Shown: in pieces, positions 1-64,000 of the stretch
How positions within the stretch are numbered: position 1 is the first letter of the stretch
Layout: every line of letters begins with the position of its first letter
From: an uncultured virus (IMG/VR IMGVR_UViG_3300044984_001006)
Taxonomy: Duplodnaviria; Heunggongvirae; Uroviricota; Caudoviricetes; Crassvirales
Virus record (IMG/VR): IMGVR_UViG_3300044984_001006
Direction: 5' to 3' (one strand)
DNA length: 64,000 nucleotides
Notes under the pieces: generated by a model
Told to the model about the DNA's origin: nothing
Database searches by the model: none
The model's input: only the letters and a program-made list of their open reading frames with translations
Made by a program: the position numbers and the translations under genes

Positions 1-346
1 GCGGATCGCAAAAATCTTCAGCATGTATAGCATGTGGTACTTTAGATAATACTTCACGGCACTTTGCAATAGTTAAATGATGCTTTTTATAACGACGTGT
101 GTATTCAGAACCTAATGCTAACATATATTCATAACACCATAAGTAATTAGCTCGTGATGATCGTACCCATACTGCTGAAGGATGATTCATGTGTGTCTTC
201 TTATATGGTACATCATCTGGATTACCGGATAAATGATGCGCTGTACAAAGTAATTGTGCTGCTTCTAATACCATTTTAACAACATGCTTATTATAATGTT
301 GTTCTGCTGCTTTAACAGGATCTCTGTCTAAATAAAATATATTCAT
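1..346 (-). CDS. Pyrimidine-dimer DNA glycosylase / DenV-like family protein (3' end outside window)
   Basis: Manual translation from ATG at 346: MNIFYLDRDPVKAAEQHYNKHVVKMVLEAAQLLCTAHH...YKKTHMNHPSAVWVR, the typical N-terminus of this phage family. Confidence 0.75.
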   Translation of the reverse strand, partial: MNIFYLDRDPVKAAEQHYNKHVVKMVLEAAQLLCTAHHLSGNPDDVPYKKTHMNHPSAVWVRSSRANYLWCYEYMLALGSEYTRRYKKHHLTIAKCREVLSKVPHAIHAEDFCDP

Positions 347-362
347 AGTTAATTAGTTTTAG

Positions 363-572
363 TTATTTTATATTTGTTAATGGATAAGAGTCTAAGACAA
401 ACTCACTATATGTTTTAGAATTAAATTCTTCACTAGCTGCTTTCAAAGCTTGTTCTACATGATACTTAGCAAATTCAATTGCTTTATAAATTATTTCTTG
501 TTTACAGTTCACTGAAAGATTATCGTATTCATAATCTATTGAATAATCAAAGAAAAATTCTTCTGCTGTCAT
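363..572 (-). CDS. Hypothetical early protein
   Basis: ORF track, 69 aa, directly downstream of a repeated promoter motif. Confidence 0.6.
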   Translation of the reverse strand: MTAEEFFFDYSIDYEYDNLSVNCKQEIIYKAIEFAKYHVEQALKAASEEFNSKTYSEFVLDSYPLTNIK

Positions 573-597
573 AATTAGTTTGTTTTAGTTACATTAT

Positions 598-629
598 TAT
601 TATCAATTAATATTCGTGTTTGTTTTGTA
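598..629 (-). promoter_or_regulatory. Early promoter-like motif, first of 13 copies (minus strand TACA-N6-AYACGR-N8-TGATAATA)
   Basis: Same spacing in copies starting (+ strand tattatca) at 598, 2515, 3329, 3761, 4429, 5146, 5441, 5688, 6278, 6719, 6956, 7128 and 62913; most lie just upstream of a minus-strand ORF. Confidence 0.8.
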
Positions 630-720
630 GTCAGGACAGGATTCGAACCTGTAAGAAGGACTTATTTTCTTTTGCCTCTAACCAATTTGGTATAGCGTTT
701 AGCCATTCCGCCACCTGACT
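628..720 (-). tRNA. tRNA-like element (Leu/Ser-type D arm) with non-canonical anticodon arm
   Basis: Acceptor AGTCAGG/CCTGACT, D arm GGCGGAATGGCTAAACGCT, T arm ACAGG-TTCGAAT-CCTGT; no canonical 7-nt anticodon loop. Confidence 0.6.
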
Positions 721-1072
721 AACTGTACTTTTATGGATTATTAAAGCCAATCCCCGGTGAATTACAAAACCTAAACACTTTAGCACCCTCTTTCTTACAA
801 TAACTAATATTCATGCCAGATTTAAAGGTCTGGTGTAAGAGTAGGGTCACGTAGTTAATTTAACTTTCTAAATGGCTTGAAAGCTGCTAGAGACGTATTA
901 ACTACTTGCTGAGAACTCATTTGTGTTGTAGGAAAGATCTACCTCTTTAATCCTATTTGTTAACTCATTCCTTTCTCAAGGGAACAACACATCTACCATT
1001 ACTGATAGTATCTTCGATAGTTTTCAAGGTACAAGTTATGCACGCTATCAGGTATTCAATGTTTAACCTATT

Positions 1073-1144
1073 TGGAACTAAAAGGGGAATCGAACCCCAA
1101 AACCCGTCGGTCGTAACATGCCATTATAGCCCAGTACTTAGTTC
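1073..1144 (-). tRNA. Degenerate tRNA-like element
   Basis: GAACTAA/TTAGTTC terminal stem and GGGG-TTCGATT-CCCC T arm; D and anticodon arms not canonical. Confidence 0.4.
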
Positions 1145-1411
1145 TTTTGTTAGTGTGCAAACCGGTTATTTTCTTTATATGCACGCTTCAGTTGCAACCT
1201 TGGATCCGTTCCGGTCTATCTTTACGCAACCCCAGTAACTAACGTTTTAACAGTTCTTATTTAACGAACTCACTGCTACCTGAGTCGCGACCGGGGTAAC
1301 CCCAATCCCACATTCAGCATTACGTGCTGTTTCCCACGATAACACCGAGACTTATATATGCTCCAATTATTTTAACGGACTCGAACCGTTCATAATGCAC
1401 CGTGTATATTA

Positions 1412-1855
1412 TTATCTATTTACTACATAATTATAATTTATTGCAATAGCTTTTGCTGCTTCTTTATTATATGTTGCTTGTTGTGTAAATGTGCCAGACT
1501 TTTGAGGCGTTGGCAGGTGTATAGCAACCGCATTTGCATTATCATAGATCGCTAATTGTTCATTAACAATACCTGAATAGCATGCTTCATATAAGTCATC
1601 AACTTTTACTGATACATCAAAGTATATTATATCTCGATCAACCCATGCTCCAAAATAAGTGTTATAACCTGATAATACTCCTATATTTTCAATTATATAA
1701 TCTTTTATATCTTGCTCATTAACTTTATCAAAAGCAATTTCATAATCTGGTAATGATACCATATAGCCATCAGTAGGATTATAATCACCTGTTGTAAAGT
1801 TGTATGATACACCTCCGTTATCATTAATTTCTTTTAATAAGTTTCTTAAGTTCAT
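1412..1855 (-). CDS. Hypothetical phage protein
   Basis: ORF track, 147 aa, in the minus-strand early operon. Confidence 0.7.
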   Translation of the reverse strand: MNLRNLLKEINDNGGVSYNFTTGDYNPTDGYMVSLPDYEIAFDKVNEQDIKDYIIENIGVLSGYNTYFGAWVDRDIIYFDVSVKVDDLYEACYSGIVNEQLAIYDNANAVAIHLPTPQKSGTFTQQATYNKEAAKAIAINYNYVVNR

Positions 1856-1869
1856 AGTATATATATTTA

Positions 1870-2226
1870 TTAGTTACCGTTTTGTGCTCTGTCAAATGCT
1901 CGTTCTAATGCACTTGTTATTTCATCTGCTTCTATATCAATGTTTGATAATTCAATTCTATTATCATAATTAATATTAAATTCCGCTGAATCAAGATCAA
2001 TGTAGCTGCCATAACGATTATCGTCTAGCTCAACTCTAAATTGTTGTAATACATTTTCTCTTAAGTCAATATCTTTTGCTTCTTCTTTTGCTTCTTCTAA
2101 TAAGTTTAATACAACAGCTTGCAATTCTTCTAGCATAGTTATAACATCTACTTTGCTAAAGATGCTTGATGGTGATGCAATAACTGCGTTTCTTTTTAAT
2201 TCAAATGTGTTTTCTATTGATTTCAT
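1870..2226 (-). CDS. Hypothetical protein
   Basis: ORF track, 118 aa. Confidence 0.65.
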   Translation of the reverse strand: MKSIENTFELKRNAVIASPSSIFSKVDVITMLEELQAVVLNLLEEAKEEAKDIDLRENVLQQFRVELDDNRYGSYIDLDSAEFNINYDNRIELSNIDIEADEITSALERAFDRAQNGN

Positions 2227-2303
2227 AATTTTGTTTAATTTAATTTTATATTAGTTTTTTAGCATATTGCTTGTTTATAACGCTTTTTTGTTATAATATT
2301 ATT

Positions 2304-2507
2304 TTATATATCTTTTTCTACTAGTTCAGCTATGTAATTCCATAACTCTAAATCTCTCTTTGCTCCTCTAATCATAAGGTCTAGTTGCTCGTCTTCTAAT
2401 ATAGATAGATGATATTTTTTATCATTTTCTATATCTCTTATTTTTACTGTGATATTACTTATTTTAGAAAATGCTTTGTCTCTTAGTTTGTCTTGTAGTG
2501 CTGTCAT
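2304..2507 (-). CDS. Hypothetical protein
   Basis: ORF track; start just downstream of the promoter motif at 2515. Confidence 0.65.
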   Translation of the reverse strand: MTALQDKLRDKAFSKISNITVKIRDIENDKKYHLSILEDEQLDLMIRGAKRDLELWNYIAELVEKDI

Positions 2508-2536
2508 ATATTATTATTATCAATTATTGTCCGTGT

Positions 2537-2686
2537 TTAGTTTGTATGTAACATTATATTTTTATAAACTCTAGCGTATGCTTCTGCCATTTTTTCGTTG
2601 TTAGCATAATGTACACTTTGTACTTTATCTCGTAGCCATAAGTGGAATTTGTCACACTCAAGCATTGCTTTGTCTCTGTTACTCAT
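2537..2686 (-). CDS. Small hypothetical protein (49 aa)
   Basis: Manual translation MSNRDKAMLECDKFHLWLRDKVQSVHY...; fills the gap between neighbouring genes. Confidence 0.5.
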   Translation of the reverse strand: MSNRDKAMLECDKFHLWLRDKVQSVHYANNEKMAEAYARVYKNIMLHTN

Positions 2687-2688
2687 AG

Positions 2689-2901
2689 TTAATCGTTTTT
2701 TTCTATAAATTCAATGTGTTTACTTACGTGAAATCCTATCGTGTTATCCTGCTCAGTTATATAATAACCGTTGTTTTCTGATTCTAATTCAAAAAAAATA
2801 CCGCCGTTTTCAAATCTTAATACTTTGCCGTATGTTTCTAATGTTGGGTCAATATAATATGATTTACCTACAATTGCATCATAACTTTTTACTACATTCA
2901 T
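2689..2901 (-). CDS. Hypothetical protein
   Basis: ORF track, tightly packed. Confidence 0.6.
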   Translation of the reverse strand: MNVVKSYDAIVGKSYYIDPTLETYGKVLRFENGGIFFELESENNGYYITEQDNTIGFHVSKHIEFIEKND

Positions 2902-2902
2902 A

Positions 2903-3124
2903 TTATACTGTTTTTAAATTAATATTGTTATGATTCCATAATCCCTTGAATGCGAAGCCTTTACCTTTTGTAAAGCTACCTTTTTGTTTAGTAGCAACTT
3001 TGTTGTATTCGCTTTGATTGAACGGCTTACAATAACCGTGTATAGCAACCATTGTTTTATGGTGCTGCAAACATTTTTGCTTACGTTTGTTTGATCGATA
3101 TTCGATAAGTTCTTTCATTGTCAT
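2903..3124 (-). CDS. Hypothetical basic protein
   Basis: ORF track, tightly packed. Confidence 0.55.
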   Translation of the reverse strand: MTMKELIEYRSNKRKQKCLQHHKTMVAIHGYCKPFNQSEYNKVATKQKGSFTKGKGFAFKGLWNHNNINLKTV

Positions 3125-3125
3125 A

Positions 3126-3302
3126 TTATTCTCGTATATAAGTTAAACCTTTGTGATTAAAAAATGATGTGATGCCTTCAGTTTCGTTATCGGCATCGTA
3201 TATAAATGCGAATGATGGTGGTAAGTTTCCAACAGTATAACCTTTGTATGGTACTTTGTTTAGTAATAATCTGTTACCGGATAAAAATTTAATTGTATTC
3301 AT
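3126..3302 (-). CDS. Small hypothetical protein (58 aa)
   Basis: Manual translation MNTIKFLSGNRLLLNKVPYKGYTVGNLPPSFAF...; follows the promoter motif at 3329. Confidence 0.55.
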   Translation of the reverse strand: MNTIKFLSGNRLLLNKVPYKGYTVGNLPPSFAFIYDADNETEGITSFFNHKGLTYIRE

Positions 3303-3360
3303 AGTATATTATTTATTAGTTACATTTATATTATCAATTGTTATTCGTGTTTGTTTTGTA

Positions 3361-3624
3361 TTAGTATGGAATTACCTTTAATGTATTAGGTGTTAAATTT
3401 AATTTTTCTTCAATTTCTTTTAAAGTCATTGCAACTTTAGGATAACCTCCATTGAAGTATAAATCTACCCAATATGATTCGTTACATGTTTTGTCAAATC
3501 GTAGGCACGCACTTATTCGATCGTTTTCCGTAACACAACTAATTGCATGGTTAAGACCGTGTTGTTTTACAATTTCATTGAAAAATTCTATTCTGTCTGT
3601 TTCTTTTAATTCATTAATTCTCAT
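3361..3624 (-). CDS. Hypothetical protein
   Basis: ORF track, 87 aa. Confidence 0.6.
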   Translation of the reverse strand: MRINELKETDRIEFFNEIVKQHGLNHAISCVTENDRISACLRFDKTCNESYWVDLYFNGGYPKVAMTLKEIEEKLNLTPNTLKVIPY

Positions 3625-3765
3625 AGTTATATATTTTATAGGTTATTAATTACATACGATGCATTGCGCGCACCTTCAAAGAATTCAAATTTAATTCTAA
3701 TAAATAATCTTCGTAAAAATCTTTTGTTTGTTTTCATATTGTTTGTTTTAGTTACATTTATATTA

Positions 3766-4110
3766 TCAATATAGTTTCGTGTTCTGTTTGTATCTCACCA
3801 TAAAGTCATCAAACCAAGGTAATAAACCGTGTTTTGTTTCTAAAAAAGGTTCAAACTTTTTCATTCGTAATCGTGATGTGGAACCGAGTGCGTATAGCAA
3901 ACCGTTCAAACGCATTAACGTTGTTCTAGTGTGCCAACCGCAAGTAGAGATAGATATTGTACCGTCTGATTTCATTTTAGCGATAGGGTTACCCCATAGA
4001 CGCATATAAGTTACGCCATCATCTAACTTTGTTACGGACATATTGTCTTTGTGATAGTCTTTGCCGTTTAGGAATGCATTGATCGATTCCGTTGTTATCT
4101 TGTTATACAT
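3766..4110 (-). CDS. Hypothetical phage early protein
   Basis: ORF track; L.G..IA...GW.T.TT..RLN pattern that I recognise from phage early proteins. Confidence 0.65.
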   Translation of the reverse strand: MYNKITTESINAFLNGKDYHKDNMSVTKLDDGVTYMRLWGNPIAKMKSDGTISISTCGWHTRTTLMRLNGLLYALGSTSRLRMKKFEPFLETKHGLLPWFDDFMVRYKQNTKLY

Positions 4111-4130
4111 AATTATATTTTTATTAGTTA

Positions 4131-4229
4131 TTATTCTTCATCAAATGAACAGTGTTCTAAACAATCACCACATAACTCATCAAATATGTGATGTCTTGAT
4201 GCACCACAACAATCGCTGTATTCTTCCAT
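4131..4229 (-). CDS. Small Cys-rich (zinc-finger-like) protein, 32 aa
   Basis: Manual translation MEEYSDCCGASRHHIFDELCGDCLEHCSFDEE. Confidence 0.5.
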   Translation of the reverse strand: MEEYSDCCGASRHHIFDELCGDCLEHCSFDEE

Positions 4230-4230
4230 A

Positions 4231-4404
4231 TTAATCTTGATTTACTAAGTTAAAATCTACATCAAAAAAGTCATCGCTATCCAACACTAATTCCGCATTG
4301 TTATAATCGTATCTCGCAAACTCAAGTGCTTGTTCTTCACTTTGAGCTTCAACCGTTACTATTCTAATAAGTGTTTCGCACACTTCTACTTGAAATTCTT
4401 TCAT
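4231..4404 (-). CDS. DpnD/PcfM-like small protein
   Basis: Manual translation MKEFQVEVCETLIRIVTVEAQSEEQALEFARYDYNNAELVLDSDDF matches the ETL.R.V.VEA.SEE.A...Y....IVLD.EDF pattern. Confidence 0.65.
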   Translation of the reverse strand: MKEFQVEVCETLIRIVTVEAQSEEQALEFARYDYNNAELVLDSDDFFDVDFNLVNQD

Positions 4405-4437
4405 ATTATTTGTATTTAGTTACATTATTATTATCAT

Positions 4438-4836
4438 TTAGTAATCGTGTTGGCTTTGTATTTTAACCGGTTTTACTTCATATAACTCAATTCGTATATG
4501 GTTATTATATAATTTAAGTTCACTTTTTTTCCAACGTTCAAGTTGGTATTCTTTAGGTTTGTCATTTTCGTAATCAACTAGTACGTCGTACCAAACGTAT
4601 TCAATATTATCGTCAATACCTAGTTGCTCATAATTAAAATCGTAATACAAATAGTTTTCAAAATACCATTTAATTGCTTCTTTTAAGTCTTCCGCATAAA
4701 CGTGAGAAGACAAATTATAAGCAGAAACAAACTCTAATTCGCCTTCATTATAGTCATCAACGTATATTTCGTGATAACTTTTAATCAAATACTCGTTCAT
4801 ATCATTACTTTTTTTAGTTAATTTAGCGGACAACAT
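4438..4836 (-). CDS. Hypothetical acidic protein
   Basis: ORF track; true start probably the ATG at 4800. Confidence 0.6.
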   Translation of the reverse strand: MLSAKLTKKSNDMNEYLIKSYHEIYVDDYNEGELEFVSAYNLSSHVYAEDLKEAIKWYFENYLYYDFNYEQLGIDDNIEYVWYDVLVDYENDKPKEYQLERWKKSELKLYNNHIRIELYEVKPVKIQSQHDY

Positions 4837-4851
4837 ATTCGTTATTATAGA

Positions 4852-5121
4852 TTATCTAAACTCAATACCTCCTTCACTCAAATCAAACCATATATTAATC
4901 GCTTGATTTACACATTCGTTTTCGGTATCTCCGGATAAATATGGGTTAGCCGCATTGTAAACCGCTAATATAGTTGGGTCACCATTCCTACCCGTAAAGT
5001 CAACCGGTGCATCACCTTGCATGAAATCAATACCCACAATTTCATTACCCACTTTAACGATTAACACTCGTCTATCGTAATCATCACTCCAATACTCTAT
5101 TCTACTTTGTACTACTCTCAT
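4852..5121 (-). CDS. Hypothetical protein
   Basis: ORF track; follows the promoter motif at 5146. Confidence 0.6.
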   Translation of the reverse strand: MRVVQSRIEYWSDDYDRRVLIVKVGNEIVGIDFMQGDAPVDFTGRNGDPTILAVYNAANPYLSGDTENECVNQAINIWFDLSEGGIEFR

Positions 5122-5241
5122 ATTATTATTTTTTAGTTACATTATTATTATCAAACAACTCTCGTGTTCATCTTGTAAAGGTCATACTTCATTTATAAGA
5201 AAAAAAGGTATCACTGGTATTATCACCTGTCTCTCAGCTAC

Positions 5242-5439
5242 TTACGAGATAAAAACCACTCGTTTTAATCCCCAATCAATCACTTCATGGTCGTTATAAC
5301 CATATCTTTCCAACAATTCGTCCAAACTTTGGAATTTATTGGTATCGAATATTACTTCGAATGACACACCCACGGGTGATTTAAGTTTTACATATAATTT
5401 GTTAGTTACTTCCATTTTGTTTGTTTGTTTGTTACACAT
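5242..5439 (-). CDS. Hypothetical protein
   Basis: ORF track; follows the promoter motif at 5441; true start probably the internal Met (MEVTNK). Confidence 0.55.
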   Translation of the reverse strand: MCNKQTNKMEVTNKLYVKLKSPVGVSFEVIFDTNKFQSLDELLERYGYNDHEVIDWGLKRVVFIS

Positions 5440-5530
5440 ATATTATCAACTTGGTCTCGTGTTCGTTCTGTATGCTATACACATTAGGTAAAGTATGTGA
5501 TTAAAAAGTACCTTGGCGACCCAAAATCCC

Positions 5531-5586
5531 AAAAGTGCGACATTAGGGTCTTAAGTAATATAATAGTAGGCTAACGTCACACTTTT
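5531..5586. repeat. Inverted-repeat element, copy A
   Basis: AAAAGTGCGACATTAG-N24-CTAACGTCACACTTTT; related copies at 7513-7559 and 62582-62637. Confidence 0.75.
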
Positions 5587-5741
5587 TTTTACTCAACTTT
5601 GGCGGTTCGGTGCTTAAAGATCGATAAAAAAATACCGTGTAGGACGGAGTCTACTCTTCCGACGCTATTTCAAAGCCAGGCCAATGGTATTATCAAAAAA
5701 GAACCGTGTTCACTCTGTGTGCTATACACCCTAATCGGGTG

Positions 5742-5966
5742 TTATTCTACAGGTGATATGTATATTGTGTCATTTATTATCGTATCAATCTCAATGTGAC
5801 CATTTGCAGGTATTCCTTCTAGGTCATCATTCCAAATAAACACTGCTCCGGACTCTTCTGGGCTTGTTTTAGGCTCTAATAAGTCCTTCATTATAGTTAG
5901 TGCTACAATGCTTAATAATGCACCACATAATACAAGTATTCCAATTACTTTATTTTCTTCTTTCAT
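5742..5966 (-). CDS. Small membrane protein
   Basis: N-terminal hydrophobic helix VIGILVLCGALLSIVALTIM. Confidence 0.6.
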   Translation of the reverse strand: MKEENKVIGILVLCGALLSIVALTIMKDLLEPKTSPEESGAVFIWNDDLEGIPANGHIEIDTIINDTIYISPVE

Positions 5967-6064
5967 CTTTTTTAGGTTTTAATTTGTTAGTAATAAATGC
6001 GTCTAGTGTTGTACTCGTTTTCGCAATGCGAGCAATATACTTGTGTTTGTTGTTTGTTCTCATA

Positions 6065-6253
6065 TTAATTAGTTTTTAGTTTACTAATTTCTTCTCTTAA
6101 TTTTCTAACTTCTTCAACCCAGTAATTGCTTTGTTTTTCTTTGCTTCTGCATGCATTACAGGTTTCTCCCCACATACTTTGTACAACTTTACCACACGTC
6201 CAACATTCATATCCCATTATATTGCCCCTGTAATCTCTAACTGAATTATCCAT
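6065..6253 (-). CDS. Zinc-finger small protein
   Basis: CxxC...CxxC followed by a coiled coil. Confidence 0.6.
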   Translation of the reverse strand: MDNSVRDYRGNIMGYECWTCGKVVQSMWGETCNACRSKEKQSNYWVEEVRKLREEISKLKTN

Positions 6254-6327
6254 TTTATTTATTTTTAGTTACATTTATATTATCAATTGTTCGTCGTATT
6301 CGTTCTGTGTATAGCAACGGGTGGTTA

Positions 6328-6690
6328 TTAAACCACATCCGCTACTAATTGTTCTATAGTCGCTAGATGTCTGACATTACTTGGCATATCAGTTGATTGT
6401 GACCAGTATTCACGTTTAATCCAACAAGGCATTATTGATAGTCTTGGCAACATTACATCAAGTACCTCATCATGTTTGTAAGTTACTCGTTGATTTTTGT
6501 TGTTGACAAATGTTATCGTTTGATTGCGACCGTACCAAGATTTTCTCACTACAAAGTTTGCTCGTTCGATTGGCGGATAGATTAGAGCCAACTCTTCAGG
6601 TGTTAACTTCGCTATCGCTTCTTGTAATAATTCTTTGTTAGACTTTACTACTACTTCTTGTTCTACTACTTTTGTTACTTTAGTTTTCAT
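6328..6690 (-). CDS. Hypothetical early protein
   Basis: ORF track; follows the promoter motif at 6719. Confidence 0.65.
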   Translation of the reverse strand: MKTKVTKVVEQEVVVKSNKELLQEAIAKLTPEELALIYPPIERANFVVRKSWYGRNQTITFVNNKNQRVTYKHDEVLDVMLPRLSIMPCWIKREYWSQSTDMPSNVRHLATIEQLVADVV

Positions 6691-6750
6691 ATATATTTTA
6701 TTTAATTAGTTACACTTGTATTATCATTTAAACGTCGTATTCGTTCTGTA

Positions 6751-6930
6751 TTAGGTTATTATTGTGAATCTTAAACAAAGTCTTTTAAATACCTTTTCGA
6801 TATATTCAAAGTCACTTGAATCGATCAAGAGGTTAGCTCCTATTATTCTATAAGGATGTTCAAGCTTATTTGAATTAGACAATTCATTATAAATTTCTTT
6901 TTTGAAGTTCTTTTGGATTTTAATTATCAT
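6751..6930 (-). CDS. Small hypothetical early protein (59 aa)
   Basis: Manual translation MIIKIQKNFKKEIYNELSNS...; follows the promoter motif at 6956. Confidence 0.5.
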   Translation of the reverse strand: MIIKIQKNFKKEIYNELSNSNKLEHPYRIIGANLLIDSSDFEYIEKVFKRLCLRFTIIT

Positions 6931-6976
6931 GGTTATATTATTTAAGGTTCATATATATTATCAATCTTCCGTCGTA

Positions 6977-7102
6977 TTAGTTCTGTATAAGGTTTGGAAT
7001 ATGATTGATAAATTGCTTTAGCTCGCTTAGGATTTGAGGGTTCTCGGTCGCTAAATATTCTTTAATTAATTTTCTTACTTCGGCTTGGATAAATTTTTCC
7101 AT
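6977..7102 (-). CDS. Small hypothetical early protein (41 aa), first gene of the leftward block
   Basis: Manual translation MEKFIQAEVRKLIKEYLATENPQILSELKQF...; follows the promoter motif at 7128. Confidence 0.5.
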   Translation of the reverse strand: MEKFIQAEVRKLIKEYLATENPQILSELKQFINHIPNLIQN

Positions 7103-7159
7103 AATATATTTATTTTAAGTTCATATATATTATCAATGATCACTCGTGTCCAGTCTGTA

Positions 7160-7510
7160 TGCTATACGCGTTGCTCGCTGCGCTCGCTCGCTATTGCTAT
7201 TGCATTGCATCACATCATCATCATATCATATCATCATCATACAACGTACATACACTGATCACATCAGTACATCACACAGCACAGCACGTATATCTACAGC
7301 AATATCTCAATCATTCCCAGAAGTTCAAAGCAAAAGGCAAAACTTTTTCAACAAAACTTATAAAAGACCGGGGGGTGGTGTAAATCAGATTCATTTTCCT
7401 TTTGAAGTTTAAGTATTGAAATAGGTATGTAACCCCTTACTTCTATATATCTAATAACATATTTAATTACCTTACTTATATATATCTGATAGCATTTTTT
7501 ATCCCACACA
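7160..7510. other. Non-coding divergence region with short tandem repeats; candidate genome terminus or origin
   Basis: Strand switch point; GCTC, TTGC, CAT/CATAT and CACAG repeats, a strongly G-poor stretch, then a G6 run. Confidence 0.45.
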
Positions 7511-7512
7511 CA

Positions 7513-7559
7513 GTGTGACATTAGCTGGTATATTATATAGTAGTAGGCTATTGTCGCAT
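7513..7559. repeat. Inverted-repeat element, copy B
   Basis: GTGTGACATTAG-N23-CTATTGTCGCAT. Confidence 0.7.
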
Positions 7560-7622
7560 TATATTACAATGTATGTTTTACTATTTATACGTAATGATAC
7601 AGGTATACTAAAATCTATTTAT

Positions 7623-7868
7623 ATGGCACAGAAATTGAGCGCCGAGGCGGCAAAGAAAAAAGCAGCTAGAGATCTTGCTTACGCAAAAAGCCCTGACAGA
7701 AGAGCAAAGAAAGCAGATGCACAGAGAAAGAGAAGAGCAGATCCAAGTGGAGCTAAGGGTAAAGATTGGGATCACAAGAATCAGAGATGGGAATCACCTG
7801 CACAGAATAGAGGTAATGATGGTTTAGGTACTAAATCGGAGAGTGGTAAAAAATATAAAACAAGATAG
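7623..7868 (+). CDS. Basic protein with degenerate HNH-like motif
   Basis: ATG at 7623 (MAQKLS...); KGKDWDHK...SPAQNRG resembles a minimal HNH fold. Confidence 0.55.
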   Translation: MAQKLSAEAAKKKAARDLAYAKSPDRRAKKADAQRKRRADPSGAKGKDWDHKNQRWESPAQNRGNDGLGTKSESGKKYKTR

Positions 7869-7869
7869 C

Positions 7870-8361
7870 ATGCCAACAAAAAAGAAAATTGAGCCTACGG
7901 CTAAGAAGTCGGGGGTTATGAGTAATAAATCTGGGCAAACGCCACCTAAGAAAGAAATGATAAAGAGAAAAGACGGTAGTGTTTCTCAAAGAGGATTATG
8001 GGATAATGTTAGAGCTAATGTGGGTTCTGGTAAAAAACCTACAAAAAGCATGTTAAAGGAAGGTGAGAAGATTACAAAAGAAAGTCCGTTAAAAAAGACG
8101 GCAGCTTGGACACGTAAGGAGGGTAAAGATCCTAAAGGAGGATTGAATGCAAAAGGAGTTGCGAGTTATAGAAGAGAAAACCCGGGTAGTAAATTACAAA
8201 CAGCTGTAACTAAAAAACCATCTGAGTTAAAACCGGGTAGTAAAGATGCGAAGCGTAGAAAATCGTTTTGTGCTAGAATGTCTGGTATGCCAGGGCCAAT
8301 GAAAAAACCGAATGGTGAACCAACTAGAAAGAAACTTGCGTTAGACAAGTGGAATTGTTAA
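7870..8361 (+). CDS. Basic phage protein (DUF6321-like C-terminal part)
   Basis: AAWTRKEGKDPKGGLNAKGVASYRRENPGSKL...RRKSFCARM...LALDKWNC, a widespread aquatic phage motif. Confidence 0.7.
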   Translation: MPTKKKIEPTAKKSGVMSNKSGQTPPKKEMIKRKDGSVSQRGLWDNVRANVGSGKKPTKSMLKEGEKITKESPLKKTAAWTRKEGKDPKGGLNAKGVASYRRENPGSKLQTAVTKKPSELKPGSKDAKRRKSFCARMSGMPGPMKKPNGEPTRKKLALDKWNC

Positions 8362-8379
8362 TAAACTAAATATATAAAT

Positions 8380-9015
8380 ATGGCAGGAATAATCGCATAT
8401 CCGATGGCAACACCAGAAATGGGTGATTTGTTATTGGGTACAGAAATAAAAGAAGAAGGCTCAGCACATTTAACTAAGAACTTTGCAATGGATGCAATAC
8501 GAGTTTTATTTGCGCAACAAACACCATTACGTGTTGAACCAGCATTAGTTGCAGCAGCTGAGGTTACAACAGAGATACAAAGTAGAATTGGTTTAACAGA
8601 TACAATTAAATTAGGTGATGATATAAATAGTAATATAGACGATGTTTACTACACCGAATCTAATGGTAGATTTATATTTAAGCCAGGCTTATATTATATC
8701 AGAATTAAAGCCCAAGTAGGTAACGATTATAGAGAAACGCCTGCTAGTTTATTCTTTGGTAAGTTTTTAAATGGAACTATGATTGACACACCTACAATGA
8801 TTTCCGTTGGTAGTGGGGATGCTTTTACAGCTTATGCAGAATCATTTTGGCTAACCGTAGAAGATGATGGTGAATATATGACCTTTGGCATAACAGCAAA
8901 AACAATAAGCAGTATTGATCCAGCAAGGTTACAAGCTACTGATCCAAATACAAACGGGTGGACTGGACATTCATCGCCATTCACAATTGATATATCAAAA
9001 GTAAATTTAGTATAA
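8380..9015 (+). CDS. Putative virion/tail fibre-associated protein
   Basis: Position in the fibre cluster; MA.I..YP N-terminus; beta-rich. Confidence 0.55.
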   Translation: MAGIIAYPMATPEMGDLLLGTEIKEEGSAHLTKNFAMDAIRVLFAQQTPLRVEPALVAAAEVTTEIQSRIGLTDTIKLGDDINSNIDDVYYTESNGRFIFKPGLYYIRIKAQVGNDYRETPASLFFGKFLNGTMIDTPTMISVGSGDAFTAYAESFWLTVEDDGEYMTFGITAKTISSIDPARLQATDPNTNGWTGHSSPFTIDISKVNLV

Positions 9016-9016
9016 T

Positions 9017-9763
9017 ATGGCAATAATCTATAGCTACCAACGGAATACAGACATACTAGCTACAGATCTTGTTATAGGTTCATCAACTAAGGTTGTAAAC
9101 GGTAAAAAGAAAAATGTAACTAAGAATTTTGAGATAGGTACTATTGCTGAATTCTACAACGAGATAAGCGCTATTGCTATTGCAGGTCAAAGCAATTTCT
9201 TTTTCCAAAATCAAATTGCACCGGGTAGAAAGCAGGGTTCCATTAGTTTTATTAATGGTAGTGGAACTGGTACACCTTTTAATAATATTACGGTATTGCG
9301 CATAAGTAAATTTGCTACATCAGGCAATGTTATTATAGACTATATAAACACATTGGTGGGTGAAGCTATTATGATTGCTCAGTGTGATGATCTAAATAAT
9401 TTCGGTATATATAAGTTTATTAGCATAACACCCGTTGTTGGAAATACTAATTTCTTTGACATCGAAATAGAAGCAGTGAATGCTCACGGGAGTATATTAC
9501 AGGATAAGTTTTATGCTTTTGCTGTTTATCCTGGATTTGTTAATCCGAACATAGACCCAAATGGAGGAGACAAGAACTTTGTATATACACAATTAGTGGC
9601 ATCGGCAGTATGGAATGTAGTACACAACTTAGATAAATTTCCATCTGTATCTGTAGTAGATGATGATCAAAACCAAGTATTCGGTTCTGTTGTATATAAT
9701 ACAGTTAACGATCTAACAATAACTTTTAACGGCGCTTTCTCAGGTAAAGCATATATAAATTAA
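9017..9763 (+). CDS. Tail fibre-associated protein
   Basis: C-terminal W.V.HNL.KFPSVSVVD...G.V.Y...L.ITF..AFSGKAY.N domain. Confidence 0.65.
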   Translation: MAIIYSYQRNTDILATDLVIGSSTKVVNGKKKNVTKNFEIGTIAEFYNEISAIAIAGQSNFFFQNQIAPGRKQGSISFINGSGTGTPFNNITVLRISKFATSGNVIIDYINTLVGEAIMIAQCDDLNNFGIYKFISITPVVGNTNFFDIEIEAVNAHGSILQDKFYAFAVYPGFVNPNIDPNGGDKNFVYTQLVASAVWNVVHNLDKFPSVSVVDDDQNQVFGSVVYNTVNDLTITFNGAFSGKAYIN

Positions 9764-9768
9764 TAATT

Positions 9769-10884
9769 ATGGCAATACAATATTTAAGTAGTATAAATCT
9801 TACTACTAATCAATTACAATATGCGGTTGTGCAACCGTCAACTTCTAACCCAACGTTATACACAGCGGTTGAAGGACAGATCTATTATAACTCTGTAAAT
9901 AAAAAGCTAAAGCTTTATGATGGTACAAACTGGGTAGATGTAGGGCAAGATGGTGATATTACAGAAATTCAAACTACAACATCAAATCAATTAACCATTA
10001 CCAACGGTACTGGGCCAATTCCGTCATTAGCTATTGTTACAGCAGCGGTTTCTAATGGTTCTACATCATTAGCTACGGGTGATCAAATTTATGATTTTGT
10101 TACTGGTCAAGGGTATTTAACTACAGCAGTAACTTCGGTTGCTACAGGAGCTGGATTAACCGGTGGTACAATTACAACAACTGGTACTATATCCTTAAAT
10201 TATGTAGGTGCATCTAACTTTATTGTTGTTGGATCTACAGCTACAGCAAGTTCAGGTGATTCATTATTATTTAATGACGATGCCGATGGTAATGTTAAGA
10301 AGACTACATTTGGGGCAATCCCTATGGATGCATTGACATTAGTTAAAAATTATGTTGATGCTTCTACTACAGCAGCTTTAGTTTATCAAGGAGGATATAA
10401 CGCAGCTACAAATACACCAGACTTAGATGTATCTCCTTCATCAGCAATTAAAACAGGTTGGACGTATGCAGTTACAGCAGATGGTACATTCTTTACTGAA
10501 CAAGTTAGGGTAGGTGATTTACTTATTGCAAATGTCAATGCTCCAACCACCTTAGCAGATTGGACTACATTACAAAATAACATTGATCTTGCGACTTATA
10601 CTGAACCAGGTATTGCATCATTCAGTTCTTCTGATTTCGTTGTAACAGCAGGAGCAGTTAGTTTAGCTACACCAGCAGCAACTTCTTATGCTACTACAGT
10701 AACGGTTACATCAACAATAACGCACAACTTAAATACAAAAGATGTTAATGTACAATTATATGATACAGTAACATTCGAAACTATATTCTCTGACGTATCT
10801 AGACCAACTGTAAATACAGTAACGGTAACATTTGCGACAGCACCAACCAATCCTATTAGAGTATTAGTAACAAAGGTTGGATAA
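9769..10884 (+). CDS. Tail fibre protein
   Basis: Thr/Gly-rich; GQIYYNS...LKLYDGTNW, YQGGYNAATNTP and THNLNT.DV.VQ motifs. Confidence 0.7.
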   Translation: MAIQYLSSINLTTNQLQYAVVQPSTSNPTLYTAVEGQIYYNSVNKKLKLYDGTNWVDVGQDGDITEIQTTTSNQLTITNGTGPIPSLAIVTAAVSNGSTSLATGDQIYDFVTGQGYLTTAVTSVATGAGLTGGTITTTGTISLNYVGASNFIVVGSTATASSGDSLLFNDDADGNVKKTTFGAIPMDALTLVKNYVDASTTAALVYQGGYNAATNTPDLDVSPSSAIKTGWTYAVTADGTFFTEQVRVGDLLIANVNAPTTLADWTTLQNNIDLATYTEPGIASFSSSDFVVTAGAVSLATPAATSYATTVTVTSTITHNLNTKDVNVQLYDTVTFETIFSDVSRPTVNTVTVTFATAPTNPIRVLVTKVG

Positions 10885-10902
10885 TCTAATAAAATATAAT
10901 AT

Positions 10903-13698
10903 ATGAAATTTAAAAGCGAAGTACAGCTCGAAGCTTTAAACAATGCTACTGTAGACACCGATAAGTTTTTGGTGTCTGACAGTACCACTGTAAAATATAG
11001 AACAGGTGCACAAGTGCTTTCTGACTTAGGAGTAAGTGGTATATACGTTCCTTACACAGGTGCTACAGGCAATGTTGATTTAGGCACACATACTTTATTA
11101 GCAAAAGATTTAATAATAAATCATTCTTCAGGAAGTGGAGTTGCCGCTTCTATTACTAAAAACGGTAGTGGCGAAGCTTTAACTATAATAAAAGGGTCAG
11201 GTAGTGGAAACGCTATGAGCGTTACAGGAGGATTAACTTCACTTGTAGATTTATCGTTATCTACAGTTGCTAATGCTACAGGAGATTTCCTTACGCATTC
11301 GGGTAGCACTATTCATAAAAGAACACCATCACAGGTATTATCTGATATAGGAGGACAAGCTGCTTTAACTAATCCAATTACAGGAACAGGTACAATAAAC
11401 TACATTTCTAAATTCACAGGCTCTACATCTTTAGGTAATAGTATTATAAGTGAAGTAAGTGGAGTTGCGGTAAGTATTGCAGGTAATGTTTCTGTTAATG
11501 GGAATTGGGCTACAACTTATCCTATTTATCAAATGATTGATACAAGGATTGGGGGTGCGGAATGGAATATTGAAAACGGTAGAACAATTGGTAATCTTGA
11601 ATTTTACAATGGAGCGGCTGGTGGAACAAAATTAACCTTAACACCTTCGGGTAACGTAGGTATTGGAACGACAATTCCCGATAGCAAACTTACGTCTTTA
11701 GGAAACATAAAGGTTGGTAACGCTTTAGATAATTCAAGTCAATGGATTGGAAAATCAAGTAGCGGAACAGAAACTTTTAGGGGTGCAATTAAATTTTTAA
11801 GCACTACAACTGACGATATTATTCAATTTAATACACATCGTTCGGGAGTAAGTTCCGATATTAGAATGACAATTGACGGAATAGGAAACGTAGGAATTGG
11901 AACGGCAAGTCCAGCTTGGAAATTAGACGTTAGTGGAGTAGGTAGATTTAGAGATGCAAACACTTATGAGGGAGCGTTTATAGAAGGAACAAACGGAATA
12001 GCTTATTTTGGTTCATTAGCGGCAGACGCAATATCTTTGTATTCAGGCGGAGTAAGTAGGGTTTATATAAATTCAAATGGCAACGTAGGAATTGGAACGA
12101 CAAGTCCTGCAAGAACATTACACGTTTTAGGCCAAACAGGGATTGGAACAGTATTAAAATTAGAAGGTGCTACAGGAACGACTACTTATTTACAATTATC
12201 ATACAATGGAGCGACAAACTCTCAAAGTGGGTATATAGGTTATGATTCAAGTTCTAATATGTCATTATTTACAAATGACTCCGAACGTATGCGTATCACT
12301 TCAGGCGGTAACGTCGGTATCGGAACGACAAGTCCTTTTTCAAATGCTAAACTTCAAATAAGACCAAGTTCAGATGTAAATATTGCTTTTCAACCTTCGA
12401 CTGGTTTAAGTAATGGCGGAAAAATAAATGCTTTTGATGACACTGCAAGTGTAAATGTTAATTTAGAAATTAACGGATTAAATTTAGGTTTTAAGACCAA
12501 TGAATCCGAAAGAATGCGTATTGCTTCAAACGGAGCAATCAAATTCAATTCATACGGTTCAGGTTCATTCACAGGTACAGCTACTCAGAGATTAGCGGTA
12601 GACAGTTCAGGTAATGTTATAGAGATTCCAATAGGTAGTGGTGCTGTAGACGGTTCAGGTACAACAAATTATGTAACGAAATGGACGGATGCTGATACAA
12701 TTGGTAATAGCCAAATATTTGATAACGGTGCTAATGTAGGTATAGGAACAAATATACCAAGTGCTGCTTTTCAAGTTGGGAATGGAACGGGTTTAAAAAA
12801 CATTTTAATAAGCGGTAGTGGTAATAATTTAGGATTAGGGGGATTAAGTGTATCTTTCTTAGGATTTGCAACGGGTACTATATCTACAGTAAATACATCA
12901 GGAGCAGTTCCTTTAGGAGTGGGCACTAGATCAACTCAACCATTAGTACTAGGTACAAACAATGCTGAAAGAATGCGAATTGATTCAAGTGGTAACGTAG
13001 GTATTGGAACTACTAGTCCTCAAACATTATTACAATTAGGAGAAGGTTCATTAAGTAACGCAACAACCAATCAATATTTAAGAGTAAATGCAGGTGGCTA
13101 TAATGCTTTATCTTATGCTCATTTAGATCTTTTTAATTTTGGTAATAACTTTGGCAATTCTTTAGGATGGAGATTAACTTCAGGTACAGAAGGGGCTGGT
13201 GTTTCAGTGGGTAGGTATTTATCATTTAATACTGTTGTTACAGATGGAAGTGGAAATCCTTCGACTTCAAGCGAACGTATGCGTATCACTTCGGGTGGCA
13301 ACGTAGGGATTGGAACTACAAGTCCTGGTGCTAAACTTGATGTTGATGCTAATGGATATTCAATTATTGCAAATAATGGGTATGGAAATAGGTCACTTTA
13401 TTTAGGAACAAACGGAGGAGAGCCAAGTATTCAAGCAACTTTGTCAAATGGTAGTCCAAGACAATTATCTTTAAATCCAAGTGGCGGCAACGTAGGTATA
13501 GGAACGACAAGTCCAAACGCAAGTGCAATACTTCATTTGAAATCAAATTCGAAAGGATTTCTTCCACCTTCAATGTCAACCGCAGATAGGGATAATATAG
13601 GCAGTCCTTTGGCAGGATTAATGATATTTAATAAAGAGGATGAAGTAATACAAGTGTTTACTAATGGATCAGGTTGGAAAACACTGGCTTGGGCATAA
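10903..13698 (+). CDS. Long tail fibre / receptor-binding protein with GNVGIGT repeats
   Basis: About eight (ERMRI.S.)GNVGIGT..P repeats; C-terminal KGFLPPSM...R..I.SP.AGLMIFN. Confidence 0.8.
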   Translation: MKFKSEVQLEALNNATVDTDKFLVSDSTTVKYRTGAQVLSDLGVSGIYVPYTGATGNVDLGTHTLLAKDLIINHSSGSGVAASITKNGSGEALTIIKGSGSGNAMSVTGGLTSLVDLSLSTVANATGDFLTHSGSTIHKRTPSQVLSDIGGQAALTNPITGTGTINYISKFTGSTSLGNSIISEVSGVAVSIAGNVSVNGNWATTYPIYQMIDTRIGGAEWNIENGRTIGNLEFYNGAAGGTKLTLTPSGNVGIGTTIPDSKLTSLGNIKVGNALDNSSQWIGKSSSGTETFRGAIKFLSTTTDDIIQFNTHRSGVSSDIRMTIDGIGNVGIGTASPAWKLDVSGVGRFRDANTYEGAFIEGTNGIAYFGSLAADAISLYSGGVSRVYINSNGNVGIGTTSPARTLHVLGQTGIGTVLKLEGATGTTTYLQLSYNGATNSQSGYIGYDSSSNMSLFTNDSERMRITSGGNVGIGTTSPFSNAKLQIRPSSDVNIAFQPSTGLSNGGKINAFDDTASVNVNLEINGLNLGFKTNESERMRIASNGAIKFNSYGSGSFTGTATQRLAVDSSGNVIEIPIGSGAVDGSGTTNYVTKWTDADTIGNSQIFDNGANVGIGTNIPSAAFQVGNGTGLKNILISGSGNNLGLGGLSVSFLGFATGTISTVNTSGAVPLGVGTRSTQPLVLGTNNAERMRIDSSGNVGIGTTSPQTLLQLGEGSLSNATTNQYLRVNAGGYNALSYAHLDLFNFGNNFGNSLGWRLTSGTEGAGVSVGRYLSFNTVVTDGSGNPSTSSERMRITSGGNVGIGTTSPGAKLDVDANGYSIIANNGYGNRSLYLGTNGGEPSIQATLSNGSPRQLSLNPSGGNVGIGTTSPNASAILHLKSNSKGFLPPSMSTADRDNIGSPLAGLMIFNKEDEVIQVFTNGSGWKTLAWA

Positions 13699-13739
13699 AT
13701 AATAAAAACTAAATAAATAAATAAATAAATAAATAAACT

Positions 13740-14129
13740 ATGATCACTTACAAATGGATTTTTTCTGCATTTGATTGCAGAGTAGACGAGGACGGAATGC
13801 AAGATGTTGTTACAACAGTGCATTGGAGGTACAACGGTACAACAAAAGATGGAATATCAGCGGAAATTTATGGGGCACAAGCCGTAGGAACACCTACTCC
13901 TGATGCATTCACACCTTATCCAGAATTAAACGAGGAGCAAGTTATTGGTTGGATGGAAGAAACAATGGATGTTCCAGCTATGCAGTTAAATATTGCTGAG
14001 CAAATTGAACTAATAATTAATCCTGTAATGGTAACATTACCTCCACCTTTTGCAAACACAGAAGAAACTGTTGTTGCTGTTGTAGATGGTGATGTTATAA
14101 TTGAAGAAGTAAATGTAGAAGTTAAATAA
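13740..14129 (+). CDS. Fibre-associated small protein
   Basis: DVV.TVHWRY...FTPY.EL.EEQVIGW motif; follows the fibre gene. Confidence 0.6.
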   Translation: MITYKWIFSAFDCRVDEDGMQDVVTTVHWRYNGTTKDGISAEIYGAQAVGTPTPDAFTPYPELNEEQVIGWMEETMDVPAMQLNIAEQIELIINPVMVTLPPPFANTEETVVAVVDGDVIIEEVNVEVK

Positions 14130-14154
14130 ACAATAATAATAATATTTAATAATT

Positions 14155-14415
14155 ATGGAATTACCTATAAATTTTAAAGAATTTTCAAAAGACCCCGTTA
14201 AAGGATTATTATTTTTAGTAATAATAGCGGTTGGTTATTTATATGTTGATAATAAAATGAACTATACGTCTCAGATAGAAAAATGTGGCGTCAATGTGGA
14301 AGCCCTAACAAAAAAAGTCGACTTATTAGACGAAAGGCTGCGTAAGTCAGACAGTACATTAGCCAGGGCAGCAACTAAGTTAGAAATGTTGGATCAAATT
14401 AAAGGGTTGGAATAA
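14155..14415 (+). CDS. Membrane-anchored coiled-coil protein (i-spanin- or holin-like)
   Basis: One TM helix followed by a coiled coil; in the lysis cluster. Confidence 0.5.
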   Translation: MELPINFKEFSKDPVKGLLFLVIIAVGYLYVDNKMNYTSQIEKCGVNVEALTKKVDLLDERLRKSDSTLARAATKLEMLDQIKGLE

Positions 14416-14792
14416 TGGAAAAAATATTTATAATTTTTGTAGTACTATTAGTATCGTGTAGTAAATCTAGGGTTACTAAAAAAGAAGTCGTAGCAATTGA
14501 TACTATATTTTCTAATAACGTAGAGAATATGGATAGCTTATTAATAAAAACCGAAGGGTTAGAAGACAACGTTGAACAGGTTGTTAATTATAAAGATATT
14601 TTAAGAGTAGAAAATTCTGATCTTAAAAATGAAAACTTTAATCTAAAAGAAGAAATAGCCACTACAAAAGATTGTTTAGTAATAGCTAATAAAAAAATAA
14701 ACGAATATAAAGTACCCAAGAAAAGATCATTATTTGACAAAGTAATTGGCGCAAATAAAGATTCAATAACAGTAATAGATACAATAAAATAA
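14415..14792 (+). CDS. Lipoprotein with coiled coil (o-spanin-like)
   Basis: Lipobox LLVSC; overlaps the stop of the previous gene. Confidence 0.5.
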   Translation: MEKIFIIFVVLLVSCSKSRVTKKEVVAIDTIFSNNVENMDSLLIKTEGLEDNVEQVVNYKDILRVENSDLKNENFNLKEEIATTKDCLVIANKKINEYKVPKKRSLFDKVIGANKDSITVIDTIK

Positions 14793-14794
14793 TT

Positions 14795-15049
14795 ATGGGA
14801 TTTTGGAAAAATTTATTAAGTGATGACAACAATATAAATGAAAAAACATTTGTTGGAGTTGTGTCTTTTTTTGCTATGATATTTGTGTTAATAGCAGATG
14901 TTATAACGGGAATAATTGGTAACAAATTAGTTATTGAAGAATTTATATTTAATGGATTTCTTATTTTGACATCCGTATCATTTGGCATATCCATGGCAGG
15001 AACAATATTTACTAAAAACAAAAACGAAGAACAAGATGCAACTGAGTAA
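14795..15049 (+). CDS. Putative holin
   Basis: Two TM helices; immediately upstream of the endolysin. Confidence 0.6.
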   Translation: MGFWKNLLSDDNNINEKTFVGVVSFFAMIFVLIADVITGIIGNKLVIEEFIFNGFLILTSVSFGISMAGTIFTKNKNEEQDATE

Positions 15050-15497
15050 AAATTTAGCATTAGCAGAAGTAACCAAGAGCAACACTGCTAAAAGAAAAGG
15101 AATTAGCAATATGCCAACACCTGAGCATATTGAAAACTTTAAAAAATTAGCTGAGAACGTGTTTCAACCTATTAGAGATAATTTTGGTGTGCCTATCAGA
15201 ATTAGTTCAGGATATAGAAGTAAAGCTTTGAATGCGGCTATTGGTGGAAGTCAGACTTCTCAGCATTGTTCTGGTGAAGCAATTGATATTGATATGGACG
15301 GCACATCAATTACTAATGCTCAAATATTTAATTATATTAAAGACAATTTAGTATTTGATCAAATGATTTGGGAGTTTGGTACGGATAAAAACCCTGATTG
15401 GGTTCATATATCTTATGAATCAACTGGTAAACAAAGAAAACAAATTTTAAAAGCAATTAGGGTAAATGGGAAAACAAGTTATATTCCGTATAAATAA
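15036..15497 (+). CDS. Endolysin, peptidase M15 family
   Basis: ATG at 15036; ISSGYRS..LN..IGG...SQH..GEA.D...WVH motifs. Confidence 0.85.
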   Translation: MQLSKNLALAEVTKSNTAKRKGISNMPTPEHIENFKKLAENVFQPIRDNFGVPIRISSGYRSKALNAAIGGSQTSQHCSGEAIDIDMDGTSITNAQIFNYIKDNLVFDQMIWEFGTDKNPDWVHISYESTGKQRKQILKAIRVNGKTSYIPYK

Positions 15498-15510
15498 ATA
15501 AAAAAACAGT

Positions 15511-15981
15511 ATGAGTAAATACATTTTAATATTGCTATCGACATTATTTTTAGCGTGTGGTGCAAGAAAAGTAAATAGAACCGATAAAGTCGAAGAGAAG
15601 GCTATCGTGGAGACTGTTGTGCAGAAAGACTCAATTAGTGAAGTTGCAAAAACGGAAATTAAATTTAACATTGATACACATGAAATAGAAATCATACCGA
15701 TCGATTCAACTAAGGAATTCGTTGTAGAAGGCAAAAAGTATTTTAATGCTCGTATTAAGATTAAAAATAAAAAAGATAACACTATATATTCAAAAGATAG
15801 TATAGTGTCTAAAACAAGCCAAAAACAATCAAAAACAGTAACTAAAGAAACTAAGAAAGAAAAAGTTAAGACAGTAGATAAGAAAGAAGCTAAAACATTT
15901 TGGTTTTGGTTATCTTTCTGGATTATATTACTATTATTAATTATTTGGTTGTATCAAAAATTTAAAAGTAAACTGTTTTAA
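15511..15981 (+). CDS. Lipoprotein with C-terminal TM helix (u-spanin-like)
   Basis: Lipobox LFLAC and C-terminal FWFWLSFWIILLLLIIWLY; follows the endolysin. Confidence 0.6.
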   Translation: MSKYILILLSTLFLACGARKVNRTDKVEEKAIVETVVQKDSISEVAKTEIKFNIDTHEIEIIPIDSTKEFVVEGKKYFNARIKIKNKKDNTIYSKDSIVSKTSQKQSKTVTKETKKEKVKTVDKKEAKTFWFWLSFWIILLLLIIWLYQKFKSKLF

Positions 15982-15983
15982 CC

Positions 15984-16010
15984 TAAAATGGTAAAATATA
16001 CGTAATAATA
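15984..16010 (+). promoter_or_regulatory. Middle/late promoter-like motif (TAAAA-N12/13-CGTRAT), representative copy
   Basis: CGTRAT in intergenic AT-rich DNA at 7590, 16001, 19327, 29993 and 37680 (+), and at 59067 and 60775 (-). Confidence 0.55.
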
Positions 16011-16043
16011 CAACTATCAACTTAAATTAAATAAAATCAAATC

Positions 16044-17597
16044 ATGACAGAAGCAATCGTAAAGAATCTTAACTTTGGCGAAGATGCAAAGAATAAGATA
16101 TTCGAAGGTATTACTAAATTAACTAGAGCCGTAAGTTCAACACTTGGTGCCAGTGGTAAATGTGTAATATTAGAAGATGGAGCTGGTAGACCAGTAATTA
16201 CAAAAGATGGTGTAACAGTAGCGGATAGTATTATACTATTAGATCCAGTAGAAAATATGGGTGCAACGTTACTTAAGGAAGCCGCAAGAAAAACAGTTAA
16301 AGAAGCTGGAGACGGTACAACAACCGCTACAGTATTAACTCATTCTATTTTAAATCATGCTTATAAAGTTCCAAAAGGTACTAGTAGCAGAGAATTAAAA
16401 GAAGGTATTGAGAATGCTACAGAAAAAGTAATTAAATACTTAGAAAGTATTGCAATACCAGTATCAGGAGATATGATTGATAACGTGGCTACTATATCTG
16501 TTAATAATGATCCTGAATTAGGTAAGGTTATTGCAGATGCTTTTAGAGCTGCTGGTGACAATGGTATCGTAATGATGGAAATGTCAGATCTTAATACTAC
16601 AGAAATAGAAGTTATTGATGGTATTCAATATGATAAAGGATTAGTTAATTCACATTTTGTAACTAATGCTTCAAAGAAAGCAGCAGAGTTAGATAATGCT
16701 TTAGTTCTTATCATTGAATCACCAGTTGAAAATATTAGACAAATACAAGGTACTTTAGAACACTGTATGAAAATAAAAAAGCCATTACTTATTATTGCAG
16801 ATATGGAACCCCAAGTTCTTTCAGTAATTGCAATGAACAAAGTTAAAGGTAATTTAAAGGCAAATGTTATTAACGCACCAACATACGGTGTTAATAAAAA
16901 AGATACATTAGATGATTTAGCATTATTAACAGGTGCTACAATTATTAACGAAGATCTTGGAGATGATATGGATCTTATAACTCCACAACATTTAGGATCA
17001 TGTATTAAAGCTGTAACAACCGATGTAGAGACCATTATTCAAGTTGGAGAATATTCACAAGAAGTATTGGATCTTATTGATACAGTAAAAAAACAATTAG
17101 AAACAGCTAAGAATCCAGCTGAGGTAATTAGATTGGAAAGAAGATTAGCAAGATTATCAGGCAAAGTAGCTGTTGTAAAAGTAGGCGCAGGATCTGATAT
17201 AGAATTAAAAGAAAAAGCAGATAGAGTAGAAGATGCAATCTGCGCAACAAAAGCAGCTATTAAAGAAGGCATTGTACCAGGTGGAGGAATTGCTTTATTA
17301 AATGCCGCAATGTATATTGGTGGATTAACAGAAGGAGAATGGGTATTACTAGACGCAATCAAAGCCCCTTATCATACAATATTATTAAATGCAGGAATTG
17401 AAATACCAATACCCCAAGAAGAAGGCTTAGGTTTAAATGTTATAACTGGTGAAACAGTTAATATGATTAAAGCCGGTATTATAGACCCATTACTTGTAAC
17501 AAAGTCTGCGTTAAAGAATGCTTCTTCAGTTGCTACAACTATTTTATCAACCGATTGTGTAATCAATAATCTTAGAATTAATGAAGGCAATAGGTAA
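16044..17597 (+). CDS. groEL: Chaperonin GroEL (phage-encoded)
   Basis: ITKDGVTVA, AGDGTTTATVL, EGIVPGGG and GIIDP motifs. Confidence 0.95.
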   Translation: MTEAIVKNLNFGEDAKNKIFEGITKLTRAVSSTLGASGKCVILEDGAGRPVITKDGVTVADSIILLDPVENMGATLLKEAARKTVKEAGDGTTTATVLTHSILNHAYKVPKGTSSRELKEGIENATEKVIKYLESIAIPVSGDMIDNVATISVNNDPELGKVIADAFRAAGDNGIVMMEMSDLNTTEIEVIDGIQYDKGLVNSHFVTNASKKAAELDNALVLIIESPVENIRQIQGTLEHCMKIKKPLLIIADMEPQVLSVIAMNKVKGNLKANVINAPTYGVNKKDTLDDLALLTGATIINEDLGDDMDLITPQHLGSCIKAVTTDVETIIQVGEYSQEVLDLIDTVKKQLETAKNPAEVIRLERRLARLSGKVAVVKVGAGSDIELKEKADRVEDAICATKAAIKEGIVPGGGIALLNAAMYIGGLTEGEWVLLDAIKAPYHTILLNAGIEIPIPQEEGLGLNVITGETVNMIKAGIIDPLLVTKSALKNASSVATTILSTDCVINNLRINEGNR

Positions 17598-17844
17598 TAA
17601 TATAGTTATTTTACCTAAGAAGGTAAAAGCTACAAAAGAAACAAAGAACGGTCTTATTTTAAAAGAAAAAGACAGTGAAGATATTAGATATAAAGAAGCA
17701 ATAATTGTATCGATCAGTGATGAAATAAAAGTCATTAAGGAAGGTGACGAAATATATTATGATAAACACGCTGGCCATACTATTGAATTTGAAGGTAATA
17801 AATATACAGTTATAAAACTACAAGATATAGTTGTTGTATTATGA
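17581..17844 (+). CDS. groES: Co-chaperonin GroES
   Basis: TKNGLIL mobile loop, IKEGDEIYY and DIVVVL; adjacent to groEL. Confidence 0.85.
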   Translation: MKAIGNNIVILPKKVKATKETKNGLILKEKDSEDIRYKEAIIVSISDEIKVIKEGDEIYYDKHAGHTIEFEGNKYTVIKLQDIVVVL

Positions 17845-18287
17845 AACGGTTAGAAGCTAGTGACCTACGTGAATCTGGTTTATTAAAACATTACAGAATA
17901 ATTAGGAGATGGGCTTGTAGAAATAACGGTCTTGCTGATGCAGATTTAGAATTATTAATATATTTTGATTGTTTAGATTTCTTTACTAGACATGATTATG
18001 AGGTAGGTACTTATACATATAGTTGGGATAAGATGCGCTGGGACAGGTTGTTAAAAGAAGGGTGGATAGTGGTTTGGAGAAAACGTAACCATACAACTCA
18101 AAAATACAATATATATAAAGTCTCTTTCAAGTGCAAACAACTAATAAGTAGAATGTACCGTATTATGATTGGAGACGAAGATATACCAACAAGCGAAAGA
18201 AGAAATACTATAATGAGAGGTAAAACATATACAGACACAGTTTTACAATCAGCAATAAAGAACGTTAATAAAGATAAAACACGATGA
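17841..18287 (+). CDS. Conserved hypothetical protein (possible winged helix)
   Basis: ORF track; overlaps the groES stop. Confidence 0.6.
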   Translation: MKRLEASDLRESGLLKHYRIIRRWACRNNGLADADLELLIYFDCLDFFTRHDYEVGTYTYSWDKMRWDRLLKEGWIVVWRKRNHTTQKYNIYKVSFKCKQLISRMYRIMIGDEDIPTSERRNTIMRGKTYTDTVLQSAIKNVNKDKTR

Positions 18288-18586
18288 AAAATTATTTACA
18301 AGATGTACAACCTAAAATGACAGTTGACAATTATACAAACGCATCACAAGCTTTAAATCCAAAGATGGATGCAAATACAGATTTAACATCACAACCTAAA
18401 ATGGCTAATCCTGCTTTAGCATCTACGCCAAGACCAATGAATCCTAATATTAAAAATAGTGGTGCACCTGTACCATTTAGTCCACAAAGTGCATCAACAA
18501 TTAACGGTGTATTCGGAACAGGTATGGAGAATTCATTTGATAGAACAATGTCAAGTATGGATCCAGCTCAAGAACCTCAAATGTAA
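18284..18586 (+). CDS. Hypothetical low-complexity protein
   Basis: ORF track; Pro/Met/Asn-rich. Confidence 0.55.
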   Translation: MKNYLQDVQPKMTVDNYTNASQALNPKMDANTDLTSQPKMANPALASTPRPMNPNIKNSGAPVPFSPQSASTINGVFGTGMENSFDRTMSSMDPAQEPQM

Positions 18587-18604
18587 TTACTAAACAACAA
18601 AGAT

Positions 18605-18820
18605 ATGATGAATAATAAAACAATCGACCCACACTTAGTTAAAATGGAAAAACCTGGTGTATCTGGATTAAACCATTTATGGGACGGACCATTAGATATG
18701 TCTGCTTATCCAAAAGGACAAGGATATAGCGGAGGTAAAAATGGTATGAAATTAAAATTAGATTGTGGATGCGGAGGCGCACCACTTGAGCCTATTACGC
18801 AACGTGCTAAAAGAAGATAA
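18605..18820 (+). CDS. Hypothetical protein
   Basis: ORF track. Confidence 0.55.
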   Translation: MMNNKTIDPHLVKMEKPGVSGLNHLWDGPLDMSAYPKGQGYSGGKNGMKLKLDCGCGGAPLEPITQRAKRR

Positions 18821-18823
18821 AAA

Positions 18824-18988
18824 ATGACATTTACTGATTTGAAGCTTTACACTCTAAACTCAGTGTCATTAATGTTAAGTATGACAGCGATAGAACCATT
18901 CTTAAAAATAACTTTGTTATTGGTATCAATAGGATATACATTACATAAGTGGATGCATATAGGTGGTAAAAAAGAAGAGAACAATTAA
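18824..18988 (+). CDS. Small membrane protein (holin-like), 54 aa
   Basis: Manual translation MTFTDLKLYTLNSVSLMLSMTAIEPFLKITLLLVSIGYTLHKW... Confidence 0.55.
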   Translation: MTFTDLKLYTLNSVSLMLSMTAIEPFLKITLLLVSIGYTLHKWMHIGGKKEENN

Positions 18989-18999
18989 TATATAAACTT

Positions 19000-19311
19000 A
19001 TGGCGTTCAAACTAAGAAGTCCATACGAAATTGATAACACTCCTATCTATCAACAAGATATGGGTGATGATGTTTTAGGTATGGCTACAAATAAAGGTAG
19101 TATACTTATAAATAAAAATGTTTCGCCTGCTGTATTAAAAAAGAATAAAACAATCTCTCATGAGAAAGTTCATTTAGATCAAATGAATAGAGGTGATTTA
19201 GATTACAACGACTCACATGTATTCTGGAAAGGTAAAAAATATCCCCGGGCTACAATGAAAGAGGGTAGTAAGAAATTACCTTGGGAGGCAGAGGCTTATG
19301 CAAAACAATAA
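19000..19311 (+). CDS. Zincin-like metallopeptidase domain protein
   Basis: HEKVH (HExxH) and PWEAEAY motifs. Confidence 0.65.
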   Translation: MAFKLRSPYEIDNTPIYQQDMGDDVLGMATNKGSILINKNVSPAVLKKNKTISHEKVHLDQMNRGDLDYNDSHVFWKGKKYPRATMKEGSKKLPWEAEAYAKQ

Positions 19312-19370
19312 AAAGTAAATATTATGCGTGATATATATATTAATACTAATCTAATTAAATTTATATCATT

Positions 19371-19736
19371 ATGAAAAAACTTATTTTAATTTTAGCGTTT
19401 GGATTATTTAATTTAAACACTTTTGCGCAAGAAGAGATTAACACATTACAACTTATTGGTTGGTGGATGCCGGATAAACCATCTTCTCATTTGTTCTTTT
19501 GGGAAACACCAGCAGGTGAATTAAAAGTACAACAGATAAGCAATGTAACAGGAGAAAGTTTTATAAACAGAGATTTTAGAATTAATTTAGAATCTATATT
19601 TATTAAATCAAGTATCAAAGAAGAAGATAAAGCATTAAACTATTATGTGATGTTGGAAAACGGCACTATGGAATGTACTTCTACAAACTGTTACACTAAT
19701 AAAGTTACAAAAATAATATACACAAAAACAAGATAA
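19371..19736 (+). CDS. Secreted/periplasmic protein
   Basis: Bacteroidota-type signal peptide MKKLILILAFGLFNLNTFAQ. Confidence 0.6.
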   Translation: MKKLILILAFGLFNLNTFAQEEINTLQLIGWWMPDKPSSHLFFWETPAGELKVQQISNVTGESFINRDFRINLESIFIKSSIKEEDKALNYYVMLENGTMECTSTNCYTNKVTKIIYTKTR

Positions 19737-19763
19737 CAATTAACCTAAAACAAAACAAACAAA

Positions 19764-20234
19764 ATGGCATACAAACAAACACCAGGAAGAGGTAACGGTA
19801 CAAAAACTGGAGCAGGAATTTCTCCTACATTAATGAGTGGTTCACCAATGCGTCAAGAAGACCCTAAGGTAAAAAAAGCTTTAGGATTAGTAAAAGCGGG
19901 AGAAGAAGCTGCTAAGAAGCGCGCAAGCATTAAAAAACTATCAGAAAGAGATCGTGGTATTGAAATAGGTGCTGCTACAGATAGTATAGAAGCTAGCAAT
20001 AAGGCGGGTGATTTATTTACTAAAAGACAAAAGGCTGCCATTGGTAATAAAGCGGCTAACAAAACTCGTAAAGAAAGCGGAGCCACTACTACTGTTACAA
20101 AAACTCAAGTAGAAGGTAAAAAAGGTTTTGAGGATAAATATACTAGAACTCCTGCTAAGCAAATGGCAAAAAAATCCCCAATGAAACAAATGAATAAAAT
20201 GCCAATGAAGCAAATGAAGAAAAAAAGTTGCTAA
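19764..20234 (+). CDS. Basic protein with xP(M/A)(K/R)Q repeats
   Basis: ORF track; SPMRQ, TPAKQ, SPMKQ and MPMKQ. Confidence 0.6.
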   Translation: MAYKQTPGRGNGTKTGAGISPTLMSGSPMRQEDPKVKKALGLVKAGEEAAKKRASIKKLSERDRGIEIGAATDSIEASNKAGDLFTKRQKAAIGNKAANKTRKESGATTTVTKTQVEGKKGFEDKYTRTPAKQMAKKSPMKQMNKMPMKQMKKKSC

Positions 20235-20266
20235 TTAAAATAACTAAGCTTATGTAGTAAGCTGAT

Positions 20267-20339
20267 AGCAGGTGGGAGGTAAGGTATCTCACGGGTCTCA
20301 TAAGCCCGCTTAAACTGGTTCGACTCCAGTACGTTGCTA
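20267..20339 (+). tRNA. tRNA with CAT anticodon (Met, or Ile2 if lysidine-modified)
   Basis: Anticodon arm CGGGT-CTCATAA-GCCCG, T arm ACTGG-TTCGACT-CCAGT, D stem GAGG/TCTC; acceptor stem has a bulge. Confidence 0.8.
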
Positions 20340-20367
20340 CTAATTATTAACAATTAAATCAAGTAAA

Positions 20368-20625
20368 ATGAAAAAAGTGGAAACAAAAACTATTAAGAAA
20401 GATCAATTAGAAAAAATCGTTGCTCAACAAAAAGACTTAAACGTATTGTTAACGAACATTGGTGTTCTAGAAACACAAAAGCATTCGTTATTACATCAAG
20501 TTGCTGAAGTCAATAAAGAAGTTGAGGATTTTAAATCAGAATTGGAATCTGAATATGGTGCTATTAATATTAACCTAGAAGACGGTAGTTATACTGAAAT
20601 CGAGAAGGAAGAAAGTAATGGCTAA
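20368..20625 (+). CDS. Coiled-coil hypothetical protein
   Basis: LESEYG.ININLEDG C-terminal motif common in phages. Confidence 0.65.
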   Translation: MKKVETKTIKKDQLEKIVAQQKDLNVLLTNIGVLETQKHSLLHQVAEVNKEVEDFKSELESEYGAININLEDGSYTEIEKEESNG

Positions 20626-20845
20626 TGTCATTAGAAAAATAAGTATTGGAGCGGATTATAAAAACGACGCAATGCACTATTCAGTAAATCAAGAAGTATA
20701 CGGGGGACATAAAATCTCCCATATACTATTTGAGGAAGTTGATAATTCATACAATATTTATATAAAGAAAAGTGATGAAGTTATGCCGTGGAAGAAATTT
20801 AACAGTCACATGGCTATTTCAGTGGAATATGATTTAGAATACTAA
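20618..20845 (+). CDS. Conserved hypothetical protein
   Basis: IRKISIGADYKNDAMHY motif; coupled to neighbouring genes. Confidence 0.65.
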   Translation: MANVIRKISIGADYKNDAMHYSVNQEVYGGHKISHILFEEVDNSYNIYIKKSDEVMPWKKFNSHMAISVEYDLEY

Positions 20846-21462
20846 TGAGAAGTGCATTTAGCTTTATTGTTAAACCTGTAGGTAATAGGTATGACAATAC
20901 AGTTAAAGTAGGTGATAAAGATTTGGTTGTTAACACATCGATTGAATCTTTTAAAGCTGTTAATAATATGGCTGAAGTTTTAGCTGTGCCCTTATTTGGA
21001 ACAACTGATATTAAAGTTGGTGACAAAGTAATAATACATCATAATGTTTTTAGAAGATTTTATGATATAAAGGGTAAACAAAAGAACAGTAGATCATACT
21101 TTAACGAAGACAAGTATTTTGTAGATTTTGATCAGATATATTTATATGGTGATGTTGGTAATTGGAAAGCTTTTGGCGACCGTTGCTTCATACAGCCAAT
21201 AAAAAATAATAACAGTTTTAGCTTAGAAAAAGAGCAAAGACTTATTGGAATACTAAAATATGGTAATAGCTCCTTAAATGAAGCGAAAATAGTACCAGGT
21301 GACTTAGTAGGATATAAACCATACGGGGAATTTGAATTTATTATAGAAGGTAAACGATTATACTGTATGAAATCAAATGATATTGTAATTAAATATGAAT
21401 ATAGAGGAGACGAAGCAGAGTATAATCCAAGCTGGACACAAAGCAGTATTGGAGTTAATTAA
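20845..21462 (+). CDS. Protein with two GroES-like domains
   Basis: Two repeats of the ..KP...(EVLAV/GILKY)...(IKVGD/IVPGD).V pattern, ending IEGKRLYCMKSNDIV. Confidence 0.55.
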   Translation: MRSAFSFIVKPVGNRYDNTVKVGDKDLVVNTSIESFKAVNNMAEVLAVPLFGTTDIKVGDKVIIHHNVFRRFYDIKGKQKNSRSYFNEDKYFVDFDQIYLYGDVGNWKAFGDRCFIQPIKNNNSFSLEKEQRLIGILKYGNSSLNEAKIVPGDLVGYKPYGEFEFIIEGKRLYCMKSNDIVIKYEYRGDEAEYNPSWTQSSIGVN

Positions 21463-21673
21463 GGTTGCTGAAGAAGCTATCTTAGATAATGGAGAAGACG
21501 ACTTAGCCGCAGATAAATTAAAAAATGCTGCAGCAACAAAAAAGTTAGCCATCTTCGATGCGTTCGAGATACTTAATCGTATTGAAGAAGAAAGACAAAA
21601 ATTAGATGCTCAAGATGCGAGCGAAAAAGCAAGCAAAGTTTTTAAAGGGTTTGCAGAAGGGAGATCTAAATAA
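21395..21673 (+). CDS. Probable terminase small subunit
   Basis: Helical 92-aa ORF directly upstream of the large terminase. Confidence 0.45.
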   Translation: MNIEETKQSIIQAGHKAVLELIKVAEEAILDNGEDDLAADKLKNAAATKKLAIFDAFEILNRIEEERQKLDAQDASEKASKVFKGFAEGRSK

Positions 21674-23895
21674 TGTACGAACAAAATTTAATAACCACAT
21701 TAACTGACTATATCAAACCAACTATTATAAGTAGGCTTAATAAAAGTAAGAAGTGGGAATATGGATATAATAAAGATCATGACGTAATTGTTATAAGCAA
21801 GACAGGTAAGATTGGTGAAATCGTAGAGATACAAAATTTAAAGATTGCATTACCTTATATTGAAAACGCTTACAAAAGATCTAATAAGAAAGAAGAACAA
21901 TATTGGGAGCAAGCTAAATATCCAAAAGAGCTTGAGCGTATCAAAAGTGTATTTGACTGGAATAAATATCCAGATAAATTCAAAGAAAATTGGTATGACT
22001 TTATTGATGCAGAATTCAAATACAGAGAAGAAGGTTTTTCTTTTTACAACAATGGTGTACCTACTTATATAACCGGTACCCATTATATGTATTTACAATG
22101 GAGCAAGATTGACGTTGGCGCTCCGGATTTTCGTGAATCCAATAGAGTATTCTTTATATTTTGGGAAGCTTGTAAAGCAGATAATAGATGTTATGGTATG
22201 TGCTATTTAAAGAATAGACGTTCAGGATTTTCATTTATGTCTTCTGCCGAGTTAGTTAACCAAGCTACATTAAGTTCTGATACAAGATATGGAATACTAT
22301 CGAAGTCAGGAGCCGATGCAAAGAAAATGTTTACAGACAAGGTTGTACCTATATCAATAAACTATCCTTTTTTCTTTAAACCAATTCAAGATGGTATGGA
22401 CCGTCCGAAAACTGAATTAGCTTATAGAATACCTGCATCAAAATTAACAAGAAGAAAATTAGATGCTCAAGAACAATTAGAAGAGCTTGAAGGATTAGAT
22501 ACTACGATTGACTGGAAAAATACTGGAGACAATAGCTATGATGGTGAAAAGTTAAGATTATTAGTTCATGATGAAAGTGGTAAATGGGAAAGACCGGATA
22601 ACATTTTAAATAACTGGCGTATTACAAAAACCTGTGTAAGGTTAGGTAGTAAGATCGTTGGTAAGTGTATGATGGGTTCTACTTCAAATGCTTTAGATAA
22701 AGGAGGAGACAACTTTAAAAAATTATATTATAATTCAGATGTAACTAAACGTAACCGTAATGGTCAAACAAGTTCTGGATTATATTCTTTATTTATACCG
22801 ATGGAATGGAACTTTGAAGGTTTCATGGACAAATTTGGTATGCCGGTTTTCTTAACACCTGAGCAACCTATTAAAGGAGCTGATGATATGTGGATTGATT
22901 ACGGGGTTATTGAGCATTGGCAAAATGAAGTTGATGGTTTGAAATCAGATCAAGATGCATTAAACGAATACTACAGACAGTTTCCAAGAACTGAGCAACA
23001 CGCTTTCAGAGATGAAGCAAAGCAATCTTTATTTAACCTTACAAAAATATATGAGCAAATAGATTATAATGATGATCTAAGAAACTCAAATGTTATAACA
23101 CAAGGTAGCTTCCAATGGGAGAACGGTATACAAGATAGTAAAGTTATGTTTGTACCAAATAAAGATGGTAGATTTTTAATTTCTTGGATTCCTCCGCTAA
23201 ATCTCCAAAATCGTGTGATTATAAAGAATGGAGTTAAATACCCTGGTAACGAACATTGCGGTGCATTTGGTTGTGACAGTTACGATATATCAGGAACAGT
23301 TGATGAAAGTAGAGGTTCTAAAGGAGCTTTACACGGATTGACAAAGTTTTCAATGGAAGATGTTCCGCCTAGTCATTTCTTTTTAGAATATATAGCTAGA
23401 CCACAAACAGCGGAGATATTTTTTGAAGATGTATTAATGGCTTTAGTATTTTATGGTATGCCAATACTAGCAGAGAATAACAAACCTAGATTGCTTTACT
23501 ATTTAAAAAGAAGGGGATATAGAGGTTATTCAATGAATAGACCGGATAAAGTATGGAATAAGTTATCGCCAGCAGAAAAAGAAATTGGCGGTATACCTTC
23601 AGCTTCACAAGATATGTTACAAGCTCATGCAGCGGCTATTGAATCGTACATTGACAAATATGTAGGTTTATTAGAAGGTGGCTACGGGGATATGTATTTT
23701 CAAAAAACTTTGAATGACTGGTCTAGATTTAATATAAATAATAGAACTAAGCATGATGCTACTATTAGTTCAGGTTTAGCTATAATGGCTTGCAACAAAA
23801 ACGCTTACACACCTGTATTTCACGCTCCAAAAGAGACTGTGTCATTAGGTTTTAAAAAATATAATAACGAAGGTTTTAGTTCAAAAATAATATAA
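21673..23895 (+). CDS. terL: Terminase large subunit
   Basis: Walker A-like LKNRRSGFS, Walker B LLVHDESGKW, GSTSN coupling motif and nuclease GCDSYD. Confidence 0.9.
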   Translation: MYEQNLITTLTDYIKPTIISRLNKSKKWEYGYNKDHDVIVISKTGKIGEIVEIQNLKIALPYIENAYKRSNKKEEQYWEQAKYPKELERIKSVFDWNKYPDKFKENWYDFIDAEFKYREEGFSFYNNGVPTYITGTHYMYLQWSKIDVGAPDFRESNRVFFIFWEACKADNRCYGMCYLKNRRSGFSFMSSAELVNQATLSSDTRYGILSKSGADAKKMFTDKVVPISINYPFFFKPIQDGMDRPKTELAYRIPASKLTRRKLDAQEQLEELEGLDTTIDWKNTGDNSYDGEKLRLLVHDESGKWERPDNILNNWRITKTCVRLGSKIVGKCMMGSTSNALDKGGDNFKKLYYNSDVTKRNRNGQTSSGLYSLFIPMEWNFEGFMDKFGMPVFLTPEQPIKGADDMWIDYGVIEHWQNEVDGLKSDQDALNEYYRQFPRTEQHAFRDEAKQSLFNLTKIYEQIDYNDDLRNSNVITQGSFQWENGIQDSKVMFVPNKDGRFLISWIPPLNLQNRVIIKNGVKYPGNEHCGAFGCDSYDISGTVDESRGSKGALHGLTKFSMEDVPPSHFFLEYIARPQTAEIFFEDVLMALVFYGMPILAENNKPRLLYYLKRRGYRGYSMNRPDKVWNKLSPAEKEIGGIPSASQDMLQAHAAAIESYIDKYVGLLEGGYGDMYFQKTLNDWSRFNINNRTKHDATISSGLAIMACNKNAYTPVFHAPKETVSLGFKKYNNEGFSSKII

Positions 23896-23898
23896 TAG

Positions 23899-26316
23899 AT
23901 GGTTTATACTAATAATAATAGTTCTTTTCCTAGTCAGGTAGTACCAGATTCAGAGAAACAAAGCTACGAGTACGGAGCTAAAGTAGGTAGAGCTATTGAA
24001 AACGAATGGTTTAGAGGTGATAGAGTTGGTGGCGCTGGAAACAGATGGGGATCCAACTGGCAGAACTTCCACAGATTAAGATTATATGCTAGAGGTGAGC
24101 AATCAGTTCAAAAGTATAAAGATGAATTATCAATCAATGGTGATTTATCTTATTTGAATCTTGACTGGAAACCTGTACCTGTTATACCTAAGTTTGTTGA
24201 CATCGTTGTTAACGGTATATCTAGCAAGAACTACGATATTAAAGCATACGCACAAGATCCAGATTCAATTAAAAAGAAAACAAATTATGCTTCTGCAATA
24301 CTTGAAGACATGATGGCCAAAGATCTTTTAAATGAAATACAAGGAACGTTAGGAGCAAATCTATATAATACTATGGATCCTGCTAATTTACCAGAGGATA
24401 AAGAAGAATTAGAAATTAGACTTCAATTAAGTTACAAACAAGAAATTGAAATAGCTGAAGAAGAAGTAATAAGTCAAATATTAGATAACAATAAATATCC
24501 GTTAATAAACAAAAGATTAAATTACGATTTAGTTGTTTTGGGTATTGCGGCATCAAAAACAAATTGGAACAAAGCAGAAGGAGTAACAATAGATTATGTT
24601 GATCCTGCTAACCTTGTTTATTCTTACACAGAGGATCCAAACTTTGAAGATATATATTATGTTGGTGAAGTTAGATCTGTTACGTTAGAAGAGGTTAAAA
24701 TGCAATTTCCACATTTAACAAAAGCTGATTTAGAAGAGATTGAAAAATATCCAGGTGATGTAAATTATACACGTAACTATTACGGACAAGATTATGACAC
24801 TTCTAATGTACAGGTATTGTATTTTGAATACAAAACATTTTCTAATCAAGTATTTAAAATTAAACAAACAGATGTTGGTTTAGAAAAAGCATTAGAAAAA
24901 ACGGATGATTTTAATCCACCAGAAAGCGATACATTTAGCAAAGTATCAAGAAGTATTGAAGTTTTATATTCAGGAGCAAAAATATTAGGTCACGAAAAAA
25001 TGTTAGAATGGAAACTAGCAGAGAATATGACGAGACCATTTGCTGATACAACAAGAGTACAAATGAATTATGCTATTTGTGCACCAAGAATGTATAAAGG
25101 AAGAATTGAATCATTAGTAAGCCGTATAACAGGGTTTGCAGATATGATTCAGTTAACGCATTTAAAGATACAACAAGTATTAGCTAGATTAGTTCCGGAT
25201 GGAGTATTTGTTGATGTTGATGGATTAGCCGAAGTTGATTTAGGTAATGGTACAAATTATAATCCAGCAGAAGCATTAAATATGTATTTCCAAACAGGTA
25301 GTATCGTTGGTAGATCAATGACACAAGATGGAGATATGAACAGGGCTAAAATTCCAATACAAGAATTACAAACTTCATCGGGTAGTGGTAAGATACAATC
25401 ATTGATACAAACATATCAATATTACTTACAAATGATACGTGATGTAACCGGATTGAATGAAGCAAGAGATGCTAGTACGCCAGATAGAGATGCTTTAGTT
25501 GGTTTACAAAAAATGGCAGCAGCAAATTCAAACACTGCAACAAGACACATATTACAATCTAGTTTATATTTAACTTTACGTATATGTGAGAATATTTCAA
25601 GAAGAGTTGCTGATTCATTAAACTTTCCATTAACGGCAAGTTCATTAATGCAAAGTATATCGGTATCATCAGTTGAAACATTGAAGGAATTACAAAACTT
25701 AAACTTACATGATTTTGGTATATATCTAGAATTAGAACCGGATGAAGAAGAAAGAGCACAATTAGAACAAAACATACAAGTTGCTTTACAATCAGGCGGT
25801 ATTGACCTTGAAGACGCTATTGACTTAAGACAAATTAAAAATATTAAGTTAGCTAATCAATCTCTTAAATACAAAAGAAAAAAGAAACAAGAAAGAGATC
25901 AAGCAAACCAAAAAGCAAATATACAAGCACAAGCACAAGCAAATGCTCAGTTAGCACAGGAAACAGCTATGGCTGAAGTACAAAAGCAGCAAGCAATTAC
26001 TGAACAGAAAATACAGTTAGAGCAATCTAAGTTAAATTTCGAGATTCAAAAGATGCAACAGGAAGCATTGATAAAGAAACAGTTAATGGCAGAAGAATTT
26101 AGTTATCAATTGCAATTAGCAGAAATGCAACTGGCTCAGGCTCAAGATAAACTTAATAAGATGGAAGATCGTAAAGATCAAAGAACAAAGTTACAAGCCA
26201 CACAACAATCTGAATTGATTGAACAAAGACAGAATAATACATTACCAAAAGACTTTGAATCAGCAGGATTTGATAATCTTGGCGGTTTTGGTTTGGAGCA
26301 GTTCTCTCCTAAATAG
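23899..26316 (+). CDS. Portal protein
   Basis: 805 aa, follows terL; helical with Gln-rich coiled-coil C-terminus typical of podovirus portals. Confidence 0.8.
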   Translation: MVYTNNNSSFPSQVVPDSEKQSYEYGAKVGRAIENEWFRGDRVGGAGNRWGSNWQNFHRLRLYARGEQSVQKYKDELSINGDLSYLNLDWKPVPVIPKFVDIVVNGISSKNYDIKAYAQDPDSIKKKTNYASAILEDMMAKDLLNEIQGTLGANLYNTMDPANLPEDKEELEIRLQLSYKQEIEIAEEEVISQILDNNKYPLINKRLNYDLVVLGIAASKTNWNKAEGVTIDYVDPANLVYSYTEDPNFEDIYYVGEVRSVTLEEVKMQFPHLTKADLEEIEKYPGDVNYTRNYYGQDYDTSNVQVLYFEYKTFSNQVFKIKQTDVGLEKALEKTDDFNPPESDTFSKVSRSIEVLYSGAKILGHEKMLEWKLAENMTRPFADTTRVQMNYAICAPRMYKGRIESLVSRITGFADMIQLTHLKIQQVLARLVPDGVFVDVDGLAEVDLGNGTNYNPAEALNMYFQTGSIVGRSMTQDGDMNRAKIPIQELQTSSGSGKIQSLIQTYQYYLQMIRDVTGLNEARDASTPDRDALVGLQKMAAANSNTATRHILQSSLYLTLRICENISRRVADSLNFPLTASSLMQSISVSSVETLKELQNLNLHDFGIYLELEPDEEERAQLEQNIQVALQSGGIDLEDAIDLRQIKNIKLANQSLKYKRKKKQERDQANQKANIQAQAQANAQLAQETAMAEVQKQQAITEQKIQLEQSKLNFEIQKMQQEALIKKQLMAEEFSYQLQLAEMQLAQAQDKLNKMEDRKDQRTKLQATQQSELIEQRQNNTLPKDFESAGFDNLGGFGLEQFSPK

Positions 26317-26347
26317 AACAACACAACTAATTATATAATATTTTATC

Positions 26348-27508
26348 ATGGCAGAACAAATTAAACAAGAGGGTGACTTTAAAATTAAAAAAGCTAAAGT
26401 TCCTACTATTAAACATGTATCAGCTCAGTCTGTTGCAAAAGTAGATTTAACAACTAAACCAGTAGGCGATGCCGTTCAAGAGCAAACAACAGATGAAGGC
26501 GTGTTACAGCCAGGACAACCCGAAATGGGATTGCAAGAAGTGGTCGAAGGAAACACCGAACAAAAAATCATTACCGAACCGGTTGATGAGAAAGAAGTAG
26601 TTGTAGTTAATATTACAGAAACTACTGAAGAAGCAAAAGAACTTGAAGCAGAAGCAGAAAAAGCAATTAATGATTTAAAAGTATCAGGTAAACCATTACC
26701 AGAGAATATTGAAAAGTTAATTACTTTTATGGAAGAAACAGGTGGAGATATAGAAGATTATACTCGTTTAAATACGGATTATTCTAAATTAAACCCAGAA
26801 GTTCTATTAAAAGAATATTACAAGAAAACAAAACCACATTTAGATTTAGATGAGATTGACTTTCACATGGAAGAAACTTTTTCGTATGATGAGGATGAGG
26901 ATGATGAGCGAGAAATTAAAAAGAAACGTATCGCTTTCAAAGAAGAGGTTGGTAAAGCCAAAAGCTTTCTAGAGGATCTTAAGAGTAAATATTATGATGA
27001 AATTAAATTAAAGTCTAATGTAAACCCAGATCAACAAAAAGCAATTGATTTTTTCAATCGATACAAAGAGGATCAACAATCAGTTGAGCAAATGCATTCA
27101 GCATTTAAAGATAATACCAAAAAGTTTTTTACACAAGATTTCAAAGGTTTTGATTTCAACGCAGGTGGAAAAACATTCAGGTTTAATCTACAAAATACTG
27201 ACGCTGTTGCAGATAAACAATCAAACATTACTAACCTACTTAAGAAGTTCTTAAACGAAAAAGGTGAAGTAACAGATATGACTGGGTATCATAAAGCAAT
27301 GTATGCTGCTGAAAACACTGACAGTATTGCAAACCATTTTTACGAACAAGGTAAAGCTGACGCTATTAAAGAGATGTTAGCTAAATCAAACAACATTTCA
27401 ACAGAACCTAGACAAACGTCTGCTGGTGAAATTAACGTGAATGGATTTAAAGTAAGAGCTATCAATGGTGTTGATTCTTCAAAATTAAGAATTAAGAGTA
27501 AATTTTAA
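26348..27508 (+). CDS. Capsid scaffolding protein
   Basis: Acidic helical protein between portal and MCP. Confidence 0.7.
   Translation: MAEQIKQEGDFKIKKAKVPTIKHVSAQSVAKVDLTTKPVGDAVQEQTTDEGVLQPGQPEMGLQEVVEGNTEQKIITEPVDEKEVVVVNITETTEEAKELEAEAEKAINDLKVSGKPLPENIEKLITFMEETGGDIEDYTRLNTDYSKLNPEVLLKEYYKKTKPHLDLDEIDFHMEETFSYDEDEDDEREIKKKRIAFKEEVGKAKSFLEDLKSKYYDEIKLKSNVNPDQQKAIDFFNRYKEDQQSVEQMHSAFKDNTKKFFTQDFKGFDFNAGGKTFRFNLQNTDAVADKQSNITNLLKKFLNEKGEVTDMTGYHKAMYAAENTDSIANHFYEQGKADAIKEMLAKSNNISTEPRQTSAGEINVNGFKVRAINGVDSSKLRIKSKF
26469..26600 (+). CDS. Overprinted small basic protein (MPFKSK-type) in the +1 frame of the scaffold gene
   Basis: ATG at 26469 to TAG at 26600 gives MPFKSKQQMKACYSQDNPKWDCKKWSKETPNKKSLPNRLMRKK. 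Confidence 0.5.
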   Translation: MPFKSKQQMKACYSQDNPKWDCKKWSKETPNKKSLPNRLMRKK

Positions 27509-27525
27509 ACTAAAACAAACACATT

Positions 27526-29010
27526 ATGGCAACAGTAAATGTTACCCCGAACTTCGGTTCGATTAAGCCGTCACAAAAGCAACAAGCTTTAGACACAAAC
27601 TATTTAAACTTTACGGATCCAAGTAACGCGGATTTCGTATCATTTGCACAACAATATTTACCAGAAGTTTATGAAGCTGAGGTAGAGCGTTATGGAAACA
27701 GAACATTATCTGGTTTCTTACGTATGGTTGGTGCTGAAATGCCAATGTCTTCTGACCAAGTTATCTGGTCTGAACAAAACAGATTACACGTTGCATACAC
27801 AGGTGTAGACGTTGTAAGTGCTGCAGGTAATACTTTATTGATTGCAAGTAATTTGAATCCTTCTGTTGCTACTGATTATGTAGCTAACGTTATTTCAAAA
27901 AACCAAACAATCGTTATTATGAACCCTGCAACAGGATTAGAAGTTAAAGCTATCGTTACTGTTTCTGGAGCGAATGATACTTCTTCTAACGCTGCGAATG
28001 GTGCATTAACTGTTGCTCCTTATACTGCTGCTACTTTAGCTGCTGCTGGATTTACAGATGGAATGGACGATTTAAAAATCTTCGTTTATGGTTCTGAATA
28101 CAAAAAAGGATCTACTTTAACAGGTGATGATTACACTAGCATTCAACCTTCATTCACTCAATTTAATAACTCTCCAGTAATTATCCGTAACAAATATGCT
28201 GTTAATGGATCTGACACTGCACAAATCGGATGGGTAGAAATTGCTACTGAAGATGGTGCTGATGGTTACTACTGGTACTTAAAAGCTGAATCTGAAACAA
28301 GATTACGTTTTGAAGACTATTTAGAAATGACAGTTGTAGAGGGTGAATTAGCTGCTGCAGGATCTGCTGCATTAGCTGCTGGTAAAAAAGGTACACAAGG
28401 TTTATTTGCTGCTGTTGAAGACAGAGGAAATATCTTAAATAACTTTAGTCCAGTTGGTGGTTTAGGTTCTTTCGATAATATTTTGAAAAACTTAGATACT
28501 CAAGGAGCAATTGAAGAAAACATGTTATTCTTAAACCGTCAATTATCTTTAGATTTTGATGATATGTTAGCTGGCTTATCTGCTGGTTCAGCGGGTGGGG
28601 TTGCTTACGGTTTATTCGAAAACTCATCTGAGATGGCATTAAACTTAGGTTTCTCTGGATTCAGAAGAGGTTCTTATGACTTCTACAAAACTGACTGGAA
28701 ATACTTAAACGATGCTTCTACTCGTGGAGCGATGACAGGTGTTGGTAGTTCAATCGAAGGTGTATTAATTCCTGCTGGAACTTCTACAGTTTACGATCAA
28801 ATTTTAGGAACTAACATCCGTAGACCATTCTTACACGTTCGTTATAGAGCTGCACAAGCTGACGACAGAAGAATGAAATCTTGGATCACTGGATCTGTTG
28901 GAGGCGCTTACACATCTGACTTAGATGCAATGGAGGTACACTTCTTATCTGAAAGATGTTTATGTGTGCAAGGTGCTAATAACTTCGTGTTATTCACTGC
29001 TTCAGCATAA
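27526..29010 (+). CDS. Major capsid protein
   Basis: 494 aa after the scaffold; strongly biased codon usage; followed by a terminator hairpin. Confidence 0.85.
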   Translation: MATVNVTPNFGSIKPSQKQQALDTNYLNFTDPSNADFVSFAQQYLPEVYEAEVERYGNRTLSGFLRMVGAEMPMSSDQVIWSEQNRLHVAYTGVDVVSAAGNTLLIASNLNPSVATDYVANVISKNQTIVIMNPATGLEVKAIVTVSGANDTSSNAANGALTVAPYTAATLAAAGFTDGMDDLKIFVYGSEYKKGSTLTGDDYTSIQPSFTQFNNSPVIIRNKYAVNGSDTAQIGWVEIATEDGADGYYWYLKAESETRLRFEDYLEMTVVEGELAAAGSAALAAGKKGTQGLFAAVEDRGNILNNFSPVGGLGSFDNILKNLDTQGAIEENMLFLNRQLSLDFDDMLAGLSAGSAGGVAYGLFENSSEMALNLGFSGFRRGSYDFYKTDWKYLNDASTRGAMTGVGSSIEGVLIPAGTSTVYDQILGTNIRRPFLHVRYRAAQADDRRMKSWITGSVGGAYTSDLDAMEVHFLSERCLCVQGANNFVLFTASA

Positions 29011-29029
29011 GCATAAATAATTGTAAACT

Positions 29030-29061
29030 TTACCCTCGTTGAATCTACGGGGGTAATTTTT
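29030..29061 (+). terminator. Intrinsic terminator after MCP
   Basis: TTACCCTCGT-TGAATCT-ACGGGGGTAA followed by a T run. Confidence 0.75.
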
Positions 29062-29102
29062 ACTCTTTTAATAAACAATAATTAATTATATAATATTTTA
29101 TC

Positions 29103-29990
29103 ATGGCACAAGCTAAAACTGCTAACAAAGCAAAAACTATTCAACCAAGTACATACGTTGAACCAGAAAATACATTTGAACAATTTGAACAAAGTGTTGA
29201 AGAAACCTATATTGAAGAACCAGTTGCTAAAACAAAACCGCAACCTTCGGCTCCTAAATGGGAAATTAAAGATAGAACATATATTTTAGCGGGACCACAC
29301 TCTCCTTTAACATATACTATTTCTTCAAGACATACAAGTAGATTTCCTTTATTATGGTTTGACAAAGATAATGGTGATCAAAAAGAATTAAGATATGCTA
29401 CGAACCAAAACTCTGTTTTTGTAGAAGATCAAAAAGGAGAATCAACCTTGGGACATATCATATTTAAAAACGGTACTTTATTTGTACCAAAAGAAAAACA
29501 AAACTTACAAAAATTATTATCATTATATCACCCAGACTTAAATAAGAAATACAGAGAGTTTGATCCTGTTATTACTGCTGGAGATGATTTAGATGATATG
29601 GATATACAATTAGACGCGATGAATGCAGCAAGAGAAATGGATATTGATCAAGCTGAAGCAATATTAAGAGTTGAGATTGGATCTAAAGTTTCTAAAATGA
29701 CTTCTAAAGAAATTAAAAGAGACTTAATGTTATTTGCTAGAAGTAATCCATATTTATTTATTGATTTAGCAAATGATGAAAACGTACAGCTTAGAAATGT
29801 GGCTATTAGAGCTGTTGAAGCTGGTATCGTAACTTTATCACAAGATCAACGTACATTCTTATGGACATCGAACAATAGAAAATTAATGACTGTACCATTT
29901 GATGAAAACCCATACTCAGCTATGGCGGCATTCTTCAAGACAGATGAAGGTATAGAAGTTTATAGGTCTATAGAGAAAAAAATAGATTAA
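29103..29990 (+). CDS. Conserved protein downstream of MCP (putative structural/assembly)
   Basis: ORF track, 295 aa; position. Confidence 0.65.
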   Translation: MAQAKTANKAKTIQPSTYVEPENTFEQFEQSVEETYIEEPVAKTKPQPSAPKWEIKDRTYILAGPHSPLTYTISSRHTSRFPLLWFDKDNGDQKELRYATNQNSVFVEDQKGESTLGHIIFKNGTLFVPKEKQNLQKLLSLYHPDLNKKYREFDPVITAGDDLDDMDIQLDAMNAAREMDIDQAEAILRVEIGSKVSKMTSKEIKRDLMLFARSNPYLFIDLANDENVQLRNVAIRAVEAGIVTLSQDQRTFLWTSNNRKLMTVPFDENPYSAMAAFFKTDEGIEVYRSIEKKID

Positions 29991-30003
29991 CACGTAATAT
30001 TAA

Positions 30004-30040
30004 TATATAGAGCGGTGGCTTAACGGTTACCGCTTATATA
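30004..30040 (+). terminator. Hairpin (terminator or processing site)
   Basis: AGCGGTGGCT-TAAC-GGTTACCGCT flanked by ATATAT. Confidence 0.45.
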
Positions 30041-30059
30041 TTATAATAAAATAAGCAAA

Positions 30060-30983
30060 ATGGCAATAAACGTAGATACAGTTTACAAAACCGTTTTATT
30101 AATACTTAACAAGGAGCAACGTGGTTACATGACTCCTGATGAGTTTAATAAAATAGCAACTCAAGTTCAACTTGAAATATTCGAGGATTATTTTAATAAT
30201 CTTAATCAACAATTAAGAGTACCGGATAATGATAGTGAATATGCTGATAGGATTAAAAATTTAGATGAGCAATTAGCTGTGTTTAAAACTATAGGTAATT
30301 GTAGTTATATAGGCAATAGCGAATGGAATTTACCAACTTCATCTGGTTCTACTATATATACTGAACCTGTTTTCCAAACGGTTAACGGGCAATCTAATTA
30401 TACATTGACATTATTAACACAAGCACAAATACAAAATGGCTTAACAAAAGTTTATTTTAATGGTATTATTCAAAATCCATCACAATATTCTATAGCAAGC
30501 AATACCATAACGTTAACGAGTATACCAACAACTGCATTTAGTGTTCTTGTCACGGTTACTGCTAATGACTTTTACAGATTAGGTACTGTAATATATGATG
30601 ATACAATTGAGATGCAGAGAGTGCAAAGAAATAATTTATTATATATAAATAAATCACCTTTAACAAAACCGACAAAAAAATACCCACTATATATATACGA
30701 AGAAGAAAAACTATACGTATATCCAAATACAATAACAACAGGGGTTACTGCTTCATTTGTACGTAAACCAAAAGATGTTATATGGAACTTTACAGCAACT
30801 GCTCCCTATTATACATATTCGTATAGTCCTAATACTTCACAACAATTTGAATTAATGGTTTCTGAACAAACAAATGTTATAACAAAGATATTGTTATATT
30901 CAGGTGTTGTTATTAAAGATCCACAAATAATTCAAGTTGCAGCACAACAAATTCAAAACGAAAACATAAATTCAAAATCATAA
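30060..30983 (+). CDS. Head-tail adaptor / tail ring protein
   Basis: Position; V..VY..VL..LNKEQRGY.TP.EFN N-terminus. Confidence 0.6.
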   Translation: MAINVDTVYKTVLLILNKEQRGYMTPDEFNKIATQVQLEIFEDYFNNLNQQLRVPDNDSEYADRIKNLDEQLAVFKTIGNCSYIGNSEWNLPTSSGSTIYTEPVFQTVNGQSNYTLTLLTQAQIQNGLTKVYFNGIIQNPSQYSIASNTITLTSIPTTAFSVLVTVTANDFYRLGTVIYDDTIEMQRVQRNNLLYINKSPLTKPTKKYPLYIYEEEKLYVYPNTITTGVTASFVRKPKDVIWNFTATAPYYTYSYSPNTSQQFELMVSEQTNVITKILLYSGVVIKDPQIIQVAAQQIQNENINSKS

Positions 30984-30989
30984 TAGAGT

Positions 30990-32213
30990 ATGGCATTTCC
31001 AGACGGTGGTTTAATTACCGAAACAAATAGACAATATTATGCTGGAGCGCAAGGTTTCCAAGTAGAAGATTTAGGTGGACAAACGGAATTTACATTCACT
31101 TTTGACACTGAATTATTTTTAGGTAGCTGGGATCAAGATGATGCTGGTTATGCTTTAAATAATTTTAAATTATATACAAGTACAAACGGTATTGACTTTG
31201 TAGAATATTTATTAGAGTATAGTTTATTAAAAAACACAATAACATTTGATACAGCTGTTCCGTATGGTCATGTAGTAGTTGTTCAACTTAAATCAGTTGA
31301 AGGTGGTAATTACGGAGACTACGACGCTTATGGGGATGCCGTAGAGAACAATTACGGGGGTTATTCTTATATTACCTTAGATGATGTCATAAATAACTTT
31401 ATTGTTGCTTACGTGGGCTCTGGTAAGCTTATATCAGATGTTAAAAGAACTGATGTATTATTTCACGCAAAACGTGGACTGCAAGAATTTAGCTACGATG
31501 TACTAAAAAGTGTAAAATCACAAGAACTTACAATACCACCAAGCTTAAGTATCATATTACCACAAGACTATGTAAACTATGTTAAAATGTCATGGATAGA
31601 TAATCAAGGAATTAAACATCCAATTTATCCTACATCGTTAACAATAGATCCATCAGAAACACCGTTACAGGATAATATAGGTCAGCCAATACAAAGTAGT
31701 TATGATGATAACTTAGAGGGCTCGTCTATAATAGAAGAGAGATGGAAGAAAATGAACAATGGTAAATTACTGAATTACATTAATGGAGTTGGTAACAATG
31801 ACGGATTTGGTAACGGGTGGAACAATGGTTATGATTATGGTTACTACGGTAGACAATACGGTATGGACCCGCAATACGCAAATTACAACGGTACATTTAC
31901 AATAAATGACAAAGAAGGTAAAATATCATTCTCAAGTAATTTAGTTGGTATGTTAATTGTATTTGAATATATATCTGATGGTTTAGCTTATGAATTAGAC
32001 AGTAAAATACCTAAGATGGCAGAAGAAGCAATGTATGCACATATATTACATTCAATAATATCTACAAGATCAAATCAACCTGAGTATTTAGTACAACGTC
32101 TTAAAAGAGAACGAAGTGCTAAATTAAGAAATGCTAAGATTAGATTATCTAATATTAAATTAGAAGAGTTTACACAGGTTATGAGAGGAAAATCAAAATG
32201 GATTAAACACTAA
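30990..32213 (+). CDS. Tail ring/adaptor protein
   Basis: Position; LPQDYVNYVK motif. Confidence 0.6.
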   Translation: MAFPDGGLITETNRQYYAGAQGFQVEDLGGQTEFTFTFDTELFLGSWDQDDAGYALNNFKLYTSTNGIDFVEYLLEYSLLKNTITFDTAVPYGHVVVVQLKSVEGGNYGDYDAYGDAVENNYGGYSYITLDDVINNFIVAYVGSGKLISDVKRTDVLFHAKRGLQEFSYDVLKSVKSQELTIPPSLSIILPQDYVNYVKMSWIDNQGIKHPIYPTSLTIDPSETPLQDNIGQPIQSSYDDNLEGSSIIEERWKKMNNGKLLNYINGVGNNDGFGNGWNNGYDYGYYGRQYGMDPQYANYNGTFTINDKEGKISFSSNLVGMLIVFEYISDGLAYELDSKIPKMAEEAMYAHILHSIISTRSNQPEYLVQRLKRERSAKLRNAKIRLSNIKLEEFTQVMRGKSKWIKH

Positions 32214-32219
32214 AATTAA

Positions 32220-35200
32220 ATGGCAGAAGTAAAAAATAGTTTCCTAAAGTCTAAGATGAACCAAGACTTAGACGATAGACTTATCCCTAATGGGGAATAT
32301 AGATATGCAAATAATATTTCGGTTGGTAAATCTGAAACGGATGACATTGGAGCATTAAAGAATGTTTTAGGTAATAATTTACTTGCTTTAACTGATAATA
32401 ACGAGTTTTTACCAGGTACTAATACACCTAATCCTAATTATATACCAGGATTAGAGTGTATCGGCACGTTTATGGATAATCAAAATAACCGTATGTTTCA
32501 ATTTTTAACAAACTATAAGGACCCAAATCCAAATCTAATAACTTTTCCAGAAGATGCTCCTTTTCCAAGTGGCATAACAGAATGGAAAATGAAAATTACT
32601 GTATATGATTTTGATTCACCTGAAACATATATTACATTAGTAGAAGGTACATTCTTAAATTTTGCAAAAAATAAAGAATTTAAAATAACAGGAGTTAATT
32701 TAGTAGAGGGTTTATTATTCTGGACTGATAATAGAAATCAACCTAGAAAAATAAATGTTGCAAATGCTCTAACAAGCATAAATTATTACACAAATGAAAC
32801 GCAAATATCTGTAGCAAAATATGCTCCTATTGATCCAATACTATTATATAGAAAAGCAACAGCTATTGCAGATGCGGATTCAGTTGGTAATGTAATTGAA
32901 ATTGAAACAGAAAATATTTCTATAGTTCCTGGAATGACATTAATAACAGACGGAATATCTGGTTCAGATTTTTGTACTGTTGTTGATGTTACTGGTACAA
33001 CTATAACTTTTTATGAAAACCTTCCTATAACAGTGGCAAGTGGTGCTCAATTAACTTTTTTAATTTCGACCATGTCCGACAAATCATCTGTGCCTACATG
33101 GCCCGGTGATCCCGCATTTTTAGAAGATAAATATGTTCGTTTTAGTTATCGTTTTAAATATGATGACAACGAATATTCGTTAATGGCCCCATTTACACAA
33201 ATAGCATATATCCCTAAACAGAAAGGATATTTTATTGCGGGTAATGAAACGGATGCTTATAGAAGTACTGTGTTAAACTGGTTTGAAAATAATGTAAATA
33301 ACATTGAGCTAGTGGTTCCGTTTCCTGACAAAATAGGTAATCTTAATAATAGTTATAAGGTATCTGAGATTGATATTTTATACAAAGAATCAGATTCTAC
33401 GGCAGTAAAAGTTTTTGAAACATTGCCAATAAGTGCTATAAATACTACTTTAAATACTAATAATAATTATTATATACAACCATACCAGTCACAAAAGCCA
33501 TATAAAACATTACCAGAAGATCAAACAGTAAGAGTATATGATAAAGTGCCGGTAAGAGCAAAATCTCAAGAGTCAGCTGGTAATAGAATAATTTATGGAA
33601 ATTACTATGACAAATATACATCATTGTCTTCTATAAATTATTATATATCTGTGCAACCAAAATCAACAAACGGAACAAACTTTATAGAATATCCAAATCA
33701 TACATTAAAAAAGAATAGAAATTATCAAGTAGGTTTTGTAATATCTGATAAATTTGGTAGACAATCACCAGTTATTTTATCTTCAAGTGATTTGACTGGA
33801 CTTAACATAGGCGGTGGTGAATTCGCAAAAGGATCAACAATTTATTCAAGTTACGAAAATTCTATTTTATTTGAAAATGTACGCAACTGGTTTGGAGATG
33901 CTTTAATATTATATTTGAATAGCCCAATAGATCAAGAAAGAAATATACCTTCTGGTCAATCGGGTTTATATGCAATACCTACTTCAAATTCAGGGTTTGC
34001 AATTACCACTTCAACAATAACTGATACAACATATACTTTCACTTTAGATCCACCTGCACCTGGAGGAGCAGCAAATATTATACCTCTTCCAGGGGATATA
34101 ATGAGAGGGTTTTATACAGATTATGTAAAAGTAATTAGTGTGTCACCAACTCCAACAGCTCCTTATTCAGGTTCTTATACAATAACTACAAGTGGTAGAG
34201 TCAATGATATATACTTGCATGTTAATCAAGAAGGGGGTGTTAAAGATATTAAATTTTCTTATAAATACAATCCTATTGGATGGTACTCATATAAAATAGT
34301 TGTTAAACAACAGGAACAGGATTATTACAACGTATACCTTCCAGGAATGTTAAATGGCTATCCTAAAAACCAAACTTCCGGATCACAAGTTACATATACT
34401 GATCCTACTGCTGCTTTTTCTAATGCTACAAGCGCTACTTGGGCTGCTGGTAATTCTACTATTACAATATCAGGTAGCACTACTAATTATAAAGTAGGTG
34501 ATTTTGTTAGCGGTATTATATCCGGAGCAAATACAACTATAGCAACGATTATCAATGCAAATAGCTTTACAATATCAAATACCCCAACCACTTCTGGAAC
34601 TTTACAAGCTATAACTGTTTTTAGAGCCCCTGAAGGGCAAACTAGTGTTTTAAATAATGGTATAAACACTACACAATTTCCTGTTAGTGAAACGGGTAAT
34701 ACATCTCATATTGTATTAATTAATGATAATATTAATAAAGTACCAAGAGATTTATCGGAAGTTGGTCCTGACCAAAAACAATATAGAAGTAGCGTACAAT
34801 TATATGGTAGAGTAGAAAATACTAAGGCTACATTAGAAATAATAGGTGATGATCCTGATTATTCTGCTAAAGTAACAGTAATAAATTACACGGTCGGGCC
34901 TGGATTAAATGAAGACTGGGTATTGATAAAGCCAGGAGATGGAATTCAATGCGTTGAAGCGAATACTCCTGCGCCAAATACAGATCCATCCGCTACGGGA
35001 GGCACTATGCCTAATCCATATAGATGGTTAGGTAATACAGTTGTTGTTAATAATGTTGTTTCTGGAACTACAGGAACTATAACAATATCATCACCTAATT
35101 GGGTATTAGGTGGGTCCGGAGCACCTATACAATATACCCATTTTATAATAACGAGAGCAGAGAACGTACAATATTTTCCAACAAGAAAGGCAGATACGGT

Positions 35201-37640
35201 TATATCTATTGCATCGGCCGATGAATTTAATTTTTTAGATAGTTCTGAAGATAATTTAAGTGGAACTGCTGGATTAAATTTTTATCAACTACAAACTAAA
35301 CCTTTAATAGGTAGAGTTTCTACGGTTAATCAAATTGGAGTTGTTGCTTCTGATATGATACCTTTCTTAAGTGTATATGAAACAAGAGCTGAACAAAGTT
35401 TATTAGAATTGTTTTGGGAAACCGCTACAACCGGTTTAATATCTGATCTGAATGCAGATGTATTAACAGGGTTTAATGGTCCCGTAAGTTTTGGTAATGT
35501 TAATTATACCCATTTTGAATGGCAAGATCCAAATGGAAGTGGAGATGCAAAAGGAGTTGAAGATTCAAAATACATAACTGATGAATTCTATGTTTTAAAC
35601 CAAAACGGAATTATCCTACCAAATACGACAGTTACTATTGACACAATTTTTGACGGAAGTGGCGTTAGTAGATTAGGTGATTTTGGAATAGAAGCAACTA
35701 ATGATGGTACGAATGATTTATATAGATTGTTTATAACACCAACATCTACATTTGTATTTAATAACAATGCCGCTATAAAGGAATCATATACTTTTACATT
35801 TAATGTAGTTGATATTTCTATTCCAACCCAACCTATTTCATCAACATTAACTATAAACGGCAGATTAGGTAATAGTACCCCAATTATAACTACTTCAGTA
35901 ACAAATTATAATATAACACAAAACACAACAGACTTTGTAACTTTAGAAGCAAATAATGGTTCGTTTTTATTATCTGAGACTGGGTTAAAATGGAGTATAG
36001 ATAGTGGTAATCCTAGTTCTTATTTTCAAATAGGGGAATATACTGGTTTATTAGAATTAATAGATGATCAAATACCATTAGGTATATATAATTTGGTAAT
36101 AAAAGTACAAGACGCTGTTAATACGTCTACTGGTGCAATTTTACCTGTTGAAGGAACTAATTTTGGTACAAAATTTGCTACTATTGAGTTAATTATAAAC
36201 GTGGGTGATTCACCTGTACCTTATTGGTTAAGGCCTAATTATACAAGTCAACCTATACAATCAAATGGTATTTGCGGTACCTCATCTGCAAATGACGCTG
36301 GTATGGTTTACATAGGCAAAAAAGAAAATCTAACAAGCGCGTACTTGCCTACTATACCGGGCTTTAGTGGTACTTATGATATTATTGAAAATGTAGAAGT
36401 TGAGAATGCAGAGGATTATGGGTTTAATACAATTCAGGCAGAAGGATTATTTGAAGGTGAATATAGATTTTCAGTTAAATTAGATGTCTTCGCTCTTCCA
36501 ATATGTCCAGATGGGCCAGCGGGATTTGCTTCTGCTAAAGGTAGAGCTCAAATATATTTATATAAAAGAATATATAACGAAGCTACACCGGGAGTTTGGG
36601 CATTGGTAAATAATGAAAATAATTATGGTATTTCTCCTATTTATGAAATTGGGCCTTTAATAGTTTCCACTTTTGATGATCTAGGAACAATAACTTATGG
36701 CCAACCAAAATCATTAACTACCACTTTTACAATTCAAGCAGAAGAAGATGGAAACGACTACGAATATGCAGTTGGAGTTAGGTTAATAAGTGAATTTAAT
36801 AATGGTTATGGCATTGGACCGTATGTTACAATATATGGCAACGATGCTAACTACTCATATAACCAAGCATATCCATTTTCACCTCCAACAAACCCTCCTG
36901 TTACAAATGAATATGAATATTATACAGGTGTGGAAGAAATTGTTCCAGATCCAGTAGGTTATCCATCAGGCGTACCTTACACTACACCAGATGCAACTAG
37001 AGGAATTTATTATAGTTCACCAACAAATTCAATAGCTTTAGGTGATGTTGATAATGGAGATACATTAATTGTAGTCACATTAAGCACAATTAATCAACAA
37101 GCGGCACCAGGTCTTACTGCGAATATTACTGATCCAGGAGGATTTCCTTTACTTGGGTTTGGTGATGTGGTATATGTTAACCCGTTAAATACCGCTGAAA
37201 TAACAATACAGTTAGCCTATCCTTGGACTAGCGGCAATATGAGTTTGATTGGTAAAAACCTACAATTAATTACTGGAGGTAATAATTTAACAGGTAGATT
37301 ATATGCTAATACGGAAGAAGGAACAGAAATAAAAAGATTTTATACGGACTCTAATTTTACACAAAAATGGATTCCGCCGGTAGCAAATAGATATTATAAT
37401 TTTATAACATCAAAAAATTATAATCCAGACGGAGCGGAATTTGTAGGAGGAGCTCTTAAATATAGTGAATTCCCATATTATTGTGCATTTATTAATGGAG
37501 ACGGAGAAGTTGTAAGCCAATCGGCCCCCGCACCTAATGTACAAACGGCATGGATAGGACAAAATACTGCTAATACATTACCGTTGCCAATTGCAAACTA
37601 TAGTTATAATGTATTATATACAGAACCATCTGTTCCATAG
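32220..37640 (+). CDS. Large tail (stabilisation/nozzle-like) protein with beta-rich insertions
   Basis: 1806 aa; KMNQDLDDRL.P.GEY..A.N, LLFWTDNRNQPRKINV and GNR..YGNY motifs. Confidence 0.7.
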   Translation: MAEVKNSFLKSKMNQDLDDRLIPNGEYRYANNISVGKSETDDIGALKNVLGNNLLALTDNNEFLPGTNTPNPNYIPGLECIGTFMDNQNNRMFQFLTNYKDPNPNLITFPEDAPFPSGITEWKMKITVYDFDSPETYITLVEGTFLNFAKNKEFKITGVNLVEGLLFWTDNRNQPRKINVANALTSINYYTNETQISVAKYAPIDPILLYRKATAIADADSVGNVIEIETENISIVPGMTLITDGISGSDFCTVVDVTGTTITFYENLPITVASGAQLTFLISTMSDKSSVPTWPGDPAFLEDKYVRFSYRFKYDDNEYSLMAPFTQIAYIPKQKGYFIAGNETDAYRSTVLNWFENNVNNIELVVPFPDKIGNLNNSYKVSEIDILYKESDSTAVKVFETLPISAINTTLNTNNNYYIQPYQSQKPYKTLPEDQTVRVYDKVPVRAKSQESAGNRIIYGNYYDKYTSLSSINYYISVQPKSTNGTNFIEYPNHTLKKNRNYQVGFVISDKFGRQSPVILSSSDLTGLNIGGGEFAKGSTIYSSYENSILFENVRNWFGDALILYLNSPIDQERNIPSGQSGLYAIPTSNSGFAITTSTITDTTYTFTLDPPAPGGAANIIPLPGDIMRGFYTDYVKVISVSPTPTAPYSGSYTITTSGRVNDIYLHVNQEGGVKDIKFSYKYNPIGWYSYKIVVKQQEQDYYNVYLPGMLNGYPKNQTSGSQVTYTDPTAAFSNATSATWAAGNSTITISGSTTNYKVGDFVSGIISGANTTIATIINANSFTISNTPTTSGTLQAITVFRAPEGQTSVLNNGINTTQFPVSETGNTSHIVLINDNINKVPRDLSEVGPDQKQYRSSVQLYGRVENTKATLEIIGDDPDYSAKVTVINYTVGPGLNEDWVLIKPGDGIQCVEANTPAPNTDPSATGGTMPNPYRWLGNTVVVNNVVSGTTGTITISSPNWVLGGSGAPIQYTHFIITRAENVQYFPTRKADTVISIASADEFNFLDSSEDNLSGTAGLNFYQLQTKPLIGRVSTVNQIGVVASDMIPFLSVYETRAEQSLLELFWETATTGLISDLNADVLTGFNGPVSFGNVNYTHFEWQDPNGSGDAKGVEDSKYITDEFYVLNQNGIILPNTTVTIDTIFDGSGVSRLGDFGIEATNDGTNDLYRLFITPTSTFVFNNNAAIKESYTFTFNVVDISIPTQPISSTLTINGRLGNSTPIITTSVTNYNITQNTTDFVTLEANNGSFLLSETGLKWSIDSGNPSSYFQIGEYTGLLELIDDQIPLGIYNLVIKVQDAVNTSTGAILPVEGTNFGTKFATIELIINVGDSPVPYWLRPNYTSQPIQSNGICGTSSANDAGMVYIGKKENLTSAYLPTIPGFSGTYDIIENVEVENAEDYGFNTIQAEGLFEGEYRFSVKLDVFALPICPDGPAGFASAKGRAQIYLYKRIYNEATPGVWALVNNENNYGISPIYEIGPLIVSTFDDLGTITYGQPKSLTTTFTIQAEEDGNDYEYAVGVRLISEFNNGYGIGPYVTIYGNDANYSYNQAYPFSPPTNPPVTNEYEYYTGVEEIVPDPVGYPSGVPYTTPDATRGIYYSSPTNSIALGDVDNGDTLIVVTLSTINQQAAPGLTANITDPGGFPLLGFGDVVYVNPLNTAEITIQLAYPWTSGNMSLIGKNLQLITGGNNLTGRLYANTEEGTEIKRFYTDSNFTQKWIPPVANRYYNFITSKNYNPDGAEFVGGALKYSEFPYYCAFINGDGEVVSQSAPAPNVQTAWIGQNTANTLPLPIANYSYNVLYTEPSVP

Positions 37641-37693
37641 TATATAGTACTACAATTAAATTAAAAACCATAAAAAAAACGTGATTATAAAGT

Positions 37694-39220
37694 ATGGCAG
37701 CAATATTAGAATTAAAATACTTTAACTCCTTTTGGTTAAAGAAGTTAGACACCATAGTGGAAGTAGAAAATACAGGCGCAGAAGTAGAGAGTAATGTTTC
37801 TAATAATGCTACTATAAATATAACATCTTCCAATAATGAAATTAGGGTTGGACAAAATGTTAGTTGGGCTGGTGCACCTGCTCCAAATCCTTCCGTATAT
37901 AAAGTAATAAGTCCTACTCAATTTATATTAAGTGAACCTGTAACTGTAGCGGATGGTGTAGGTTTAACTTTTGGTCCATTAACTGATTTTACTTATATAC
38001 CAAATGCTTATGCAGATGGTCCAACTGATTGGTTTATTGAAGAAGCTAGAATACGAGGTGGATATAATAATACAAATGTCGATCTTGGAGTTAAAGCTTA
38101 TATTGTGGAAGATAATATTCTACAACAGCATAGACAAAATTCTTTGATATATTCTGGTGTATTCAATTCAAGAACGGGTGTTAATAAAACAAATGAGTTT
38201 TCAGTTGGAGAAGATATAACAAGAAGTTTAGATCCAGCAAATGGTTCTATTCAAAAATTATATTCAGAAGATACAAACTTAATTGTATTCCAAGAATTTA
38301 AAGTTAGTCAAGCATTAATTGATAAAGATGCTATTTATTCAGCGGAAGGACAACCAATGACAACATCTGGAGCTCAAGTAATTGGCCAGATTCAAGCTTA
38401 TGCTGGTAACTATGGTATTGGTACTAATCCTGAAAGTTTTGCTGTTTATGGCTTCCGTAAGTACTTTGTAGATAGAAACAGAAATGTTGTATTAAGATTG
38501 TCACAAGACGGTATATCCGAAATATCAGAATATGGAATGGGTGATTTCTTTAGAGATAATCTTTCTATAATCGGTAATGATGGATTTATATTAGGTATGT
38601 GGGATATGCACAATAAAGAATATGTTTTATCATTGCAGCCTGTATCTGGTACTTACAAGACATTAACATTTGATGAAGATGTATCAGGATGGACAAGTTT
38701 CTTTGATTTTAAACCAAACTGGGGTGGAAGTTTAAGAAATAACTTTTACACTTTTAAAAATGGTGAAATATGGAAACATTATTCTCCAGCTAATAGCGGA
38801 TGGGGTAGATTCTATGGTGTGAATTATGATTCAGCAGTTGAGGTTATATTTAATCCCGATGTATCTTTAGTTAAGACTTTTAAAACAATAAATTATGAAG
38901 GAAGTACTGGTTGGGAAACTTTATCATTTCACACTGACTCTGATGTTTCAGTTCCAGTATCTAAAGCAACTTATACAACGACTCTTGCTGGTTTAGAATT
39001 ACAGTTATTTACTAACTCGTTTAAAAGGAAAGAGAATAAATACTTTGCAAATCTTATTAATATTACACCGGCTTCAAACAGCGAGATCGTATGGGGAAGT
39101 TCAATGACAGGTGTTAAAGGAACAACGGCAACAGTTAGAATGAACTATTCTAATGCAACATTGCAAACAAGTGCCCAATTATTTGCGGTATCTTCGGATT
39201 ACATAGACTCATCTTACTAA
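37694..39220 (+). CDS. Tail protein (nozzle C-terminal-like)
   Basis: GSIQKL...DTNL.VFQE.KV, YGIGTNPESFA, LRLSQDGI and GWTSF motifs. Confidence 0.65.
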   Translation: MAAILELKYFNSFWLKKLDTIVEVENTGAEVESNVSNNATINITSSNNEIRVGQNVSWAGAPAPNPSVYKVISPTQFILSEPVTVADGVGLTFGPLTDFTYIPNAYADGPTDWFIEEARIRGGYNNTNVDLGVKAYIVEDNILQQHRQNSLIYSGVFNSRTGVNKTNEFSVGEDITRSLDPANGSIQKLYSEDTNLIVFQEFKVSQALIDKDAIYSAEGQPMTTSGAQVIGQIQAYAGNYGIGTNPESFAVYGFRKYFVDRNRNVVLRLSQDGISEISEYGMGDFFRDNLSIIGNDGFILGMWDMHNKEYVLSLQPVSGTYKTLTFDEDVSGWTSFFDFKPNWGGSLRNNFYTFKNGEIWKHYSPANSGWGRFYGVNYDSAVEVIFNPDVSLVKTFKTINYEGSTGWETLSFHTDSDVSVPVSKATYTTTLAGLELQLFTNSFKRKENKYFANLINITPASNSEIVWGSSMTGVKGTTATVRMNYSNATLQTSAQLFAVSSDYIDSSY

Positions 39221-39230
39221 AATTTAATCA

Positions 39231-39704
39231 ATGAATGACAAATTAGGAACAAAAACTGAAAATAGAATAATTAGCCAAGACTATATTGATAAGGTTGAAT
39301 ATTTAGAACAAACTTTGTTAGCAATGGATGATCCCAATGTAGCTAAAGGTAATACAGATTTGTTTCCATTAAAGCATTCATTTTCACACGGTATATACAT
39401 ACGGGAGATGTTTATGGAGAAAGATAGCGTTGTTATCGGTAAACTTCATAAGTTCTCCCATACGTGGTTTTTATTGAAAGGTCAATTACTAGTATCAACA
39501 GATGAAGGATCAAATCAATACATAGCTCCTTGTTATGTTAATGCTCCTGCTGGTACAAAAAGAGTTATATATGCGGAGGAGGATTCTATATTTATTAATG
39601 TACATCCAAATCCAGATAATATAACAGATACAGATGAGCTTGAGAATATTTTAGCATGTACATCGTATAAAGAATATAATGAATATAAACTATTAAAAGA
39701 ATAA
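39231..39704 (+). CDS. Cupin-like protein
   Basis: H.F..G.Y.REM......GK.H...H...G...P......G.KR pattern. Confidence 0.65.
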   Translation: MNDKLGTKTENRIISQDYIDKVEYLEQTLLAMDDPNVAKGNTDLFPLKHSFSHGIYIREMFMEKDSVVIGKLHKFSHTWFLLKGQLLVSTDEGSNQYIAPCYVNAPAGTKRVIYAEEDSIFINVHPNPDNITDTDELENILACTSYKEYNEYKLLKE

Positions 39705-39707
39705 TAT

Positions 39708-40511
39708 ATGAGTATGGTAGTAGTTGGAGTAATAGGTGCCGCAGGTACAATAGCTTCAGGATTAATAGGTGCTGGCGCTGCTAAGAAAAGAGAAAGAGCA
39801 GCTGCACAAGATAAAGCTAGATTAGGCGCTGAGCTTAACCAATTAGAAAATAGTAGACAAGCAATTATAAATCCTTACTCTACAACAAAAGACATGAGTA
39901 GCTTGGCTAAAGATTTATCTGGTACATTAAGTAATCCTTATGCTAATTTAGGTGTTGCTACAAATGCAGCTAAATTTGAGGCAGAGCAGATTGATGTTTC
40001 ATTAGCAAATACATTGGACACGTTAAAAGATACTGGAGCAGGAGCAGGCGGTGCAACAGCATTAGCTCAAGCGGCATTAAAAGCTAAACAAGGTATTTCT
40101 TCTAATATTGAATCTCAAGAAGCTAACAATGAAAAAATGAAAGCACAAGGGGAAGCTCAATTACAAGAGGCTAAAATGCAAGAGAAACAAAGAATACAAG
40201 GTGTTCAAATTGATGAAGCTCGTCGCGTGCAATCAGCAGAGGCGGCTGGTAAGTCATTTATGTTTGGTGCACAAGAAAATAGAGAACAACAAAAAATAGA
40301 CAGAGTTGCGGGACAATTAGGAGGTGCTCAAGCACAACAAATGCAGGCACAAGCGGATAGAACAGGAGCAATTACCGGTATGATTGGTGGTTTATCATCA
40401 ATAGCAGGAAGTATGGCTGGAAGTGCTGGATCTGGAGCAACAAGTACTCCTGGGTCAGGAGCAGGTTATGCATCTCAGTTTGGAGCAATGGCAAATCAAT
40501 TTAAAAAATAA
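39708..40511 (+). CDS. Putative ejection (pilot) protein
   Basis: Gly/Ala-rich hydrophobic ends with a Gln-rich coiled coil; first of three internal-protein genes. Confidence 0.6.
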   Translation: MSMVVVGVIGAAGTIASGLIGAGAAKKRERAAAQDKARLGAELNQLENSRQAIINPYSTTKDMSSLAKDLSGTLSNPYANLGVATNAAKFEAEQIDVSLANTLDTLKDTGAGAGGATALAQAALKAKQGISSNIESQEANNEKMKAQGEAQLQEAKMQEKQRIQGVQIDEARRVQSAEAAGKSFMFGAQENREQQKIDRVAGQLGGAQAQQMQAQADRTGAITGMIGGLSSIAGSMAGSAGSGATSTPGSGAGYASQFGAMANQFKK

Positions 40512-40519
40512 AGATATAT

Positions 40520-41926
40520 ATGGGAGCATATTCAAATCCACAAATACCTATTGACACACAATCAGGACAATACTATAGGGATCTTACAAATACAATAGCA
40601 AGCAATACTGTTAATACTATTAACACATGGGCTGCAAAAGCCGCTGAGAATAAAAAAAATAATGAAGCTTTAAAAGTAAAAGTTGGAGAAGAAGAAAGTG
40701 CGTTATATAGAAATCTAAGCAGTACACAGCAACAAAATCCTACAGTTAATTTTGAAGAATTATATAGACCTCAAATAAAAAGATACGCTGAATTAAGAAC
40801 AAGCATATTAAACGGAACAAGTACTGATCCTTCTAGAGATAGAATGGAAGCAGATAAAATATTTGCAAGCGTTGGTAATATTAAAAACTCATTAGTAGAT
40901 TTATCAAGTGAAGGTTTTGATGAAAAATATTCTAAAATGGGGGGGGCCGGCGGTTACGCTGTAAAAGAAAATGATCCAAATGTAATGAAGTCGATGCTAA
41001 TATTCTCAGGAAAATTACCTGGTAAAAAAGTAGCAAGATTTGAAGATAACGATCCTTCTAAAGTCGTTTGGGATATATACGACGGTGAAACTAAAATACA
41101 ATCTTTATCAGCTGAACAATTAAAGAAAGCGGCTAGTGGCCAAGGTTTATTAAAAGTAATACCAAATGCTGCAGATTCTATAGACAACGCAAAAGCAGCT
41201 GTACCAGATGTATTTGATGTGAAAGACGGATTACCAACTGGAACAATTAAACAAGAATATTTAGGGGAAGTATACGAGAAAGAATTGCCGGGACAAGAAA
41301 CATCGATAGTTAGTGGTTATCAAAAAAATACCAAAAAATATGTAGCTACAGCAAAAATTAATAAAGAAGCTATTATGGCAAACCAAAACTTTTTAAATGT
41401 TTTAAATGCTAAAGCTGACGGTTTCATTAATGGCTCTGCGGATAATTCTCAAGCAATATTATTCCACAATACATATATTGCTAAGTCAGATCAAGATTTG
41501 CTTGAATGGGACAAACCTATGACTATAGAACAACAAAATAAATTCAAATACGATTATAGAATGTTTGTTATAGATGGATTACCGGAAGAACAAACTGTTC
41601 CAGGATCTGGAATTATTGAAAAAGAAGAAATTACAAAACAAGTTATATCTAAACCAACAGGTGGTAAAGGAGGAAGTAATAAACCAAATAAACCATCTGC
41701 GGCCGCTGAAAAACAAGCAAAATTAGATGCCGAAGTTGCTGATTTAATAAAAACTAAAAAAGGGGGCGTTACTAGACAAGGGTATACATTAAGTATTATA
41801 GATGGTAGATGGGGCCTTTATGATAAAGATGGGTTACCAAAACCTGGAACAGAAAATATTACGAACCCTACAGAATTAGCTACATTTATTGGTGGATCAC
41901 GACCAGGTAAAACAAAATTAAAATAA
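40520..41926 (+). CDS. Putative ejection/internal virion protein
   Basis: Position between the pilot-like and giant genes. Confidence 0.55.
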   Translation: MGAYSNPQIPIDTQSGQYYRDLTNTIASNTVNTINTWAAKAAENKKNNEALKVKVGEEESALYRNLSSTQQQNPTVNFEELYRPQIKRYAELRTSILNGTSTDPSRDRMEADKIFASVGNIKNSLVDLSSEGFDEKYSKMGGAGGYAVKENDPNVMKSMLIFSGKLPGKKVARFEDNDPSKVVWDIYDGETKIQSLSAEQLKKAASGQGLLKVIPNAADSIDNAKAAVPDVFDVKDGLPTGTIKQEYLGEVYEKELPGQETSIVSGYQKNTKKYVATAKINKEAIMANQNFLNVLNAKADGFINGSADNSQAILFHNTYIAKSDQDLLEWDKPMTIEQQNKFKYDYRMFVIDGLPEEQTVPGSGIIEKEEITKQVISKPTGGKGGSNKPNKPSAAAEKQAKLDAEVADLIKTKKGGVTRQGYTLSIIDGRWGLYDKDGLPKPGTENITNPTELATFIGGSRPGKTKLK

Positions 41927-41944
41927 AAAATAACAATAATATAT

Positions 41945-44900
41945 ATGGCAAAGTATTTTAATAATAACGGAGAAGAATATACTATAGAAGAAATCGTAGC
42001 AGCTGCTGAAGAAAACAATAAAAGTGTTGAAGACATTATAGCAGATAATGGTTTAACTATGGACGGTGAGAAGCCGGGAAAGTCTCAGGGTGTAACTGCA
42101 AAGAAACCGGTAGTTGCGCCAAAAAAACAAAAGTTGGTTTCACCTTCGGGAAATACTTCTTCGGGTTGGAATACTAAACCTACACCAAAATATGGTGTTG
42201 AAGCCATTACAGAAACTTTTCAAATAAAAAAGAAAGCTCAAGAGAAAAAAGCAACAACTAAAAAAGCAGAAGAACCAGATTTTAATGCTGCTAGATTAAG
42301 AGTCGCTGCACAGGCCGGGCAAGCAGATCCTAATGCTGTACCTGGAAGTTTTGGTTACGAAACATTTAAAGCTGCTAAGAAGAAAGAAGCAAAAATAGAG
42401 GCTGCAAAAGAAGATGAAAAAGTTGATTTTGAGAGTAGGATGTCAGGCATTGTATTAAGAAACAATAACGAGGCTAAAAAATGGTATGAAGATAACTTAA
42501 ATAATTCTCAATTAACAGAAGACGATAATGCTGAAATTGATAGTTATATTGAATCAGAATTAGCCAAAAATAATACAATTCAAAAGGTTGCTGCTAATAA
42601 TAAAAGCGGTAATCTTAGCTTAGTTGCTAAAGGAGGAGCCCCCTCTACTGGGTATGAAAATGTTATATCTCAAAAATATCAAGCATTCCCGGATGAGGTT
42701 GAAAAAATAAAAGCTGAATTAAAAAGAAAAAACTTATTAGGTAAAGTTTCTGAAGATGAAATAATTAAGGAAGCAAGTAATCTATGGAAAGCAAAAGAAG
42801 TTAAAAAAAGAAAAGAATCAAAATTTAGAGATTCTTTAGAGGAAACAACAAATATAAGTGATGTAGCAAAAAGCGTAGTAAATGACTATGTAATAAAAAA
42901 GAGTACCAAAGAAGCCAACGATTTTGTAAAAGAAACAGTATTCAAAGAAAGCTTAGATAGAACAAGTGAAAACTATATATCTAAAATTAAAGAAATTGAC
43001 AAAAAATTAAAACCAAAAGGTTATAAGTTTACAAGCCAACAAGAATTAGATGAGCAAAATGCTCTTATAGTAAACAGAAATAATCTTATAAAAGATATAA
43101 ACAGCAATGAAGATTTAATAGACTCATCTGTTAAAAAAATAAACAAATTATCTGATAGTGTAGATGATTTAGCTTTGCAGGGAGATATGTTTAGTCGTGA
43201 TTATTCTATGCTGGGTGTTGGTAAAAAATTATATTTAAACTTTGCTAATCAAATTGGAGGTGGTGTAGCGGGCCTTGGATTATACCTAAATCAAGGTACT
43301 GAAATGGCTTATGATGTGCTTGGACTAGAGGAGCTGATTGGTATGGAAAATCCAATTACATATCTTAAAAACGTGGTATCTGATAAAAAGGCTGCTATAG
43401 ACGATAGACTTACTTATGAATTTGCTAAACCACGTACAGGAAGTACAGAGGCTTATTTAGAAGAAGCTGGAGATTTATTCATAACTCAAGCTCCTAACCT
43501 GTTATTAATGGCATTGACAGGAGGAACTAGTACTGCGGAAAAAGTAATTGCAGAACAATTAGCAAAAGAAGCGGCTCCTAGTTTATTAACTAAAGCAGGT
43601 ACATTCGCAAAAGACTATTTAACGCTTAATGCACAGACTGGGGCTATGGCTGGCGTTTCAACTGGTGGTAAATATCTTGAAATGATTAACGAAGAAAGAA
43701 ATGGATATTATACGGAAGATGGTAAATTTATAAAACCTGATTATAATGCATTCCAATTAATAGTAGCCCCGGCCGCATTTGGATATGTTGAAGGGGTTTT
43801 TGAAAAGTCTACGGCTAGAATATTAGAAAGAGGTAAAGGTTTCTTTAAAACAGCAGCTAAACAAGCACCAGAAGCGTGGATGGATTTTAATGTAACTACT
43901 ACAAAAAAATTATTAAAGCAAGCAGGTATTGATATTGCAAAAGGGCAGGGTGAAGAACAACTTTCTGAGCAGCTTACTAATTTTGGTCAAAATGCTATAA
44001 ATAAAGTTGTATTAGGGAAAGAAGTAAGTTTGTTTGAAAATACAGGAACAGTATTTAAAGATACAGCTATTCTTACTACAATGCTATCCGGAATTCCTAT
44101 TTTAGCTGGAGCAGCAATACGCCCGTTTATGAGTAGAACTACTTCTAAACAATTAAGTGATAACGCTCGACAATTAGCTTCTATTATGTATAGGCTTGAT
44201 AATGGAACTGATTTATCTTCAATTAGTAAAGAAGCTTTACAAAAAGAAAAACAAAAAATTGAAGCACAAAGTACAGCTTTATTGCAAAAAACAATATCTG
44301 ATATTGATGCAATGCCAGTTAGCACTTTTGACTATATAAATAAGTCTGTTGCTAAAATAGCAGATCTAATAAATAAAGCTAATCAAATAAACGAAGGTGA
44401 TGGTGATGCTAAATCAAAATCAGAGGATTTAGGAATACTGGAAGGACAATATAAATATGAAACACTAAAACTAAATACTTTAGTAAGTGGAGTGGAAAAT
44501 GTAAAAACCTTTGGTAAACCAATATCTTCAATTGGTAGAGCACAATTAATAGAATTAAATACAGAAAGATTTCTTGCTAACATGGATGAAACCACCACTG
44601 ATGACGAAAAGAATAATATTCGTGAAAGGGTTGAAAACAAGGTTAAGGCAGTATATAAAAATGAAGGTATTGATCTAAAAGAAGCTAGAGAAACAGAATT
44701 TAATGAAAATTTAGCTGCAGCTCAAAAATTAGCAGAAGCTGAGGATGTTACAGTGATATTAGCCGAAGACTACGATGACGCTTCAAGGCAAATGCAGGCG
44801 TTAATAGCTGACAAAAAAATTACGGAAGAAGACGCAAACATATTAGGATTTAAAGGAACAGATGGTAAAATAGTTACAAGTTCATTAAATGGTAAGGATT

Positions 44901-47900
44901 ACATAGTAATAAATAAACAACAGTCTATTAATCAAAAGGCAGTAACAGTAGGTTCGCATGAATTTTTACATAAATTATTACAAAAAACATTAAGTAAAGC
45001 TGGTGCACAAATAGCTTTGGGTCAACAGTTAAAAGAATACTTATTAGCTTCTAATCCTGAACTATTCATGAATGAAAAAGTATTAGGTAGATTACGTGCA
45101 AATTATAGAAACGCTTCTGAAGGTATTCAAAATGAGGAAATATTAACCTTGTTTTCTGATGCTTTGCTAAATGGAAATATAAAATATAACGAATCGTTTT
45201 TTACAAAGTTAGGTGACACTATAAGAAGATACTTACAAGATCTTGGTTTAATAAGCATAAAATTTGATTCTGGTAGAGACGTATTTAATTTTATAAGAGA
45301 TTATAATGACACTATCAAAAAAGGAGGAGAAGCAGGTAAAGCAATTAAAAATCTATTTAAAGAAGGAGCAAAAGGTAAATTAACCGAAGAAGGAGGAGCA
45401 CAAGCTGATACATCTAGCCTAAGTTCAAAGTCTATTGAAGAAAGAATGGATAAATTAGATGATCAACTAGCTAGTAACGAAATTGATCTTGATAAGTATG
45501 AATCTGAGATGAAAAAACTTGAACAAGAAGAGTTTGAAGAATCTAAAAAAACATACGAAGAAGAGAAGAAAGTTGTTAAAAAAGAAACTACTAAAAAAGA
45601 TACAACAAAAAAAGAACCAACTGAAGTAAGTGAAGCCGCAACAAAAGCTAAAGCTAAATTAGATGCAATTGGTAATGATCCAAAAGGTTTTAATCCAAAT
45701 AATCCAGCCATTTACGATGAGCTAGATAAGATGGTAAAAGTAAAATCTAGAAACTATAAAACTTCTAACGGTACTGTAATTGATCTTACAAATAAAAACA
45801 AAGGGGGATTAGATGGATTCAACATGGAAGAAATGACAAGCTATGTAACAATGTCAATGCTCCCTTATATAAACAAATTTGATCCTTCTAGAAATGACAG
45901 TTTGTATGGATATATAAACGCTCAGTTAGCAAATAGAATGAAAGCGGCATTAAAATCTGGCCAAGTAGCTAACGTAGTATTTACAGAAGATGTTACTGAA
46001 ATGACTAAACTTTCAAATGAGGATGTTGAAGTTAAAACACCAACATTACCAGAAAGAAAAAAGTATCAAAATATTTTAGAGTCTGGTGTATTTTCGCCGG
46101 AAGTAATTACGGATGTTCAAGCAAAAATATTACCTATAATAAGAACGTTGAAATCTAGGGTTGATGAGAAGACTACACTTAATAGAACAACCGCTCCTAT
46201 AATTAACGAAATACGTACTGAGATTGGTAAACAAGCCGACATTGACATTAAAAGAGCAATGGGAGGAAAAGAGGATGGTCAACTTAGAAAATTCTTATTA
46301 ATAAATAAAAAGCCTATACTTGAAAACATGACTACTACCTGGTTAATGGGTAAAGACAACGGAAAGACCGTATCTGGGGGTATGCCATTTGCTATTCAAA
46401 AAAGGATAAATGGTCAATGGACCAGCTTTCCTGATTGGATTGGTAAAAAAGTAGATAGAGAGTCTGTTGAAACAGATTTAGCAGGTAGAACTTCTGGAGC
46501 TGAACTAGTTAGAAGATTACCAAATGCAGCTAATAATGTTCCTGATGATGTTTTCTTAGAATCAATCATAGATCCAGCAACCGGATTGCCTTTAAGAGGT
46601 AGAAAAGAAGCATTAGCCAAAGCAATGAGTGAGGAATTAGCATTTGATTTAATATCTGACGATATGTTATCAGGCGGACCAATTTATCAAGCATTACAAA
46701 AAAATCAAGAAATACTTGGAGCAGAGGTTGGAAAAGTAACCGTAGAAAATATAAACAGATTAGCTGAAAGAGGTAATATTAAATACTCCTTATCTGCAGA
46801 TATGATGTTAGATATTGAAAATAATTCAACAGCTTTAGGAAAAGCAATTGTAGGTTTAACTAAAATCACAAATAGTAGTGTTAAAAAAATACTAACAAAT
46901 ATATTTGTAAATGATTGGGATGAAAATCAAATAAAAAAAGCTACTGAAAGTTTACTTTATGTGTTAAAAAGAAATGAAAAATATTTTGGATCTGATGAAC
47001 TTATAAATTATGAAGGGAATACAATAGAATATCTTTCTAATATCAGCAAAGAACAAGATTTTGGTAAATCTATTTGGAAACAATTATCATCTGATGTAGC
47101 AGTTGCTGCATTTTATAGAAAACCAGAAAAAGTTAAAAAGCTAAAAGAATTAAACCAAGATTTTATGATTGATACTCTTAAAGATTTTGGCGATGCAGAA
47201 GGTACAAGAATTCTATATTCCATGTGGGCTCCCACTGTTATAAATGGTAATTTTGATATATCTTTATTCCGCATGAAGGATATGGACAAAAGGAGAACCG
47301 CTTTTATTGATGAGTTAAACAAAGCTAGAAAAATAGCTTTTGGAACAAAAACAAATAATATTTCTGAAAAAGTATTAAAAGAAAAGTATAGAGGTTATGC
47401 AAAAGTGAACAAAGTACATTTTAATTATTTTGATGGTACATTTGATATAAAAAAAGACAGATTAAGAACTAAAGCTGCTAAAGATTTAACAATATATGCG
47501 GCTAAGTGGTGGGGTAAAAATTTAAAGGAATTAGAGCCATCATATCAAGCAGCTATGTTTACATTATTAGCAAATAATGCTGATAGCGTTGTAAGGTCTG
47601 CTGCTCCTGTTGTTGGTATTATAGATGAAGGAATAAAAGTTCCTTATGTATACGAGCATTCCAAACCAGTAAGAGTAGTTTTAGCACAGCTAATTGATAA
47701 GTATATTAATAAAAACGACAATATTACAGAGGATGAAATATTTGAAAACTATAAAGTATTAATAGTACCAAAAAAAGTATCTGATATACTAGATAAATCT
47801 GGTGTAAAACAAATGATGGATCCATTTTATTTTATAAAAGATAAAACAGATTTTTCAAGATATGATAGTTTATTTAAAAATAATATTGTTCAATCTATTA

Positions 47901-50560
47901 ATATTTTTGAAGCTCAACAACAGAATATACAAAATGAAAAAGCTGCTTTAAATAATCTAAACCAAGAAAGAAACAGCAAATCTAGCGGTATAACAACAGT
48001 ATCAGATTATATTAATGATAATAATTCAAGAAGATTAGACACAGAAACTTCTTATGATTTATTAGATAAATTAGCAAAAAATATTGAGGATTATTGGGGA
48101 ATATTGCCTAATGATATTATTCTTGGCATGAATAGAGCTATAGATTATGCTGTGGATGTAATAGAAGACCGTGAAGGAGCCGGTTTATTAATGGAAGCTA
48201 TGAACCAAGGCTTGAATATTGAGACTGTTAAAAATGCTGAAAAGCAATTAAACGAGTTTATTGATAAAAACCAGCCAAAAAACGAAATGTATAGCAAATC
48301 TTTAGACTTTCAGTTTAATGATATACTAGAAAGAAACACTGGTGTCGCGGCATTTACAAAAGTATCTGATGTAGTAGCTAAAAGAACAGGTATTAAGAAA
48401 AACACATTATCATTCTTTGTACCGCCTTCAGCTGATGACTTTAGAGGTTTAACAACTTATATGTTTGCTGGTAAAGGTAAACAAGGAGAACAAGATCAAG
48501 AATTCTTTGATAAAAACTTAACTGTGCCGTATGTAAAAGGTATTAATACTTTAGATTCTGTACGTCAATCTATTAGAAAAGAATATAAGATGTTACTTAA
48601 TAACTTTCCTGATGTTAAAAAGAAACTTGAGAAATTAACGCCAGATAAAGGCTTTACTTATGATCAAGCTGTTAGGGTTTATCTTTGGTCATCAACTGGT
48701 AAAGAGGTACCTGGTTTATCAAGAACTGATAAAAATAAATTATTGTACTTTGTAAAACAAAACCCTGATTTGTTAGCTTTTGCGAACGCATTGTCAATAA
48801 CTGGTAGACAAGATGGTGGATGGATTGATCCTTCAACAACTTGGGATAGTGAAACTATTATATCTGATCTTCACAATATTACTGAAGGTGCTGGTAGAAA
48901 GAAATATCTAGAGGAGTTTATAGAGAATGCTGATGCAATATTTACAAAAGAAAACCTAAACAAGATACAATCTATATATGGTACAAATACAAGAGAAGCA
49001 TTAGAAGACTCTTTATATAGAATGAAGAATGGTAAGAATAGACCAGAAGGTACTGACAGAGTAACAAATACTTGGATGAACTGGATTAATGGTTCTACTG
49101 CCGCAATTATGTTCTTCAATACTAGATCAGCATTGTTACAGACTATATCAGCAATTAACTTCATAAACTGGAATGATAATAATCCATATATGGCAGGTAA
49201 AGCTTTTCTTAATCAGAAACAATACTGGAGTGACTTCGCAATGATTATCAATTCCGACAAATTAAAGGAAAGAAGATCTGGATTAAAAGCCGATGTTACT
49301 CAAGCCGAGATTGCTAATGCTGCAAACAGTGCTAAAAACAAATTTAACGGTGTTATATCTTATTTACAAAAAATAGGTTTTACACCTACACAAGCAGCGG
49401 ATAGTTTTTCTATCGCAGTTAGTGGTGCTACATTCTATAGAAATAGAGTTAACACATATTTGAAAGCAGGTGATACTGTACAAGAAGCTGAAGAAAAAGC
49501 ATTCAATGATTTTTCAATCATAACAGATCAATCAATGCAATCCGCCGATCCAATGTACGTTTCAAAACAACAAACGACTGCATTAGGACGCATTATATTG
49601 GCTTTTGGTAATACTCCAATGCAATATAATAGATTGATCAAAAAAGCTACGTTAGACTTAGCTAATAGACGTGGAGATTGGAAAACAAATGTTTCTAAAA
49701 TTGTATACTACGGAGCATTGCAAAATATGTTATTCTCGTTTTTACAATCTGCATTGTTTATACCATTAGGTTATGATGATGAAGAAGAACCTGATTTTTC
49801 TAAAATGACTAAAGAGGAAAAGAAAGCCTACGAAAAGTTAAAGAAAAAAGGAGAGGATAAAATATCAAACATGATTAACGGTATGGCTGATACCTTATTA
49901 AGAGGTTCAGGTGTATATGGAGCAGCTATTGCAACTGTAAAAAATACAGCAATGGAATATTTCAAACAAGAAGAAAAAGAAATGTTTGCAGATCATGCTT
50001 ATACAGTATTAGCTCTAACAAGTGTATCTCCACCAATAAGTTCAAAAGCAAGAAAACTTTACGGATCAATTAGAATTAGTAAATTTGAAAAAGATGTTAT
50101 TGCTGAAAGAGGCTGGGAAGTTACAAGAGACGGTAAATTAAACTTAGCTCCTAACTATAGAATACTAGGTAATGTAACGGTAGCAACTACCAACTTACCA
50201 TTAGATAGGGTTGTTGAAAAGGTTAATAACATGGCTGAAGTAATGGACTCTAGAAATACCAAATTACAAAGAACTGCATTAGCATTAGGATGGAAAGATT
50301 GGGAACTTAACGTGAAAAACGAAGAAAATGAAATCATCAAAGCAACGGCTAAAGAAAAACGTAAGGAGGAAGGTATAGAAAAAGCTATTGAAACAAGATA
50401 TGAAAATAAACAAAAAGAAAAAGAAATGTTTCGTGGATTATCTATAAAAGAAAAGATTGCTTATAGGAAAAAAGAAGCGCTGGATAAAAGAGAAAAGAAA
50501 CTGAAACAGAGAGAAAGACTAATTAAAAGAAGAGAAAAGAATAAAAGAAAAATGGGTTAA
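41945..50560 (+). CDS. Giant multidomain internal virion (ejection) protein
   Basis: 2871 aa; HEFLH zincin motif (44957-44971), sigma region-2-like segment, EHxxP segment and helical C-terminal region. Confidence 0.75.
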   Translation: MAKYFNNNGEEYTIEEIVAAAEENNKSVEDIIADNGLTMDGEKPGKSQGVTAKKPVVAPKKQKLVSPSGNTSSGWNTKPTPKYGVEAITETFQIKKKAQEKKATTKKAEEPDFNAARLRVAAQAGQADPNAVPGSFGYETFKAAKKKEAKIEAAKEDEKVDFESRMSGIVLRNNNEAKKWYEDNLNNSQLTEDDNAEIDSYIESELAKNNTIQKVAANNKSGNLSLVAKGGAPSTGYENVISQKYQAFPDEVEKIKAELKRKNLLGKVSEDEIIKEASNLWKAKEVKKRKESKFRDSLEETTNISDVAKSVVNDYVIKKSTKEANDFVKETVFKESLDRTSENYISKIKEIDKKLKPKGYKFTSQQELDEQNALIVNRNNLIKDINSNEDLIDSSVKKINKLSDSVDDLALQGDMFSRDYSMLGVGKKLYLNFANQIGGGVAGLGLYLNQGTEMAYDVLGLEELIGMENPITYLKNVVSDKKAAIDDRLTYEFAKPRTGSTEAYLEEAGDLFITQAPNLLLMALTGGTSTAEKVIAEQLAKEAAPSLLTKAGTFAKDYLTLNAQTGAMAGVSTGGKYLEMINEERNGYYTEDGKFIKPDYNAFQLIVAPAAFGYVEGVFEKSTARILERGKGFFKTAAKQAPEAWMDFNVTTTKKLLKQAGIDIAKGQGEEQLSEQLTNFGQNAINKVVLGKEVSLFENTGTVFKDTAILTTMLSGIPILAGAAIRPFMSRTTSKQLSDNARQLASIMYRLDNGTDLSSISKEALQKEKQKIEAQSTALLQKTISDIDAMPVSTFDYINKSVAKIADLINKANQINEGDGDAKSKSEDLGILEGQYKYETLKLNTLVSGVENVKTFGKPISSIGRAQLIELNTERFLANMDETTTDDEKNNIRERVENKVKAVYKNEGIDLKEARETEFNENLAAAQKLAEAEDVTVILAEDYDDASRQMQALIADKKITEEDANILGFKGTDGKIVTSSLNGKDYIVINKQQSINQKAVTVGSHEFLHKLLQKTLSKAGAQIALGQQLKEYLLASNPELFMNEKVLGRLRANYRNASEGIQNEEILTLFSDALLNGNIKYNESFFTKLGDTIRRYLQDLGLISIKFDSGRDVFNFIRDYNDTIKKGGEAGKAIKNLFKEGAKGKLTEEGGAQADTSSLSSKSIEERMDKLDDQLASNEIDLDKYESEMKKLEQEEFEESKKTYEEEKKVVKKETTKKDTTKKEPTEVSEAATKAKAKLDAIGNDPKGFNPNNPAIYDELDKMVKVKSRNYKTSNGTVIDLTNKNKGGLDGFNMEEMTSYVTMSMLPYINKFDPSRNDSLYGYINAQLANRMKAALKSGQVANVVFTEDVTEMTKLSNEDVEVKTPTLPERKKYQNILESGVFSPEVITDVQAKILPIIRTLKSRVDEKTTLNRTTAPIINEIRTEIGKQADIDIKRAMGGKEDGQLRKFLLINKKPILENMTTTWLMGKDNGKTVSGGMPFAIQKRINGQWTSFPDWIGKKVDRESVETDLAGRTSGAELVRRLPNAANNVPDDVFLESIIDPATGLPLRGRKEALAKAMSEELAFDLISDDMLSGGPIYQALQKNQEILGAEVGKVTVENINRLAERGNIKYSLSADMMLDIENNSTALGKAIVGLTKITNSSVKKILTNIFVNDWDENQIKKATESLLYVLKRNEKYFGSDELINYEGNTIEYLSNISKEQDFGKSIWKQLSSDVAVAAFYRKPEKVKKLKELNQDFMIDTLKDFGDAEGTRILYSMWAPTVINGNFDISLFRMKDMDKRRTAFIDELNKARKIAFGTKTNNISEKVLKEKYRGYAKVNKVHFNYFDGTFDIKKDRLRTKAAKDLTIYAAKWWGKNLKELEPSYQAAMFTLLANNADSVVRSAAPVVGIIDEGIKVPYVYEHSKPVRVVLAQLIDKYINKNDNITEDEIFENYKVLIVPKKVSDILDKSGVKQMMDPFYFIKDKTDFSRYDSLFKNNIVQSINIFEAQQQNIQNEKAALNNLNQERNSKSSGITTVSDYINDNNSRRLDTETSYDLLDKLAKNIEDYWGILPNDIILGMNRAIDYAVDVIEDREGAGLLMEAMNQGLNIETVKNAEKQLNEFIDKNQPKNEMYSKSLDFQFNDILERNTGVAAFTKVSDVVAKRTGIKKNTLSFFVPPSADDFRGLTTYMFAGKGKQGEQDQEFFDKNLTVPYVKGINTLDSVRQSIRKEYKMLLNNFPDVKKKLEKLTPDKGFTYDQAVRVYLWSSTGKEVPGLSRTDKNKLLYFVKQNPDLLAFANALSITGRQDGGWIDPSTTWDSETIISDLHNITEGAGRKKYLEEFIENADAIFTKENLNKIQSIYGTNTREALEDSLYRMKNGKNRPEGTDRVTNTWMNWINGSTAAIMFFNTRSALLQTISAINFINWNDNNPYMAGKAFLNQKQYWSDFAMIINSDKLKERRSGLKADVTQAEIANAANSAKNKFNGVISYLQKIGFTPTQAADSFSIAVSGATFYRNRVNTYLKAGDTVQEAEEKAFNDFSIITDQSMQSADPMYVSKQQTTALGRIILAFGNTPMQYNRLIKKATLDLANRRGDWKTNVSKIVYYGALQNMLFSFLQSALFIPLGYDDEEEPDFSKMTKEEKKAYEKLKKKGEDKISNMINGMADTLLRGSGVYGAAIATVKNTAMEYFKQEEKEMFADHAYTVLALTSVSPPISSKARKLYGSIRISKFEKDVIAERGWEVTRDGKLNLAPNYRILGNVTVATTNLPLDRVVEKVNNMAEVMDSRNTKLQRTALALGWKDWELNVKNEENEIIKATAKEKRKEEGIEKAIETRYENKQKEKEMFRGLSIKEKIAYRKKEALDKREKKLKQRERLIKRREKNKRKMG
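42076..42141 (+). promoter_or_regulatory. Candidate -1 programmed ribosomal frameshift signal
   Basis: In-frame G GGA AAG, 6-nt spacer, 11-bp stem (42089-42099/42110-42120); loop GAAACC complementary to GGTTTC at 42136-42141. Confidence 0.65.
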
Positions 50561-50609
50561 TAAAAGGAACTAAGATAAATAGGCACCATACCTAAAAGTT
50601 CCAATAACC

Positions 50610-50645
50610 AATAAAGGGGATTCACATAACGTGGTCCCCTTTATT
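50610..50645. terminator. Bidirectional terminator between the convergent blocks
   Basis: AATAAAGGGGAT...GTCCCCTTTATT hairpin at the convergence of the plus and minus operons. Confidence 0.8.
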
Positions 50646-50784
50646 AATTTAAGCATATTTGCGGTCTTGTTTTTTGCTATTTTGAATATAATATAGCTTT
50701 TGTTTTTTTTTACAATTTGCTTTTATTGGTTATTATATTTGATTTATATATAAAGTATAAATCCAACATCTTGTACCTAAATAA

Positions 50785-52653
50785 CTATACAATCTCACAA
50801 TTACCTCCTCCACACGCTGCTGAATCAGTAAAGTTAGTGTTATCTTGTATTTCCACTACTTTTGATAGATCAACATCTTTTAATGTAGACATCATTTGTT
50901 CATAGACTTCTTTAGTACAATCTTCAAATGGAGTTTGTTTATATGTTCCGCCGTTATATGGTAAAACAGATAATCCATTATAGTATTCTTTGTTTGCCCA
51001 CATCCATTCACCTACAATTTTCCATTCATCATCTCTGACAGAAACCGTACAAGATACATTATGGGTATTGTTTCCTTTCTCATGACCAGTTTTAACCCAG
51101 TCTCTAGATATAAGCTTTACTCTTTCTAATAAATCTAATGTAGATTCATATCTTGTTATAGCTCCTTCTGGTGCTTTTTGAGGCACAGAAATTACTGATT
51201 GTAATGTAGGATTAAAATATTCATCTTCTAACAATTCTGGATGATTGATTGCAAGATAGGAATAGATTGCTTCATTCTTGCCTAAACGCATACGGCGAAT
51301 ATAATAGTCGTTATGCCAAGCGTGAATACCGCTAGAAGTGCCCAAAACAAGGCTAGTAGTTCCTGCCGGCTTAACTGCGGTGGTTCTGGCCGCTTTGTTG
51401 ATATTAAGAGCCGCTGCAATAATATTATTTGTTTCCTTAACAGTTTGTGCTGCTTCTTCATAGTTTAAATTTAAGTTAGATTCTGACGCAATGCCCGTCA
51501 TTGACACACCTAATAATGCGTCTTTTTCTGTATTCTTTCTCCATATATCACGAAGGTAATGGAAGTCTGAATATGACGCTTGTAATGTACCTAAGAATGA
51601 TGCCGCTGAAGATCTTGCATTGAAATCTTCTTGACTTTCAATATTAGACATATTAATTTCTGTTAGGTTACAGAACTGATACGGTCGTAAAGCAATTTCA
51701 CAACAAGGATTAGTACCCCAATCTTTATCATTAGTAAGATATATTCCGGGTTCGCCTGAGCCAGAAGCTTCAATTCTTTCCCAAACTTTGTCAAATGTTT
51801 TCTTATCAATTTTATGTCTTAAAAGTACTACTGAATTATTTGCTCTACCTCTTTGTGGATTATCTTCCCACCAACTACCAGCTTTACAATTTAACATTGC
51901 TGTACTATCTAAGTCAAACAATGAAATCATTGCTGCTCTTCTAATTCCGCCTGCTAAAACTGCATCGGCGATATGACACTGAATATCGTGACATTCAATA
52001 TCTGTTAATCTAGATCTATCTTCTTTTTCACGAAGGATAGCTTCAATCTTAACCAATGCTAGTCTTAATGGTTCTGGTCCTGGTGCTTTGCCCCCAGCTG
52101 TTACAAGCAATGCGCCTTTTTGTCTAATATCGGAAAGATCAAATTCAATATGTGAGGTTAATTCCCCTGTATATGATTTAAACAATGTCTTAATCGCATC
52201 AGCCCAACCAATAATACTATCCTGTACAACATAACGTTTTTTACGATCGTAATTTGGTTTTCTTATTTCAGGTAATTTCTCAATGTTGTGATTCTGGACT
52301 GAATACCCCACACCAGTTCCTCCAAGAAGTAAAAACATAGTTTCAGCAAAACTACGGATATTATCAACAGGCAAAAAAGCACAATTATAAATGCGAGCAT
52401 TATTGAGTTCAATAGCTTTACCACCAAATTGCAGGCTTCGCATCGAAGGTAAAACTTTTTTATTGAAAACAAAATTTTTGTATACTTGTTCAATTGATTC
52501 TTTCATTTGCGGAAACTTCGACACGTGCATCTCCATATTCCTGGTTACTAATTCTTCCCACGTTTCTCTACGTTCTTTTGCTGGCACATACTTTGCATAC
52601 TTTGTGTATACGGTAATATCACTTAAGATCTGCTTATCTAGGCTTAAACTCAT
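50785..52653 (-). CDS. nrdJ: Class II (adenosylcobalamin) ribonucleotide reductase
   Basis: NCAF, GGIRRAAMI, TNPCCEI, QFCNLTE, VKPAGT and C-terminal CGGGNCE; no small subunit nearby. Confidence 0.9.
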   Translation of the reverse strand: MSLSLDKQILSDITVYTKYAKYVPAKERRETWEELVTRNMEMHVSKFPQMKESIEQVYKNFVFNKKVLPSMRSLQFGGKAIELNNARIYNCAFLPVDNIRSFAETMFLLLGGTGVGYSVQNHNIEKLPEIRKPNYDRKKRYVVQDSIIGWADAIKTLFKSYTGELTSHIEFDLSDIRQKGALLVTAGGKAPGPEPLRLALVKIEAILREKEDRSRLTDIECHDIQCHIADAVLAGGIRRAAMISLFDLDSTAMLNCKAGSWWEDNPQRGRANNSVVLLRHKIDKKTFDKVWERIEASGSGEPGIYLTNDKDWGTNPCCEIALRPYQFCNLTEINMSNIESQEDFNARSSAASFLGTLQASYSDFHYLRDIWRKNTEKDALLGVSMTGIASESNLNLNYEEAAQTVKETNNIIAAALNINKAARTTAVKPAGTTSLVLGTSSGIHAWHNDYYIRRMRLGKNEAIYSYLAINHPELLEDEYFNPTLQSVISVPQKAPEGAITRYESTLDLLERVKLISRDWVKTGHEKGNNTHNVSCTVSVRDDEWKIVGEWMWANKEYYNGLSVLPYNGGTYKQTPFEDCTKEVYEQMMSTLKDVDLSKVVEIQDNTNFTDSAACGGGNCEIV

Positions 52654-52654
52654 A

Positions 52655-52909
52655 TTAATCTATTTCTAATTTAGGGGTTACTATTTCTTCATCTACTACT
52701 TCAACATTCTCTGGCCTTGCTTCTACGCCTTCTTTAACTTTTTCAGCTAACTTTGCTACAGCTTCATCATAGTCAGGCATAAATCTAATTGTTTCAAATG
52801 TGCCTGAAGCTAATGTTTTAATATTTTGGTTTTCTTGCAACAGATACTGTACAATGTTAGTTAATGAAGCTATTTTATTCTTCATTCCGATTAACTCATT
52901 CTCTTTCAT
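52655..52909 (-). CDS. Hypothetical protein
   Basis: ORF track. Confidence 0.6.
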   Translation of the reverse strand: MKENELIGMKNKIASLTNIVQYLLQENQNIKTLASGTFETIRFMPDYDEAVAKLAEKVKEGVEARPENVEVVDEEIVTPKLEID

Positions 52910-52927
52910 TCTTTTTAGTTTTAATTA

Positions 52928-53089
52928 TTAGTCTTTACTTATTTCAAGTGATATGTCAAAAAATGGTATATATAATACGTGCATTAAAGCATCATCGTAT
53001 TCATATACTCTATACCCAAATAGTATACCTGGATATACTCCCATCTCTAAAGACCAGAAGTTTTTGCCTGCGTTTCCATTAAATGTCAT
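52928..53089 (-). CDS. Small hypothetical protein (53 aa)
   Basis: Manual translation MTFNGNAGKNFWSLEMGVYPGILFGYRVY...HVLYIPFFDI. Confidence 0.55.
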   Translation of the reverse strand: MTFNGNAGKNFWSLEMGVYPGILFGYRVYEYDDALMHVLYIPFFDISLEISKD

Positions 53090-53264
53090 CTTTCGTTTGT
53101 TTTGGGTTATTAAACATCTCTATTGTTTTTATTAGTTCTTTATATCTTATTTTGCCAAACGTTTCAAATGACCACATATACCATTTTTCGATTTGTCTAT
53201 CTGCATATCTTTGTCTTGCTAATCTTTTTGTTTCAAAAGGATTAATCGTACTGTCTCGTCGCAT
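53079..53264 (-). CDS. Hypothetical protein
   Basis: ORF track. Confidence 0.45.
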   Translation of the reverse strand: MRRDSTINPFETKRLARQRYADRQIEKWYMWSFETFGKIRYKELIKTIEMFNNPKQTKDDI

Positions 53265-53662
53265 TCTTTTTGTTGTTGAGGTTTATATAAAGTTCTTGTA
53301 TCGCCATTATCTTTCATGTGTTTTTTAAACATTTTCCAGCGTAAAGGAAATGAGTCATTAGCTCTACCTTTAGTTTCTATAATAAAACTTTCACCTTCAA
53401 AATCTGGTGTATATTTCAAATTAAGTACTTTCTTATTACCTCTGTTTATAAAATCACCTTTACTATTAGATTGTCTTTCAAAACAATCGTTATCAAAATT
53501 AAAAGCAGGTATTAGTTCGTAAGTTTTATACTCATAATGAAATTTTATACCAGCATCTTGCAATGCTTTGTACATATACTTTTCAAGACCGGAAGCGAAA
53601 GTGATGCCATCATACACCACTTTCTTTGACACAACTGGTCCTTTCTTTTTAGTTCTCTTCAT
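53219..53662 (-). CDS. PD-(D/E)xK endonuclease (T7 endonuclease I / resolvase-like)
   Basis: FASGLE...YE....YTPDF....IIETKG. Confidence 0.8.
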   Translation of the reverse strand: MKRTKKKGPVVSKKVVYDGITFASGLEKYMYKALQDAGIKFHYEYKTYELIPAFNFDNDCFERQSNSKGDFINRGNKKVLNLKYTPDFEGESFIIETKGRANDSFPLRWKMFKKHMKDNGDTRTLYKPQQQKECDETVRLILLKQKD

Positions 53663-53906
53663 TCTTCTCTATTCTTCTTATTACAGCATCCATAAGATCT
53701 TCTGAATAAACTTCTTTAGCTTTCTGTAAATAAAGAACAGCATCCATTAATTCTTCTTGTAAATGATTAAGCCATTCAAATATTCTAGACTGATCTTCTT
53801 CTAATGTTACGCCATACTTTTTGTAGCCAACATCAGATCTACCAACAAATTTTGTAACAACTCGCTCAACTACTGGGTCCCTAAATTTTATTGTCTTTTC
53901 TGTCAT
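53649..53906 (-). CDS. Conserved phage protein (all-alpha NTP pyrophosphatase-like)
   Basis: RS..G..KYG.TL....WL.HLQEELMDA.LY. Confidence 0.6.
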   Translation of the reverse strand: MTEKTIKFRDPVVERVVTKFVGRSDVGYKKYGVTLEEDQSRIFEWLNHLQEELMDAVLYLQKAKEVYSEDLMDAVIRRIEKNEEN

Positions 53907-53907
53907 A

Positions 53908-54837
53908 CTATAAAGTTGTTTTAATTGTTACACCTGGATATGGTTTCATTAATATTGATTCATGATAACCTGTTGTTTTATTATGCTCTGGAAAATTAGG
54001 GTATTGTGTTATTGTCGTAAAAGTATTTGTATCTGTATCTTTAACAAAAGATCCGTTAACCATTTTACCTGTACGCTTTTCAATTACTTGATATGCTGAT
54101 ACAACGCAATCTTCTACTTTTAATCCTTCTAATGCAGCTAAATTTGTTAATACAACCATCATATCACCAATAGCATCTATAAATTCTTCTCTATCGCTTT
54201 TAAGAATTGCTCTTGCTAATTCACCTGCTTCTTCTTGTAATTTAACAAATTGTGTTTTAGCATCACCGTTTCTATATAATCCACGTTCATCGGCCCACTT
54301 TCTTATTAAATCATAAACGTTTGGTTGTTCCTTAACTTGCGGCATAAAAGCTTCTTCTATATGCTTAATAGGATTAAAATTATCGGCTACAGCTTCATGT
54401 AAGGCTTTATTATACACAAAGCATCTATTAGGATTGAACATTGAAACTTTTACGTTAGTCATTATCCATGCAATCAATTCTTTATTTAATAGATAATTAC
54501 CAAAAGGTGTTTCAAAAGTTAATCCGATTGCATCTGTTAGTTGTCCTTTCAGCTTATTCACAGGGCATGGAAATGTTGTTGTTTGATCTGTTACATTTAA
54601 TTTCATTTGATTTGATTTTTTAGATTTGTTAATTACTTTTTTATATGAATCTCGGTCTACCTTGTAGCCGTATAAACGTTGAAGCTCTGATTCTCTCCTT
54701 GATATATAATCTATATCTTCGGATGCTTCCAGAACTTCGTATTCTCCAATCTTATAGCCTTGTGCTATAGTTACTCTCTTATTAAGATTACGTGTAACTC
54801 CTATTTTTTTAGTCGGAATATGATAAATGTAGAACAT
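53908..54837 (-). CDS. MazG-like NTP pyrophosphatase with N-terminal GIY-YIG-like extension
   Basis: C-terminal KLQEEAGELA...DAIGD..VVL...AY..I..R.GKM.NG.FVK; N-terminal YIYHIP..KIGVT.NL..R. Confidence 0.75.
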   Translation of the reverse strand: MFYIYHIPTKKIGVTRNLNKRVTIAQGYKIGEYEVLEASEDIDYISRRESELQRLYGYKVDRDSYKKVINKSKKSNQMKLNVTDQTTTFPCPVNKLKGQLTDAIGLTFETPFGNYLLNKELIAWIMTNVKVSMFNPNRCFVYNKALHEAVADNFNPIKHIEEAFMPQVKEQPNVYDLIRKWADERGLYRNGDAKTQFVKLQEEAGELARAILKSDREEFIDAIGDMMVVLTNLAALEGLKVEDCVVSAYQVIEKRTGKMVNGSFVKDTDTNTFTTITQYPNFPEHNKTTGYHESILMKPYPGVTIKTTL

Positions 54838-54846
54838 AAATTTGAT

Positions 54847-55632
54847 TTAAACGGCTACTTTTGCAGTAATTACTGGGCCGTGGTTATAATTAATTAGTTT
54901 TAACTCATTTAAACTGTATCTGTAAGTTGGTAATGCAAATATCGGTTGTTGTAAATATTTATCAACAGACTCTATTTGATTGTTGTAAATATGCGCATCA
55001 ATTATTTGTATTTCTAATAAATTAGGTTTGTATTCTGTTAATGTACTTACATATAATAATATCTTTGTAAACAATGCTACATCATACGGAATACCTAAAA
55101 ACAAATCACCTGATCTTTGTAATACAAACATATTAAGTTTGTCATTTTCTACAAAGAATTGAAAATATAAATAACAAGGTGGTAATCGCATTTCTTTAAT
55201 TTGTGCAGGATTCCATAAACTAATAATATGTCTTCTACTATCTGGCGTTAATATTATACTTTGTATTAATAATTGCATTTGATCAATACCTTGGCCATTA
55301 AAGTCTCTCATCTGATAACCATATACAGGACCAAGATCTCCATTTTCATCTGCCCAAGCATCCCATATCTTTACGCCAGCTTCTTTAAATCGTTTTGTAT
55401 TTGTTTCCCCATTCATAAACCATTCAAATTCTGTATCAAATGTTTTTTGAAACATCTTTCTACCTGTTATCAAAGGAAAATATTTTGAAACATCAACTTT
55501 TAAACTAGCATTGAATATTGATTTACTACCAACTCCAGTTCTATCAGCTCGTTTAGTACCTGTGAGAAGGCATTCTTGCAATAGATCTCGATATTGCTCT
55601 TCATATTGTTGTGTCATATTAGAATAGTTCAT
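54847..55632 (-). CDS. thyA: Thymidylate synthase
   Basis: DRTGVG, IWDAWA, LGPVYG.Q.R, PDSRR, LPPC, QRSGD and DAHIY.N. Confidence 0.93.
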   Translation of the reverse strand: MNYSNMTQQYEEQYRDLLQECLLTGTKRADRTGVGSKSIFNASLKVDVSKYFPLITGRKMFQKTFDTEFEWFMNGETNTKRFKEAGVKIWDAWADENGDLGPVYGYQMRDFNGQGIDQMQLLIQSIILTPDSRRHIISLWNPAQIKEMRLPPCYLYFQFFVENDKLNMFVLQRSGDLFLGIPYDVALFTKILLYVSTLTEYKPNLLEIQIIDAHIYNNQIESVDKYLQQPIFALPTYRYSLNELKLINYNHGPVITAKVAV

Positions 55633-55960
55633 AATTAATTATTTGTTTAGGTTTTTCAATTTCTTCTTGAATTACTTTTTTAGGTTCTACCTTCTTAATT
55701 ACTTCTGCACCACTATATTTATCATAATAATAAGTATAGAATTTAAAAAGTTCTTTCCAGATTTCTACTTTTTTATAATATAATGGACTTTGCGTTACTT
55801 TACTATTAGTTGTAATAGTAAGATACCATTCTGATGCACTTTTTGCTGTAGGTGAAACATATATTTTATTTTTTATACACCAATTTTTAGCTTCTTGTTC
55901 TCTTGATGTAGGCGCATAATTACCCATATCAATTGCACCTTTTTTATTACCACTACCCAT
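55619..55960 (-). CDS. Hypothetical protein
   Basis: ORF track. Confidence 0.6.
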   Translation of the reverse strand: MGSGNKKGAIDMGNYAPTSREQEAKNWCIKNKIYVSPTAKSASEWYLTITTNSKVTQSPLYYKKVEIWKELFKFYTYYYDKYSGAEVIKKVEPKKVIQEEIEKPKQIINYELF

Positions 55961-56199
55961 TATAAACCTTTTTCTTTTTTAAATATTTTTGACAATTGTC
56001 TTGTTGTTACTTTTTTGTTACTTTCCCAATCTGTTGAATCACTCCAAACATTAGTATTACCCATTCTAAAATAATTATCATCAGCCCATTCTAAAAATTC
56101 AATAGCATAATCATCCGCTATAGCTTCTAATTGAACTTCTCTTATTTGCAACCATGGATTAGTGTCTAACCATTGCTTAAACTTTTCTTTTAGTGTCAT
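55960..56199 (-). CDS. Hypothetical protein (IFKKEKGL family)
   Basis: Shares its termini with 61731..61952. Confidence 0.6.
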   Translation of the reverse strand: MTLKEKFKQWLDTNPWLQIREVQLEAIADDYAIEFLEWADDNYFRMGNTNVWSDSTDWESNKKVTTRQLSKIFKKEKGL

Positions 56200-56209
56200 A
56201 ATTATAGTT

Positions 56210-57937
56210 TTAAATTTCCCAAGGCATTTTATCGTTAGAAGTATCTATTGGTATATGAGGAATAAAGCAACCACTTTGACTTTCCCATTTAAAATGACAT
56301 TCAGCACCATTCTCTCCAAGGTTCTGAAACTTACATTTTAATACTTTAACCTTAACGGTTTTATCTTCATAGTTTCTATGAACTAATAAACCATGATAAG
56401 AAGCATCATACCATTCACCACCACCTTTAATATTATACATAGTAGGTTCTTCAATATTACCTTTTGTATCTTTATACATTTTTGTAGGGTGAGCTACAAT
56501 CATAACAAGTACATCATACTTTTTAGCAAAGATTTCAATCTTACTTAAGTATTCTAATGTATAAACATTAACATCACCAGAAGCATCGTTATCTCTTACT
56601 TTATTAAATGGATCAATAACTAAACATTTGATTCCTTTGCGTTTAACAAGCTCTGCTCCTTTTCTAAGGACTGAATCTAATGTATAACGTTCCATATCAA
56701 TGAAAAAATAATTGTCATTAACATGATCAGCTATTTGATTCCACTTTTCAGTTTTAATATCTGCTACAGTAGGCATACCTTGCCACGTTTTACGCATTAA
56801 CTTGTGAGCATGCAAATATGTTGGTGTATTTTCAGGTGAAGCATAAGCTGTTTTCCAACCATACTTTTCATTGTAACCAACAACCATTTGATCTACAAAA
56901 TCAGACTTACCAGAAGACGGTATACCGGTAACAGTAATGAATTGACCAGTGTACGTAGAAAAAATATTATCAAAATTATCCAAGCCAACTTGGAACCCAG
57001 GTTTGAATCCGTTTCGAACAAAGTCCGTAACTTCATCTTCAATATCTCTAAAAGTTGTAACATTTTCTAAAGGAACAGGTTTAGATCTTGAAATTCTTTG
57101 TGATAAAGCTTCAGGACCGTATTTAAGTAAATATTCATTTGCATCTTTGCAATCTTCAAACGATGCGATATAACAGATTTCAGAACCTAATCTTCTAACT
57201 AGTTCTGTTTGTAATGCTTGACCAGCAGGATCAGAATCAACCGCAATAATGATTCTTTCTTTGTCATCAAAATAATCAATACAGTTATCTAAGTACTCAA
57301 GATTGTTTGTACCTAACGTTGCTCCATTTGGAACAGATATTGCATTAGTGATTCCTGCTTCATGTAATGCAAGGACATCCATTTCGCCTTCAACAATAAC
57401 ACAGTACTCATAACCAACAATACTATTAATATTATAAAAAACTTTTTCAGCACCTTTGTATAATTTAAAATTCTTTTTGCCGTCTCGGTATTTTATATTG
57501 ATAAGTTGATCGCCAACAAAGTAATTGAAATGTATAGCATTTTCAGTTTTGCCAGTTTGTGGCATAAATTCTTGGCCTTCTGATATTCTTAATTCTTGTA
57601 ATGTTGTTTGTGATATACCTCGATCATTAAACCACTTTAATACTTTTTCATTGTATGGATAATCTAATCCGGAATCAATGACGGCATCTCTTTCAGGTTT
57701 AACATATACTTTTTCACTTTTACCTTTGCGTTGATAAGTATGAAGTTGAAATGTTTTAGAACAGTTATGACAAGTACCAATACCTCGTTCCCAATCATAA
57801 GAAGCACATTTTGCTTTTTCATTTTTAGGCTTTCTATCAGGTGAACACAACGGACAAATACCTTGCGACTTTCCTTCTTCAAGCTTGTATTGATTGAATT
57901 GGTCAATCAAGAAACCATTTATCTCAGTTGTTTGCAT
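56210..57937 (-). CDS. Primase-helicase (T7 gp4/Twinkle-like)
   Basis: Zn finger CPLC...CHNC, TOPRIM VEGEMD / D.D.AG / KDANE, Walker A TGIPSSGKS, VIDP and VAHP. Confidence 0.92.
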   Translation of the reverse strand: MQTTEINGFLIDQFNQYKLEEGKSQGICPLCSPDRKPKNEKAKCASYDWERGIGTCHNCSKTFQLHTYQRKGKSEKVYVKPERDAVIDSGLDYPYNEKVLKWFNDRGISQTTLQELRISEGQEFMPQTGKTENAIHFNYFVGDQLINIKYRDGKKNFKLYKGAEKVFYNINSIVGYEYCVIVEGEMDVLALHEAGITNAISVPNGATLGTNNLEYLDNCIDYFDDKERIIIAVDSDPAGQALQTELVRRLGSEICYIASFEDCKDANEYLLKYGPEALSQRISRSKPVPLENVTTFRDIEDEVTDFVRNGFKPGFQVGLDNFDNIFSTYTGQFITVTGIPSSGKSDFVDQMVVGYNEKYGWKTAYASPENTPTYLHAHKLMRKTWQGMPTVADIKTEKWNQIADHVNDNYFFIDMERYTLDSVLRKGAELVKRKGIKCLVIDPFNKVRDNDASGDVNVYTLEYLSKIEIFAKKYDVLVMIVAHPTKMYKDTKGNIEEPTMYNIKGGGEWYDASYHGLLVHRNYEDKTVKVKVLKCKFQNLGENGAECHFKWESQSGCFIPHIPIDTSNDKMPWEI

Positions 57938-57973
57938 TTAGTATTTAATTTGATTGTTAATAATTATAGATAG

Positions 57974-57996
57974 AAAAACCCCAACTTGTGGGGTTT
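57974..57996 (-). terminator. Intrinsic terminator-like hairpin upstream of the primase-helicase
   Basis: Minus strand AAACCCCA-CAAGT-TGGGGTTTTT. Confidence 0.6.
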
Positions 57997-58162
57997 AACT
58001 AACTAAAGCGTGTTAGTGGGCGATGGTTCAAAAACCGTCACAGCCTATTAAGATCGATTCTTTTTTGTAACCTCTGCAGTGGTGTCGATCAACGCCGCTT
58101 ATTATAAAGCTGTCCAGACTAGATCCTGCTTTCGCTACCTAGAGTTCGTCCTACTTTATACT

Positions 58163-58477
58163 TTAAAATGGTAAATCATCTTCTGGTGCTGCTGGTGGTG
58201 CATATTGTTGTGCTCCTCCAGCATCTGTTCTTGGTGCTGCTGCTACGTTTGTGCCATCAGTCCATACAATTTTTACATTACCTAAGTAAACTTTTGGTGC
58301 TTTACTTTCTCTTTCTTCTTTTGATTGTTCTACAATCATTGGTCCTTGATTACCGAATTGATCAGGATCATTGTTTAATGTAATTGTGATGGGCAGGTAT
58401 TTTCCTTTCTTGCCCTCGATGATCTTGTGTTTTGGGATTTCATTTAAGTTGATGCTACATTTTATAATAGAAGCCAT
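58163..58477 (-). CDS. Single-stranded DNA-binding protein (putative)
   Basis: Short OB-like core with acidic DDLPF C-terminus; in the replication cluster. Confidence 0.7.
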   Translation of the reverse strand: MASIIKCSINLNEIPKHKIIEGKKGKYLPITITLNNDPDQFGNQGPMIVEQSKEERESKAPKVYLGNVKIVWTDGTNVAAAPRTDAGGAQQYAPPAAPEDDLPF

Positions 58478-58489
58478 ATTTTTTTTGTT

Positions 58490-59032
58490 TTAGTTAATAA
58501 TTTTATTTGATTTAATTTGATTTTCATTTGCCCATAAGGGTTGTAAATTTGAATAACAGCATAATTTAATTATATCTTCTTCATTTTTTGCACTATCTAA
58601 TGGTATTATATGATCTAAATGCCACTTGCCGTGGTTTTCCCAATTCATTCCTTCTTTAAATAGTGATTCTAAATATACTTTAAAATTTTCATAAGAACAT
58701 CCTATAATTTCTTCTGTACTTTTATTTTTTAAAAACTTTTTAGATTTTAGAAAATAATATATTCTGGTTCTAAGTATGTTTTTTAATTTATACAATGGAT
58801 TATTTCTTCTTCTATTTTTAGAGTATTCATTAATTTTAATTCTATTTTTAACTCTATACTTTTTAGAATATTCATTTTGCTGTTTTCTTATTTTTTCTTT
58901 ATTCTTTTCGTAGTATTCTTTTTGTAATACTCTAACATTACTTTTGTTACTTTTATAATATTCCTTATTATAGGAAAGCATATACTCTTTCATATATGCC
59001 TTCCTTTTTTCTTTACGTTCTTCTATAGTCAT
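58490..59032 (-). CDS. HNH homing endonuclease-like protein
   Basis: WHLDHIIP...YSNLQPLWA.EN..K.N with a Lys/Tyr-rich N-terminus. Confidence 0.85.
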   Translation of the reverse strand: MTIEERKEKRKAYMKEYMLSYNKEYYKSNKSNVRVLQKEYYEKNKEKIRKQQNEYSKKYRVKNRIKINEYSKNRRRNNPLYKLKNILRTRIYYFLKSKKFLKNKSTEEIIGCSYENFKVYLESLFKEGMNWENHGKWHLDHIIPLDSAKNEEDIIKLCCYSNLQPLWANENQIKSNKIIN

Positions 59033-59246
59033 AACTAAATTATTTATATATTGTTATGCTTTTATAATTACGTAAATTTTTAAAGTTTTAAATTTTCTTT
59101 TATAAAATTAATTAAATTATCCATTGTTTCAAAAACAAATGGTACTGGTTTAGCTTTACCACTTAGATCTATATAATTTGTATTTACACTAACTATATAT
59201 CCATTCTTAGCAGTTTCAACTGATAAGTTATAAACGTTTTCCATAA

Positions 59247-59432
59247 CTATTTTGTTTTTACAGTATCTACCTTTGTTGTGTCTAATTGTGTTGAATCAAC
59301 TACTGTTGAATCTGTACTCATTGAGTCAGCTGCTTTGACTGTGTCTGTTGCTGGTGCTGTTTCTGTTTTCTTGTCATTACAAGATACTAATAACGTTGTT
59401 ACTGTTGCTAATGTTAAAATTACTTTTTTCAT
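59247..59432 (-). CDS. Small lipoprotein
   Basis: Lipobox LLVSC followed by Asp/Ser/Thr-rich repeats. Confidence 0.7.
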   Translation of the reverse strand: MKKVILTLATVTTLLVSCNDKKTETAPATDTVKAADSMSTDSTVVDSTQLDTTKVDTVKTK

Positions 59433-59436
59433 GGTT

Positions 59437-60177
59437 TTAAAGGGTTTCGGTTATACAATAATTTTTAATATCAAAATTCTCTGTTTTGTGGAATAATCTG
59501 TAAGCTTCCACTGCTCGTTCTACTTTGTCTTTACCTGATTCTAAAAATTGTGGTGAACAATCGTAAATACCAATCTTTCTAGACTTCTTATCAACAGCTA
59601 TAAATACCATATCCATATTAAAATATGTAGAATAAATATATGCTTGACTATCATAATTATATTCTTTTGCTGAATATCTAAACTTGTCAATATCAGATGT
59701 CGTCTTTAGATCTACTACTAATGATTGCGTATTATTTTTAATATCTGCTTTTAATTTCCACCATTCGCCACTAAGATTTAATACTCCTGGTACTTCATAT
59801 TCAACATCTATGTCTCGTATAAGATCACGTGCTATTTTGTTTTCCATAACAGTATCTCTCAATAATTGTATACTATCAGCTTCATGTTGCAACAAACACA
59901 TTTCACCTTCAGACAATTCTTTATACTTTGAGGTATTTCTAGTTGATGCATCGATAATCTTTATACGTTCTAGTTTATCAGGTTCAAGTATTAATGTATG
60001 AAAATAACTACCTATTATTAAATTAGGATTGTTTGTGATTGGTTGATTAAAAGATAATGGATCTTTTAACAAAGACCTTATGTTTGAATTTGATAAGAAC
60101 TTTTTACCAAACTCTCCATAATAGTCTTCGTCATTCTCCAGCCTTTTTAATGTTGCTTTTATTTCTTTTTCTGTCAT
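59437..60177 (-). CDS. PD-(D/E)xK exonuclease (RecE/DUF3799-like)
   Basis: LS.S.I, GS.FH..ILEP, K.KAD, VDLKTT and Y..QA.IY. Confidence 0.8.
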   Translation of the reverse strand: MTEKEIKATLKRLENDEDYYGEFGKKFLSNSNIRSLLKDPLSFNQPITNNPNLIIGSYFHTLILEPDKLERIKIIDASTRNTSKYKELSEGEMCLLQHEADSIQLLRDTVMENKIARDLIRDIDVEYEVPGVLNLSGEWWKLKADIKNNTQSLVVDLKTTSDIDKFRYSAKEYNYDSQAYIYSTYFNMDMVFIAVDKKSRKIGIYDCSPQFLESGKDKVERAVEAYRLFHKTENFDIKNYCITETL

Positions 60178-60737
60178 AGAGTTGCTAAGATTTCAGGTGA
60201 TACATCATATTTAGTTTTGATAGCATCTAAACTACCACCTTTCTCTAAATATTCTTTTGCTTTAACTAAAGCTTCGCCTTCTAATTTAGGTTTTGCTGCA
60301 GCAGGTTTCTTTGTGTTATGCTCGTTTGTAGCATCTGCATCTTGTGTATCATCAATCAATAATAAATTACCAAGTGCATACTTTTTACCATAACTAGATG
60401 CTGATCCAAACTTTTGTGGCATCTGCATACCTTTTTGTTCTAAGTCAACTCCTACAATTGCTGATGCTGAAATTCTACTTAAATTGTCAGAAATAGAAGC
60501 AGTAGTTTCTATAATAGGAAATGGTGAATTAGCTTCATAAAGTAATGTCTCAGATACTACAACAGATACACCAAGCTCAAGCAAGTACGGTTTGATTGCT
60601 TCTAATATATCTTCAGCAGATCTAAAATTATACTTACCAAAAGAATTAAACCTAGACTTTTTAGATTTAAACTTGGTTTGTATTGTGGCTAACTTTTCAT
60701 TTAGTGTTAACTCTTTTTCATTCGTTTTTGTTGCCAT
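60174..60737 (-). CDS. ERF-family single-strand annealing protein
   Basis: N.FGKY.FRSAEDILEA.KP and Q..GSASSYG.KYAL..L..IDD..D.D. Confidence 0.85.
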   Translation of the reverse strand: MATKTNEKELTLNEKLATIQTKFKSKKSRFNSFGKYNFRSAEDILEAIKPYLLELGVSVVVSETLLYEANSPFPIIETTASISDNLSRISASAIVGVDLEQKGMQMPQKFGSASSYGKKYALGNLLLIDDTQDADATNEHNTKKPAAAKPKLEGEALVKAKEYLEKGGSLDAIKTKYDVSPEILATL

Positions 60738-60817
60738 ATAATTTGATTTAATTGTTAATGTTCTTATTAATATAATTACGTATTTTTATTATTTTTTAGT
60801 CATTTATTGAATTTAAC

Positions 60818-61576
60818 TTAAAGAAAATCAAGTACTTGTGAGGAATCTACATTATTAATTAATTTAGCGATTGCTTGCTTTTTTAACTCGTAAACTCTTA
60901 CATAAGAACTTTTACCTTGGAAGTTTAACTTCTCTGCAATTGCTACAGCGGAATGTTTATCACAATCTAAACCATAGCTTAATCGGAGCACATCGTATTC
61001 TTCTTGATTCAAATGTCTTTTTAATAATGAAGTAAGATAAGCATTCATAATACATATATTATACGGTTCAGATTCATCTTTAACTTGGTATAACATATTC
61101 TCTTCGTCTTCATCATTAAACTGTTCGTCGATGCTTAGAAATATAGAATTGAAAAACATTGCAACCATTTCTTTGTTCTGGCCATTATCTTTTCTAATTT
61201 CAATTAACTTATGCTCTGGAAGTTTAATATTGCCTCTATTAATATCTAAAGCTCTTCTAATTGAGCCTTTAATTCTTTTTGATAAGAATGACTTTAACGT
61301 TTTTTCTATGTCCTTAGAATCGTTTAATTGTGCCCAATCTAATCTATTGACTGCTTGTATTAATCCATAACTTCCTTCCTGTATTAAATCTGTAATATCT
61401 AATACACCTGCTGCTTGTTGTGATGTTGAGAATTTTCTAGATATGTTTTCAACTAATGGTAAAAACTTGTTAATCAATTCATCTCGTGTATATTCACTCC
61501 ATGCTCTATTAATCGGTTGCCCAACAATAACATCTTTTTTATATCTTAAATAATTTTGTAAATTGTAGCTTTTCAT
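60818..61576 (-). CDS. Phage-encoded sigma-70 family RNA polymerase sigma factor
   Basis: Region 2 LPLVENISRKF...DLIQEGSYGLIQAV; region 4 VLRLSYGL......IAEKL......RV..LK..A..KL. Confidence 0.85.
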   Translation of the reverse strand: MKSYNLQNYLRYKKDVIVGQPINRAWSEYTRDELINKFLPLVENISRKFSTSQQAAGVLDITDLIQEGSYGLIQAVNRLDWAQLNDSKDIEKTLKSFLSKRIKGSIRRALDINRGNIKLPEHKLIEIRKDNGQNKEMVAMFFNSIFLSIDEQFNDEDEENMLYQVKDESEPYNICIMNAYLTSLLKRHLNQEEYDVLRLSYGLDCDKHSAVAIAEKLNFQGKSSYVRVYELKKQAIAKLINNVDSSQVLDFL

Positions 61577-61730
61577 ATTTATTCTTTATAGTTATAGTAT
61601 GTTGCAAAACTTTCGTAATCATTATTACAGCCTTCGCATAAAAGATCTTCTGTAAAACCTTCTGTTATTACAGAATAACATCCATTGCATAGTGTTGCAC
61701 CTATTCCGTTATTAAATTTATGTATTGGTG

Positions 61731-61952
61731 TCATAATCCTTTTTCTTTTTTAAAAATTTCTAATTCTTTTTCATATAAAGTAAATTTATTTGCACCAATA
61801 GTTTTAGCAATAGTCTGCTCCGCAAATTCTATCATATAATTATAAATCCACTCATCAAATTCTAAATAGTAATCTTCATAAGGTCCAGAGAACGCAGGTC
61901 TTTCTTTTATACATTCTTTTACATATTCATTATATTTTTCTATTAAAGTCAT
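61731..61952 (-). CDS. Hypothetical protein (IFKKEKGL family)
   Basis: ORF track. Confidence 0.55.
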   Translation of the reverse strand: MTLIEKYNEYVKECIKERPAFSGPYEDYYLEFDEWIYNYMIEFAEQTIAKTIGANKFTLYEKELEIFKKEKGL

Positions 61953-62569
61953 AATTGTTTATTTAATAATTCTTTTTCTTTTTTAAGTTCATTACTCATG
62001 TTTCTATGTATTGTTCTTGTGGAACATTTAAAATGCTCTGCAATATTCTTTATTGTTATTTTTTGTGATATATCATGCATGTAAAGCATCGCTTCATATA
62101 TATCAGATTCAGTTACTTTTTTACTTTTACCAATTATATGCCCTACAATTGATAACTTTTCAGAAGTGGTTAAACCTGTATTGTCTTTAAATATAATCTT
62201 ACGCAATTTGTTTGGTGGTGGTTTTTCTAAATCAACCATACTAACATCGTATAAAATATTTTCTAAAGCATGCTCTGATATATTAAAAGTAACAAAGCCA
62301 TTAGATCTTGTACATATAAATTTTGCTAACGTTTCAAATTGATCTTGACTCATTGAATGATTAAGATACCATAATACATACAAATGCCATTTCAATGATT
62401 TATATGTGTTAATTTGAGCCCGTGAATTAAATAATGTATAGCATTCGCGAGTTCCATTTTCAAAGTAATAACCCCAATCATACTCTGCTGAACACTTATC
62501 ATTAATAGGATCTTGTCTATATAATATTCTTCGTTTATTTAAGTATTCTATATTTCTTTCATCATGCAT
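61949..62569 (-). CDS. DNA-binding protein with C-terminal HTH (possible replication initiator or regulator)
   Basis: ITIKNIAEHFKCSTRTIHRNM HTH; preceded by inverted-repeat copy C. Confidence 0.6.
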   Translation of the reverse strand: MHDERNIEYLNKRRILYRQDPINDKCSAEYDWGYYFENGTRECYTLFNSRAQINTYKSLKWHLYVLWYLNHSMSQDQFETLAKFICTRSNGFVTFNISEHALENILYDVSMVDLEKPPPNKLRKIIFKDNTGLTTSEKLSIVGHIIGKSKKVTESDIYEAMLYMHDISQKITIKNIAEHFKCSTRTIHRNMSNELKKEKELLNKQL

Positions 62570-62581
62570 TATATTAAATTT

Positions 62582-62637
62582 AAAAGTGTGACATTAGCCT
62601 GCTACTATAATTAATTAGCAACCTATCGTCGCATTTT
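62582..62637. repeat. Inverted-repeat element, copy C (opposite orientation)
   Basis: AAAAGTGTGACATTAG-N25-CTATCGTCGCATTTT. Confidence 0.7.
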
Positions 62638-62642
62638 AATTA

Positions 62643-62909
62643 TCATTTTAATTTATCTAATATTACTTTAAGTTGTTGTATTTTTGTTTTTGTAAGCTCT
62701 GCTTTTTCATAAGCCTCTGTTGTTATATACTCTGATAATAATAGTTGTAAACCAACCATTTGTTGTAATACCATATCGTATGTTAAATTCTGTTGATGAA
62801 CTTGGTCATAAGCATAATCATATTCTATTTGTTTACGCAATATCTTTTCAACAACTGTATCAGCTATTTTATTAATATCTTCTTGTGTTAGTCTTACGTT
62901 TAGTCTCAT
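62643..62909 (-). CDS. Hypothetical protein
   Basis: ORF track; follows the early-type promoter motif at 62913. Confidence 0.6.
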   Translation of the reverse strand: MRLNVRLTQEDINKIADTVVEKILRKQIEYDYAYDQVHQQNLTYDMVLQQMVGLQLLLSEYITTEAYEKAELTKTKIQQLKVILDKLK

Positions 62910-62914
62910 ATATA

Positions 62915-63112
62915 TTATCGTTTATTGTTCGTATTTGTTTTGTATTCAATTATAAATCCTATAGCAACAATTATATTCATTCCTAATGAAGCTATTATCT
63001 CGTGTATGTCTTCATATATATTTATAGTTAAATGCACGTGACCTACTACCCAGAATGGTATAGATAAATTACTGGCTATCCATGTTATAGTAAACATTAA
63101 GAATTGTTTCAT
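62915..63112 (-). CDS. Small membrane protein
   Basis: Two hydrophobic segments. Confidence 0.55.
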   Translation of the reverse strand: MKQFLMFTITWIASNLSIPFWVVGHVHLTINIYEDIHEIIASLGMNIIVAIGFIIEYKTNTNNKR

Positions 63113-63125
63113 ATCTTATTTGTTT

Positions 63126-63314
63126 TTAATTTTTATTATAATCTTCCTTTAATTCCGATGCTAATTCAATTATATGCTGATCAATTGTCATTTTTTGAAA
63201 TCCTATTTGACTAAGTAAACCATTAAATATTTCAAAATAATCTTCAACAGTTAAATCATCGTTTTTATGTTCAACTGTTACTGTTAAATCGTAAGTTTTA
63301 ATTTCTATTTTCAT
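63126..63314 (-). CDS. Hypothetical protein
   Basis: ORF track. Confidence 0.6.
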   Translation of the reverse strand: MKIEIKTYDLTVTVEHKNDDLTVEDYFEIFNGLLSQIGFQKMTIDQHIIELASELKEDYNKN

Positions 63315-63562
63315 ATCTCTTTCATTAATTTTTTAATGTCACCTATTGTATATATCCCTTGTCGTGAATTATCTAATGCATATACTTTTGTTTCATCCGG
63401 TAATTTACTTGCAAAATCATTAAGCCATCTTGAATTTTTAAATGATCTAAAAAATATATCATTAAAAAAGTTTTTGCTTATATATGGTTGTAATTCACCT
63501 TCTTCATCTAGTAAGATTGCATCATCTACTGGATATACTGGTATTCCAAATGTTGTACTCAT
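63311..63562 (-). CDS. Hypothetical protein
   Basis: ORF track. Confidence 0.6.
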   Translation of the reverse strand: MSTTFGIPVYPVDDAILLDEEGELQPYISKNFFNDIFFRSFKNSRWLNDFASKLPDETKVYALDNSRQGIYTIGDIKKLMKEI

Positions 63563-63741
63563 AATTATCTAATCTAAAAATATTTTTAAAGTTTCGCCAT
63601 TGTCTTGTATAGATATTTCAATACCATTGAAGTCATTCATTTCTTTATACAAGGTTAATAATCTTCCAATACGATGATCGTTATTAGCATGATTAATTAC
63701 TTCTATTCTGTTTATTTTTCTTTCATCTATTTCTTTCATAT

Positions 63742-63981
63742 TTATTCTTCTAAGTTAATTAATACTAATTCTTCAATTTCATTTAATTGTAAGCTAATAA
63801 GCATCTCTATAATGTTTATTTTAGAATCACTTACAAATATTTCATTTGCTTCAAAATATGGTCCGTCACCAGGATAGCCTAAAAAATCTGCATCATATTG
63901 TACAGAAGGAGTTGGCTCATAATAATCACCTACTACAATAAGTTCAACACCCATATAATCTATTGTTACTTCTTTTTCCAT
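63742..63981 (-). CDS. Hypothetical acidic protein
   Basis: ORF track. Confidence 0.6.
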   Translation of the reverse strand: MEKEVTIDYMGVELIVVGDYYEPTPSVQYDADFLGYPGDGPYFEANEIFVSDSKINIIEMLISLQLNEIEELVLINLEE

Positions 63982-64000
63982 GTCTTATTTGTTTTTAAAT

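Follow-up and report, generated by a model that had tools for sequence, protein, structure and literature searches.

The start of a giant gene in an uncultured lake phage raised the question of whether one gene there could be the source of two proteins, one very long and one very short. The DNA analyzed, hereafter the window, was the whole 64,000-nucleotide stretch of IMG/VR record IMGVR_UViG_3300044984_001006. Its giant gene (41945..50560, by ORF call) encodes 2871 aa in the 0 frame and is on the plus strand, as are all features described below unless noted. The original prediction was that a pseudoknot-stimulated -1 ribosomal frameshift near the start of this gene gives a short, Cys-containing alternative product.

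Pfam and PHROG searches indicated that the window encodes a terminase, portal, virion proteins, groEL/groES, a crAss-type muzzle and replication genes. The phage resembles podoviruses of Bacteroidota, e.g., phi38:1, and the nearest named records are Cellulophaga phi38:1/Calle and the Flavobacterium elemo phages. Upstream of the giant gene, at 37694..41926, PF25729/PF25731, PHROGs and synteny identified the muzzle gene, a 157-aa gene and two probable ejection genes (267 and 468 aa), making the giant gene the third and final of three probable ejection/cargo genes. The same order, muzzle, small gene and then three genes with the giant gene last, is found in phi38:1 (gp99-101) and phi18:3 (gp120-123, whose annotation derives from virion mass spectrometry). 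A location after the muzzle and at the end of three cargo-like genes is that of a podovirus ejection or crassvirus cargo protein; crassvirus cargo genes are described in the available part of PMC10172136.

Profile and structure searches with the giant protein gave no Pfam, PHROG or other family match and no PDB match, and tblastn of its first 1000 aa against GenBank phages returned nothing meaningful. Its similarity to phi38:1 gp101 was weak (E 1e-4). Based on synteny and this one match, the giant gene probably encodes an ejection-type or cargo protein of the virion; as position carries this assignment and the sequence support is weak, we use "ejection protein" as an inferred label.

Several other features of the window were recorded. 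In window regions 44945-45170 and 45812-45958, the giant protein has an HEFLH motif, near residue 1005, that resembles the metallopeptidase signature HExxH, and a faint match to sigma-70 region 2 (E 0.24). The muzzle-like protein is divided between two genes of 1806 and 508 aa (32220-39220), both phrog_14478, and is a single gene in phi38:1. Regions 16044-17597, 20845-21462, 50785-55632 and 60818-61576 encode GroEL, GroES-like, ribonucleotide reductase, MazG-like, thymidylate synthase and sigma-factor-like proteins. ARAGORN identified a 94-nt tRNA-Ile at 627-720 on the minus strand with the unusual anticodon AAT, which may be spurious.

Slippery heptamer and downstream pseudoknot

Codons 44-46 of the giant gene read CCG GGA AAG, so that the predicted heptamer G_GGA_AAG, an in-frame X_XXY_YYZ shift site as used in programmed -1 frameshifting, is present at 42076..42082. 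This heptamer is also the slip site of lambda gpG/gpGT. It was found in frame within codons 3-120 in 20 of 51 non-redundant giant genes, compared with a single occurrence in 91,967 codons further along these genes. After the heptamer the -1 frame was open for 31-42 codons in 19 of the 20 genes, the remaining one being cut by a contig end; only 0.7% of 12,283 background positions had a -1 frame open for at least 30 codons. Other cassettes carried A_AAA_AAG, xxA_AAG or xAT_TTT_C at an equal distance from the stem. The 6-nt spacer of the window (42083..42088) is typical of the cassettes scored: the register of the heptamer was invariably the one required for slippage, and 70 of 77 cassettes had a spacer of 5-7 nt. 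G_GGA_AAG is strongly shift-prone in E. coli, according to the review PMC5009743, which is cited throughout from part of its text.

Two further lake metagenomes had contigs spanning the site (X4 record 7 and X5 record 10), with 0 differences, and none of the four runs listed indels there. A second heptamer, G_GGA_AAT, was located where it had been predicted (42148..42154), and its proposed role as a signal was rejected: GGGAAAN occurred in only 4 of 32 homologues and any XXXYYYZ in 7 of 32, and we interpret it as a by-product of Gly-Lys codons in the tail of the -1-frame peptide.

Both helices of the predicted pseudoknot were borne out. The 11-bp stem 1 (42089..42099 with 42110..42120), which starts 6 nt after the heptamer, was the minimum-energy fold, at -15.7 kcal/mol for 42086-42125 (z -4.5; none of 200 shuffles as good), with weaker z values of about -2 to -2.5 over longer intervals. 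Within its loop, GAAACC (42103..42108) is complementary to GGTTTC (42136..42141), forming stem 2. The two helices together had a custom H-type score of -30.6, reached by none of 150 shuffles. Among 77 cassettes (20 A_AAA_AAN and three slip-less cassettes were left out) the real mean was -24.2 versus -5.9 for 616 shuffles, and 67 of the 77 exceeded all eight of their own shuffles, with the slip site taken as the candidate with the best structure, a choice that favors real sequences somewhat. A stable 3' structure in the window therefore stands at the distance, about 5-9 nt downstream of the shift site, that is found in programmed -1 frameshifting.

Comparison of the 10 sequences of the window's clade indicated that the pairing itself is conserved, with 92% of cells paired versus 28-44% for slid partners, and with 95% paired in stem 2. 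Changes on both sides were found in five of the 11 stem-1 pairs and one of the six stem-2 pairs, counts that are inflated by the relatedness of the sequences. Among cassettes the stem sequences are very diverse yet pairing is kept, stem 2 taking forms such as GAAACC/GGTTTC, GAAGCC/GGCTTC, GGATGC/GCATCC and GGGTGC/GCACCC. A subclass of seven loci (L122, L158, L179, L188, L191, L217 and L233) had G_GGA_AAG, only a 5-bp GC-rich stem, no cysteines and the same tail.

The -1-frame peptide and its tail

The hidden -1-frame ORF (42076..42177) comprises the 33 codons and TAA stop (42175-42177) that had been predicted; added to the 44 shared residues, it completes a 77-aa transframe product. A -1-frame stop is present just upstream, the open segment beginning at 42070, and the ORF therefore has no start of its own.

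The conserved part of this peptide is an aromatic, Gly-rich tail (42133..42174) with the consensus YGIxxGxYFFG. In 32 genes, chosen by a motif that spans six of the 11 tail columns, the amino-acid entropy over these 11 codons was 1.12 in the -1 frame, 1.77 in the 0 frame and 1.94 in the +1 frame. The nucleotide entropy by -1-frame codon position was 0.77/0.66/1.24, i.e., variation peaked at third positions. One Gly outside the selecting motif was present in 32 of 32 genes and was encoded by all four codons. Isolated substitutions in the tail (n = 102) were silent in the -1 frame only in 59 cases and in the 0 frame only in 24, the reverse of the gene body (n = 526), for which the corresponding numbers were 27 and 403. 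Together, these data indicated that selection acts on the amino acids that the tail encodes in the -1 frame, i.e., that the window has the conserved open -1 frame under coding selection that characterizes a programmed -1 frameshift.

We considered whether the nucleotide conservation could instead reflect a regulatory element in the RNA or DNA, or a motif read in the 0 frame, with the open -1 frame arising incidentally. In keeping with such an explanation, the cassette has a raised GC content (0.43 versus 0.32) and codon choice is biased at some tail positions (at one Phe, TTC in 29 of 32 genes), but the concentration of variation at -1-frame third positions and the constant register of the heptamer, with its 5-7 nt spacer, are not expected of it. 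Rfam matched no family on the cassette, its three matches, elsewhere in the sequence, being chance ones (E 3.5-4). We regard this explanation as highly improbable and interpret the tail as protein-coding.

AlphaFold modeling of P0003, a natural in-frame relative, predicted a beta-hairpin with two helices at the N-terminus and a second beta-hairpin (E59-65/E68-74), formed by the tail, at the C-terminus, joined by a linker of low confidence. The pLDDT was about 90 at residues 11-30 and 80-85 in the C-terminal hairpin, for an alignment that included the window's segment as one row. The N-terminal mini-domain (41945..42058) would be common to the giant and short products. A homo-tetramer prediction of P0003 scored 0.02. 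No known family or fold was found for the short product in Pfam (best match not below E 0.04), fold (best Z 2.9, best E 0.52) or Atlas (best 0.80) searches, and tblastn of the -1 peptide and of P0003 against GenBank phages returned nothing meaningful. In-frame examples of the short protein numbered only 17 among 1.84 billion representatives, and the 10 that were checked were singletons. A separate short gene as the source of these 17 proteins was considered and is unproven; P0001 matches the start of the L321 giant gene and looks like an indel variant.

Two features of the peptide proved not to be general. Cysteine was dispensable, being absent between the slip site and the tail in all nine A-run cassettes (described below) and in 8 of 86 cassettes of the pseudoknot class. 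The Cys-anchored count is circular for Cys position, and the Cys count of 93 versus 88 under a codon-resampling null was uninformative; rows with a mis-picked slip site had been dropped (L034 from the pseudoknot scores and Cys counts, L110 and L123 from the Cys counts). The terminal Tyr was confined to the window's clade. The tail was found joined to unrelated N-terminal domains, was kept in cassettes without a pseudoknot and, in many homologues, stood wholly 3' of the pseudoknot, stem 2 being upstream of it.

Distribution of the cassette and the A-run class

Under the homologue test set in advance, the heptamer, the covarying pseudoknot and the -1 peptide were all found to be kept in homologues. 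We collected 115 loci through two upstream genes, which with the window gave 93 giant-gene starts and 51 non-redundant ones, after leaving out L002 (wrong ORF picked) and loci on contigs too short to reach the giant gene. The cassette was present in 37 of the 51, 32 with the tail motif, four with variant tails and one cut by a contig end, and the 14 giant genes without it were scattered over a quick version of a muzzle tree. The muzzle is near-identical in L030, which has no cassette, and L031, which has one, while their giant-gene starts differ, a pattern suggestive of ejection-module exchange. Searches of seven cassette-less records, of which only two were at least 90% complete, did not reveal the tail at any other place. 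Based on this patchy distribution and the lack of the tail elsewhere, the short product would be optional or replaceable and not universally needed.

A scan with the tail pattern only returned 120 loci, the first 80 of which represented 74 distinct viral loci. For 73 of these 74, the motif was encoded close to the beginning of a long ORF, in its -1 frame, with a stop following within 40 codons. In a scan of genome contigs, five of 58 matches were cassettes (four in Flavobacteriaceae MAGs, one in an Acidimicrobiaceae MAG) and the others looked like chance.

A second class of cassette, 9 of 101 non-redundant cassettes, carried an A9-A10 run and the same tail; stem 2 did not score in these cassettes, and Cys was missing ahead of the tail. 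When a pattern of at least ten A's plus the tail was scanned for, 16 of 17 matches were cassettes, each with exactly ten A's. In all nine reference records examined, of about five lineages (phi38:1, Calle_1, elemoE, four Pachyviridae, Panino and MW202828), the sole coding-strand run of at least nine A's within 14-41 kb was where the giant gene begins, with Gly/aromatic segments after it in an alternative frame. Four records had an A10-A11 run near the giant-gene start and then a Gly/aromatic -1 segment, features that their annotation does not include: L236:16114 (phi38:1 gp101), L346:12114, L237:17931 and L348:33448. The candidate tails of the nine reference records had no significant score with the tail HMM, and their homology to the window-type tail is therefore not established.

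The run is A9 as deposited in the four Pachyviridae and Panino, so that the N-terminal part and the giant ORF are in different frames in these phages. The small gene before the giant gene resembles the latter's N-terminal part, out of frame at A9, at L345:18240-18551 (phi18:3 gp122) and in L349, L350 and L351, and likewise in Panino (L347:31055-31320). Either slippage is truly obligatory in these phages, or the frame break stems from a sequencing error in the homopolymer.

The A-run class led us to weigh RNA-polymerase slippage as the source of the short product in the window phage as well. Polymerase slippage is known to occur at runs of nine A or T (PMC5009743), and relatives have A9-A11 runs at the same place. 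The window's giant gene, in contrast, has no run of at least nine A's, the only A9/T9 run of the window being at 50703, outside the gene, and it has a heptamer and a pseudoknot, signals that act on ribosomes. Of the alternatives considered, this is the one to which we give least credence, and for the window a ribosomal frameshift is the preferred reading.

A real frameshift might also serve merely to throttle the giant protein, a truncation valve of the dnaX gamma kind with an idle short product. The patchy distribution of the cassette, the variable length and content of the linker and the dispensability of its cysteines are all compatible with this. A nearby stop alone would suffice for a valve, however, and the 12-residue tail is under -1-frame amino-acid selection at the expense of 0-frame changes, stands wholly 3' of the pseudoknot in many homologues and is retained in A-run cassettes. 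We therefore consider an idle product very improbable and favor a frameshift made for the protein it yields.

Proposed mechanism, role and relation to known recoding systems

We consider it very likely, based on these sequence features, that a programmed, pseudoknot-stimulated -1 ribosomal frameshift yields the 77-aa product from the giant gene at a set ratio. The signals and their conservation are present in the sequences, as is selection on the -1 peptide, and from them we infer the slipping itself and its rate. Ribosomes at codons 45-46 would meet the H-type pseudoknot 6 nt ahead and pause, and some would slip from G_GGA_AAG to GGG_AAA, translate 33 codons and stop. One gene would thus produce the 2871-aa ejection-type protein and the 77-aa protein in a fixed ratio, the latter starting with the shared N-terminal mini-domain and ending in an amphipathic beta-hairpin that is conserved, with a loose linker, in many cases rich in Cys, between them.

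If the frameshift occurs, our leading but tentative suggestion is that the short protein serves as an adaptor with two ends, in the manner of lambda gpGT: its N-domain would engage the giant protein or the site where that protein docks, and its hairpin a second conserved partner, while cargo is loaded into the head. Somewhat less likely is that the short protein is co-packaged and, through its hairpin, acts on the host envelope when ejection takes place; it may also have some other role. The chaperone or membrane-targeted role first suggested is likewise tentative. More broadly, we speculate, with a little less than even confidence, that podoviruses of Bacteroidota (uncultured lake and marine clades, Pervagoviridae, Pachyviridae and Elemovirus) have in common a recoding switch where the giant ejection gene begins, built from heptamer and pseudoknot or from an A9-A11 run, that makes an unannotated beta-hairpin microprotein for cargo loading or ejection. 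In the A9 phages as deposited (the phi18:3 group and Panino), the full-length giant protein would then need the slip.

A literature search, with most subscription journals and supplements outside its coverage, found no paper on a frameshift at this site. Phage frameshifts are placed chiefly in tail chaperones and capsid or tail extensions, in the part of the review cited (PMC5009743) and in a prediction-tool paper. New here would be the truncation of a giant ejection-type gene and a conserved protein missed by gene callers. The cassettes also supply a natural set of dozens of bacterial pseudoknot stimulators that covary, and inside one gene family they apparently change between ribosomal and polymerase slippage. 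The cultured phage phi38:1 has a candidate site, and an infection proteome is public (PXD066074; PMC13288928, cited from part of its text).

Frameshifting in structural or encapsulation genes is known to give two forms of a protein, as in T7/T3 gene 10, other phage capsid and tail extensions and carboxysome csoS2 (PMC5009743). In the gene 10 type the protein is extended at its end, and CsoS2A is truncated late with three new residues; neither kind is at the start of an ejection gene. Truncation of dnaX tau to gamma arises by ribosomal frameshift in E. coli and by transcriptional slippage in Thermus thermophilus (PMC5009743), an alternation that the pseudoknot and A-run classes apparently parallel. 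Gamma, in contrast, ends one codon past the shift, whereas the window product would gain a conserved new C-terminal motif.

The closest likeness in layout is to E. coli copA, in which an early -1 shift gives the 70-aa CopA(Z) from a gene of 834 aa (PMC5009743; confirmation of the frameshift is noted in the available part of PMC9548414). As proposed for the window, an early -1 shift in a long gene produces a short N-terminal protein there. The two differ in that the window's is a gene of a phage virion module, would add about 33 -1-frame codons and has a tail that is itself selected, whereas CopA(Z) is essentially the N-terminal domain, with almost no new residues.

In lambda G/GT a -1 shift fixes the ratio of two proteins that share an N-terminus, the -1 part binding a second partner, and the HCTV-5 g-t site uses G_GGA_AAG (PMC5009743). 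The window would resemble this system in being a phage -1 shift that sets a two-product ratio and has a functional -1 part. G/GT, however, belongs to long-tailed phages, lies between the major tail and tape-measure genes and shifts near the 3' end of a short gene to give a longer product. The window site has no tape-measure context, follows the muzzle and two probable ejection genes, and lies within a cargo gene of podovirus type, in which a shift at codon 45 of 2871 would truncate the protein. It falls outside the G/GT family. If the broader reading given above is true, phages would have, next to G/GT, another widespread recoding system, and the short protein would be a missing part of the ejection machine.
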